A stretch of DNA of 63,007 nucleotides, filler included, from Hausera hauseri (lineage: Eukaryota): assembly GCA_046269625.1 (NCBI GenBank). It is 12 parts of 12 records of this genome, joined end to end, with 100 filler letters (N's around TTAATTAATTAA, not from the genome) between each part and the next. Parts side by side here need not be neighbours in the genome. Positions count along the whole stretch, not along the records: positions 31,647 to 36,849 come from JBJURY010308609.1; 11 more parts are not named here. The stretch is one strand, 5' to 3'. Made by a program: the position numbers and the translations under genes. Below the pieces are notes generated by a model. The model saw only the letters and a program-made list of their open reading frames with translations, made no database searches and was not told the DNA's origin. Positions 1 to 63,007 of the stretch are shown piece by piece. Each line of letters opens with the position of its first letter. Position 1 is the stretch's first letter.

Positions 1-830
1 CTCGGGGGGGGGGGCGTAATCGAGAAATCGATTTAACACATGTGTCGATCGATAGTGCACACTGTGCGCTATCGATCCAAAAGTGCCTAACAACGGTGCC
101 GCTAGGCATTGTTGCTATGCATATTTTTGCATTTTTCACAAATTTTTCGCTGCACAGTGTACTATTGATCGAATCGATCGGGACAAAGTGCTAATGGATA
201 GTGCACATCAGTGCACATCGATTGGTGCAAGTGCAAGTGTGCAGCACATGTAAAAGTGTGCAAAAATCAATAATATTGGATTTCCGATAAATCAAAAAGT
301 GCTGATTAGCACCAGGGACCGGGTAAAATCGGTAGCACACATGATGTTTTATGTGAAAGTGCAGTTAGAATTTAAATCGATTTATTAGTTTTCAAATAAA
401 TCAAGTTGGTGTAGAACCGCCACAGGCCATTCATCTATAAATTTTAAATCAACAAATGAATATGGCACATATACTGGCGTGTGCAGTACTTTATTTAGTA
501 TTGAATGGTGCACTAATCGAGTGTGGTGTGTTTATTAATCAGTGTGTGTGAGAGCACTTTTCACTTTTCACACTTTTGCAAATTGTGCAGCGTAGGATTG
601 ATAGAATTGATTGGGGTCAAGTGCAGTTAGATAGAGCACATCGAGATGCACCTTGATGGATGATGTGCAGAGCAAAAACATGTGTGCAAGTGTGCAAAAA
701 TCAATATTATCGAATTTTCCATATTTCCAATATGGATGATTAGCACTCGGCATCGGGTGCAATCGGAAGCAAACATGATGTAATATATGAATGTGCAGTT
801 AGAATTTAAATTTATTGATTATATATTGAT
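1..830 (+). repeat. Putative terminal (TIR) region of Polinton family A, with a 434-bp tandem subrepeat and a hairpin at 91-114
   Basis: Homologous to 13630-14390, and both copies lie upstream of pPolB. CAAAAATCAATA at 261 and 695 and GCAGTTAGAATTTAAAT at 361 and 795 give a 434-bp period. Hairpin CAACGGTGCC-GCTA-GGCATTGTTG. Confidence 0.55.
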
Positions 831-1668
831 TAGTATCGATCGAAAATGCAAAGTGGCTAAATATTCAACATGCTTTTAAGCCTAGGGAAGCAAAATTCGA
901 CCAAACCTTGAGCGGGAACAGATAGGAAATCGGGTATGCTGAACTAGAATATCGAGTCGAAAGTTCGAAATTTGAAGACTTTCGAACTCGAAAATCGAAG
1001 TTCGAACTATTCGAAAAATCTAACGACGGGAATCGATTCTTCGTATTCTAAAACATACACGTGCATAAAAATTCTGTCATGAAGATGTACTATATAGATA
1101 AAAAATCAATACTTCGAATTAAGCAAAATGTGCACTTAAAGTGCAGTGAAGCGGAAATCGATAAATCTAATAGCGGGGTTGGATAAGAAAGCATACATGG
1201 AGAATCTGAATATAAAGTTAGATGATCGAAAAGAATATTAGAACTTGAAGAAATATCGATTCAAACTCAAATATTCGATGAAGCGTGCATTATTCGAAGA
1301 ATGTGATGGGTCTAATTGATTTAGCATGTATGAACACCTATTCAAATCTGGCGCGCGCGATATTTTAAATCATTTGATGCATTAAAACAAACGCATGATG
1401 CTGACAATACAGAATATTAAAAACAATGTGCAGTGCCGAATTTATCCTGCCATTAAAATTAATTTCCTCACATGTGTTTTGTTTTACTGCATCAAAATTA
1501 CTTCCATACATGTGTTTTTGTTTTACTGCATCAATTTTCAAAATTAGACATTGCGTGCTGATATAGCTATATCTTTTATTATTTCCAAATTCACTTCCAA
1601 AAATCACTTCCGAAAATGGTAAGTCTTTTTCTTATTTTGTCTACATCAAATAAGTGCTTTTGTTTTAT

Positions 1669-4007
1669 ATGTGCAAACTGTACCAAAAATGTCTGGCTCC
1701 AATACATGAGCCAGAAACCTTCCATAGCACCATGATTAAATACTATGCAACATGTTCAATAGAATCTAATACTATATATGCCCTACATGTGAGATAGTGT
1801 GCAGGACAGTGTACGAGGAATTTTACAACGTACATAAACAACACTTGATATCCTTCGTCAAGTCGAAAAAAGAAATATTCTATAACAATATGCCAACAAC
1901 GTCTATCGTGTCAAAAGAAAACAAAAGGTGCAGTTCATATATGTATTGCACATGTACAATACATAACCCCGAGAATTGCCACAATACCATGAGGATCTAT
2001 TATGGCCACAAATTCAATCGAATCCTTTATTATATTTGTTCTGGATGTGAGACTGTATGTGATAGGGAATACATACAGTTCTATGAAGATCATAAGGATC
2101 ATCTGACTGACTTTGCATCAAAGTCTAAGAATATCATATTTAATGAGCACAGGCAAGTTGCACAGTCCGCAGTACAGCCTGCAAGAGTAAAACACCCATC
2201 AGGTCCATCAGATTCCTCAGGCTCAACAGTTGTAGTGGCTCCACCAAAAAGCCAAAGCGGCAAGTTAATGGCGCTGCATTAAATAATAAAGTCCGAAAAT
2301 ATGCCATCGATGCAGCTGGGCAATGAACCATCAAGGAGTTATTGGAATATGCAAAGGAAGAAACAGAGGGGATCCTCCAGGACAATATGATTGAGCTCAA
2401 GGGCCTTAAGGTTAATATAAAATTCGAGGCCACATACGTCATTGTCGATGCTGAAAAATCAAATAGAGCCTTCAAGACCAAAAATAGGCCAATATTGGAA
2501 AACACAGATATAGCTGAATGGTTGCATGACGAGCACATGAAGCTGATCCGTGAAGCCGATGAGAGCCAGAATAAGAAGAGTGGGTGGGCTATGTCAACCA
2601 ACAAGAGGCTGATTATATATGTGCACAGATACTCCCCCATGCGAGACAGTTCATATATACAGCTTTCTGACTGGACCGCTAATAAGAAAGCATGTGTCAA
2701 TGTCCTTAATAATAACAATATGTGTTTCATATATGTCATTCTATCAAAACTCGTAACGGACGTAAACCATTCTTACCGTTTTTCACTATATAAGGATCTG
2801 CAGCACAACTACAACTTTCAGTGTATCACATTCCCTCCATCCATAGATGAAATAAAGAAGTTCAGCCGCATCAACAACATGTCCATCAATATCTTTAGAT
2901 TGAATGAGGAGGACAAATTCTACCCATTGCAAATATGTAATGATGAATTGGAGGATCATAGGGATCTGCTCCTACTAGACGATGACGATAAGAAACATTA
3001 TGTTTAGATCAAGAAATTTAAGCGTCTAGTCAGATCCCAAATAGGAAAGAATGAACAGGAAATCGAAATATGCAAACGATGCTTGTCACATTTAAGTGGT
3101 AAAGAGGCCGTAAACAAGCTTAAAGAGCACAAGATGTACTGTAACAGCAATTATTGTGTAAGGCCAGAATTTCCCAAAGAGGACTATATCGAATTTAAAA
3201 AATTTGAAAAGAAGATCAAAGTCTCAATTGTTATTTATTGTGACTTTGAGGCCATTCTCAGGCCAATTCACACATGCAGTCACAGTCCTCAACATAGCAG
3301 CACAATGGCATACCAATATCATGCACTATCATCATATTGTATGTATGCCAAAGGATTGGACAGTGAATCATACATATTCAGGGATCCAGGTGCAGCAGCA
3401 CATTTCATGAAGAGACTTGAAGACATAGCTCAGGCTTCAAAAGATGCTACAACAATATAGGAACGACATGAGCATGTCTTGGATGCAAGAACAAGAATGG
3501 CGCAAGGCAGCATCACGCTACTTATGCGACAAGTCCTTCACCAAGGGAAATTAGAAAGTTAAAGATCACTGCCATTTTACAGGTGCATATCGGGATACAG
3601 CATGTAACAACTGCAGTCTACGATGCAAAACATGCACATATGTGCCTGTGGTATTCCACAATCTCAGAGGCTATAAGAGCCACTTCATGGTCCTAAAATT
3701 AGGCAGCATTGATGGCAATATAGATGTGATCCCCAGCAGTGAGGAGAAATATATCACTTTTACCAAGCATATTGGTAAAATTCGATTTCGCTTCATCGAT
3801 AGTTTTCGATTCATGTCGTCTTCACTGAACAGTTTAGCGAAGAACCTGCCTGCCGAGAAACTCAAGGAAACGAAGCAATTCTTTCCGGATACCTTTGACC
3901 TAGTTAAAAGGAAATGAGTGTTTCCCGATGATTATATAACATCATGGGAAACACTGCATGAGTCTTCATTACGCCCCAGATTTGTTTTTACAGCAAGTTG
4001 TCGGACA
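1669..4007 (+). mobile_element. Polinton/Maverick family A protein-primed DNA polymerase B, N-terminal part (Cys/His modules, terminal-protein region, vOTU-like region, exonuclease with endonuclease VII-like insert); frameshifted and cut off by the contig end
   Basis: ORFs 1797-2282, 2342-3007, 3083-3460 and 3642-3917: AFKTKN...SGW, NKKACVNV..NMCFIY...HY, ExoI YCDFEA, KVKDHCHFTG..CNNC, ExoII FHNLRGY.SHF, FIDSFRFM.SSL..L. Confidence 0.92.
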
Positions 4008-4107
4008 NNNNNNNNNNNNNNNNNNNNNNNNNNNNNNNNNNNNNNNNNNNNTTAATTAATTAANNNNNNNNNNNNNNNNNNNNNNNNNNNNNNNNNNNNN
4101 NNNNNNN
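4008..4107. other. Artificial contig spacer (44 N + TTAATTAATTAA + 44 N). The same spacer occurs at 10284-10383, 15959-16058, 21593-21692, 26581-26680, 31547-31646, 36850-36949, 43886-43985, 49771-49870, 54042-54141 and 58201-58300
   Basis: Eleven identical 100-nt blocks; TTAATTAATTAA places stop codons in all six frames, a standard concatenation linker. Confidence 0.99.
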
Positions 4108-4272
4108 GAATCCGACTGTGATGACAATGATTCGTCGTTCGATCGACCACCGAATAAAATTCTAAAAACCGACAATTTTTCAAGCAATTCTCATCATACT
4201 TACTCACCAGAATATATTTGTCGGAATATTGAAGAATCCAATGCATAAACTCGTCTGAAATCGGCATGTGAT

Positions 4273-4460
4273 TTGATTAAAACACTTTTTAAGCTCATCG
4301 AAGGAGGAATTATGGAATATTTTGCGGTCTATATCCAAAGTTCATTAGAACGTTATTCACAAAATCTCCATGTCAGGTGGAAAGAAAAGGACCTTGCACT
4401 GTTTTTAACTATGTCCATTGCATCACGTGTCAGTACCCAAATATACGCCGCTGTAATTGC
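4273..4460 (+). pseudogene. CSE1L: Exportin-2 (Cse1/CAS) internal fragment
   Basis: LFKLIEGGIMEYFAVYIQSSLERYSQNLHVRWKEKDLALFLTMSIASR matches the CSE1L segment F..YV.SML.EY..NP..NWK.KDAAIYLVTSLASK; isolated fragment only. Confidence 0.7.
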
Positions 4461-4797
4461 GAGTTTCATCGACATTGCTTCGTCCTATTGGAGACAAGTC
4501 GAAGAATTCTTGCGGAACGTATTTCTTCTTCTCGGTTACAATCCACCGACGTGTTGGTCACCAGAAGACTCACGTTGGGTCCCGCGTGGCAAAACTGACT
4601 TTGCCACAGAGGGGGGGGGGTAACGTGATGCCCATATTCATCCAATCGGTAATTTGCATGCGAAACACTTTTTTACGTAAAACCTTTTTGTTTAAATATA
4701 AAGACTTTTGGTGGAATTTTGAAAATTATAGACTTTCATTCTAGAACAGTATGATTATGCAGTTATTTTTGCTAATTGTTCATATTTCTTTGATTAA

Positions 4798-5215
4798 ATG
4801 GATTTACAAAAATCATTCGAAGAAATAGCTGTCGACATATTATTATCATTCGGTTCGATACATTTTGGTCGTATTCCAAAACTTCCCAGGCCAAAAATTC
4901 CTAGGTTCTTTATTGATAATTCGGAGATACTTAACACATCAACGGTTCTATTGTATTCCGATTCTTTGGACATAGAATCCGAGAATAATTTGCCAATATT
5001 CTTTGCCGATAATGATATAACCTTATCCAACTGTACAGCGTTTTCTAACAGTCATACAAAAAACAATTTACCCCATTTCAATTCGTGTCAAATCCAATCC
5101 CATCACGTCCGTAATTCGTCGGATAATGTTTCGTTGAATGAAAGTTTAAATGAGAATTTATCGGTCAAACATTACTTCCGGAATAGTTTAGAGAGTATGG
5201 CAACAGAAATCGCCA
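4798..5215 (+). CDS. Unidentified host-like ORF fragment, truncated by the Gypsy element
   Basis: About 140 codons open from an ATG before running into antisense Gypsy RNase H sequence; no recognisable motif. Confidence 0.25.
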
Positions 5216-5217
5216 AT

Positions 5218-8190
5218 TCAAATGGCATTCCATTGTTTCAAGAAGACAAAATGATAGATAATCATAGTGTCAAAGGCCACACCGTCTATGGTTTTGCACG
5301 ATTTGAAAGATTTAAGGATGTCAAGAGGTGGCCGGTTTTGTTGAAGTTTGGACTGAGGGAAAATTGGTGTAAAATCAGTCGAGCTGACCGATCGGGACAA
5401 AAAGTCAGCTACTAAATTGTCGACTCCGTTTAGGTACTTAATTTCAAAATTAAATGTGGACAAATGCGATATTTGCCTCTCCTGACGTGGAGAAGGCAAT
5501 TTCATGGTGAGAATTTGAAGAAAGAGCTTGTGGTCCGTTTGTATGGCAAAAGTTCGTGCAGTTAGGAGGTGTTTGAAGTATTTTACTTCAAAGACCATTG
5601 CAAGCAACTCTCTGTCAAAGGTGGAATATCTTTGTTCTTGTTCTGTGAATTTTCGAGAAAAGAATTCCAATGGCTCATGGGATCCATTGTTAACTTAATG
5701 GAGTACAGCACCTGCAGCTGTTGTGGTTGCGTCAATGGTTAAGAAAAGTTTCGCATGGAAGTCTGGATCGGCCGTGATTTCTACAGTTTTCAAATTGTCT
5801 TTGAGACGATCGAAAGCATTGACTAAATTGGCGGTCCATTGAATGGGCTGTTTCTTTCCAGAGCTTAGTGATGCAAATGGAGCGGTTAGAGTGGAGCAAT
5901 GTGGAGCGTACTTATGAATAAAGTGCAAGGTTACGAGGAAAGAACGCATCTCTGTTGATGTACGTGGAAGCTGTATGTTTTTGAGCTGTGTGATGCGGTC
6001 TGGCTGAGGTGATTGTCCGGAGGAGCTAATAACATGTTCTAAGAAGTTGACCTTATGTTGAAAAAAGAGCATTTAGAGAAATTAATTTGCAAGTTGTTTT
6101 GGTGCAAACACGGGAAGATTAAACGTAAATGCTCAGAGTGTTGTTTCGAGGAAGATGATGCAATTACGGTATCATCGATATAGGGATAAGCAAAGTATAA
6201 ACCTGAGAGAACTGTATCAATATGCCCTTGGAAGTTCTGGGAAGCGCTACGGAGTCCAAAAGGCATGAAAAGGTATTCGAAAATGCCGAAAGATGTAATG
6301 ACCACCGTTTTCGGAATGTCTGCTGGGCCACCGGAATTTGGTGGTATGCTTTATGCAAATCAGTGCAGGAAAAAGTGGTCAAACCATGGAGCCTGTGAAG
6401 GATATCGTTGATTAATGGTAGAGGGTAGGCATTTATTGTTGTTATGATGTTGAGTTGGCGGTAATCACCACATGGGCGAAAGATACCATCTTTTTGGAAC
6501 GACATGTAGTGATGAAGACCAAGGAGATTTGGATCTTCTGATTATTCCTGATTTTTCCAGTTCGAGAAACTCAGCTTCCACTGTCTGTCTGCGGCGAGAC
6601 GATAGCGGGCGGACCTTTTGACGTATTAGTCTTTAATGTGTTGTTACTATGTGATGGAAGGTGGACTTACGTGGTACAAATGATTTGTCCTTTTTAAACA
6701 GACGTGTCAGGACGAAGAAATATATTACTGTAAGTCAGAGGGCAGCGATAAAAAGTTTTCAGATGGTGTCGATGCCTCATGACTGGATGCAGTTGAGGTA
6801 TGAGTTGTATACAAGGTGTTGTGACAAGGTGGTATTAGGTGCAGGATATTCGTGTTGAAGATGGTGTTGGCAGCTGTACTATCAGTAAGAGGTGCCACGC
6901 AGTTGGCAATATCGTATTTGTTGCCGTAATAAAAATTTCTATATAATGAATGATTATCAAAATAATTTAAATCGGAAGTCGTTTTCTTTAGTATTGACTT
7001 GCTGGACGCGATCGCTCGGGTGATCACCGAAATGCTGCTAATTTGATTAAATTTTTTTCCGCTCTTTAACGAACATCTTTTGCAGTCTACAAGTAAATTG
7101 TAGTGGGACAGAAAGTCTGAACCCAATATGGGTGTGCGTACATTGGCTACTGTAAATTTCCAAGTGAATATGTTTGTGAAATTTAGAAGGGTAAAAGGTA
7201 ATTTAGTAACACCAAAAGTTTGTAAAGGTTCACCGGACGCAGTGAACATTTGTTTTTTTGAAGTGAAATTGTTTTGGATGTGCTGTGTTGGTGGTAGTAA
7301 AGCGATTGCTGCGCCGGTGTCTATGAAAAAATTAATGTTTTGCTTTGTTGGAGTGACGACTGCTGCTTCAAACGTGAATATAGCAAAAGAAATACGTCGG
7401 CTATCTTTTTGTAGGTTTTTGCCTTTGCTAGAACTGGCCGTGTGTCTTAGCGGCAAAATAAGTTTTCTGAAGCTGATAAGTTTGGCATACTATTTTGTGT
7501 GAGTTTAATAGTGTTGATTTTATTGTGCGTGTTATAGTTACAGCCAGGTAGGCATTTGTGTGCTTTTGTTCCAAATTTTGAGTGATAGATGCAAACGATG
7601 CTGCATGTATTAAAATCGAAGGAGTAAAATTTACAACCGATGCAGCATTTCTGCGCACTGTTACCAAATTTGTTGTGATAGTAGCAAATAGACGACAGTG
7701 CCGGCGAAGGCGACTGCCTTTGTCGTTGATGAAATACATAAGGGAAGCAGCCCTAGAAAAGCCTCGTCGAGGCATCGCTAACTCATTTAATTTCTCGTTT
7801 ATGTTATTAATTGCTTTTTGCAAAATTTCGTTGTCAGTGCGTAATTGCGCAATTTGTTGCCACAGCATTGCATTTTGTTGTTGGTTGTTTGTTGTTAATG
7901 CCGCAGAGGCAGTTGGTGCCTTGTGTGAGTTCCGCGGAGTCTTCGACCATAGTAACCAAAGCTCGTATTTGAAGGAGTAATGCGTTTGAAAAGAAACGAC
8001 AAAGAAGTTCTGGACTATGCTAAGATGTTAGACCAATGGTATTGAGGTGAGACAAAGATGTTCGCAAGAATTCAGAAGACTTCTGAAGGCCCATGGCGTT
8101 GTCATTGAAGAACCTTTGAATGATAGAGTCGGTTGACGGCTCAGTGAGCTTAAGAACGGCATTATAAAGTTAAGCATATTGTTGGTGGTA
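5218..8190 (-). mobile_element. Ty3/Gypsy retrotransposon (CsRn1-like), decayed: gag 3' part, protease, RT, RNase H; integrase absent
   Basis: Gag CYYHNKFG..A.KC and CIYHSKFG..A.KC; protease FFIDTGAAIALLP; RT RPCGDYRQLN, DLHKAYHQIP, MPFGLR, YPYIDD; RNase H TIDA, YSTFDRELLA, TDHK, NLVADFLSR. Confidence 0.95.
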
Positions 8191-9869
8191 CAGGGGTTAA
8201 TATACCTTAAACAGTACCTAACATATAAATCCACATCTTTACATTTGCTGTAACCTCGTTATCCTCATTTTATCCAAATTCTTTTACTCATAAATATTAT
8301 TCCTATAAATCCGGAGTAGATATGCATTGCTTCTCAAAATAAGTCGCTATTCAACCAGAACATTTCCATCAGTTTCAATAATCTGAAGGTTTGTGAGTTC
8401 ATTCTTCGCTTTATAACTCCGTTGGCATGTTCCCTTTTATACCTTTCGCCATGAAATCTCCTCAGGCTTTTATATTATACGATCTTTCTTCTCAGGTTTT
8501 CTATCTTATGCGATATTCAGTTTATCCATATCCTGCCAACCGTTTAATTAGAAGTTGTTCATTCCTTTCCTGGATATAAATCAGTTTGAATTTGGTAGAG
8601 GAGAGTCGTTATTAGACACAGTACTTGGTAATTAAATATTAATCATGTATGATTGTTGAGGACAGCGATCAAACAACTGTATTGTGACATCTTGCACAAT
8701 TAATGAACAACTAATGCCAGAAAATCGGCTCTGTCGCGACCACATTGCCACGTGGGAAATGCTGATTTTTGACTTCGAATTCAACAATACTATCCAATAC
8801 AACAATACGCATCCCAGACTAGTGTCAAGATCATATTGCACATTGCTTCAAGAAATATCTAAAATATGGATTACACAATATACCAAGGTAACTAAACACA
8901 CCGCAAAGTTATCAAAATAAAATCAATTATTGGAAATTAAATAACCAAATTCTATTTATATCTCAACCAAAGTTGTTATTCGTCGCAAACTGAATCAACT
9001 TTATTTATAGCATAGTTCGATGCAGACCAGACGTACATGAACATAATAATGTATCCGTTGTTTATTCACATAATTTGATTTCATATCTGACGACTGAATC
9101 GCATTTTTGTTCCATAGCGAAATTGCACAACATATCAACCGCGAAAGCACATCCTGCCATAATTCCGCTACTCCTCGATTCATTTACTGGTTTACCCTTG
9201 GTCTAGCTTCTTTAATGCAGATAATCTCCCAAAAATTTTCCTATGATAAAACGGCCTGAATCATATAACCTTCGCACTAAATTTCGCGGATGAATCCGAC
9301 GCTACACTGCTATTAATAGATTATAAACCACAGCGTCGTTCTAATTATACAACGGTTAATTCAATAATGCATACGCATAACTACAAATCATTTATTCATT
9401 ATACTTACAAGACAAAATCATCCATCATGTTGATAGATCACCAAATATATTTCAATATACGCTGTTCCATCAATCTATATCCTCCATATGACCTGATAGG
9501 TCCGAATGTCTTTCGGACGATCTGGTAAGTCCGATAGCCAACGTTTTCGACTTCAATTCTTCTTGACGTGGTTCCATTTTCATCCAAATTTCAATTTATT
9601 TAAATTTGTAAAGCATTTATTATAAAACAAATTCATACAAAAATGAAATTAAATATATAATTACAAGTAATCCGAAAGGATACGCACCTGTCATATCATC
9701 CGACGATCCGCCATAACTGTTATTGTTTCTTTCCGCCATGTTCTAATGGTAATATAATAATAATTTCTTTCATTATAGGGTCTAACCTAATTGGTAATCT
9801 AATAAGATTGAACCGGTTCAAGTTTCGAAAAATTTCAAAAGTTTTTTCAGTGTTTATTGTAAAGGTATA

Positions 9870-9985
9870 TATACTGGGTCGTTCGACACCATACCGTTTG
9901 TTTCCATTTTTAGAAATGGAATTTTTGAATTTTCAAAATTAGAATTTTCGACACCATGTCGTTTAGTTCCATTTTTAGAATGGTA
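9870..9985 (+). repeat. Possible DNA-transposon end with a subterminal direct repeat
   Basis: TATACTGGGTCG followed by two copies of TCGACACCATnnCGTTTnnTTCCATTTTTAGAA (about 9883 and 9948); no partner TIR in the contig. Confidence 0.3.
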
Positions 9986-10383
9986 CTATTAATTTTTTAT
10001 TTCATTTTTTGCATTTCTAATTTCAATTATTATAAATCCTCATTAATTTGTAATATTCATAATTATATTCTTCATACTCCAAGCTTTACAATTATCTAAT
10101 TTTTTGCAATTTTTTCAAAATTATTATTTTTTCAAAATTATTTAATTTCACTTTTCGTACATCTCTTTTAGTCTACTCAACAACGTATCCTTTCAGTTTA
10201 CTCATGCAGGGCTAGGGATACATTAATTGTACAAAATACAGGAAAAATAGGAATGTCCATCATGTGGGACTTAACATGTTACTNNNNNNNNNNNNNNNNN
10301 NNNNNNNNNNNNNNNNNNNNNNNNNNNTTAATTAATTAANNNNNNNNNNNNNNNNNNNNNNNNNNNNNNNNNNNNNNNNNNNN

Positions 10384-13300
10384 CAAGAACTACAGCAATC
10401 TTGTGGGGACACGATTCGTGTCCGCGACCGCGGCACCACATCATCCTCCGTGGCAGAAGAGAAACTATGTAAAGGTGAAAAAGAATGATAAAGATAATAA
10501 GGATGAAAACAATGAATCGCAACAAAGGAACAATGTTTAGCGCCTATTCGGTTTTAGTATGGGTCAAGCGTTGTGTACCATCAAAGAACTTTTCTTTGCT
10601 CTAGGTGCTAAATGTCACTCTGCGTACCTTATTCGATTGATTTGTGCTAGGCTGTTGAGTGATACTTTCTGATGGAAGTTTTGTGAGATTATGTGGTTCA
10701 ATGTGTTGTATTTCTTGTGATGAAACTAATGAGGTGATGAAGAAAATAAGTCAAGAAAAAAGGTCATGCAATTGAAGGCTATGAAATAGTCCATGTAGGT
10801 TGAAGGTGTGTTGCTCCAGCCTAGTAGAACAAATGGTATAATGGACGTCCAATTACGATGTTGTCAACCCAGACTTTTAAAGAAATTTTCATTGTTCGAT
10901 GGAACCTTTCAAGGAGGCCATTCGCTTAAGGATGATATGGTGTTATATGGAAATGGGATATCCCCAAGTTATTAACAAGTGATTTAAAGTGTTCCGACTT
11001 AAATTGCAAACCTTCATCCGTTAATATGTTATGTGGGGGCTAAAACGACTGATCCAGATTTTTATAAAGGTGTCTGCTACTGAATCAGTGTTTTTTGAAC
11101 GAAGAGGAAAGGCTTCAGGCCAGCGAGAAGTACGATCCATCATCGTAAGGATATATTGATATCCGTTGTCAGAAGGTAAAGGACCAACGAGATCAAGATG
11201 AACCGTATGGAAACGTGGTGTAAAGGGAAATAGTAAAGCGGCGGTTTAAGGTGTTTGTTGATTTTATATTTTTAAAAGGCTAAGCATTCCTTAACGCAGC
11301 CCTGTACATCTTTGCGCATTGATGGCTAAACTACATGACGTTGAAGCAGGCGAAAGGTTGCTTTCGATCTCGGATTATGGAGTGAATTCGTATGAAGGAA
11401 GGCTGGCTTTTGTAAAATTGGAGTTAGAATGATCATTTTATTACCGGAATTCGACGTATCAACAGCAATGCCATCTATGATTTCGAAGGATTTGAAAGAG
11501 CTAAAGAATTCAGAAGACGGTTGATTGGCCTTCAAGACTTCGGATGAGAAATTCGGCTCAACTGTAATGGAGCCAACCGACTTCGATAAAAAATCTTCTA
11601 CCAAATTGTCTGTGCCTGAAATGTATTGTAAAACAAAACTAAATGTATGCAAGTATGATGTGTCGTTCTTGCCTCGGTGATGGCAGTTTTAACGACATGA
11701 TATGCAGGACAGGCTGGTGGTCAGTTTGAATAACAAATGTACGAGAGAGAAGTAAGTGTTTGAAATGTTTTACTGCCAAAACTATGGCGAGTAACTCACG
11801 GTCAAATGTAGAGTTGCAGCTTTCGGGTTGTGAGTTTTCAGGAGTAAAATTCTAATGGGTCGTCGACTCCACTAGAGATTTGATGTAGCACTGCACCGGT
11901 AGCTGTGGTAGAGGCATCGGTGGTAAGTATAAGATCTGCGTTGGGCTTTGGATAGGCTAGTATTTCGATGGTTTTTAGGCCTTGGCGTAGGTGATCGAAT
12001 TTTGTGATTAAATGAGGAGTCCAGTGTATTAACTTCCTCTTTTACCGGATGATAAATGTGCAAAAGTACTGTAAGCTCAGAACTATGCGGTACGTATTTG
12101 TAGATGAAGTTGAGCTTGCCTAAGAAACTTCTCATATCCGTGGTAGTCATTGGTAGCGTTGTATTTTAATTGTAGTCGATCCGGTTGTGGAAAGTGGCCG
12201 TGAGGAGTGATCACGTGGCCTGGGAAATTAACACGTTTTTGAAACAAATGACACTTGGAGAAATTGACTTGCAAATTGTTGTGATATAGTCTGTGAAAGA
12301 TAATACGAAGGTGTTCTTGATGTTTTTTAACAGATGTGGGGCATCTAATATGTCATCAATGTATGAACGAGCAAAGTCAAAGCCTGAGAAAACGGTATCA
12401 ATGTGTTGTTGAAAAGTTTGGGAGGCACTGTTTGCCAAATGGCATAAAGATATTCATAGAGGCCAAATGGACTAATAACAGAAGTTTTTGGAATATCATG
12501 AGGTGCAACCAGCATTTTATGATAAGCTTTATGAAAATCAATTGTGGAAAATGTATTAGTATTGGTAAGACTGTGCAGGATGTCCCTTATGAAAGATAAA
12601 GGGTAAGCATCCAGGGCTGTTAGGATATTTAACTGTCGATAGTCACCACATGGTCTGTAAGTGCCACTTTTCTTTGTTACTACATGAAATGGTGAAGTCC
12701 ATGGTGATTTTGATCTTCTAATAACACCAGCCTTTTCAAGTTCATTGAACTCTGATTCAACGGCTTTTCGCCTAAGAGTGACAGTGATCTGATCTTTTGT
12801 CTGCTAGGTCATTGGTATTCGGTGACTATATGGTGACAAGTTGTAGAAGGTGGCTTAAAGTTCATGTCATTTTTCAGGGTGCGGAAGCAGGAAGTTGTGA
12901 TATAGGATTTGAGATTGGAATCCATCAATGAGAATAATTGAGGCATATCATCAGAAGCGATAGTGGATGATATTGGCGAAGAACAACCGTAACTGCCACC
13001 ATCAACATTCCGTTTACTCGGTTGTTTTAAAACCGACTTAGATACATTTGATGTAATGAAAGAAATGGAGGAATTACTAAATGTACCGTTATTAGCCGAC
13101 GAACAAGTTTTCAAATTCACACGCGAGTTGACAACCGAAAACAACGGAGAATCTACTGGGCTGTTTGGTAGATATTTGTTGGCATTCACGACAGAGTTTC
13201 TGCGCAGCAGACAGCGATACTTGCAGTCAACTAAGAGATCATGTGCGGCTGGAAAATCTGAGCCGATTATGGGGATTTAATATTAGCCACGTGGAATTCC

Positions 13301-13622
13301 AGACAAACTTATCTGGCAAATTGACGAATGTGAAAATCAGTTCCGTGGTACCTGTGATGTGCAACGGTTGACCACTGGCAGTGAAGAACGGTGGAGAAAA
13401 AACCATAATGGATGTAGAAATGAAGGACAAGGGAAGGAGCGAAAAGGTAGCTCCTGAATTGATAAGGAAGTCGATATGTGAAGCATTGTTAGGGAGCAAT
13501 GCAGTTTTCAACAGAAAAACTGCAGAAGAGGTGTTAAGACTGCCAGACAATTAAGCCGTATTGCCTATACCAGAATGTGCCGTGGCATCTGTCGGCGTTT
13601 TTAGCAGGGTAAATGGGAAGTC
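10384..13622 (-). mobile_element. Ty3/Gypsy retrotransposon (CsRn1-like), decayed: protease, RT, RNase H, integrase, PPT and start of the 3' LTR
   Basis: HIDFLINSGATFSLLP; RPCGDYRQLN; SYIDD; integrase HLDLVGPLP, WPEAFPL, NGLLERFHRTMK (about 10880-11210); PPT-LTR junction GGAGGATGA-TGTGG at about 10450-10436. Confidence 0.93.
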
Positions 13623-13629
13623 GGCCTCA

Positions 13630-14390
13630 CCCCCGAAGTTGTGCGCATAGATAAATCGATAGTGCACATGTACTGATATATAGTGCACACGGAACACTAT
13701 CGATAGGTATTGTGCTAGGAGACGGTTCCGCTAGGCACCGTTGCTAAGCACATTTTTCACATATGACAAATCGATCGCTGAATAGTGCAATATTGATCGA
13801 GTTGATCGGAACAATGTGCTAACCTATAGTGCACATCAGTGCGCATCGATTGGTGCACAGTGAATGTGTGCAGCACATATGAAAGTGTGCAATAATCAAT
13901 AATATCGTATTTCCGATATTCCAAATGTTGATTATTGAAGCACGCAACGGGTGCAATCGAAAGCACACATGATGGACTGTGTATGTGCAGTTAGAATTTA
14001 AATATACTGATTGGATTTCGAATAATTGCCAATTGGGCAGACTTCCCATAGGCCTTTCCGCTATAAATTGAAAATCAATAATATCAATATGGCACATATA
14101 CCGGCGGGTACAGTACTTGATGTACTATCGATAAGTGCAATACTCGAGTCAATTGCGCTCTTGGATACGGTTGCCAAGACACTTTTTCACTTTTCATATA
14201 TTGGTCACTGTGCAGCGTAGGATTGATGGAATCGATCGGGGTCAAGTGCAGGTAGATAGAGCACATCGAGATACACCTTGATATATACTGTGCAGTGCGA
14301 AATCACGTGCAATTGTGCAAAAATCAATAATATCGGATTTCTGATATTTCCAATATGGATGATTGGGACATGTGACTGGGTGCAATCGAT
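13630..14390 (+). repeat. Second copy of the Polinton family A terminal region (about 428-bp subrepeat; hairpin at 13722-13741)
   Basis: Colinear similarity to 15-766, e.g. ATAGTGCACATCAGTG, GTGCAGTTAGAATTTAAAT, GGGTCAAGTGCAG.TAGATAGAGCACATCGAGAT. Confidence 0.6.
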
Positions 14391-14403
14391 TGGAATTACT
14401 ATG

Positions 14404-15958
14404 CAAAAAGTCAAAGACAGCGGTCAGTTGATGCTGCAGCATTAAAGAAAAAAATGCCGCAAATATGTCATTGTGCAACTGGTCAAACAACCATCAAGGA
14501 GTTCCTGGAGTGCATAGAGGAAGAAACAGAGGGGATTCTCCAGGACAACATAGCTGAGCTCAAGGCCTTTAAGGCTAATATGAAACTTGAGGCCACATAC
14601 GTCAATGTTGATGACGAAGAGTCCAAAAGGGCCTTCAAGACCAGAAATGGTCCCATTTTTGAAGCCACCAATATAGTAGAATGGTTGCATGGAGAGCATG
14701 CAAAGCTGATCCGTGAAGCCGATGAGAACCAGAGTAAGAAGAACGGATGGACTCCGGAAACCATCACAAGATTGCTTGTGTGTGTTCACAAGTACTTTCC
14801 CATGCGGCGCAGTTCTTATGTTCAGCTCCCTGATAGGATCGCTAATAATAAAGCATGCACAAATGTCCTCAATGATGACAACATGTGTTTCATGTATGCC
14901 ATTCTATCAAAACTCGTGCCTGATCAAAATAATGCTTCACGAGTTTGGCTATATATAAATGTGCAGCACAAGTATAACTTCCAATGTATCAAGTTCCCGC
15001 CATCCATAGATGAAGTCAAGAAGTTCAGTCTCATCAACAATATATCCATCAACATCATTGGATTGGATGATGAGGACAAATTCTATTCCTTGCAGATATA
15101 TGATAATGTATTGGAAGATCATAGGGATCTGCTTCTACTAGACGATGGAGAAAAGAAACATTATGTTTGGATCAAGAACTTTTAACGCCTACTCAGATCC
15201 CAAATTACGAAACATCATGGACAAATAGAAATATGTAAACAATGCTTATCCCATTTCAGAGATGATTCAGCAGTGGACAGGCTTGCAGAGCACAAAATGT
15301 ACTGCAGCAACAATTACTGTATCAGGCCAGAATTCCACAAAGAGGGTTATATCGAATTCAAGGAGTTCGAGAAGAAGATTAAGGTCCCAATAGTTTTCTA
15401 TTGTGACTTTGAGGCGATCCTTCGTTCAGTTCAGAGTTGCACTGCCAATTCCCAACATAGCAGTACAATGGCATACCAATATCATGAATTTTCATCATAT
15501 TGCATATATGCCAAAGGACTGGACAGTGAAACATTTTCTATTCAGAGGGCCAGGTGCAGCACCACATTTCATGAAGAGACTGGAAGATATGTCTCATAAG
15601 TTTGGAAACATGCTTCCGCAGCATAAGGATACAATGAGCATGTCGTGGAAACAAGACGATGAATGGCGCAAGGAAACAACATGTTACTTGTGCGACAAGT
15701 CCTTTACCAAGGAAAATTGGAAAGTCAAGGATTACTGCCATTTGCAGGTGCATATCGAGGAGCAGCACATAATAACTGAAATCTTCGCTGCTAAACATGC
15801 ACATATGTGTTTGTAGTGTTCCATAATTTCAGTGGTTATGATTCCCATTTCATAGTCCGAGAATTAGGCAACATTGATGGTAATATAGATGTGATGTCAA
15901 ACAGTGAGGAAAAATACATCACTTTTACAAAGCATATGTGCCGCATCAGACTTCGCTT
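14404..15958 (+). mobile_element. Polinton family A pPolB fragment (terminal-protein region, vOTU-like region, exonuclease); decayed
   Basis: ORF 14454-15185 closely parallels 2342-3007; FYCDFEA; CYLCDKSF..KVKD; FHNFSGYDSHF. Confidence 0.92.
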
Positions 15959-16058
15959 NNNNNNNNNNNNNNNNNNNNNNNNNNNNNNNNNNNNNNNNNN
16001 NNTTAATTAATTAANNNNNNNNNNNNNNNNNNNNNNNNNNNNNNNNNNNNNNNNNNNN

Positions 16059-19000
16059 CTGTTCGTAGTCGATCGTGGAGAGTCGCACCTATATATTCTC
16101 TAATTGTCCGGAATTGCCTTTCCACTATGCCATTGATGTTGTGATGATATGGGCTGGAATAGCATATTTTGATGTCCATTGACGCCGCCATATCTCTATA
16201 TATCTTAGATTCAAATGCTTTTCCGCAATTTGTGTGTATCTCTTTCGGTAACCCGAATTTGAGAATCCATGTCTTTAGCACGGAGTCTTTCATTGTAACT
16301 TCGTCCTGTTTTCCTATTGCTGACAGTGATATTTATCTGCTAAACTGGTCTATGATGGCCAACATGTATTTTTTCTTCTTCCAAGTTTCTTTCAATGGTC
16401 CACAAATATCAATTTAGATCTTCTCGAATGGTTCGTTTGCCGAGAGTCTCAGGGTCTCTTCCTTCGTAACCGATGTCATGTTCTTGTTTCGCTGACATGT
16501 CTCACAGCGTCCAATCACTTCCTTGACGGTGTCTTTCATAGTTGTCATATCGTAGTTATTGCTTATGTATTTTGTTACTTTTTCTATTTCGGCATGGGAT
16601 AGCATGGTGTGGCATTGCTTTATCATTTCTCCCCTCTTATCCGTTGGTATCCATATCTTGCCTGTTCTTGCTTCACTATGCCATTTTTTACTATGAATTT
16701 CCAATGCTCTTTCTTTGAGATGTCTTCCTTTATTTTTTCAATTTCTTTGCTGTCATTTTGATATGGATATGCTTCTGTCTATTCTACTGTGTTTATCCTC
16801 CCAGTCTCGATCTTACGCGTTTTGGCATTTTTGTGAGCTAACATGTATTGGCTGTATGTGCCGCAATTGGTTCGGGATAACATGTCGGCGTTTGCGTAAT
16901 CTGTTCTTTTCATGTATTCCCGTCTTATGTCTAGACTTGATAAATAGTTTATCCAGGTTTTAAATTATGCCGTTATCGGCCTTTTTGTTTTTAACATGAA
17001 GGTTATGGCCTTGCGATCCGTCTACAGTGTAAACCTTCTCCGACACAAGTAATTATTAAAATCTTGACAGAAGTAATACATAGCCAGCAACTCCTTCGTG
17101 TTATGCAATAGCCCTTTTCGTGATTATTTTCGTTACTTCAAATGCTTCGTTGCAAGACTCGGTCCATACTAGTTTTTTGTTGCTCAGTCCGCACAGCTTT
17201 TGTGGCATGCCCTTGAATAAATTTCCTGTAGTAATTGCAACTCCCTAAAAAGTTTCTCATATTTTTACACATTTTGGTTTCTCGAACGATTTGATGGAGT
17301 TCAACTTCAATGGATCCGTTTGTATGCCTTTGTTATTTACAATGTGTCCCAAGAATTTTACCTCCTTTTTAAAGATGTGGCATTTCTCTGGGTTTATTCT
17401 TAGTCCCGACTTTTTGATTCGATCTAGTACTTTCTCTGGTGTTATGTAATGTTTTTCTAATGACTTCGAAAAGATCAATATATAGTCCAGGTATAGTATA
17501 GTTTGTTCCATATCTCCCTGTACTTTGGTCATCAGTTCTTGGAATGTACCCGGCGCTGCTGCAATACCAAGAGGCATTCTGTTGAAATAAAATTGTTCCT
17601 GTTTAGTCGATAAAGCTGTTTTCAACTTGGATTCTTCCTCCAGTTCGAACTGGTAGTATGCGTTTTCTAGATCGATTGATGAGAAATACTTTGCCCAATA
17701 TAATTTATCCATTATTTCCATTATATTTGGCATGGGGTATGCTTGTCTTTCTGTGACGAGGTTCAGCTGTCTAAAGTCTAGACAAATTCTGACATCGTTT
17801 TTCTCTTTCTTTCAGACGCAGATCATCGGAGTATTCCAAGTAAATTACATTTCTTGATAATATTGTTTTCCCATTCGTTTTGAATGGTCTTATCTATTTT
17901 GCTTTCTAGATTCACTGGCTGTCTATGCGGTTTGATGTTAATTGGTGCAATTTTGTGTCTATTCTATGCTTGTTCAATGTTGTACAGTCGATATCCCATT
18001 TGTCCGCCATGGAGACTTCTTGGTTCTTCCGGACTATGTTCAATACGACTGTATTTTCGTTTATCTTCAAAATCTCCTCCGCTCTTTTAAATCGTTCTTC
18101 ATTAATCACTTTTCAGCCAAATTTTGCTTCTTAGTTGCATACACTATACCTTTGTTCCTCTCCGTCTTTCTGTCTCCAACTTAATTCGATTTCAAAAGTC
18201 TTTTGTAGTTCCATTCCTCCTATTATTTCTGGTCATATGTCTGTCACTACTATGAAAGTTACGCGCTTCTGTACTCCCTTGAGTTCCACCTTTATGGTCA
18301 GTTCACCCATGCAGTCTGGGGAGCTACCGTTTGCACAAAGGAGTATGATATGTGATTTCTCTAGCCGAAAATCTGGCAATCTTTCAAAAATCTGCCTACT
18401 CATCACGTTCACCGGTATCCCTGTGTCTAATAGGCAGTCTTCCCATCTATCTTGTACCTTTATTTTTATACCTGGCCGTCCTTATAGTTTATCATACGTG
18501 TTACTTTTTTACGACAGTCCTTCCATGGAAAAAATCCTCTCTTCATGGAAGCTCTCGTTTTGACTTTCTGTAAATCGTACTTCTTTGTTTCTGTTCCCAA
18601 ACATTTTCTTTTTTATGAATCTCCGTACCTTTTCCTCTGTTCTTTCCTTCATTTCTTCAATACCTTGTCCTTTCCTTTCAATATTTTGGGAGCCTTTGGA
18701 TTTGTTTAATGTAATGCCCCGACTAGATCCACTTCTGTCGAGGCTCTGCCTTTTGGGTTTGTCGATTCTGTGATGGATTCTTCATAGTGCTCATCAATAT
18801 TTGCAACGTATGCGTGCCTGCTGTTCACTCTCTCTCCATATCTTTTCTGACCATACCCCGCACGTTTGAAATTGTCTGTATACGTATTTTGTCCTCTTCC
18901 GCTTTTATCCAGTTTTGTATAGCACTCTTGTTCCCTGTGCCCTCTATTGTGGCATCTATTGCATTTTATGTTTCTGCAATTTCGTCTTATGTGTCCTTGC

Positions 19001-19210
19001 TGACCACACCCATAGCATATTATGGGTTTCCTTTCCGGGCAATTCCTGTTAATGTGACTGTTGTGCCCAACAAAGCCATGCTCCTTTGTAAATACACTGT
19101 TAATGTTTTCTCATGTTTTGTTAATTGTCCTTGTTTATTTGTCTTCGCAGTTGCCGACAGGTTGGTGCACTTTTGTCACTTTTGCCTCGTCTTGTTGTCT
19201 ATGATAAATT
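16059..19210 (-). mobile_element. Ty3/Gypsy retrotransposon of a second family, decayed: gag, protease, RT, RNase H, integrase
   Basis: Protease DCLLDTG (about 18410-18440); RT SIDLENAYYQ, RMPLG, YLDY(D)ILIFS, EKCHIFKKEVKFLGH; integrase zinc finger H-x4-H...CETC, core FGLPKEIHT, SSPYHHN.NGIVERQFRT. Confidence 0.92.
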
Positions 19211-19214
19211 CGAC

Positions 19215-20115
19215 CTTGAATCATCGGAAACTCATTTAATAATCCTTGAAGAACAGTTTCATATGTGTTGAACATGATTCTAATTCTAAGCTCAAAAGCA
19301 TAATGAAAAATAAAATCAACCAAATTGCCGATTCGGGTAAAAGTGACAGGGCCATCGAATAAACAACAAATCCCAAAGACCAGAATCGAAAAGCTGAGAA
19401 ACGTCGGTAGTATTTGTTATTTGAGTTTTGTAGCCGAATATTCAAAATATAGCGAAAGCTCCATAAAAACCAGTCATACAACAAATAACCGGAATAATAT
19501 TGTGAAATTTATTAAAAGAAGCCATTACAATTAAATCACCCCAGGTAGGACCGAGAGAATAAAATTTTTGTGTTGCAGCTGTAACCCAAACTTTAACTCC
19601 CAAAAGTGTTTTCCAATTCAGAACGATATAATATTTAATACCCTTCCAAGAGCCCGGCAAAAGAGATCCTTGAATAATTATTACAGTCAACAGAATATAA
19701 GGCATAACAGTAGTGACATATGATACCTTCCCGATGGTGTAAATGTACAGAGTTGAGAGTTTAATTTTCATTAGTTCTGTATGGCTGTGAAGTAAACTTC
19801 GACTTTTGTACACTTCATAAAATGGTCCTTGTATTGAAAGTTTTATTTGATGGAAGTAATATCCTCTTAACATTATTATCAACCGATAAAATTGAGGAAA
19901 TAACAAGTGCACAATCTGACTGTATGTTTCTGACGTGCATGTATTTTGATGGATATAGGATTTTAATGACAAATTTGGTGTGACAGATGAGGTTCATGAC
20001 GGTCTGTATTTCTATAAGCTAAATGAAAATACCGAATGTTGTCTCACCAAAAAGAGTTGACTACCACCAAAACAATAACACCAATGGTAGAAGCAAAGAT
20101 CGCCGGAAAATGTTT
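19215..20115 (-). pseudogene. SLC6 (Na+/Cl- neurotransmitter or amino-acid transporter) fragment, frameshifted
   Basis: GKVSYVTTVMPYILL, LPGSWKGIKYYI, VWVTAATQ.FYSLG..WG.LI.MASFNKFHN, LPESAIWLILFFIMLLSL, ETVLQGLLNEFP. Confidence 0.85.
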
Positions 20116-20218
20116 AGCTTGTGGACGCAGAAAAACGTACAATTCAACACTACAGAACTGTTTTTTGGTGTCAAAAATTTATTAAAAATATCTTTCTTTT
20201 AAAACTCTCGATATGTAA

Positions 20219-21592
20219 TTATTGTGGCAAAACTTTACATCGAACAATAATCGAATCATTTTTAATGAAACCTGGTATCATATGCATTTCGACATACGAT
20301 TTGTGGTAGAAAAATCCATCGGAACAATCATTTTCCTTTCTGTATGGACGGTTGTAAGCCTCTTTAGCATTCTCCATAAAATCCTCAATATCGTCGTCCT
20401 CATCGTCGTCCACAATTTTATCATTGACCATTATTATTGGAATACCCATAACTCGAATATTACCATCCATTGTGCATTTTTCACAGAAATTGTTTATTCG
20501 AATATCCACAGACTGGCGACTAAGTTGTCTAGATAAAATACATTCAAGAGTGTTCTGATTGACTATATCTATTTGAATAGTTCGTTGCATTGGCCATTGT
20601 AGAAGGTCATCATATTTCCCTTTCATCAATGAAACTCCAAACCAAACTCCAACTGTTTCATCCGTACCAAAACGAAGTCTCAATTTGTATCCATTCTCAC
20701 AGGCATCACTGAAGAATGGTTCACTGACGTGCCATTCCTTTTTGTTGTATTTCATGGAGATGTCATGGATTTTCCAGTAGAAGTCATTTTGATTTTTTGA
20801 ATTGCTGCTTGAACGTTTGTTGGGCTCGGTGATTTGTGTCGTTGAATTTTGATCTTGTTTGCTTTCCAATGTGGTTACTTTCTTTTTTAATATTAGCACT
20901 TCAGCCTAAACAGAAAGTAACACAGGTTATCGATAAAATGTCTGAACCTGATGGCGGTCCAGTTCCATTTCGGTTCTGGTTTTGTTTTCCATGACTAATG
21001 CTGTTAGAGAATCGAGACATTGCTTAACAAAATGTTACCATAAATTTTTTGACAAATATAAAATTTTAAAAAGCTCGATATTTGACGTTGTCACCAATTA
21101 GATAGAAAGTATACATGCCACTAAAATGATTTCACAAACCTCAATAAATTCTGGAGAACTACAAAAATGTTACCTCACTATTCCTTTGCTCATCACCTGA
21201 GTATACTTCAATGTTTCTCTTTCTGAAATCTTCTGTCCTCATGCCATTTTATATGACAATTATAGACATGTGATATGTCAATTTTTGATTATGAAAATTT
21301 TGTAATTTTACATGAAAATTATATATTAAATGTCACACACAGTTTATACATTGGTAATAGAAATTCGCTCATATATATAAAACACGACATGTATTCTTAT
21401 TGACAAAAAACAGAATTCAATATTTTTGAAAATTTATTTAGTACATACTTATTTGACTAACCTTCAACGAATCCAAAGAACACAACTCATCATCTGTTTG
21501 ATTCTCATTCAATGTGGAATTACTATCATCAGCGTTATGTTGTCCTGCAGCACATACATCCATATGGTGGGGTAATCTTTTCAACTGGCATT
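20219..21592 (-). CDS. TRAF-family MATH-domain protein; 3' exons of a spliced gene (last exon 20905-20219)
   Basis: FYWKIHD, SEPFFS..GYKLRLRF, SLMKGKYDDLLQWPM, GFIKNDSIIVRCKV. Acceptor TTTCTGTTTAG at 20906 with a ~42-nt candidate intron; upstream coiled-coil exon and a zinc-finger-like LPHHMDVC near 21560. Confidence 0.85.
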
Positions 21593-21982
21593 NNNNNNNN
21601 NNNNNNNNNNNNNNNNNNNNNNNNNNNNNNNNNNNNTTAATTAATTAANNNNNNNNNNNNNNNNNNNNNNNNNNNNNNNNNNNNNNNNNNNNATTATGAT
21701 ATGAGTCAATACTCACAAGGTAAATGTCTATTGTTTACAATAAAAACAAACCGGTATGAACAAATTTGATGTAAATATGGATGCAATTTCATTTCACGTT
21801 TGTCTTCTTTAAACAATGTCTTGTAAAAACAATTCAGCAAATGACAGTTCCGCGAGTCTCTCAAAAAAGCTACGGTACAGCGAATATTCGTTTAGAAATT
21901 CTCGGTTGTATGATGGATACAATTTACATTATCTGCGCAACGCTATTTAATTTCCATTGACGCAAACGGTTAAATCAAACCG

Positions 21983-22201
21983 GTGAAATATGGACTATTA
22001 ATGAAAAAGATCAGCGACGATGATTTGGATACAATGAAAGACACAATTAGAAAGGTTGACAGTGATTTGGTGTTGACTATCGATATCCGAGACACATCGC
22101 CGATTTTTCTCAAAGGAAATATGGCGAAATTGTCAGTTCACATGGCGGAGAGACAGCAGCAAAAGCAGTTTTGCCAACGGAAGGAGCTAAAGGCCATCTA
22201 A
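21983..22201 (+). CDS. Hypothetical ORF convergent with family B pPolB, possibly a Polinton accessory gene
   Basis: 72 codons; separated from the pPolB stop by an AT-rich stretch containing polyadenylation-like hexamers; no motif. Confidence 0.25.
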   Translation: MKYGLLMKKISDDDLDTMKDTIRKVDSDLVLTIDIRDTSPIFLKGNMAKLSVHMAERQQQKQFCQRKELKAI

Positions 22202-22512
22202 CACTGAAGTTGAAAGGATACAGGGATCTGCATGGTGTTAAATCAACAATATGTAACCTCGGAAAATTTGCGCTATGACTTACTTTGTTTTTAATTTTAG
22301 CTTATGATTAATAAATTTTATTGATTTTGTTCTTGATTTTGTTTCTCGTCACATTAAGTTAAATATATAAATTATATAGATAAATTAAATGAAAATAAAG
22401 CAAAAGGCAAAAACAACGAACAATATACATCATTTATACCAAACACTCAAATCACAATAAGTTATCACAGTAAATGGGTCACTTTTATCTGTCTGTATCA
22501 TTAGCACCGAAT

Positions 22513-25500
22513 TCATGCGTGTGCAGGTTCGTGTCTTATTCCAAACGCCAATGTCCGTACGCCCACCCACTTACGCTTATTATCATTGCATGATAAAGCG
22601 ACTTTTGTATTGATCACCGTATAATGCCGGTGCTCAATTGATCGCATGATCGTTTGTGACACAACAGTCTTTGATTGGCCTTCGTCTTCATAGATACGAC
22701 GATAATCACCGTAATTTATTTCCGTTGGGGCCAACTGAACTCCTTTGGCGCGCATTTCGGTCGACCGTTAGTTAAAAGGCTATAACAATTTGGCCGTAGA
22801 AATACCCATTCCTGATACCGGAGCTGACCTTCACTTTTATCCTTAAAGCAGCGATTTTGTTTGTGACGCGTTGCTGTACAATGGATGATTCGGTGGGTAA
22901 TTGGACGTGTCCAGTAATCCGTCTGCCATCATTTGCAGCAGTAGTTGTTCGCTATTGACTTTTTCCAGTTCCAAGAAAAAACTATGTGTCACCGGCAATT
23001 ATATTGATTCTGCATCCGCCGCTTACGCCAAACATTTACCGGTATCATGCCAAATCGCGATACTGCAGCTTACACATCCGCAACTTGCTCCGATCCAATA
23101 ACACTTGTCCTATATAACTTGGCCGGACCAGTACGAATTCTTTTTTGTTTAAGAGTACGGCAACCAATCCATCAGCAATGTTCATTGATCGCCTGAACTG
23201 CTCCTTGCTCGTGTACGTGACCAACCGCTATGCGCTATTGCATAGGTGTACATTGAGCCGCTTTTTCAGATTCTCTACTGTTTTTCCGTAGAGAGAATTG
23301 TTTTTCAGTTTTTAATAGTTTTTTTCAAACATCGTACAAGCTGCAGCTCGTTTATCCGAATTCCGACTGATATATGCCTTGAATATCGGAGCCTGCGCAA
23401 ATCGGATTGAGCGATGCAGCTGTGTGACGCGTACACCCAACTGTATGTAAAATTGCAACAGACGCCAATGAACTATGTAGTTTTGTTTCGGTTTTTGCGT
23501 CATATGCAGCTTCTTCACCTTCGAGCCCGATGGACATTGGCTGATTGGTGCGACCAGCAGTTCATCCAGAAAGTCATGCAGTTCATCTGGTACCACGAGA
23601 TCGACTTCCATCAGGTACCCGATTGAGCTGTTTTCTGTTGTGTCTGCTCTCGGAGGATTTTCCAGTATTGTGTCCAGGTCCTGTCTGTTGACTATCCACT
23701 CAAATGAACCGCACGGCAAGGGTTGTGGAAGCGCCCAGCCATACAGGTTATTAATATCGATATACAACAGTGATATGGTATCATCACTGGTTACGTGATG
23801 CTTGTTGACAAATGTCATGCCGCTACAAATACCAACATCAAACATTCGGTACATTTCCGGGTCTTGCAATACCTCGATATCCCGATCCAGTGACATCAGA
23901 GCTGATGTCCAACTTATTCCGGGTATTGAGTAAAAGTTTAGTAGCTCCAGTTTATCTTCTGCCAACGCTTTAGCTCGAAATGTCTGAAACACATCAGCTA
24001 ACAGGTACACATCCAATTTCAGATACTAAAGCATGTACTCCAACAGGTTTCTGCAGCCAAGCTATGCCCAAAACGACTCTGCTCTGTGATATTCTTCTTC
24101 TGCGATACCGGACTACTGCGGTGATAATTCGTCTGTCGTCTGAAGCCGCTCGTACGATATCGCAGTCATATGCGAATATGCCTTTGCTATGCGCAATATG
24201 TACAGGGAACTGAGTCATTGTTAGCGGCATATCTGGTAAAGCATTTACCAGCTTCGCTAGAGATTCATTTAGAAATTTCAATAAATCAAGGAAGCATACC
24301 TGCAAACAGTTTGTACGTACAGATAGTGACAGGTATTTCTCCATCGTAGTCGGAATTATGGATAGTTCCCAGTGAGGAAATCCACTTATTGCCGTTTCAA
24401 AATATGGTGACAATCATAACCCCTGAAGTTATAAAATACCATAGATAGAAATGGTCGCACACACCTTGCCAAATTGCATGAATTGCATGCAGCTCCCAAG
24501 TATCAACCGGTAAAATGATCGTGATCCGGTACGAACCGTTCCTCTGCAACGAAAGGAAATATTTTGTGGCACGGTGACATTTATCGGTGGTTGCAAACAT
24601 CAACGGTTCATATTTGTCTGTCCACATCAAGGGTTTATTGCTATTTCTACTGTACCAGGATGCGATTCCCGTTTCTACAATTGTTTCCAACTGATGCAAG
24701 AAATCACGGATCCAGTTCAAGCCGTTGAAAACGTAATTCCGCGGTTGACCAGTGGTTTTTATTGGGACCACCAACATACCGACGGCGATTGGAACGTGCT
24801 TATGATAGTATACATTGTGCCGTGGTAGAAAGGCTTCAATATCGGCATATACCACGTATGCCGGACTGTCGGATATTGACCAATCACTGACTCTCAGCTC
24901 CTTTTTGACTGCCATGACGTAAATTATGGTTCCCGAGGAATTTTGTCTGCACAGAGTCACATGTTTCTCCCATGTTGTTTCTGATCTGAATCCGTGCAGA
25001 CATAGGAAACACCATTTACATCTTATACGCTTTTCGATGAAATGGTCATGTTCCATGTTCAACAGTCTGTCTAAATTTGTCACGGCCACGTAATCGAATT
25101 TTTCCTTTTGCTCTAACAGCAACAAATATATTGGACGGCCATTTGGGTTCCGATTACAATAGATTATATCCACATGAGGATTTTTATCAATTTCTTCACC
25201 CGCCGGTATTTTTATTATTGTGTTGTATCGGAACACGTTGATTGCTAGTGTCAGATTACGCCGTTCAAATGTCGAAATGGATTTCAGTTTCATCGGCATC
25301 CAGCATCCATCGTAATTTAATTCGGACAAATATTTCTGACACTGTTTTGGACTATATGCACTTGGTCATATTTCAATACAGCCAGAATACTTTAAAGAAA
25401 ACAGTATTCATCGTTAGAATTTTTTACATTCACTACCGCCAGAGACTGCTTTAGAGCTGCAGGTGTCGTTATGAGTAATTGTCCAGACAAATATATTATG

Positions 25501-26426
25501 TCACACGACTTTCTTATGATAAAGCCGAGAGTCACAATTTTTATAATTCGCCATCCACTACCCCTTTCGATATAGTTGGCGATTTTCTCCTCGAGCTTTT
25601 CGCCTACATCGGCAATAAAATCTTCGGCGTATGGTACAGCTCGATGTGACAGGTACAGTTGTTTCGTGTCACCTTCCAAATTTTCGAATTCTGCAAGTGC
25701 ATAATATTGCACTTTGCAGTGATAGTTGAATTTCTCCAATTCTGATTCAAACCGATTGCGGACATTTTGCGGAACATGTCTCAATTGCGATCTGTTCAGA
25801 TTGTACTTGACTGTAATATTGGGAATATTGGCATCCTGTTGCTCCTGTTCTTGTTGTTGTTTTTCTTGTTGATGCTGTTACTGCTGCTGCTGCTCTGTAG
25901 TGTTTCTGATTAAGTCGTCAAGACTTGTTGAAGCCTGACGTTTCTTACTGGTTGCTGAGGGGATGCTGCTGATGTTGCTCTTAATTGAGTCCATACCTAG
26001 CTGTTTTTCCGACCACGTAAACTTGTTTACGTGGTCGTTGAGCAGATTATAAAATTGTTCATAGTTGATTTTAGCAACTATTAAACAACCGGGGCAAACG
26101 TAGGCCCGTTTATTGTTCAGCGTTTTGATGCCATCATACTGATCCATTGTACTATGACAACCACTAACGTTTTGCACTTTATTATGGCACTAGTGTGGGT
26201 ATGTGGTGCAATGCTCAACGATCATCTTCTTAGACTGCGTAAACCGACCAAGATGATGCTTGTGCACCTCATAAAAGTAGGCGTACGGGCCTTGGAAAGA
26301 AACATCACAAGTTGGACACACATACGTGTCCTTTCCTCCTGCGTTGTAATATTTCTCCATCTGTTGATGGCACTGATCCTCCATAGATATGCTCGAGACG
26401 CAAAACATGTGATATTGCTTACATTT
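22513..26426 (-). mobile_element. Polinton/Maverick family B pPolB, near full length, frameshifted
   Basis: ERGSGW; AVVNVKNSNDEYCF; YADIEA; DVYLLADVF; motif A YIDINNLYGWA; KNNSLYGKTVEN; RAKGV; KVALSCNDNKR; clearly divergent from family A. Confidence 0.92.
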
Positions 26427-26680
26427 CTAAATTTAAACAAATTAACATTTAAAATAGATTAAAATTATAAATAAAAAATTAAAATACATAAATTCGTAAA
26501 ATTCAACATTAAACATAACCCCAATGGTCTGTAAAATTGTCTTACTCTGTTATAAACATTTATTCCCCAGAGTTCTACTANNNNNNNNNNNNNNNNNNNN
26601 NNNNNNNNNNNNNNNNNNNNNNNNTTAATTAATTAANNNNNNNNNNNNNNNNNNNNNNNNNNNNNNNNNNNNNNNNNNNN

Positions 26681-26942
26681 AGTTCCAGACTATCTACTCA
26701 ATAGAGGATATGTGATTAATACACATTCTGCTAATTTACCAGGCGAACACTGGATAGCAATACATCTATCACCAGATAATATTCAAGTGTTTGATCCACT
26801 TGGGATGTATTACCCATCATCATTGGTGACGAAATTAGAACGTATGCGACAACCTGTCACATTCAATGACATACATCAAAATCCATTGACATTTCTATGT
26901 GGAAATTATTGTGTGGACTGGCTTAGACGTCAATGTATATAA
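26681..26942 (+). CDS. Adenain-type (adenoviral-like) cysteine protease of a Polinton, C-terminal part
   Basis: INT....PGEHWIAI (catalytic His), FDPLG (Asp), Q-NPLTFLCGNYC (Gln/Cys); next to pPolB. Confidence 0.88.
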
Positions 26943-27067
26943 AATTGTTATAAACGTTGTTGTTGTGTGAATAAATGTTTTGTTGAAATAATATCCGTCT
27001 TATTTATTGACTTGGAGAAATTTGTGGATAATAATAATAATTAATATATCATAAAGGAGCTATGTAT

Positions 27068-27543
27068 AATGCCAGTGGATAATGTTTAATCCACTACATT
27101 ATGTATTTGCGTAAGTGAATTTTAGTATATTACATGCAATATATGCTATTTTAGACCTACAGTGCATTATTGCACAAACAAGGCTCAATAACCAAATGCT
27201 TATTTGACAAACAATCATCACAAACTGACTTGAGAAGAATATAATACCCAGTTTTGCATAGATTGCCTTATGCGAGATATTGGGAATGTGTAATATAAAT
27301 GAATCCATGTTCTATGTCAAGGATCACGCTGATGGGCGAAAGAAGATATTTAATACTATATTTCCAGAATTACGAATATGTGCATATGAATGTGGCAAAT
27401 TGGTGTCTATACTAAAGAACATTACATGTATTTATCGTGACCATGGTTTACATTGTGCTTATAAAAAGTGTTTATTGTTATGTCAAAGTTATGTTGCGAA
27501 ATGTGTTATAAAATTAGTTGGCCTTATCCTACATAGTAGTTAA
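27068..27543 (+). pseudogene. Cys-rich Polinton accessory ORF (decayed), convergent with pPolB
   Basis: ORF 27280-27543 plus a broken upstream frame; 27462-27545 matches the reverse complement of about 56985-57070 downstream of another pPolB copy. Confidence 0.45.
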
Positions 27544-27659
27544 TTAGATTTACTTGGCCTTATCCTGTATCCCATATTACTTGATCAAGAAGACAACACA
27601 ATATCTTTTAAGATTTATTAATACAAAAAATACAACACGTTATAACAAAGATATTTACA

Positions 27660-30600
27660 TTAATGCAACATGCTCGTGAGATAGCGTGCTTATTCCATCA
27701 CCCAGCATCTGCCTTTTGTCATCCATCCAATCTAGGATCTTCTGTAGTGTTATTGTCTCAATGTTATGAGCCCTAGACCAGATCCTTCGCATCTCTGATA
27801 TAATGAGTCTGCTCATGCAGAACTCTTACATAGTCATTGAAGCCAAGCTTCTTGGCTAAAGTGGCCCTTTAAACCCCTTTAGCCCGCTACTTTGACCACA
27901 TACATCAAGTGCATACATTTGGACCTAAGAGACCCATTCACCTCATCTTTGAATTTCCCAAGGACATTTTTGTTGGTAATTGAATGGTTGGAATGATCCT
28001 TCTGATAGTTATTATATGCTGAGCCAACTTAACAAAGTCCTCATAAATTTCATCTTTATGGATCTGATAGATGAAACTATCAGTATCTATGTACATGTGC
28101 TGTATGGACTTGAATTTTGGGACCATGATGTCATAGTGGAATTTGTATATCAAGGTCTTTGACAGGTCTAGTATTGCAATACCCACGTATATGGGCTTGT
28201 TGAATTGCAAAGATGTTTTCAGTACATGGATGCTGAAAAAGTTCTCCGCATATATGGTGCTGCTGTGGAAATAGGGCTTGGCCATGAGCATCTTCGCCCG
28301 TTTCGACTCAGAGACCAGTTCGATGTTGATCCTGTTACGAATATTCGCCATGATCTTGCCAAAAAAGCTGTTATTATATACTTTGAACTGGTCGCTCTTG
28401 GCATTGGTCCGCAGCTCCGTATTGAGATCTATGTACGGCTGCAGACAGTTGGACTGACTGAAATGCAGGGCCCGATGGATCTTAGTAATGCGGAGTCCAT
28501 TCTTGACCGCCTCCTAGAAATTGATGTAGTGGACTATATACCTCTCCCTACTACCCAGATGGCAGAGCAGCTTTCTATGCTTTCCATGAGGCGGAGGCTT
28601 GCTCTCACGGAGGAAACGCAGCTGTTGATGCCTTGCATGGATGGAAGCCGGATATTCCATATCCACCTCCAGTATGTATCCCGTATCTCCAGTGGGATCC
28701 AGGTCCAATATGAAATATTTTCAGAATTCTCGACCCATTTGAAGTTATCATATAGCAGTGGGGCGCTCATTGCCCATCCATACAAATTGTTGGCATCCAG
28801 GTATGATATATATGAGGGTTCCTTGGATGGATCATAATTTGCCATGTATTTGTTGTTGTCCTCGCTAACCGGTGAATGGCCTGGCATATTCCACCTCTAA
28901 TGCCTCTCTCGATCATAAGGATCATGTCGTAATCCGTGATGATCTGCAGCCTTATGCGGGTATATCTCAGCATAGCTGCCCAACTCATTCCTGGAGCCAT
29001 AAAGAAATAAGCCGGATCCCATGCATGGCTCTTCGTTGTAACATACCTGAAACTCTCAAAGACTTCCATCAGCAGCAGAACGTCCGTCTTGACGTATATA
29101 TCGCTGCATTCCCCTACTGTTCGGCATTGGAATGCATGTCAGACGTTATGAGCATGCTGTTAATCCATATCACTGATATCACAATCAGAGAGGATATTGT
29201 AAAAGTCCTTCTTGGTCGGCAATAACGTCTCATCCAGTGTTTTCCATAAAGTTATGTAGTCATAGGAAAACATGCTTTCCTCTTGACGAGGTCAAAGGTC
29301 ACGGGGAAGAACCGCTTCGCCTCCTTCAGTTCTTCTGCAGGGAGGTTCTTCACTAAACTGTTAAGTGAAGACGACATGAGATGGAAACTGTCTGTGAAGC
29401 GAAACCTGGTTTTCCCAATATGCTTCGTAAAGGTGATGTACTTCTCACTGTTGAGAATCACCTCAATGTTTCCTTCAAAGCTGCCCAGTTCCCAAATAAT
29501 AAAATGGGAATAATAGCAACTGAGATTATGGAATACTACAGGCACATATGTACATGTTTTGCAACGTGTATTGCAGTTGCTGCATGCTGCACCTCGATAT
29601 GTGCTTGTAAAATGGCAATGATCCCTGACTTTATAATTCTCTCCCTAGTGAATGCTTTGGAGTACAAGTAACATGCTGTTGCCTTGCGCCAGTCAACTTG
29701 CTGCTTCGACATGCTCATTGTATCCTTATGCTGCTGCAGCATATCTCCAATCCTGAGCCATATCTTCAAGTCGTTTCATGAAATGAGCTGCTGCACCTGG
29801 ACCTCTGAATAAAAATGGATCACTGTCCAGTCCTTTGGCATACATACAATATGATGAACGTTCATGATATTGATATGCCGTTGGGGTTTAGGACTGCAAC
29901 TCTGAACTGGACGCAGGACGGCTTCAAAGTCACAATAGATAACTATTGGGACCTTGATCTTCTCGAACTCCTTGAATTCAATGTAGTCCTATTTAGGAAA
30001 ATCTGGCCTGATACAATAATTATTGTTGCAGTACATCTTGTCCTCTTTTAGCTTCAATGCAGCCTCATCACCACTGAAATGGGAAAAGCATTGTTTACAT
30101 ATTTCTAGTTGTCCATGATGTTTAGTAATTTGTAATCTGACAAGCCGCTCAAAGTCTGATCCAAGCATGTTTCTTTTCTCCATCGTCTAGTAGAGCAGAC
30201 CTCTATGATCTTCCAATTCAACATCGCATATTTGCGGGGGATAGAATTTGTCCTCCTCATCCAATCCCAAGATATTGATGGACCTGTTGACTTTTACAAA
30301 TTTTTTCACTTCATCTATGGATGGAGGGAACTTCATACACTGGAAGCCATAGTTGTGCTTCACATCCTTATATAGTCAAACTCGTGAATCATGATTTTGA
30401 TCCGTTAGGAGTTTGGATAGAATGGCATAAATGAAACACATGTTCTCGCTATTATGGACATTGACATGCTTTTTTATTAGCGATCTAATCAGGGAGCTGA
30501 ATATATGAACTACCCCGTATGGGAGAGTACTTATGCACATACACAAGCAATCTCTTGATTGCCAGAGTCCATCCGATTTTCTTATCCGGGCTCTCCCCGG

Positions 30601-31508
30601 CTTCACGGATCAGCTTCTCGTGTGCCTCTTGGAGTCATACTGTTATATTGGTGTTTTCCAATATGGGTCTATTTTTGGTCTTGAAGGCCCTATTGGATTC
30701 GTCCAGTTTCATATTCACATTAAGGGCTTTGAGCTCAGCCATGTTGTCCTGAAGAATTCCCTCTGTCTCGTCCTTTGTGTATAAGAGGAAATCTTGGAGG
30801 GTTGCTTGACCAGTTGCATCAATAACTTCAGCGGCATTTTCTCTTTAATGCTGCCACATCAATTGGCCGCTGTCTTTGGCTTTTTGATGGAGTATCTGCT
30901 GCTGCTATGCGTTTTAGTCCTGCATCGGGCCTTTCTGCCAAAGCAGGCTGTACAATTGACTGTGCTGCTGAAGCAGGCTGTACAACTGGCTGCGCTGCCG
31001 AAGCAGTCTGCGCTGCCAAAGCAGGCTGCTGCTCATTAAAGATGACCTTCTTTGACTTTGACTTGAAGTCTGTCAAATTGGCAATATGATCTTCGTAAAA
31101 CTACATGTATTCTCCATAACATACAGTCTCACATCTTGGGCAAATATAATAGAGGATCCTATTGAGTTTGTATCCATAATAGCTCCTCATAGTATTATGT
31201 CAGTTCTGAGGGCTGTGTATTGCACATGTGAATACACGTATGAACTGCATCTTTGATTTTGCTTAGGCATGGAAGTCATTATTGGCATAGTGGTATTGAA
31301 TATGTTTTTTCGACTTGGTAAAGGAAATCAGGTGTTGTTTATTGGCATTGTAAAAGTCTTCATATTTGGTCTGGCACACTACCTTACATGTAGGTAATAA
31401 ATAATTCTCAGCCCTGTTATATAGATGGCTGAAGTATTTCTGCATATTGTTGTGACAATTTTCAGGCTCGTGGATTTGAGCCAAGCACTGTTTGTATAGA
31501 TTGCACAT
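27660..31508 (-). mobile_element. Polinton family A pPolB, near full length, frameshifted
   Basis: N-terminal Cys/His modules; FHNLS.Y.SHF; ERGIRGGICQ; YLDANNLYGWAMS; GYILEVDMEYP; NIRNRINIELV; KPIYVGIAILDLSK; motif C YIDTDS. Confidence 0.95.
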
Positions 31509-31646
31509 CTAAAAATCAGCTAATTATTTGAGGAGCACAAATAAAANNNNNNNNNNNNNNNNNNNNNNNNNNNNNNNNNNNNNNNNNNNNTTAATTAATT
31601 AANNNNNNNNNNNNNNNNNNNNNNNNNNNNNNNNNNNNNNNNNNNN

Positions 31647-34600
31647 AGTTAACTCACCCCAACATATAGCTTCTGTCATGTTAAACGTTCAAAGATATCT
31701 AATAGGAGGAACAAAATTGGTGAGTATGATATCGTATGAAGTAACCAAAAAAGTTTCGTCAAACTCTTCACTCGATTAACAGTCATTTGAAGAATTAAAC
31801 CACCAAAAAGTGAAACCTAGTTACAATTATTTTAGTTTAATACAAGTGGTAACAGAATACCAAAAGGGAAGAGTACATCACTACTGTTCCTATCATATAA
31901 AAAATAAGAGTATCATGTCCAAATTGATATAATGATAGGAAAAATATCGAAATTGAAAATCAATTCCTTCCAAGGAAACAAAAATATTATTGCCCTAAAG
32001 AAATACTATGGAAAGTCTATGCTAATATGAGGGGATGGAAAGAATTACCTAAATCCGTAAAAGACGCTATAGGTGGATTGAATAAAAATGGAAGTGAGGA
32101 TAAACCATAAAAAACCCGATGGTTACTTGAGTCAGATTTAATAGAAATAGTACAAGAGGATATTAAAATGACGCCAATGACGACAACATCTGAAACCAAT
32201 ACCATTGCAAGCATAATAGACTCCATAGGGAAATACGATTACGCGATAACTAACCAGGTAATTCCTTATTTTAGGATAATAAATGCTCTAAGAACACAAC
32301 AAAGCAGTCTCCCGTCGGCCCGAGAGGAACTGGACCGAGTAATGCACAGGTTGGTGTATCAGCCATTACATGAAACTATCATCAATTCGCAGAAAATATG
32401 CCCCCAGGATCAAGATGTTTTGAACACCATAAAAAAGTTACGTCTTATAGCAAATAATACGGAACAGTGGTTAAACTACATGGAATCTAAAGATGACCAA
32501 TCTACTAAAATACTTCACGATGACCCACTTACTATCATACTTTGTATATTTGTAGAGACCCTACATGAATGGGACAGAAACATTATTAATTGCTTACTGC
32601 TAGAAGGTAACATAGCTCAATTATCCAACGAGAAACAAAAAGACTTCATGAAATTATATACAATCCTATATGAATCATAGTTCGATCGGCTAAAACAGAA
32701 AATTGAAATAAACCTTAAAGAATCGGACTATAGATAGCATCCTATATACTTCTTATAAAATTTCAGCCAATAAATTATTATCCTACACACTGAATGATTT
32801 TCAAACCAAGGTGTACTAGGAAGGATTTCATTTACTTCAACAAATTTTAATGGAAATATCCCTACAACCCATATGGTTACAACCTACCAATATCATGATA
32901 GGAACTTGGAATGATATCATGGGAACACCAATCCACAAATCTATATGTCTAAAACATGAATCACTGTTAAAAACTCGACTGGAGACCCATTCGGTATTAC
33001 AAATAATACGTTGCCTTCGGTCATTCGGCCCATTAATAGAAAAATACCCACTAACCCACGAAGAAAACATAATATGTGGAGACAAAACTCAATATCAACC
33101 TTTATTCGTTGGAGGCCGTAGAAAACGTATTTTGATTACTCGCTTCTTACGAGGAATACCATTACTATTTTTAGCAGTGGACGTAATTAATCTCCTCCAA
33201 AGAATTTTCCCGGACCTAATAGCAAATAAACCACCAAAAAGAATTGCCAAACTGGCCAATAGATGTCTTGGATTATTTAAGAGTTACTGAAAAGAGCTAA
33301 TAAATAAAGTCCACACATGCTCCTTTATGATCAATTGTTGGATGACATATACACTAACGGCAATAAAAGATAAACTTCCTCATGAACAAATAATTACTTA
33401 TGAAGAAGAAAACGCACGAATATTATGGAATAATTATCTGAATCGGGATGTAAATACACCGATAACCCCGTTGGACTACAAAGATATAAATAATTTCGAT
33501 ATGATGAATCCAAGTGGGTTTTCAGGTAGATTAAATGCAGTACGATACCATCTAATATTTTGTGAGTTAGATGATAACGACGAAATAGCTAAACCATTTA
33601 AAGAAAAACGGGAAAGATTAATAAGTAATCATCGATTAAAATTAGATAAAGAAAAGAAAGAAATAACAAATATGATGAAGAATTTACGACGAATTAACGC
33701 CTTTGAGAAACGTATCATGCGTATCTACTACAATAGAAAATCATCTAAAATGGATGAATGTGAAGATACATCGCATAGTAGCGATGACCACCATGAGAAG
33801 AAAGGAGATATTAATATTAAATCACCAACAATAGTTAAGATACAACACAAAACATTTCAATCCAATGCCAATTACGACAAAACCGTGGTCAACAACAACA
33901 TCAATCCAGATGAACCAATACCTAATAAGATAACGGAAAAAATAGTACAGAATGAAGTTGCTGACTCCCAACAAGTAACAGAAGAAAATCAATCTGGAAT
34001 AATTAGTAACGGGTTTACCTACTGAACATTAATACTGCTCATTATACCATTCATATTATTCGGAACAGCTGAAGCTCCTCCTACGACGGTAAATACCACA
34101 CGGGAAATGTCACCAGTTTGGTTATCATTATTAATTCTAGTCAATTTAATGTTTCTCATTAAGAAGTCTGAACAATCAAATAATGACGAGAACAAGGAGA
34201 TTACTCCAACTGAAGGACACACCATAATGGAAAAAGTTCCAACCATTAAACCAAAATATACGAAACGTCAAATATTAGCAAGGATGAACGAAATATCGAT
34301 TAATAAATCTTTATTACCCAATGGCGATAAGAAAGATATCGATTCCACAAGCGAATATTGCTGCAGACGAACAGAATCAAATGAATCCCAAAACCCCGTA
34401 CCGAATCCATACGTATCACTATCTCGACAAGTAGAACGTTATGATAGAAAAAGATTACAAGGAGATAAACGAGAAAATCAAATCTTTATTAGGAATTTTG
34501 ATCAAACACTAGAATGGTCAAAACTAGATAGCCCGTCCAACTAAACCTAGAGACTTATGCGAATGAACCAACGATAAATCGCTATAATATACAATTGATA

Positions 34601-36849
34601 GCTCAGAACGAAGAAATTACCACTTATATAAATGAAGAGATTTATTCTCCGTTCGACGTACTCTCAGAAGAGACACAGATAATCATAGCTTTGATAGCAC
34701 AAGGAGTAGGCCCAATAGCAGAACACCCCTATTTAACCACTAACAAAATAATTCCAATACTCCGTGACATAAACAAGCTTCGCAAAGACCGTTATGAATT
34801 ATCAACTGAAGAATATGAACTATATACAGTAGCCAACCGTTTGGCCCAATTACCATTAGACAACAGAAACCCCGTAGCAATACTCGAACACTTACCGGAC
34901 AAACGGACAATGATTAACGATCTCAGACAAGCTTATGTAACTCATTTGAAATGGGAAAAGGAAATTAAACAATCCGATCTTATCCGAAAAGTTGCACTAT
35001 TAATGTAGCGGAATGGAATACAACTCTACCGAAGAAATAACAACTGTTTATCAAAGTAGCCAATACCAAAATCGTTTATGGGAGACACCCAACCATATTA
35101 GAAGAGAACTTATAACCTTCTACCTCGATATGTACAAGAAATATTTCGAACAATACCAGAAAGAATCAAGGTATGATCCTTCCACTCACTCCATGAGAGA
35201 TAACTTATTGCTAATCACCAGTTTTTAAAGCCAATTTTTTAAGGCGGCAATGCACGAGAGTAGATCATTCAGAGAGCGTTTCGAAAACGAACGAACCAAT
35301 TATAACTCAGGATTGAGAATATTTGATGAAATTATGAACGTATCCGGTTTAAAGCTTTCATGGTATGACCCTATGCATGAGTTAGCCAAAACTTGGAATT
35401 ATAGATGTGGAATAAAATCCATCCACTTCGAGAATCAAAAGCACGAATTAATAATTATGCATAAGTTACAACTATCAACTATATCACAATTGTTGGAAAA
35501 AATACGATTAATGGACTTATTAAATGTAAGACATGATATCAGTGCGAATGAAACACTCGTAATCGGATCCAGCATACATTATGAACCCTTATTTATAGGT
35601 AGCAGAGCTGAGCAAAACTTTTTAACAGGATTTCTCCGAGGCGATAAAGCTCCTTTGCCAGTCAGTCACATTAAAAGAGAAATTGAAAACGAAGTACCTG
35701 GAATAAAAGATTATGTTGATGACCACGAAGTGTATATTGTAATTAATTATCATGTTACTTTGTATGAATGGTTTGGATTAGAATTGAGACAACCATGTAA
35801 AGATGACATATATACACCATGTATTATAGCCTACTTAATAATGGCATTAAAAGATAAGCTTGACGAAGAAACGTTACAAACTATAGAAGAAAAAGAAGTT
35901 AAAATCTATGGAATAAATATTTAATACGAAAATTAAATCAAGAACTCACTAAACAGGATTACCATGATATATACTCATTTTGTAATATAAATGCAGAAGG
36001 ATTATCTGGCCGAATAAATACTATCCGATACCGCCTTGTATTTTGCTCATTACCAATACCAAATGAAAAAGCCGAAAAGTTTAAATTAGAAATAGAAAGA
36101 ATAATAGCAAAAAGAAAGTCAATTGAACGAAACATAATCAATGATTGGATAAATTTTATGACTAAACCCTTTGCTTTAGCAGCACCAATGCTTATACCAT
36201 TATTTCTAATTAAGAAAGCTAACGCAGAAACGACTATCAACATTAAAGTACCAGCTAACAAAGCAGTATTCTCTACAATATCCATACTAGAATACACTAT
36301 TTCCGCAATAATATTGACACGTCTAGTCAGTCTTATAACAGGAGCAATAATATTCTTCAACAAAAAAGTCAACCGATATAAGCGATTCAATTTCACTGGA
36401 CAAGACAACCAGTGGATTCATGATTGGAAGTAGCTTAATACCCACAGTTAAAGCCAGAACATGGAACAAGGAGGCATATGCATATAATCGAACGATGGAT
36501 ATAATATCACTAATGTTACTAGTATCATTCGTCCTTGCATTAGTTAGCTATATCGCCATATTAATCAAAAGGATTTATAAAATACGGAGAGAAATAAGAA
36601 GAATAGAGCAATTAATGCTGTATGTGGAAACAGAAAATGAGAAATCACCTCCCAAGTATGACGGCGTTTTAGGCAAGTCACCACACGTTTACAAACGAAT
36701 AGCAATACCTGTGGCCTTGTCAGCACTAAACGCAATCTCAACTGAAGCAAGTCTGTACGAATACGCAGTTATCCCTGCCTTACCAGTTGTGGATTACAAA
36801 TCATTTTATTACTAATGTTTCTAATTGGTTTAGCCAGTAGCACTGTAGT
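31647..36849 (+). pseudogene. Decayed giant polyprotein-like ORF of unknown type (probably from a mobile element or virus), with two diverged copies of a ~500-aa domain and signal-peptide/TM cassettes
   Basis: Nine consecutive + strand ORFs. 32850-34544 share one frame interrupted only by single TGA codons. The strand is visibly A-rich, and there is internal protein-level similarity between about 32140-33700 and 34600-36150. Confidence 0.7.
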
Positions 36850-37899
36850 NNNNNNNNNNNNNNNNNNNNNNNNNNNNNNNNNNNNNNNNNNNNTTAATTA
36901 ATTAANNNNNNNNNNNNNNNNNNNNNNNNNNNNNNNNNNNNNNNNNNNNTATAACAGAGGCCTTCGATGGTCTGATTTCTGACTATCATGTTATGAGTAT
37001 TCATAGGAAACGTAGTTACTACTGGGTCTTATAAATGAACAAGTTAAGCTCCGACATTGGTTTGTTCCTTTCTGCACAAAAATAAGGTGATATCTGTATA
37101 CACCAGTTCCGAACGAATTTATTGCGACCTGCATTGTTTTTTATCTTGTAATCTACCAACTATTGGATACACAATAAATAGGTTAAATATGCAAATTCGT
37201 AACAACAATTGAAATATGATCACGCCGTTCACGCTTATAGAGACTGAAACATCAAATTTCGATTGATAATTGTAAGATTAAATCAAAGAGGAATTTTTAC
37301 GCTAAATATGGCTCAACAAGAATTCAAATTCAAACGTGTAAAATGTTTTATTGCTTAAAACAACTCCTTTTTATTTCTGATGAAAATTGTACAACAATAA
37401 TAATATGCAGAATAAAATCGTTATCTACAGCAACCAAAAAATAACAAAATATCTCTACGAAGCACAAATGTAACAAAAGCATTTGGCAAAATTTCTATTA
37501 CCATTCGTGTTTGTAAAAAAACGAGCGAATCTAAAAAAATAACGCATCTGATAGTTACTCAATAAATAAAATTGACTACAAATGACGTTCAATTCTGAAT
37601 GATGAGTAGAATAGAGAAAAATATTTCCATTAACTAAAAAAATCCTAAAGTAAATTTCCACTGAAAACTATTCGTTTGTCTAGCCTACAAAACCAAATTG
37701 TGAATAACTCAAAATATGGGACGATCAAAAAAAACAAAAAGAATCCGAGTTGCGTAAATCGAAAAGACTAAAGTTCGGGCATAGACGATGATTCTGTTAT
37801 AAATAAATACAGCAAACTATTACATATAAAGCAAAAGAAAAGATCATTTTTATCCGACATATTTTCTGCGCTTCAATCGGAATCTGAAGAGAGTAATGC

Positions 37900-39290
37900 T
37901 GAGGAAATGGATGTTGATGATATCGATGATCAAACCGATGACGATATCCAGAAAAATGAGGAAATTGAGGATATAAGTTCCAACGAAAGTATTGACTCAA
38001 ATAACAAAAATGTGTTTGAACAAAAGGATAAAATTAGTCAAATTATTGTGCGCACTTTAAATCGACTATGTGAAAATCAGATGTCGTCTTGCCTGGATGA
38101 GATTCATAACATTTTCGACGAGTAACCACGGGGTATTGTACGAGATGTATTTATCAATAAAGCCATATCGTTTATGCAATTAGCAAATATTGATCAAGCA
38201 GCGTTTGTTACTTGTTTACACATTCGACTGTATAAACATACAAATTTGATCGCATTTTATCTGGAAAAATTGATGGAAAAGCTAATCGGTTTGAAGACAT
38301 CTGTTTGGCACAATTCGTCGGGATTGAACGAGCAAATCGGCGGATATTTGTTCATTGCGTACATTACTCGTCTCGAGATTGTCGATTCTCATCTCATTCT
38401 TGATGTCATGTTCGATCGAAATCACAAGCATCCATGGTCAATTTCTGTGTAAATACAATACTAAACGATGTTCTGAATTTGTATCTGCATTCAAAGAAAA
38501 AATGGAAGTTCAATGTATGTTCGAAGGCGACATAAGTGAATTAGAGTTATACCGAGGCTATTGTGGATAAACTCACAACAACATCCGCCAAAAACGACGT
38601 AATGTTCCAGAAAATTGTCAAATACAAAAAAAAATGATTAGTGTGGAGCAAGAAGACCGTAGGCGAAAGTATTTGTTTTCGTTTGACGGATTTCAAGGGT
38701 CCAAAGAGAGTGCGCTGGCGGCTAGTTGGTAATGCCATTAATCCTCACGTTACCGAGAACATCGATATAAAACGTAGAAATACATCTGGACAAACTGTGG
38801 CTTTTACCGACGAAGAAAACAATGGAACGAATCTGCAAACCAAATTGGTTTAATAACGGAAGGCAAACAATGGCTATTCCGTATTCTCATGCACGGAAAA
38901 CAAAGTGATGATGACGGTAATCTACGTTACATGATTGTCACAGATTATTTCGTTGTGAAAGACGTCAGTCGACAGCGTAGTTTTACCTGAATCGGAAATT
39001 GTTTCCGTTATCACTCGGTATTTTTCACTGGAAACCGATTTCTGTCAGTTTTACGTATCGGTACCGGCAAAACTGCTCGGTTTACATCGGCGATTTCGAC
39101 AGGTGATCAAATGTGTCATGTGGGAATTACTTGCGAAGCCAAAATTGGTCACATCGATGAAATCAAACTGTGGTCGTTGTATTGGGCAACTGATAATGGT
39201 TGCGGATATGCCTATCAATGTGCTTAAGAAATTCAATTTCTCAGACGATTTACCAGCACAAATCACTTTCATCAGTTATTTGGACCCTCA
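37900..39290 (+). pseudogene. NOM1: NOM1 (nucleolar MIF4G/MA3-domain protein) decayed copy
   Basis: Acidic tract, then IVRTLNRLCENQM...LDEIHNIF (MIF4G start), RWRLVGNA (cf. RWWIVGSA), and MA3 segment ESEIVSVI...FY...AKLL..HRRFRQVIKCVMWE...MPINVLKKFNFSD; many stops and frameshifts. Confidence 0.75.
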
Positions 39291-39884
39291 GTGAACCATT
39301 CAGGTTCACTGTTAAAACTTGAGCGAGAATAGTTGCAGTTTCGGGAATTGATTTTCGTTTCATCATTGTTCTCTTTTCGTTCGTCAACATTTGAATTGTT
39401 TCGACTCGTTCTCTCCGGTTTCGATTGGAACTTTCCATCTTTATAGGAATCTTTCGTTTTATTTCCCCGATTGGCATTTCAATTGAAACGCGTTCGATCA
39501 AAATTCCCTCCACCACAATTCGGAATACTATTCTGATACGATTTTCTGTAACCACCAGAATGGCCTTCTTTTCGTTTATTTGACACTTGACAACCATCAT
39601 TCCATTTGCTCCGTTCCGGTCATAAAATAATATCATCTTTTGTTTTATCAGGATTTCGAAAAGGTTTATTATCAAAATAATTATTGTTATTGCTTCTTTT
39701 ATTTTATAATGATTTTAAATTATCAAATGATTTAACCGGATCCCACTGACCAGAACTATTTACAAAATTTTTATCTAACCTTTGGCCAAAGTTTTGAAAG
39801 CTTACAACTTTGAAAGGATTTTAGTTCCTCTCTGGAATAAATTTTTCTTTGACTATTTCTATTTGAGGAACCATTATTGTCCAT
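39280..39884 (-). pseudogene. EIF4ENIF1: eIF4E transporter (4E-T) N-terminal fragment; its correct frame is not in the ORF track
   Basis: Manual translation from ATG 39884: MDNNGSSNRNSQRKIYSREELK (eIF4E-binding Y-x4-L motif), SGQWDPVK (cf. DGVWDPEK), DDIIL*PERSKWNDGCQV (cf. DVVLSPQRRSFGGGCHV), EPEWFTEGP (Cup homology domain); frameshift and stops. Confidence 0.8.
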
Positions 39885-40052
39885 TTAAAGTTTTTTCTAC
39901 CTAAAATGCACAAGTTACATACAGTAAAGCTAAATTTTCGGTTAGTTTTCACTCGAGTTGATAATTATTAATAGGTTGGGCCTATGTAGAAACAAATTGC
40001 TTACAAAAATTCAACAGTAAATACATGAACAAATTGTTTAAAGATTTGTTCT

Positions 40053-40291
40053 TGTAGCTTGAACAGATGCAAACGCTTGTTGGGGGACGGTGATTTTGAA
40101 TAGAGTGCTGGGCTACCTGTATTTAACAGGAAACAAACCAAAATTCAGTGGTGCTCGCTCCTGTCGACGAATCTTGGAAAATTTTCGAGGCGGGGAATCG
40201 GGCCCAACTATGGATCCGACGCGACGGCAAAGGACACCCGGCTGCGTCCGACCAAATAGGCCAAAAGACACCGGCCGCTGTTGGAACCACA
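40053..40291 (-). repeat. LTR copy of the Gypsy family at 52639-52823; left boundary uncertain
   Basis: TGTGGTTCCAACAGCGGCCGGTGTCTTTTGGCCTATTTGGTCGGACGCAGCCGGG aligns with the LTR starts at 52823(-) and 61003(+); no clear TSD. Confidence 0.7.
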
Positions 40292-42171
40292 GTTAGCTTC
40301 CCACGAAGATTAAAACCATGAAATACATAAAAAGGAATGTTTTGATTACGATTGTAACCAAAGCAATCACTGAAAACAGAACTGTGGATTTTTGCCAGCA
40401 TTTCGAGCTGAGGAAATGCAGTGGCAGGATGACTTAAAATGAAAGATATAGTCTCTGGTATTATTCTGGGACAAACTTCAAGGGTCAGTGATTTGAGGGG
40501 AAGTGTGGCGGGTAATTGGTCGTCATTTTCTGCATTACTGTCAAACGGATTTATGAGTTTATTCCCAATGGGATATGGCCACTTCCTTGGAGATCACATC
40601 ATGGGATCTTAGACATTAATAGCATGGCGAAGATGAAGTGATATGAGTTTCGGAGTGATTTTCATCAATGCGGCTACTCCTCTACCTGTTGTCTTACAAA
40701 TAGGTAGACTATGATCTGACGAGTCATGAAACCCCAAATTATGAATTTCATCACCAGTCAGCATTGACTGAAACGGATCTTGATAACCCAAGATGACACT
40801 CTCCAATTTCTGCATAGTAACTTTGGAGTTTGCCAAAGAAAGCATTAGGAAATTCCTTGAGTGTGAAGCTGAAAGAGCAAGATGATTTAACGAAGAATGC
40901 GAAGACAGAAGAATAGCAGCAACATCAACCTCTCCGAATTCCTTGTTGATAGATAACACCAAACTTTGAAGATTTCTGAAACATCGATGACCCTGATCGA
41001 TAACGAGAAAGAAATTTTCAAATAAGCCTTCGACTATTCTAGCGGACACTAATTCTAATCTGTTGAGTTGTGGTGACCTAGCTAAAGCAGTAAATATGCG
41101 AACATATCGCATTCCTCTGATTGGGCCGATACAGTTGTTCATGAGAAAGGACTGAATCTTTGGTGCTTGGAAGTTTGTAAATGGATCAGGAGAGGAGAAC
41201 TTTACCCATTTTAAATGGAGATATTTGATATTTTTCAACCGTGGAAGATTCTGGATACAAACTGAAACGAGATCCAATTTGGTCAGATTGTTTATCGTTG
41301 TAGGAATAAAAAGTTTCTCGTGGGATGGCGGAATCAGAGTCACTAAATTCACAATCGGACTCTGATTAATTGGTTGAAAGGGCGGCAGACCATGGCCGAT
41401 TGGCACGTAGTCCATTTGTTCCGACGACCCAAACCACGAATAATTGAAGAAATTCATATGTAAATCTCGATACTGTTGCAAACTCGCAATGTTGCATAAT
41501 GATTTCAAATCCATTAGTTTATTGTACATGCCGTATTTGGAAGGAGACTGGCGTAAATCGGGATTATCGTAGAACTGTTGTAGAGCACCTTGGTTGGTAA
41601 TACTGGAGCTTTTCACAATAAACGGATTGGCGTATTCATCTTCCCAACTGTACGAACGATTACGAAACATACCGTGAAATTTCACCCTATTCAGTGAGTG
41701 AACAATGTGACTCATCAATTCCAAATCCATTATTTCAACGGAACGTAATTTCGTACATTGCCGTAATGCTAACATAATTCCACTGTACGTTAAGGAATTA
41801 TTTATTCCGGGAACATCTTCGATTTTCCGTGGGTAAAATCCGAGGATATGAGTAACTTCAGGAGTTTTAATCATAATTCGTTTCAATACGGAATCATTAA
41901 GGCAATCCGGTAAAAATGCAAACGGAAGGCCACAACTGAAATTGATCCGTTTAACCATTAATAAATGATTCTCGACAGATTCTTTAAAACGCTTATTGAC
42001 TCGTTGAATACGAAATAAATCCTGAATGGGAAGGTACTGAAAAATTCGATAGTAAATTTCAACTGGGAGAAGTTCGAGATTTTTCGTTCCAACAACGGAT
42101 TCCCGTAATCGGCACTTGACTTTTTCCAGTCGAGCACGAGAACGTAATGGGTAACGCGGTTTGAGAAACAT
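40292..42171 (-). pseudogene. FBXO38: FBXO38-like F-box protein: 520 open codons, then two in-frame stops, then truncation by an LTR
   Basis: F-box LPVEIYYRIFQYLPIQDL; FBXO38 signatures G.FRNR, LHLKWVKF..P.PF..F, MNNC.GP; the same frame continues past TAA/TGA (LKSLTLEVCPRI) up to the LTR at 40291. Confidence 0.85.
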
Positions 42172-44129
42172 TGATTCATTTTCTTGAATGTCGGATGATT
42201 TTTTTGTCTGATGGTTTTCGGTAAAGACGTTCTTTGATGGTTTAATAATTTTCTTTGATTGTTTATGTTTGGACTTAGTGATTTTATGACGTGTATGGCG
42301 ACTGTAAACAGATTTATTCTAACGAGATGTTGATGGAGTGGAAAATGGGATATTTCTCGTTTCTAACTGTGAAATCATCTCAGTCGTTTTGGACCGAATC
42401 GAATTGTAAATTCTGAATTATGACACCATTGTGGGTAGGTTGTATAAATTCATTTGATCAAAAAACAAAATACGAAGAACTTGCCAAAATTCCTTTATAT
42501 GAAATCGTCCTAATAACCTTTACTAACTTTTACAAACAATCAATATATTAACTATCAATAACTTTGCAGTAATTTATTTTCAATTTCTGTTATATTGTAA
42601 ATGTATGCATTACTGACCAAGATAACTGAAACATTATTATAAATATCGCCTCTGACTGACTGTAGACTTATGTTAATAAGGGAATACTCCGCTGATGATT
42701 TCATTTTTTCTTTTATTTTTGGCAACTAAATGATTTATCATGAAAAAGTACATTTAACAAATCTTCCCAATGGCTTTGAAGTATGATGCAAAGATATTTG
42801 TTAGCGATTGGACCTTTCAGCTTTGATACAAAACCTCATAGAAGCACAAATTGACACAGAAACGGTGTAAGAAGAATTTTCTAGATTTCAGAAATAAAAA
42901 TCGATGGCCTCCAAATTATGGTAAATTCGTACACCATATGAAATGGGACATAGAGCGATCGACGAAGACTAATTGAAGAGCTGAAAGAAATCCAACCATG
43001 TGCGATTATTCTAATGCTGTAGGCTAATTGAATATTTCGGGACGCCATCATGTTCTCAACACGGTGATTTAGATCTTTCAGCAGGCCATGTAGTGCATCC
43101 CAGTAAAAAAAGACAGTCTGAGAGAATCACCATAGTCATCTGCAGTGGTGCAGCCACACAAGCACAAGACTCAAGCTGTATAAAAGTCCCGGGGTGCATC
43201 AAAGCCATTGCAGTTTATTTTCATTTCAACAGAGGTAATTGTGTTATTTGTGCGGTACACGTACAGAAAAATGAGGAGACCATTTGTAATGACATAAACA
43301 TCAGAGCAAGTAAATAAAGAAACTTGCTTCATTCCCCCAACCCATTTTGGCCAGACTGTTGGCATTTTCAGATAGGAAGTCAATAGCTCTTTGTGAACGT
43401 GAGAAAAAAGGTGAGAAAAGAAGTGCTAAGCAGGGTAAAAAAAAAAGTTGTGTCTGCGCACAAGTGGGTGTGTGTGCTTCTGTTTAGATCACAATGACTC
43501 ACCGTGATCAGATAATTATCTCCAAGGGATGTTTTCCAGGTAGAACTAATGTCAGAAGGTACAGACAGAAAGAACAGAGAAGCAGAACTGATCGTGTATT
43601 TCCCTAAATGGATGCTGATGTTTTCAACAAATGAAAAAATTCAGACAGCCTGAAAAATGGGAGTAAAAATCATTTTACTCTAAAACTCAAGCCTAAGAAG
43701 CGGGTAAAGCAGCGTTCATTGACCACCAGCCACCACTTTGCATGACAAAACTTTTAAACAAAGACGATCTGTTAGCTCCTACAGTTTGTCTTGAGGATGA
43801 CTCTTAGCTAACAACATACTACAGTCTTATTTTATGTTCTTACAGTGTGGTCCTCACCTGACATTTCCCTACTCTTTCTTCAGAANNNNNNNNNNNNNNN
43901 NNNNNNNNNNNNNNNNNNNNNNNNNNNNNTTAATTAATTAANNNNNNNNNNNNNNNNNNNNNNNNNNNNNNNNNNNNNNNNNNNNGATTTGGTTATTTTC
44001 GACACTATATAATACCCGTATCTCCGTCGGATATTTATCAGTCAGCCTAAAAACCATAATTGGTGTCAGAAGTATACAATAATATTGGTTTGAATAATCC
44101 TTTCAATTTGTTGCTGTCGTTAATCGTAC

Positions 44130-45860
44130 ATGGATGAATCTAAACTTATTATTACTCTAAGCAATATTTTGGCTATGACAATTTTAAATAATCTATTCCG
44201 AAAGACGCTATTAGAAGGCCAGGTAAATCTCTATGTTATCAGTTACAAGCTGTATACAACGGAAGTGGTGTGACAATAGTTATTAGTCTTCTGTTGGCAC
44301 TGATTAACTATCAAATACTGAATTTAACACGACATGGAATTAATGCTGCTACTATCAATTCTAAATCCAATGCAAAGGATCGACAAGCTGTTATTGCGGA
44401 TTTAACAACTGACACATATTTCAACAAAGGTTCTAAAATTCGATTGTTGTACGTTACTTCAAAACAACGCCAAACTGGCACATTCCGCGATATCGTCGGC
44501 AAATTTGTTAAACGAAACAAATTAAATTATTTTGTTATCGATGAGGCCCATTGCCTGTCGGAATGGGGGCACGATTTCCGGCCGGATTACTTGAAATTGG
44601 GCAAACTCCGACTGGAACTATTGAAGGATGTTTCGTGTTTGGCATTGATAGCAACTGCGACTGGACGTGTGGAATTGGACTTTGTCACTACGTTGTGTTT
44701 TGGTAATCATCGAGTGTTTAAAATACCGGTTTTGCGAAATAATTTGTTTTATGATATTCAATTTACCGATTTGATTGAAGTCAGAGAAACACACGTTTGA
44801 TTATCTGATGAAATCAATGGGAAATCCCAAATTGCCTTTGGATAATTGGAACCCAATTGGTTCCTGCATTGTGTACTGTCGAAAACGTCATGACTGCGAC
44901 GAAATATCGGCAGTATTGACAAGATTACGTCTTGAATCAAAAGCATATCATGCTGGTCTCAAAGATTCACTGAGAAAGATATCCAGTCTTACTGGTCGAA
45001 TGGTAAATTTCCCGTCGTTGTCACAATTTCTTTCGAAATGGGCGTTGATAAACCGAATGTCAGAGCGGTTTGCCACTGGACAATTCCGAAAAGTTTGACG
45101 GCGTACTATGAAGAATCCGATAGAGCCGGAAGAGATTGGAAAAATCTTGGTGTCGAATTTACTATGATCCGAGTGAACACAATAAAATACTTTGTTTGAT
45201 CAACATGGGTAAGAGTAAAAGTAAAGGAAAAAAATCCAATGGCTCACAACAATGCAAGAATACACAGAACAACCGAGCTGTCGACATAAACGACTTGCCG
45301 AACATTTTAACGATAATTTCACCAATTGCGAAACACTGATTTTTGCACGAACAAAAATGGCGCTAATATGTTAGCATCTCGATTCGGATCAGTGAAATGT
45401 GGTTTGAAACGTTCGGCAAAGGATACCCGTTTGGATAACGATGATGATGGCGATAACTATTATGTTCGCAAAAAACGATCCATTTGCTGATTGGAAATGA
45501 GAAAAATTTACTTGACAAACCTGATCTATCGGAAATGGCCCATTTTGTCCGACAGGTATTATGGAAACGAACGAACGGAGTTCTGAAAAAAAACGATAAA
45601 AATCGAGCTCCAGACGGAACGTGTTTAATCGATCCCGGCAGTGAAGCTATTGTCGGATTAATCAGATCGTTTCGCCACCAAAATTTGAATCGATTAATTC
45701 AAGATATTTGAAAGAAATTCGAATTATTTGGTGAAACAATAACCGATGAAACAATTCAGTTAACAACGAAGTATGAGTATAATGTTCTCCAGACGTCAAA
45801 GGTGCCTTGTGTATAACGGATGAAAATGCTGCAGATAATTGACACGATCACGAAATGCGG
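44130..45860 (+). pseudogene. RECQL5: RecQ5-type helicase, decayed and apparently intronless copy
   Basis: [69 protein letters not shown], and a KIX/IRI-like EYNVLQTSK tail; deletions and frameshifts. Confidence 0.85.
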
Positions 45861-45957
45861 ACAGAGTGTTGATTAAATTCGAGAATGCCTACAGACCGAA
45901 TTGAATTCTGATTCAACAGAGAAAACGATATCAAATGTGCCACATATCGGTTACAGA

Positions 45958-46101
45958 AATTTCATCTGTGACAACTGCAAACATCATCGCTATCCACGGT
46001 ATGGTGAAATCGGATTTTGCAAAATAATCAGTTACCGTTGGTGGCCATGTGAAATCATCCATCCACGAAATTCCCCGATGAACATTTTAAAGCTTAAACA
46101 G
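45958..46101 (+). pseudogene. NSD1/2/3-type PHD end plus PWWP domain fragment
   Basis: FICDNCKHHRYPRYGEIGFCKIISYRWWPCEIIHPRNSPMNI matches NSD C.DC..GKKP.Y.EIVWVK.G.YRWWPAEICHPR.VP.NI. Confidence 0.75.
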
Positions 46102-46137
46102 CCCGATGCATATACCAACGGTCACCTAACTAAATCG

Positions 46138-46530
46138 GATATCATATCAAGAGTACAATGGTATGCAACACCTCCAACTGGCTATTTGGTACCTTTTTCT
46201 ATGACATCGAAAAAGGTCGTTCTCACTGCACTAGCGAATGTTACCTGTAAAGATTCGATCATTTATATTAATGTTTTAAGGCAAATTCAACAATATTCCT
46301 TTTCCGGTCGTGATGCTACGGACAGATGTTTTGATATGCCACATAACTTTTTGATCGATGAATCTGGAAATATCTGTGAAGGACAAGGATGGAACTTGCG
46401 ATCAGCGACTGTACTACAATGGAACGATCAAACTATAGCTATTGTTTATATCGCCAAACGATTGATCGCATATGATGTTGAACATAACCATCTAATCAGC
46501 AACTATACTCTTTTTGTTCAGCAGGATCTT
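46138..46530 (+). pseudogene. Peptidoglycan recognition protein (Amidase_2 fold) fragment with a non-catalytic pattern
   Basis: IISRVQWYATPP, LRQIQ, DMPHNFLIDESGNICEGQGWN, WNDQTIAIVYI, LISNYTLF; the Zn-binding HHT motif is replaced by LTAL. Confidence 0.75.
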
Positions 46531-46895
46531 GGTCGCAACAAAGTAGAAATCCTGAAATTATTATCAATGGAATACCGCATAACGTTTCTATTCACGGCGA
46601 TATTTGTAGGTTGTTTATAAACAATGAAATCATTTCAGTTCTGAAACTACATCCATTGACCCCTATGCACTCATTTCAGCCGTTTCACTATCACGTATTA
46701 CCGCTACAAAATGTGCAATATCAATTAAACAAGCGAACGTATCTACCGAATGTATTACGCGGTTTGAGGGGAAACTTGGCACCCTGCATTTTCGTGCCCG
46801 CCATGCCGGGGCGGAGGTTCCGACCGCCAACCCTGCGCCGGTCGGTCGGACGGCGCCTTCTGCGTCGGCCCCACATCACGCCCCAAGGCCCACCA

Positions 46896-47105
46896 CTGCT
46901 CCCACTTCCATTTTTTAACAATACACATAGTTATACCCTCAACACAACACATTTACGCATTCCCACCCTTCAGACCCGCATTTCTTTCCTTGGTTTTTCT
47001 GACTTTTACCTCATCCATCACGGCACTGTCATACATCTCAACGAAACTTTACCTTTCTTTTCAAATCATGCTTGCTTCAACATACATCTCTGTATCCGTG
47101 GTGGC
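46896..47105 (+). CDS. Putative ubiquitin-like domain ending in RGG, in frame upstream of Gag
   Basis: 70 aa, ...DFYLIHHGTVIHLNETLPFFSNHACFNIHLCIRGG|M, paralleling ubiquitin [36 protein letters not shown]. Confidence 0.6.
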
Positions 47106-48399
47106 ATGAATTCTTTCCCAACTATTGACACCACGGATACAACCACCACAAAAATGCCAATACTTATTCTCTACTACTCCAAACCAAACCCTCTACCTAC
47201 TTCAATCCATGCAAATCCTCACAAAAATCCTACCAATACTTCAAACTGCACTGAATACTTCATAGATAATGAAAAGTCCAGTAAAACGTGGCTTTACTTC
47301 CATCAACTCTGGTTACAGTCCAACGGGATTATAGACTCCTTATCCAAAGCCCATAGCCAACTCTATCTTCTCACAAATTCCATAAAAGCCTCAATTAATA
47401 ACATACTAGACATCTTTCAACACCCTGACCCTTATACCCAACTATTCTATCTGTATTAAAACAGACAGAGCCTTCAATTGACTCCCTCATCCAACGTTTC
47501 TTTGATGAAAATGCAAAGGGGACACAAAAACCCAGCGACTTCCTACGCACCCCGTTTGCACACTTACGTACTCTTGGCGTAACTAAGAAGCACAACCCAG
47601 ATCTTCTACGCCACTATTTTCTTAATGCGCTACCTATCCAAATCCGGGCTTTTTTACCATGGTGGGAGACTTCACGCCGCTTGAAAAATTGGCCGAATTG
47701 GCCGATAGGACACGATGTCCTACACGCAAATTCTCCACCAATCGTTTCAGCAGCAGTTACCGCTAACAATAATACATCTATAGAACAACAACTTAATCAG
47801 CTACGTGCTGAAAACATTGCATTACATGCAACGATCAACAACATCAATAATAAAATGAACGAATTGTCTCTGTCCCGCCGAGGGGGTTTCGCCGCTGATC
47901 GTACCCGTTTTGCATTATGAAACCGCCCACCATCGCCTGCGCGTGCGTCGATCTGATATTACAACAGCAGATTCCACACTAATGCCCAGGAATGCTGCCT
48001 AGGATGCCAATTTTATAACAAGAAATTTTTCTCGAGCACCGTTATTTGCATTTACTATGCAAGGTTCAAAAATCAAGATAGTAAATGTATCCCTGGCTGT
48101 ACCTTCAAATTCAATACGAACGACGGATGTACTGCCTTTCCTTCCAACAGTCGTCCCAGTTCACCCTTCCAAAAAAGCTAAGTTTGCCGCCAGCAGTCAC
48201 GGCAAACTCTGGCGATGGCACTAATTCACACTCTGAACGCCGACACGTCTCTTTTGCAGTCTTTACTCTAAAGGCTGCAATCACTGTCCCTTTAACACAA
48301 TCTATAGACTTTCTCATCGATACAGGTGCAGCAATTTCTTTACTACTATCAACTTTTCCCACACAAAATACTCTATTCAAGATCAAACCCTTATACACT

Positions 48400-48812
48400 T
48401 GTTTGTATCAGAAATTTATTCTTTCGTTTCTTTATTATTTCTTTTACTTTCTTATTTATTTTCTTCAATTTTTTATCTTTTTTCATTATCACAGCTTTTG
48501 AAATTCAAAGAAATCGATTTAACACGATTACTAATTATATTATATATACACATTTACAAAGTTACTCTTTTACTGCAACAAAACAAAAACATACACAATT
48601 TGCAAGAAAGTTCATATCATCGGAAGATTTGTTATCACAATTTATTTTCATGATCTTGGATCCTGATTATTACAATGATATATATACATATTCACTGGCA
48701 GCTTTCTATTATAATTCCGCCTATTTTGTCACGTCATCCACACCGATATACACCACTGTCCGCCGTCTCAATTCCCCATTTCTTACTTTAGTTAATTATT
48801 TTAGTGTATACA
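48400..48812 (-). mobile_element. 413-bp solo LTR with a 5-bp TSD, inserted in the Gypsy protease
   Basis: Termini TGT...ACA; ACACT duplicated at 48395-48399 and 48813-48817; removing it restores PLYTALDQSLHISG (cf. FTASGQPLHITG in a sister element). Confidence 0.85.
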
Positions 48813-49870
48813 ACACTGCTTTAGACCAATCGCTGCACATTTCTGGCACGACTGCATTATCTTTCACTGCCGAATTTTCTTTCCGCCTTCCACTGGACGT
48901 TCATAGTCGCTAATGTCCAGTCGGAAATTCTAGGATCTGATTTTCTCTCAAACTACAACTTACTGGTTGACTGCAGTCAGCGATGTTTGAGGAAAGGCAT
49001 TGTTGGCGACATTTCTGGACATGTAAATAGCATTTGAACTATCGCACAGCCGACCGGAATGCGGGAGTCAATCTTAAAAAAGTCAACGAATAATTCGATT
49101 TTTTATAACAATAATTTTATTCGTAAATTTTTAAATAATAATATTGACATTCGATCGAAGTTCAATGTCGATAATTGTGGTACTGCTACCAAAGCTAACT
49201 CATTCGACGAAAATACCTTAGCCAACACCATTTTCAATTCAACCATCTTACACCAAATACCACTTGACTGCACATCACCAAACAACTCACACATTACATC
49301 TGATACTACTCAAGCCGTTTCACCACTTCAACCTAATCTCTCACAGTTACCTACAACTTTACAACAGTTTGTCAACACAGCATGTCCACGCGTACTCAAA
49401 AAAGACCGTACCTTTACTTCCGCAAACAGCACCTTAAACCACATAGTCACACAGGACCAACGTCCAATACGCCAGACAGTACGGTCTCTGTCACCTCGTC
49501 GTAGACAGGCCATAGAAGCCGAATTTCTTGAGCTAGAACGTTCTGACATAGTACGCCGTTCCAAATCTCTTTGGTCATCACCGTTACACGTTGTACAAAA
49601 AAGGACGGTACCTTTAGGCCATGCGGTGACTACCGACAGCTAAACAACTTGACTGTCATGGACGCGTATTCTTTACCACTTATCAAGGATATTCTGCATC
49701 GTCTTAACTCAACCACCATCTATTCAACCATTGATTTAGCTAAAGCATACCATCAAATACCGGTAGCACCNNNNNNNNNNNNNNNNNNNNNNNNNNNNNN
49801 NNNNNNNNNNNNNNTTAATTAATTAANNNNNNNNNNNNNNNNNNNNNNNNNNNNNNNNNNNNNNNNNNNN

Positions 49871-51280
49871 GCGGGTGTCATCTGGCAGCCAGCATTTCAG
49901 TAGATCTTCTTTCTGTGGTATTTCACCTTCGAGTATTTTCCGCTCTGTATTTCCTGCAACGAGACCGGAACGACCTCCAAGCAGTTGTTTTGTGAAATTC
50001 ACTTTTGGAAACATAGTATCGTTGGAACGATTTTCTAAATTTTCTGTGCGATATTTGAAATTGCTATCTTTCTGATTGTTTGGTGAGTTTGATTCGAAAT
50101 AAACGGTAGTCGGAAAGGAAGGAGAATTCTCGTTGGACTACGAAAGAGCTAGTGAGAATGTACGATAAGTATTGTTCAGATAATCGTCGATTTTTAACAT
50201 TTTGTTCGGTGGTTGATTGAATGCTAAATTGTTATTATCACAATCGGATTTTCGAGAACTGTTGTGAGATTTATGAAAAGGTAAATCGTTTGTGCTATAA
50301 GATTTATGAAAGGATTCTATCTGACTAAGTTCGTTATGATGATTATTTGCTTGTTTTTTGATTTATGTGATGATTTGCATTTCTTGAAACCATTCGAATC
50401 AACAGGGGCAGCACCACAAGCATTGCGGAATGTTTTGTACGGATCGATCGCCTTGTCGATGCATATATGAATATGTTTATCAGTTAGTGATGCCAATTGT
50501 TTATTCCGTGAATCGATTAACACGGTTCTTTCGACGACGGTATACTCTTTCTCATTATCGCCTTTATCAAACTGTTCTACGTTCGGCCCAATGTTATCGG
50601 CGGGTATTATATATTGGTCCGTTTGACTGTCGAACGTTTCATTAGATTTAACCGTATCAGAATTTTGAACGTACATGTGGGTCTGTTGAAAATCTCACCG
50701 ACATTAAGACCTTTAATTCCATATTCCATTGAAATTCCCATAATTTCAATTTCAATGTTGTCGCCAATGTTACATAATTGTTCAAAAATAGTCTCACCCG
50801 ATGGATCAGTAATTGTAATAAAGTATCGATCTTCCTGTGGATATTCAGTAATAACGTACAAATCATCGGGAATATCATAATCGCCACATTTTGTTTTGGA
50901 AGAAAGACTGAGATTTGATAATTTGGCATTACGATTTTCGCTGTCAGACGTGTCGTTTTGTAGCAGTAGAGTAAATTCACTATTATTCATAGTTGTTGTT
51001 TCATCTCGAGATCGTAATGGACTTGATTTAACGTACGACGAGATAATTTCCCGGTCAACCATCGGGTCTGTTATTTGCAAAAGGAAATTTTGTGCCTGGA
51101 TGTACGAATCATTTGCATTGAAAATTTCGGCAACTCCATTAAGTCTCTCCAGAAATTCTATCGGTAGGAGAGAGAAAAAGGATAAAGTTCTGTCTGTAGG
51201 AGTAATGAATTGACTCTACGACCATGTTTCATGTATTATTATCCACGTTAATGCGCTGCCGTTGTTGAGAAAGAACGGCG
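49871..51280 (-). pseudogene. Unidentified frameshifted host-like coding sequence
   Basis: Overlapping minus-strand ORFs 50607-51080, 50317-50676 and 49871-50014 suggest one broken long ORF; no motif recognised. Confidence 0.3.
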
Positions 51281-52002
51281 TGCATGGGAAATGATGGTGG
51301 GTTCCAGAAACAAATGTTGCTTAATCTTGGATGTATATAGTTAAAATATGATATTTAAAATATTTCGATTTAGAAATGGGATCAAAGCACCATACATCAA
51401 AATATCAGTGGTTAATACATTTTCCACAAAATTTAATCGATATGCATTATTAAACTATATAAAATATTTCAAATACAAAAAATTATTGCAATACTTATTG
51501 TGTTGTACTGAATGTTTTCGACTGGTTCCTCGATCTCCTCTCAACTAGACAACAATCGAATACCCGAGCTAACTTTATGGATCGACGTATTATATTTAGT
51601 TAAATCCAACGAAATTGTAAAATTGGGTTTATTATTATTGCTAATTTGAAAACATCTTACATGTATATCGGAATATGAACCTTTTAATTCAACTCAAAAT
51701 TAATTACTATTCTAAGATATAAAAAATGAGATACAGATTAAATTGCCTCCAACATTTATTTGATAACTACTATTAGTAATATAATTAACCAATAGAATTG
51801 AAGGACGTCAAGGTTAATTGGTTTAAAAATCTTAACTACATTTAAAATGTTTAACGGCTAATTTTTATATTTCTAATAATAATGACCTTGACCACAAATG
51901 ACCTTTTGGTGCGTTGTCAAAGTGAAAGGCGTACTTCTTTGACGTATTCATTGAGTACAATAGAGAGTTTGTACTAACTGTCTTTAAATTCATCTAATTC
52001 AT

Positions 52003-52638
52003 TTAGGTCGCGATCTGAAAATCGGTTATCTGTTTTATCATCTGCTCCCGTCTGTGATGATACACCATATAGACTAAACGAACAATTCTTCCGACTTCGA
52101 TAACTAATGAATCTATCAGTGATTTCATCTGAATCTTTTCGATCAACTTCATTCTAGTATCCTTCAAACGAAATATCATCTTCATCAGTAACAATATTCT
52201 CGTTGTCTTCATTATTAACCATTTCACTCACCGTCAACGATGATGAATGTGAAATGCCTGACGCTGTAGTATTTTCAAAGATCTGATTACAAGAATTGCT
52301 AATTTCTATCTCTCCATGAGGATAACAATTTACAGATTCGTTATTATTAATACCGAGAGTACAAAAGTCATCTAATGTTATGATGGGTATTTTGGGAAAA
52401 TCGTCGTCTGAAACATTTCGAACGACTGGATTAGCAACTTTATTCTGCGGATTTAATTCATATTCTCGATGAGAATATAACTTTGATGTGCTTGGTGTGC
52501 TGAAAGCCGTTAAGGCATTTGAATGAACCTTTATATGGGATTTGTCAATGTCAGATATTTTTGACAAAGCAACATTTGAGACCAATCGATGATTAGGGTC
52601 GAATCGTAACAGGTCACTAAGAAGATTTCGAAACTTTC
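52003..52638 (-). pseudogene. Protein kinase C-terminal fragment plus tail, truncated by an LTR
   Basis: FRNLLSDLLRFDPNHRLVSNVAL matches kinase subdomain XI (LL..LL.FDP..R....AL). Confidence 0.5.
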
Positions 52639-52833
52639 TGTCAACACGTCGCAATACACCTCGCTATGACCAAACCTTGTTTATCTATATGCCTTCCATA
52701 TTCAAGGATTGCATTCTTAAAGCGAAGAGTCGGACTCGATTATCGATCCGGCGCGGCGATAACGGACGCCCGGCCGTGTCCGACCAAATGAGCCAAAGGG
52801 CACCGGCCGCGGTGGGGACCACATCACCCCCCG
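52639..52833 (-). repeat. 3' LTR (starting at 52823) and polypurine tract of a Gypsy element; left boundary approximate
   Basis: Minus strand GGCACGGGGGGTGA-TGTGGTCCCC directly downstream of integrase; same sequence family as the LTRs at 40291 and 61003. Confidence 0.8.
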
Positions 52834-54041
52834 TGCCAAATTGAAAACTATAAAGATCAAAACAGACGGAAAGAAAAATCACTAAACGTTAAAAAGTGTC
52901 TGTGTCAGATAGTTTTAGTGTGAACAAGACGTTGGGTGCCTTCTACTGATTTCTCCCTGCTATACATGCTAAATGTGACTCTGCGTGTTTTGTCTTTATG
53001 CGGTGTGTTTGCTTGCAGAGGTTGAAGTTAGGAAAAAAGTTGTCAGATTTTGTTGTGAGTGATGTGTCGTGCAAAGACGAGTCAGAATGAAGAGAAGAAG
53101 AAGGTGAAGGAGGAAGGGAGATTGTTGAAGATGGAAGGTTGAAGGTGTTCGAGAAAGAGTTAGAAGACAATGGACTGAGAAAAGGTTAAGTGGTGGGTGA
53201 AGGAGGAGAGACGAAAGTTGGCATGGAAATTTGAAATGTATTAGGCGAAAGAGTAGGAGTAGAAAATGAAACAGAGGTAGTGGTAGAGATAGGAAGGCAG
53301 ATGTGAACAAAAGGAGAAGGCGTGGAAGATGATGAAGCAGAACTAGGAGCAGAAGGAGGAGTTGGAAGAGGTGTAGCGATAGAAATAGGAATAGAAGGAA
53401 ATGTAGGAGTCAGCAAAGGGGTTGACATGTCGATTGGTGCAGTGTCGTCGACGAAGAAAGCGGGATTTAGGTTGGTAATATGTACCGTAAGTTCTTTGCT
53501 GTCTTTAGAGATAATAGCATCATGTGAATGCAGCTGTATCAGTTTATAGGTCCCCAGATACCGCGGCTAAAAGCCACGGGGCGTCTGATTTTTTAGCCAC
53601 ACGAATTTTGCCGAATACAAGTCTTCGGGTAAATATGTTTTGTCTTTGTGAAGTATCCTTCAGAACGAATCTTTGCTGACCGTGGCGAAGTGATTTTTCG
53701 CCGCCGGTATCATTTCATCTGTAGGAGTGTCGTCTAGTGCAGTTAGTTCGAATAATGATCGTACAGGAGCTCTGAAAAAGGCTTCGGTAGGTAAACATCG
53801 CGTAGAAGTAGACGGAGTGTTCCGCCAACCAAGCAGAACAAACGGAAGAAGATTCGTAACTAGTGTTGGACTCTGCAAGGATTCTTAGTGATGTTTTCAA
53901 TGTTCGGTGGAAGCGTTCTAGGAGGCCATTTGATTGGAGATGGTAAGGTGTAATATGTATATGATGGATCTCCAATCGGTTAACAAGGGATTTGAACAGG
54001 TTTGATTCAAATTGTGGACCCTGGTCCGTGATGATGAAACG
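52834..54041 (-). mobile_element. Gypsy integrase core, GPY motif and Ser/Pro-rich 3' extension
   Basis: ITDQGPQFES, TPYHLQSNGLLERFHRTLKTSL, LPFVLLGWRNTP, RYLGTY (GPY-like). Confidence 0.9.
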
Positions 54042-54141
54042 NNNNNNNNNNNNNNNNNNNNNNNNNNNNNNNNNNNNNNNNNNNNTTAATTAATTAANNN
54101 NNNNNNNNNNNNNNNNNNNNNNNNNNNNNNNNNNNNNNNNN

Positions 54142-56960
54142 CAGCAGATCGAGTTTGGCTATATAATGATCTGAAGCACAACTATGACTTCCAATGTATT
54201 AAGTTCCCACCATCCATATATGAAGTAAAGAAGTTCAGTCGAATCAACAAAATATCCATCAACATCATTGGATTGGATGATAAGGACAAATTCTATCCCC
54301 TGCAGATATATTATACTGAATTGGAAGATCATAGGAATCTGTTCCTACTAAACGATGGAGAAAAGAAACATTATGTATATGGATCAAGAACTTTGAACGT
54401 TTAGTCAGATCCCAAATTACGAAACACACAACAAGAATATAAATATGCAAACGATGCTTTTCCCATTTCAGTGGTGATGCAGCAGTGAACGAGCTTGCAG
54501 AGCACAAGATGTACTGCAACAAAAATTACTGAATCAGGCCAGAATTTCCCAAGGAGAATTACATTGAATTCAAGGAGTTCGAGAAAAAGCTCAAGGTCTC
54601 AATTGTCGTCTATTGCGACTTTGAAGCTATTCTCAGGCTAGTTCACACATGCACTCCCAGTCCTCAACATAGCAGCACGACGGCATACCAATATCATGAA
54701 CTCTCATCATATTGCATGTATGCCAAAAGACTGAACAGTGAACCACTTCTATTCAGAGGCACAGGTGCAGCAGCACATTTCATGAAACGACTTGAAGATA
54801 TGGCTCATAAGTTTGAAAATATGCTTTAGCAGCACAAGGATACAATGAGCATGTCGTGGAAACAGGCAGAAAAATGGTGCAAGGCAACAACATGTTACTT
54901 GTGCGACAAGTCCTTCATCAAGGAAAATCATAAAGTCAAAGATCATTGCCATTTTACAGGTACATATCGAGGAGCAGTATGCAATAACTGCAGTCTTTGA
55001 TGCAAAACATGTACATATGTGACTGTAGTATTCCATAATCACAGTAACTATGATTTCCATTTTATAGTCCGAGAATTAGGCAGCATTGAAGGAAACATTG
55101 AGGTGATCCCTAATAGTGAGGAGAAGTATATCACATTTACAAAACATGTTGGGAAAATCAGGCTTTGATTTATAGACAGCTTTTGTTTGATGTCGTCTTC
55201 ACTTGATAGTTTAGTGAAAAACGTCCATGCAGAAGAACTCAAGGAGACGAAGCGATTCTTCCTCACTACCTTCGACCTGGTTAAAAGTAACGGCGTGTTT
55301 CCCTATGACTACATAACCTCATGGAAAACATTGGATGAGACATCATTGCTGGACAAGAAGGACTTTTACAATATCCTCTCGGATTTTGATATCAGTGATG
55401 TTGACTACCAGCAGGCACAGAATGTCTGGTATGCATTTCAATGCAAAACAATAGGGAATACAGCGACATATACCTCAAGACGGACGTGCTGCTGCTGACG
55501 GACGTCTTTGTGAGCTTCGAGTATGTTACAATGAAGAGCAATGATTTAAATCCGGCTCATTTCTTTACGGCTCCAGAGATGAGCTGGGCAGCAATGCTGA
55601 GATATAGAGGTATTAGGCTGCAGATCATTAAGGATTACGACATGATCCTTATGATCGAGAGAGGCATTAGCGACAGAATATGCCAGGACATTCACCGGTA
55701 TAGCAAAGTCAATAACAAGTATATATCCGAATAGGACTCATCCAAGGAATCCTCATATATATCATACCTAGATGCCAACAACTTGTATGGATGGGCAATG
55801 AGCGTCCAATTGCCATATGATAACTTTAAATTGGTCGAGAATCCGGAAAACATCCCTATATTGGACCTCAATCCCACTGGAGATACGGGATACATACTGC
55901 AGGTGGATATGGAATATTCGGCTTCCATCCACGCAAGGCATCAACAGCTGCCTTTCCTCCCTGAGAGCAGGCCTCCGCCCCATGGCAAGCAGAGAAAGTT
56001 GCTCTGTCATCTGGGTAATAGGGAGAGGTATATAGTCCACCACATAATCTCCAGCATGCAGTTAGACATGGACTTCGTATTACCAAGATCCATGGAGCCT
56101 TCTACTTCAGCCAGTCCATGTGGCTGTAGTCAGTCATAGATCTCAATACCAAGCTGCGGACTAATGCCAAGAATGACTTTGAGAAGGATAAATTTAAGCT
56201 TTACAACAACTCAGTCTTTGGCAAGGCCATGGAGAATATCCGGAACAGGATCAACATCGATTTGGTCTCTGAGTGGAAGCGAACAAAGAAGCTCATTGCC
56301 AAGCCCAACTTCCACACCAGCATTATATATGCTGAGAACTTGGTCAGCATCCATATGCTGAAAACAGCATTGGTATTAAGCAAGCAAATATATGTGGGTA
56401 TGGCGATATTAGATCTATCAAAAACCCTAATGTACAGATTCCATTACGATATAATGGTCCCCAAGTTCAAGTCCATGCAGCTGACGTACATAAATATTGA
56501 TAGTTTTATCTATCAGATCCATACAAATGATATTTATGAGGACTTTGCCCAGTTGGCCCAACATATGGATACCTTGGCCTATCCGAAGGATCATCCCAAA
56601 TATTCAACGGCCAATAAGAAAGTCCTAGGGAAATTCAAAGACGAGGTGAATGGAGCAATCATCTCGAGATTTGTAGCTCTCAGGTTCAACATGTATGCTC
56701 TAGACATATGTGGTCAGATCAAAAAGAGAGCCAAGGGAGCTCAAAGAGCTACATTGGCCAAGACAATTAACTTCAATGACTATGTGAGAGTTCTGCAAGA
56801 GCAGATTCATATCATATCAGAGATGCGAAGGATCCAGTCTAGAGATCATAACATCCATACAGTAACATTGCATAAGAAAACCCTAGATTGGATGGATGAC
56901 ACGAGTCAAACCCTGAGCAATGGAATCCACACACTACCTCACGGACATGTGGCATTGTAA
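54142..56960 (+). mobile_element. Polinton family A pPolB (vOTU end through C-terminus), decayed
   Basis: YCDFEA; CYLCDKSF..KVKDHCHFTG.YRGA.CNNC; KGVFPYDY-like; YLKTDVLLLTDVF; YLDANNLYGWAMS; ENIRNRINIDLV; KKVLGKFKDE; KKRAKG; TLPHGH. Confidence 0.95.
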
Positions 56961-57071
56961 ATATTGTTATTCATTGTTGTAAGTAATTACTATATAGGTT
57001 AAGACCAACTAATTTCATAATACATTTATTTAGTAACATTATAACTTTGACATAACGCTAAACACTTTTTA

Positions 57072-57745
57072 GTGTGTGTGTGTGCTTATCTGTGCTTGTA
57101 AAATCTAGGTAATCTGAAAAAAGATATATCCCAGATATATGTCAGTATGCTTGTGCATGTAAAATGTAAATAATTTGAGAAATGAGTAATTAAGATATAT
57201 GGTGTGTGTGTGCTTGTGTGCATGTGCATGTAAAATGCAACTAACCTTAGAAAAGGTATATATATCTCAGGTATATGTCAATGTGTGTATGTGGTTGTGT
57301 GCATGTGCATGTCTGTGTGTAAAGTGCAACTCACATGAGAAAAGTTATATCTCAGGTATATGTCAGTGTGATTGCCTGTGTGTGTTTCTCTGTGCTTTTA
57401 AAATGTAAGTAACCTGAGAAAAGATATATCCCAGATATATGTCAGTGTGCTTGTGCATGTAAAATGTAAGTAACTTGAGAAATGAATGATTAAGGTATAT
57501 GGTGTGTACTTGTGTTCATATCTGTGCATGTAAGTGCAACTAACCTGAGAAAAGGTATATCTCAGGTACATGTCAGTATGTTTGCTTGTGTGCATGTCTG
57601 TGAATGTAAAGTGCAATTAACCTGAGAAAATGTATAGCTCAGATATATATTTGTGCATGTATGTAAATTGCAATTAACTTGGGAAAATGTATAGCTCAGT
57701 TATATGTATGTATGCTTGTGCATGTGTGTAAAATACAAGTAATAT
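57072..57745. repeat. Tandem minisatellite: about 9-10 units of about 60-90 bp, with a 300-bp higher-order period and a hairpin in each unit
   Basis: Core TAACCTGAGAAAAGGTATATCTCAGGTATATGTCAG at about 57110, 57171, 57241, 57331, 57410, 57471, 57541, 57618 and 57675. Confidence 0.9.
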
Positions 57746-57921
57746 TTAGCTATGAGTAATATGCTGGTAATATAGATTGCGTAATATATGGACAATTTAG
57801 GTAAAATACAAGATAAATCATTTATATGAGGTATATCGGTAATTATTCAATAAATCAATTCAATGCCCCAATACACTTATAATTAAAACAAAAATTGTAT
57901 TACTCTGTCATTATTACAAAA

Positions 57922-58200
57922 ATGAGAAGTACATGCCCAATTTGTCTCGATGATAGGAACCATTTCAATGCAAGAATGCTAACATGTAAAGATCATATAT
58001 GCTGCATTGATTGCTTCAAAACTGGGATGTGATACAACAGTACTTGTCCAATTTGTAGGACAGAATGTTATCATGTCGTTGTTCAAGATGATTATGGGCA
58101 GGTGATAAACGTCGTATTTGTGCTGCCAGCGATAATTCATTCGGACGATGATGAAGACAATGATGATGATACTGTCATTAAAGATGTTGTACATGTGTTG
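57922..58200 (+). pseudogene. RING-finger (C3HC4-like) protein with an acidic tail and one in-frame TGA (58030-58032); not in the ORF track
   Basis: MRSTCPICLDDRNHFNARMLTCKDHICCIDCFKTGM*YNSTCPICRTECY...SDDDEDNDDD. Confidence 0.8.
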
Positions 58201-58300
58201 NNNNNNNNNNNNNNNNNNNNNNNNNNNNNNNNNNNNNNNNNNNNTTAATTAATTAANNNNNNNNNNNNNNNNNNNNNNNNNNNNNNNNNNNNNNNNNNNN

Positions 58301-58954
58301 CATCTTTAAAACAAACGCAAACTGGATAACCGATTCGCCCTTCTGTTGCGTTCTAATCTGAAATACCATCGGCTTTTGTTGTTGGGTTACCGTCGGCAAT
58401 AATTTCGTATTCTATGCCACTACTAGTGACGTCCAATCTTTCCTTTCTTCATCCGTTAGCTCTGCGAAGGCATCTGCGGCCAAGTTCTTCAAGTAAAGTG
58501 ATAATCTCTTGATCATTTGTTGAGGCTCTAATCCTATGCCTTTGGAGTAAAGTTTATAAGTTTTAAGAAATTCATTCAATCCTTCTGGATCACCGTCATA
58601 TGCTGGCAAGTTTAACGACTCGTATGTATAGATCTCCAGTTTCTGTCTGGCTGTAGTGTTATCAGCTGCCATCGTATTTATATTTACGTTACCTGTATTA
58701 TCTAACTGGCGCCGATTGCTTGGTTTAGGTGGGATTTTGAATAATACCTCTCGTTCTATGTCCAATGAGTTTGCTAAATTTTCTTGTGACTCAGATAATG
58801 TACGTCTTTCTTTGAACTCTGCTTTTGCTTTACTACGGGTTTGTCTTATTTTCTGATTCTCTTTGTCGTTTAGATTCAAATATTCGAATTTACTATGCTT
58901 GGCAATATTCGTACTTTTAACCCAATTAATTAGATACAGATACTTATATCCCAA
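58301..58954 (-). mobile_element. Ty3/Gypsy gag (third family), 5' part
   Basis: LPAYDGDPEGLNEFLKTY, LSLYLKNLAADAFAEL..EE..DW..L, RTQQKGESVIQF (major-homology-region-like). Confidence 0.8.
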
Positions 58955-59072
58955 ATTTTATACTCTAGTCAATTCTAATATTCAATTAATTGGTGTGATG
59001 CGCTGATCGCGGGTATGTTCTTTAATTAACTCTGAGCTGAAGTAATAGTCTAGCGAGATGAAAACTGTCCTT

Positions 59073-59084
59073 CTAGGGTCGCCA
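59073..59084 (-). promoter_or_regulatory. Primer-binding site TGGCGACCCTAG, 2 nt after the LTR end
   Basis: Minus strand ...ATCTAACA-TT-TGGCGACCCTAG, upstream of gag. Confidence 0.75.
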
Positions 59085-59086
59085 AA

Positions 59087-59720
59087 TGTTAGATTTTGGG
59101 ATGGGCCCTAATCGTCTCCCACTATCTAACAATGATTTATCGTAAGTTTTATTATTAGCAAGTACGGTTTACCGTTCTCGGTAAATCAGGATGTACCTAC
59201 TAGACTTTATCAGATTTTATATCAATTCGTGCAGGTACTGCGTGCGTCTCCTGTGCGGTAAGTTAATCGTAGGACTCTCCTATCTATATAATTTAAACGA
59301 AGATTTGAAAACTTAATGTTGTCTAGTCGATTTTAAGAATCGATGAAAAACTATAAGAGAAGAATTTTAAGACGGTTGAATTACAAAATATAATTGATAC
59401 CAATATTCAAATATCGAATGATTCCTCCGATCGCTATCGGCTGTTTCAGGAGTCTTCTCAACTTTCGGTATCTCATTGACAATTTGACGAATCGGCCGGT
59501 GTGATGCACGAATCTCGATTCACAATTTACTCGAATTCTCCGGTTCTCGTTTTCACAAATTGGCAAGTTCACGAATTTGTCTTCGCTATCGGATTTCGCT
59601 CCGAAACTGTTCTGTCTGATCGTAAAATCCATCTCTATATATACTAAACCCGTTTGTTAATTTCGTCACTTTTACGGGATTAAATCTCGATTAAATTTCT
59701 TTTTTTAGTTCCAAACTAGT
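59087..59720 (-). repeat. 5' LTR (U5/R and part of U3) of the 58301-58954 element; far boundary unknown
   Basis: Ends in CA next to the PBS; minus-strand TATATATA at about 59636-59643 followed about 30 nt later by CAGTT (initiator-like). Confidence 0.55.
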
Positions 59721-59859
59721 TGCACACAATTTTTCTACATTTTCGCGAATTTTGTTTTTTGATTATATAATCGCAGCATTTAGATTAACTACTGGATATC
59801 ACATAAATAATTTTCTAGTAATTTACAATGAAGCGCATGCAGTTCCAATGTATTTTTAT

Positions 59860-61000
59860 AATTTTACAAGTAGCTCGACATCCAAATTTATCAGCCTGTT
59901 TCTGCATTTATTTTCCACCTGGAGTAGTAATTAAAAATTTTGCTCACAGAGGTAATTAATTAGGAATGGAATTAAAATCTGCAGAGCTTTGTACCCTAGC
60001 TGTGGCAGTTTATTGGCCACATAAGTCCAGAGGTCACCCAGATTTTTTTCCTTAAATGCAATTTAAAGTTCTCCATTAGTAATTACGTCAATGGAGTCTT
60101 CCTCAATGCCTTGAAATGGCATGCCTTCTTTTACTACGAACGGATCCCGAATCCATGGCCTAGTTTCATCAGGAGTAAAGACGGGTTTGCTATGCAGATC
60201 CGGCGGATCGAAATCCAGAGTATCGCTCAGCTTATTGTCGCACATTTTAACTCAAATTGAATTCGAATTAAAGTTTTTAAAATATATTTATTTTAAATCC
60301 AATTTTTAAACAAATTAAAAAATAAATAATAATTTTACTTTTTATTTATTTTTTGCTGCCCAATTACTTCAGGGAAAGGAAAATATTCCCTTTAAGTCTT
60401 TCTTAAACTTTGCAAGTGAAGCACGATTGAACGAGTTTGTTCCATTCAGAGTCTCCTGTCACATATCTAGAAATGTTGATAGTTTTTGGAATGATTTCGC
60501 ATTTCCACTTTTGAGTCTTTTCTTCCACAACTTCAATTTTAGAATGGTTGCTTCAATTTTTTCCCAAACATGGAAACAACTTATCTTAGCTACTTGAAGT
60601 TTAGTATTTAGTTAATTAAAATAGTTGAAGATATCGGTTAGCTAGACTAATTTTGCAAGAAACTCTAAGTTGCTAAAATTTTCTGATGAAAAATTTTCAG
60701 AGTGTTACGTTTACGCGCGCTCTTTCATTAAGAATAACCTTACTTCATCGCGTATCTCCCGAAATCGAGTCATTATTTTTCCTTTGCATAGACACCTTAC
60801 TTCAGTATGCATTGGAATTGCGTAGTGCTCACTTTCCATTTCTTTACATAGTTCTGAGAATATCAGCGAATTCTGGGCACTACATTTTATAAAATTTACC
60901 ATTTTGACACATCCATCATATGTTTCTTTCAGTTCATTGTGATTTTTTGTGTCCAATGCTTCCCGATGGATAACACAGTGATGTTACTCGGCAGATGGCG
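59860..61000 (-). mobile_element. hAT transposase relic (Buster/ZBED5-like)
   Basis: HCVIHREAL; VKMVNFIK....NSLIFSELCKEMESEH....HTEVR.L.KGK; WIRDPF; dimerisation domain ALQILIPF..NYLCEQ.F and RNRL. Confidence 0.88.
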
Positions 61001-61002
61001 TT

Positions 61003-61195
61003 TGTGGTGCATACAGCGGCCGGTGCTCTTTGGCCCATTTGGTCGGGCACGGCCTGGCGTTAGTTGCCGCCGCGTCAGACCCATAATTTGGCCCGGTTCT
61101 CCGCCTCGAAATTTTACATTTCCTATCCTGCTCAAAAATTTCACGGTAAAAGGCTGTTAAAGCAAAACCTGTGAACCTCGACCACTCCTTAAACA
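61003..61195 (+). repeat. LTR copy of the 52823/40291 family; right boundary approximate
   Basis: TGTGGTGCATACAGCGGCCGGTGCTCTTTGGCCCATTTGGTCGGGCACGGCC...TCCGCCTCGAAATTTT. Confidence 0.72.
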
Positions 61196-61739
61196 GATGG
61201 AAAGAAATTACGACAGTACTCTGACAAATTCAAATGTGCCTCAATACGTTATCGTTTCATTCTAATTACAGAATGTATACGTATCAAACCACGATCCTCT
61301 GCAAAACGGTTGTGGTCCATCACTGTACACTTCCGCTACGAAAGACTCCCACATCGTTCCACCGGGATCTCCACGAACGTCGAAACGCAAACAGGACTTA
61401 ATCAGTATAAAATCCGTTTTAGCCAAATCTCCTATCTCATCCAATAAGGAATTTAACAACGTCATCATTCAGACTCATAATGACAATCTCACACCGATTT
61501 TTGTTGATAATCAATTGAGATTCAACTGTCCTACGAACTACCTCTTTTCAACGTCTCTCAGTCCCATTTATCCCAATCAGTCCGACGTTCCATCCAATGA
61601 TCTGAACATCAAACTCAAAACCTTACTCATCAATAATTTCCAGTCCGATTAGAATCTGTCCAATCAACAATTGCATCATGTAAAACAGTGCAATTTCAAA
61701 TTAAACACCGGCGGTACCCAAGTGAATTTTTTTCAACTA

Positions 61740-61860
61740 CAATCACACCTTAAAGCCGTTACGGATTTCAATTAGACGGAAGTCATTTTCGAATATAACG
61801 GTTTCGTCTGTCTAGGCGATGAATTCAATAAAGAATTTGAACAACGTTTGCAATATGCCA
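61740..61860 (+). pseudogene. Possible SET-domain (SETD5/KMT2E-like) fragment
   Basis: LKAVTDFN*TEVIFEYNGFVCLGDEF resembles LKA.RDL...TLIIEY.GKV.L..QF; short match. Confidence 0.35.
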
Positions 61861-61955
61861 AAATCTTTTGTCGATTGACATCCAGTCGACGGGCTCGAAA
61901 ATATCATCTATCACATTTTCGTTTAAACAAATTAGCCAATATCAAATGTTGGCTT

Positions 61956-62290
61956 TCATTGAGGTCTTATTTGAAGAAACGAGGACCGCAGAGATCGGTT
62001 GAAAGTATTATTAGCTGTGCATTCTATACGTTGCTGACAATGTTGTCTCTCGTTTGCGTTAACCTTCTTCAAAATAGCAATGATTCCATTCCAGTATAAC
62101 GTGTTGAAAGTCTTCACTCTCTCTGCTTGCTCAACGGTCCTTAGTGATACTCTTGGTTTCAAAATGAAATGGTACAAAATCAAGCTGAATCCCGCCAACT
62201 GGTAGTCTCTGTGTGCATTTCCCTATGTGTTTGGCGATAACTGATTTATTTTTTCTTTGCCTTTAAAGAACTGTCTGATTTGCCGATTTC
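61956..62290 (-). mobile_element. Possible pogo/Tigger-like transposase relic
   Basis: LAG..., then F..KPRVSLRTVEQAERVKTFN...IIAILKKV, resembling LSLRTPE...RA..FN......L..V; weak. Confidence 0.3.
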
Positions 62291-63007
62291 CCATGTGTGT
62301 GCGTGTTTATGTGTGTGTAAACCGCCGTCACAAATTTAGTGCATTTAGCTTTCCGATAAACTCAATCTATTTGCTTTGGAAGGGTTTATGGAAATTGTAA
62401 TCGTAAGAGAGATCATGATTCTTCCGATGTTATTCTGTTAATATTTTTATTTTCGTGACATTGCATATAACAGATTTTTCATAATTGCGTTATTGTAATT
62501 ATGTAATGTTATCATTTTTCCGTCCTTTCTTTTTTTTAATACATCCTCATGATCAGCTATAAAGATTATCAAACGATTGAAGGTTTCGAAGAACAGTTTT
62601 CAACAGAAATTCATTCTAAAATCACATGGGATCACATTCAAAATCTCGATAAGTTTTTCTCCAACGTTTAGTTTTCATCAACAACACGGATTTGACGTTA
62701 CGTTTATTGAATTTCTATTGCAGGTTCTGAAATTTTTCTTCATAATCTGGATTCAGTCGGTTTTTCCCAATTGTGTATTGTCGGCTTTAAAATTATCGAC
62801 AGAGATTCAACGCCCTTCCGATAACAACGTGTCGAAATTTTAACAAGGCGTGTTGAAAATCACGGATTTTTCAATTCCTGTTAAGACTTGTGTTGTTCTT
62901 TGCTTTAGTAGACAGGAATTTAACTGAACTTTGCAACAAAATAATAAACGGGTTAAATATAATTAATTTAACCTCGATTTGTTGGTGCGTGAGAATTGGG
63001 TTGTTTG

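Follow-up and report, generated by a model that had tools for sequence, protein, structure and literature searches.

A contig of 5.2 kb from the Hausera hauseri assembly is, very probably, a decayed copy from a multi-copy mobile element. Its reading frame contains a domain of ~545 amino acids twice in tandem. This domain is a new family, the element that carries it is abundant and unclassified, and a reverse transcriptase (RT) origin is a testable hypothesis. The window, i.e., the whole stretch of DNA analysed (63,007 nt), consists of 12 contigs, and positions 31647–36849 are exactly one of them, bounded by identical 100-nt spacers of N and stops in all frames; neighbouring contigs were treated as unlinked. 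The other contigs of the window contain F-box, MATH, SNF, DEAD, and PWWP pieces as well as Gypsy and polymerase B relics, which suggests a repeat-rich animal genome. No other copy of the element was found elsewhere in the window.

The + strand of the contig has an A content of 40% and an AT skew of 0.21. Eight of the nine stop-to-stop frames of at least 100 aa are on this strand, in agreement with a preliminary description of this DNA that had placed all long ORFs but one there. A path from 31997 to 36812 comprises 1,586 codons with seven stops (~118 expected for the same composition) and five frame junctions, the last of which was placed by us. This path, together with an unbroken relative (P0001, see below), supports the earlier proposal of a decayed single polyprotein. 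The features along the contig are given in Table 1. A third domain copy at the 5′ end (31647–31996) was considered and is unsupported (3.5 bits, E 3.2).

Table 1 Features of the contig, in window coordinates.
Feature	Position	Strand	Remarks
Entire contig (decayed genomic copy of a section of a multi-copy element)	31647–36849	+	Both ends are assembly gaps
Upstream stretch, probably of the same decayed frame	31647–31996	+	Not a third copy of the C-terminal part of the domain
Block 1, ~545 aa	31997–33665	+	Stops at 32108, 32678, 32817, 33288; junction near 32718
Linker	33666–34484	+	Charged low-complexity, then two hydrophobic segments; stop at 34023
Block 2, ~545 aa	34485–36148	+	Stops at 35006, 35226; junctions near 34531, 35040, 35904
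Candidate RT motif 1 (P-x6-K-L-R-K)	34754–34786	+	By-eye comparison with the available part of PMC8557442 (fig. S7)
Two candidate motif A aspartates (RIFD; SWYD)	35313–35369	+	Neither in block 1
Candidate hairpin and motif B′ (HYEPLFIGS)	35577–35603	+	Three residues shorter than in published Penelope-like elements
YVDD, candidate RT motif C	35712–35723	+	38 residues past the B′ glycine; absent from block 1
Best-conserved part of the repeat, predicted helical	35906–36148	+	40–45% identical between blocks
Three sets of signal-like/membrane segments	~36161–36340, ~36405–36580, ~36700–36760	+	Within 36161–36849; junction near 36400–36440; frame decays toward the contig end

The two blocks had been reported to align at the protein level, and three local alignments between them were significant (E 6e-18, 4e-17, and 1e-6); the four motif pairs quoted in that report were all found in the contig. 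With an X placed at each break, block 1 and block 2 aligned over 504 columns with 26.2% identity and a score of 412 (Z 55), compared with a mean of 43 and a maximum of 67 among 200 shuffles. The tandem arrangement is therefore upheld, but the unit is longer than the ~500 aa first given, at ~545 aa with starts near 31997 and 34485. Nucleotide likeness between the blocks is reduced to short matches spaced 2,483–2,518 nt apart, suggesting that the duplication is old and has been maintained at the protein level. The best-conserved part of the repeat is the last 80 residues of the block, which would take the position of the RT thumb if the RT reading set out below is correct.

Each block is followed by hydrophobic segment pairs, the first segment ending in a small-residue pattern that resembles a signal peptidase site (hydropathy, by eye). 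In the linker, the first segment, which is signal-peptide-like, lies at ~34026–34073 and the second at ~34110–34160. The hydrophobic regions after block 1 and after block 2 showed no significant alignment with each other (Z 1.3), and both linker segments are kept in P0001 (alignment Z 11). When 1.84 billion proteins were searched with a three-row profile, P0001 was the sole match (E 2e-13); it is an unnamed and unannotated singleton ENA protein of 622 aa from one 2,053-nt contig. It spans the linker and continues through 340 aa from the start of block 2, to which it is 46% identical; it is 21% identical to block 1 and stops short of candidate motifs B′ and C, hence of YVDD. It is open for its 622 aa across three of the window stops and two of the junctions, and contigs of other copies carry small indels near several of the junctions, indicating that the breaks are lesions of this copy and not recoding.

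Repeated signal-peptide-like and membrane segments in one frame (again judged from hydropathy by eye), along with the A-rich strand, would also fit an endogenous virus, either the polyprotein of a large positive-strand RNA virus (nidovirus- or flavi-like) or an integrating DNA virus, later amplified. Internal segments of this kind are typical of large RNA virus polyproteins. We regard this origin as quite unlikely: neither families nor motifs of helicases, proteases, or RdRps were found in the partial contig, BFVD gave no match (best E 0.68 and 0.25, with low-confidence models), IMG/VR yielded no true relative, and the contig has thousands of diverged counterparts, which is unusual for a non-retroviral RNA insertion.

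These counterparts come from one public run (X1) that contains the contig stretch (45% of words) and is possibly the window's own source; no RNA run containing the contig was found among the runs listed. In total, 6,087 contigs of X1 align to the contig and cover 30 of 30 bins. Most are diverged (5,044 less than 95% alike), with 265 at 99% identity or above, 778 at 95–99%, 1,961 at 90–95%, and 3,083 below 90%. This spread indicates many diverged copies and excludes a single-copy host gene, which supports the earlier interpretation in this respect. Seventy-one aligned contigs extend past the contig ends, and the ends of the element thus lie outside the contig. Summed depth was 41–4,521; for the single pieces listed it was 3.6–5.8, and one of these pieces is identical to the window along 362 nt. 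Depth is not equivalent to copy number. The copies differ at 1,802 variable places, with transitions 2.7 times as frequent as transversions and strand-symmetric. Aligned depth increases from 5′ to 3′ along the contig (rho 0.81), a slope that is suggestive of 5′ truncation but is explained equally by the poorer conservation of block 1.

The AT skew of the contig (0.215) resembles that of the mobile-element frames in the window (Gypsy, 0.295; polymerase B, 0.17–0.18), and it suggests a mobile element, not its class. A lineage-specific, intronless host gene family coding for a membrane protein, with many pseudogenes, would account for protein-level conservation between the blocks without nucleotide likeness, and along the path the 30 differences with the best support are distributed 13/13/4 over the codon positions (p 0.07), which is compatible with selection in such a family. 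It is nevertheless very improbable, since the skew is unlike that of the F-box host frame (−0.012), very deep single contigs in X1 (~780 vs 4–6) point to recent mass copying, and no homologue was found among the proteins of other animals.

The 545-aa domain had no match in any family library searched, consistent with the uncharacterised domain family proposed at the outset; the blocks align significantly with each other, and neither a single-copy host gene nor a characterised domain was matched. Pfam gave nothing at its cut-off, the best scores, each confined to a single block, being RHH_3 (E 0.006) and DUF7638 (E 0.02); a literature search for DUF7638 by name found no mention. The best NCBIfam score was E 0.074 and the best PHROGs score 0.007, the latter in P0001 only, with no family named. 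PADLOC gave no family match, PDB sequence searches gave nothing under E 0.04, the ESM Atlas gave no family even for the piece with the candidate A–B′–C motifs, and word-index protein searches gave no homologue. Scans of viral, metagenome, and prokaryote loci yielded no confirmed relative, and plasmids none. The available parts of PMC6338049 and PMC12440569 hold nothing bearing on the repeated domain.

Several candidate relatives were rejected. Locus L001 was a chance 9-residue match, L092–L096 (IMG/VR) were all the same sequence, in which a stop interrupts the match, and L091, from an IMG/VR motif scan, was also a chance match. For NADAR (YbiA), a 53-sequence profile found no domain in six frames, P0001 scored E 0.27, and the hhalign probability was at most 2.3%. 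AlphaFold2 models built from three-row alignments were of low confidence (pLDDT 49 and 41); the block 2 model, at pLDDT 41, had no strands, and fold searches with these models gave no Z of 8 or above and no Foldseek E below 0.25. A fold match to LINE-1 ORF2p (Z 7.2) lay upstream of the motifs, was of a generic three-helix type, and was discounted.

The preliminary description had recognised no RT motif, which is too strong a statement given the YVDD at 35712. In block 2, Penelope-type candidate motifs 1, A, B′, and C are in order, with 38 residues from B′ to C and 77 or 91 from A to B′; these spacings fit the available figs S1 and S7 of PMC8557442 if a fingers insertion is allowed, ~130 extra residues lying between motifs 1 and A. 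The residues P, I, N, L, and R of the motif 1 segment are common to block 1, block 2, and P0001. RIFD is conserved in P0001 and SWYD is not, and block 1 is without candidate catalytic aspartates. Among 20,000 shuffles, C was present in 2,382, B′ and C in 21, A, B′, and C in four, and all four motifs in none, counts that are optimistic because the motif patterns were loosened after the sequence had been seen. YxDD alone occurs in 12% of shuffles, and each motif likeness is weak singly; outside the contig, no frame of the window, in all six read, had more of the motif chain than C alone. By eye only, P0001 showed a likeness to the DK motif, and likenesses to motif D and the thumb were also seen.

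Profile methods did not detect an RT. The RT families in Pfam gave no score for the contig or P0001, and PADLOC scored an RT in none of seven pieces, whereas the Gypsy RT of the window scored E 1e-32. No RT was listed at E 10 among PDB sequence profiles, and a profile of the B′–C–thumb region matched one protein in 1.84 billion and no known RT. Comparison by hhalign with retron-like and Gypsy RTs gave nothing, and its positive control failed equally. Four IMG/VR motif scans returned 0, 26, 0, and 1 loci, none of which was a Penelope-like element. No GIY-YIG motif was found in the partial contig (path and Pfam), no Rfam match was obtained at E 0.1, and none of eight hammerhead core matches lay inside the contig, beyond which the element ends lie. 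The best-conserved part of the repeat is also not the would-be palm. The repeated domain is possibly a far-diverged RT, and should the RT-like motifs seen in block 2 be genuine, the region is perhaps not “accessory”.

Our best reading of the contig, held tentatively and short of an even chance, is a large retroelement of Penelope type. Its membrane-anchored polyprotein would contain two RT-like domains, one of them bearing the motifs and the other degenerate. The Penelope-like elements of the Hydra, Nematis, and Naiad clades, as described in the available part of PMC8557442, have the same motif order and rough spacing, a similar domain size once the insertion is allowed, and high copy number in invertebrates. 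The contig is unlike them in having no RT profile match, tandem domains, the extra residues, and membrane segments after each domain; no GIY-YIG or hammerhead lies in this partial contig either, and GIY-YIG is absent in EN-minus clades. Terminons, giant Athena-type Penelope-like elements of rotifers, reach 40 kb and contain coiled-coil and transmembrane ORFs according to the part of PMC6431247 available, showing that giant size and membrane segments both occur in elements of Penelope type. As far as the available parts of PMC6431247 and PMC5537684 describe them, Terminons have the giant size and 5′ truncation that are suggested for the present element, and resemble it in co-oriented coding and coiled-coil/transmembrane parts. 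Their ORFs are separate, whereas the contig has one frame, and they possess hammerheads and an RT that can be recognised.

The preliminary description had interpreted the contig as the accessory region of a giant retroelement or virus and invoked the Burro elements of planarians. A multi-copy element is supported, and a tie to Burro or Gypsy is not, no listed Burro domain being found by Pfam. If the contig is the accessory region of a Burro-like Gypsy (giant LTR) retroelement, the domain would represent a new family other than RT, and YVDD a chance occurrence; a pol outside the contig would copy the element, and the membrane-anchored modules would target the host cell or particle assembly. We consider this somewhat unlikely, but only slightly less probable than the Penelope-type reading. 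Like Burro/GYPSM1, as far as the available part of PMC6431247 describes it, the contig belongs to a very long polyprotein with large unassigned parts, many copies, and decayed pieces: it has one very long ORF (at least 1,586 codons), A-rich and in a single frame, and is multi-copy. According to the same part of that source, Burro ORF1 has 4,873 aa with named accessory domains and was about half unassigned in its first annotation, the internal region can reach 25 kb, and decayed Burro pieces are present in Dugesia japonica. Gypsy relics are common in this genome, and no library detects an RT in the contig, both as a Burro-like origin would have it. The A-rich strand is no pointer to Burro, as it also occurs in the compact Gypsy and Polinton-type polymerase frames of the window. 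By Pfam, and over 5.2 kb only, the contig is without the AIR1, Smc, MATH, BIR, BCL2, ankyrin, dUTPase, env, gag, and pol of Burro; it has no zinc knuckle, protease, or integrase, and no gag, PR, RT, RH, IN, or LTRs within its 5.2 kb, its flanks being gaps. A Burro-like origin also leaves the ordered RT-like motifs unexplained, and the available part of PMC6431247, with which the contig was compared by description only, mentions no tandem 545-aa domain. By analogy, the contig would work like a giant retroelement polyprotein, membership in Penelope-like elements, Terminons, or Burro not being established from a partial contig.

If the Penelope-type reading is correct, the element would have spread via an RNA copy. 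After an old internal duplication, block 2 would have kept its aspartates and block 1 would have lost them, so that block 2 may be a polymerase or a recent descendant of one, and block 1 an inactive paralogue retained to bind RNA or to act as a scaffold. The hydrophobic pairs may thread the chain into the ER membrane, and anchored modules may then be released by signal peptidase in the manner of viral polyproteins. Copies would arise by target-primed reverse transcription and often be 5′-truncated, giving higher depth toward the 3′ end; the present copy would have died and then drifted. The broader claim, that the contig represents an undescribed class of giant animal retroelements with tandem, profile-invisible RTs as an active and scaffold pair in a single membrane-anchored polyprotein, and with a young, high-copy host subfamily, is unlikely on present evidence.

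The repeat family of the contig is abundant, its 545-aa domain is absent from all libraries searched, and repeat annotation would leave it unclassified. Should it be a Burro-like accessory region, the domain would be a new cargo family. In the literature searched, we found no description of an active and a dead RT in tandem within a membrane-bound polyprotein, and nothing relevant on elements of this kind whose second RT is tandem or inactive; given the limited coverage, this is weak evidence. If the RT reading is true, eukaryotic retroelement RTs can escape standard profiles, which would bear on the completeness of the RT census and on the Penelope–telomerase branch.

The 12 contigs of the window, each 4–7 kb long, are separated by one and the same 100-nt spacer, which has stop codons in every reading frame; contigs that meet at a spacer are not thereby shown to be linked.

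Mobile-element relics and host-gene pieces in the window
Feature	Position	Strand	Evidence or remark
Decayed compact Gypsy gag-pol, ordinary size	16059-19400	-	zinc knuckles; RT E 1e-29
Polinton-type protein-primed polymerase-like frame pieces	1770-3460, 14376-15816, 23312-25877, 27938-29138, 56130-56960		five contigs
Decayed stretch, presumed hAT-like	60500-60950	-	
F-box frame, 569 aa, uninterrupted	40609-42318	-	E 9e-9
MATH and SNF pieces	19442-20905		
DEAD/RecQ-like helicase fragment	within 44192-46620	+	
PWWP domain and weak amidase/PGRP-like piece, one frame	within 44192-46620	+	E 0.1 (amidase/PGRP-like)

RNase H and integrase were recognised by eye in the Gypsy relic, whose coding strand is A-rich. 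Among the five Polinton-type candidates, only one is backed by Pfam (DNA_pol_B_2, E 7e-5 at 23315-24025), and the Polinton-type look of the other four is putative. The hAT-like stretch, which we take to resemble hAT-family transposases, gave no significant match in a Pfam search.

A retron-like RT frame of 270–405 aa was seen in four IMG/VR loci from a motif scan (L067, L070, L071 and L089), which are unrelated to the repeat-family contig at 31647-36849.

The F-box frame, presumably FBXO38-like, and the MATH/SNF pieces point to an animal host. The fragments at 44192-46620 derive from unrelated host genes, are intronless and closely spaced, and were possibly captured or retroposed.

In X1, a public sequencing run with contigs matching the repeat-family contig, single contigs on window positions 35780-35810 had a mean depth near 780, compared with 4–6 for the listed unique pieces. 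This depth, which is not a copy number, suggests a young, near-identical subfamily of the repeat.
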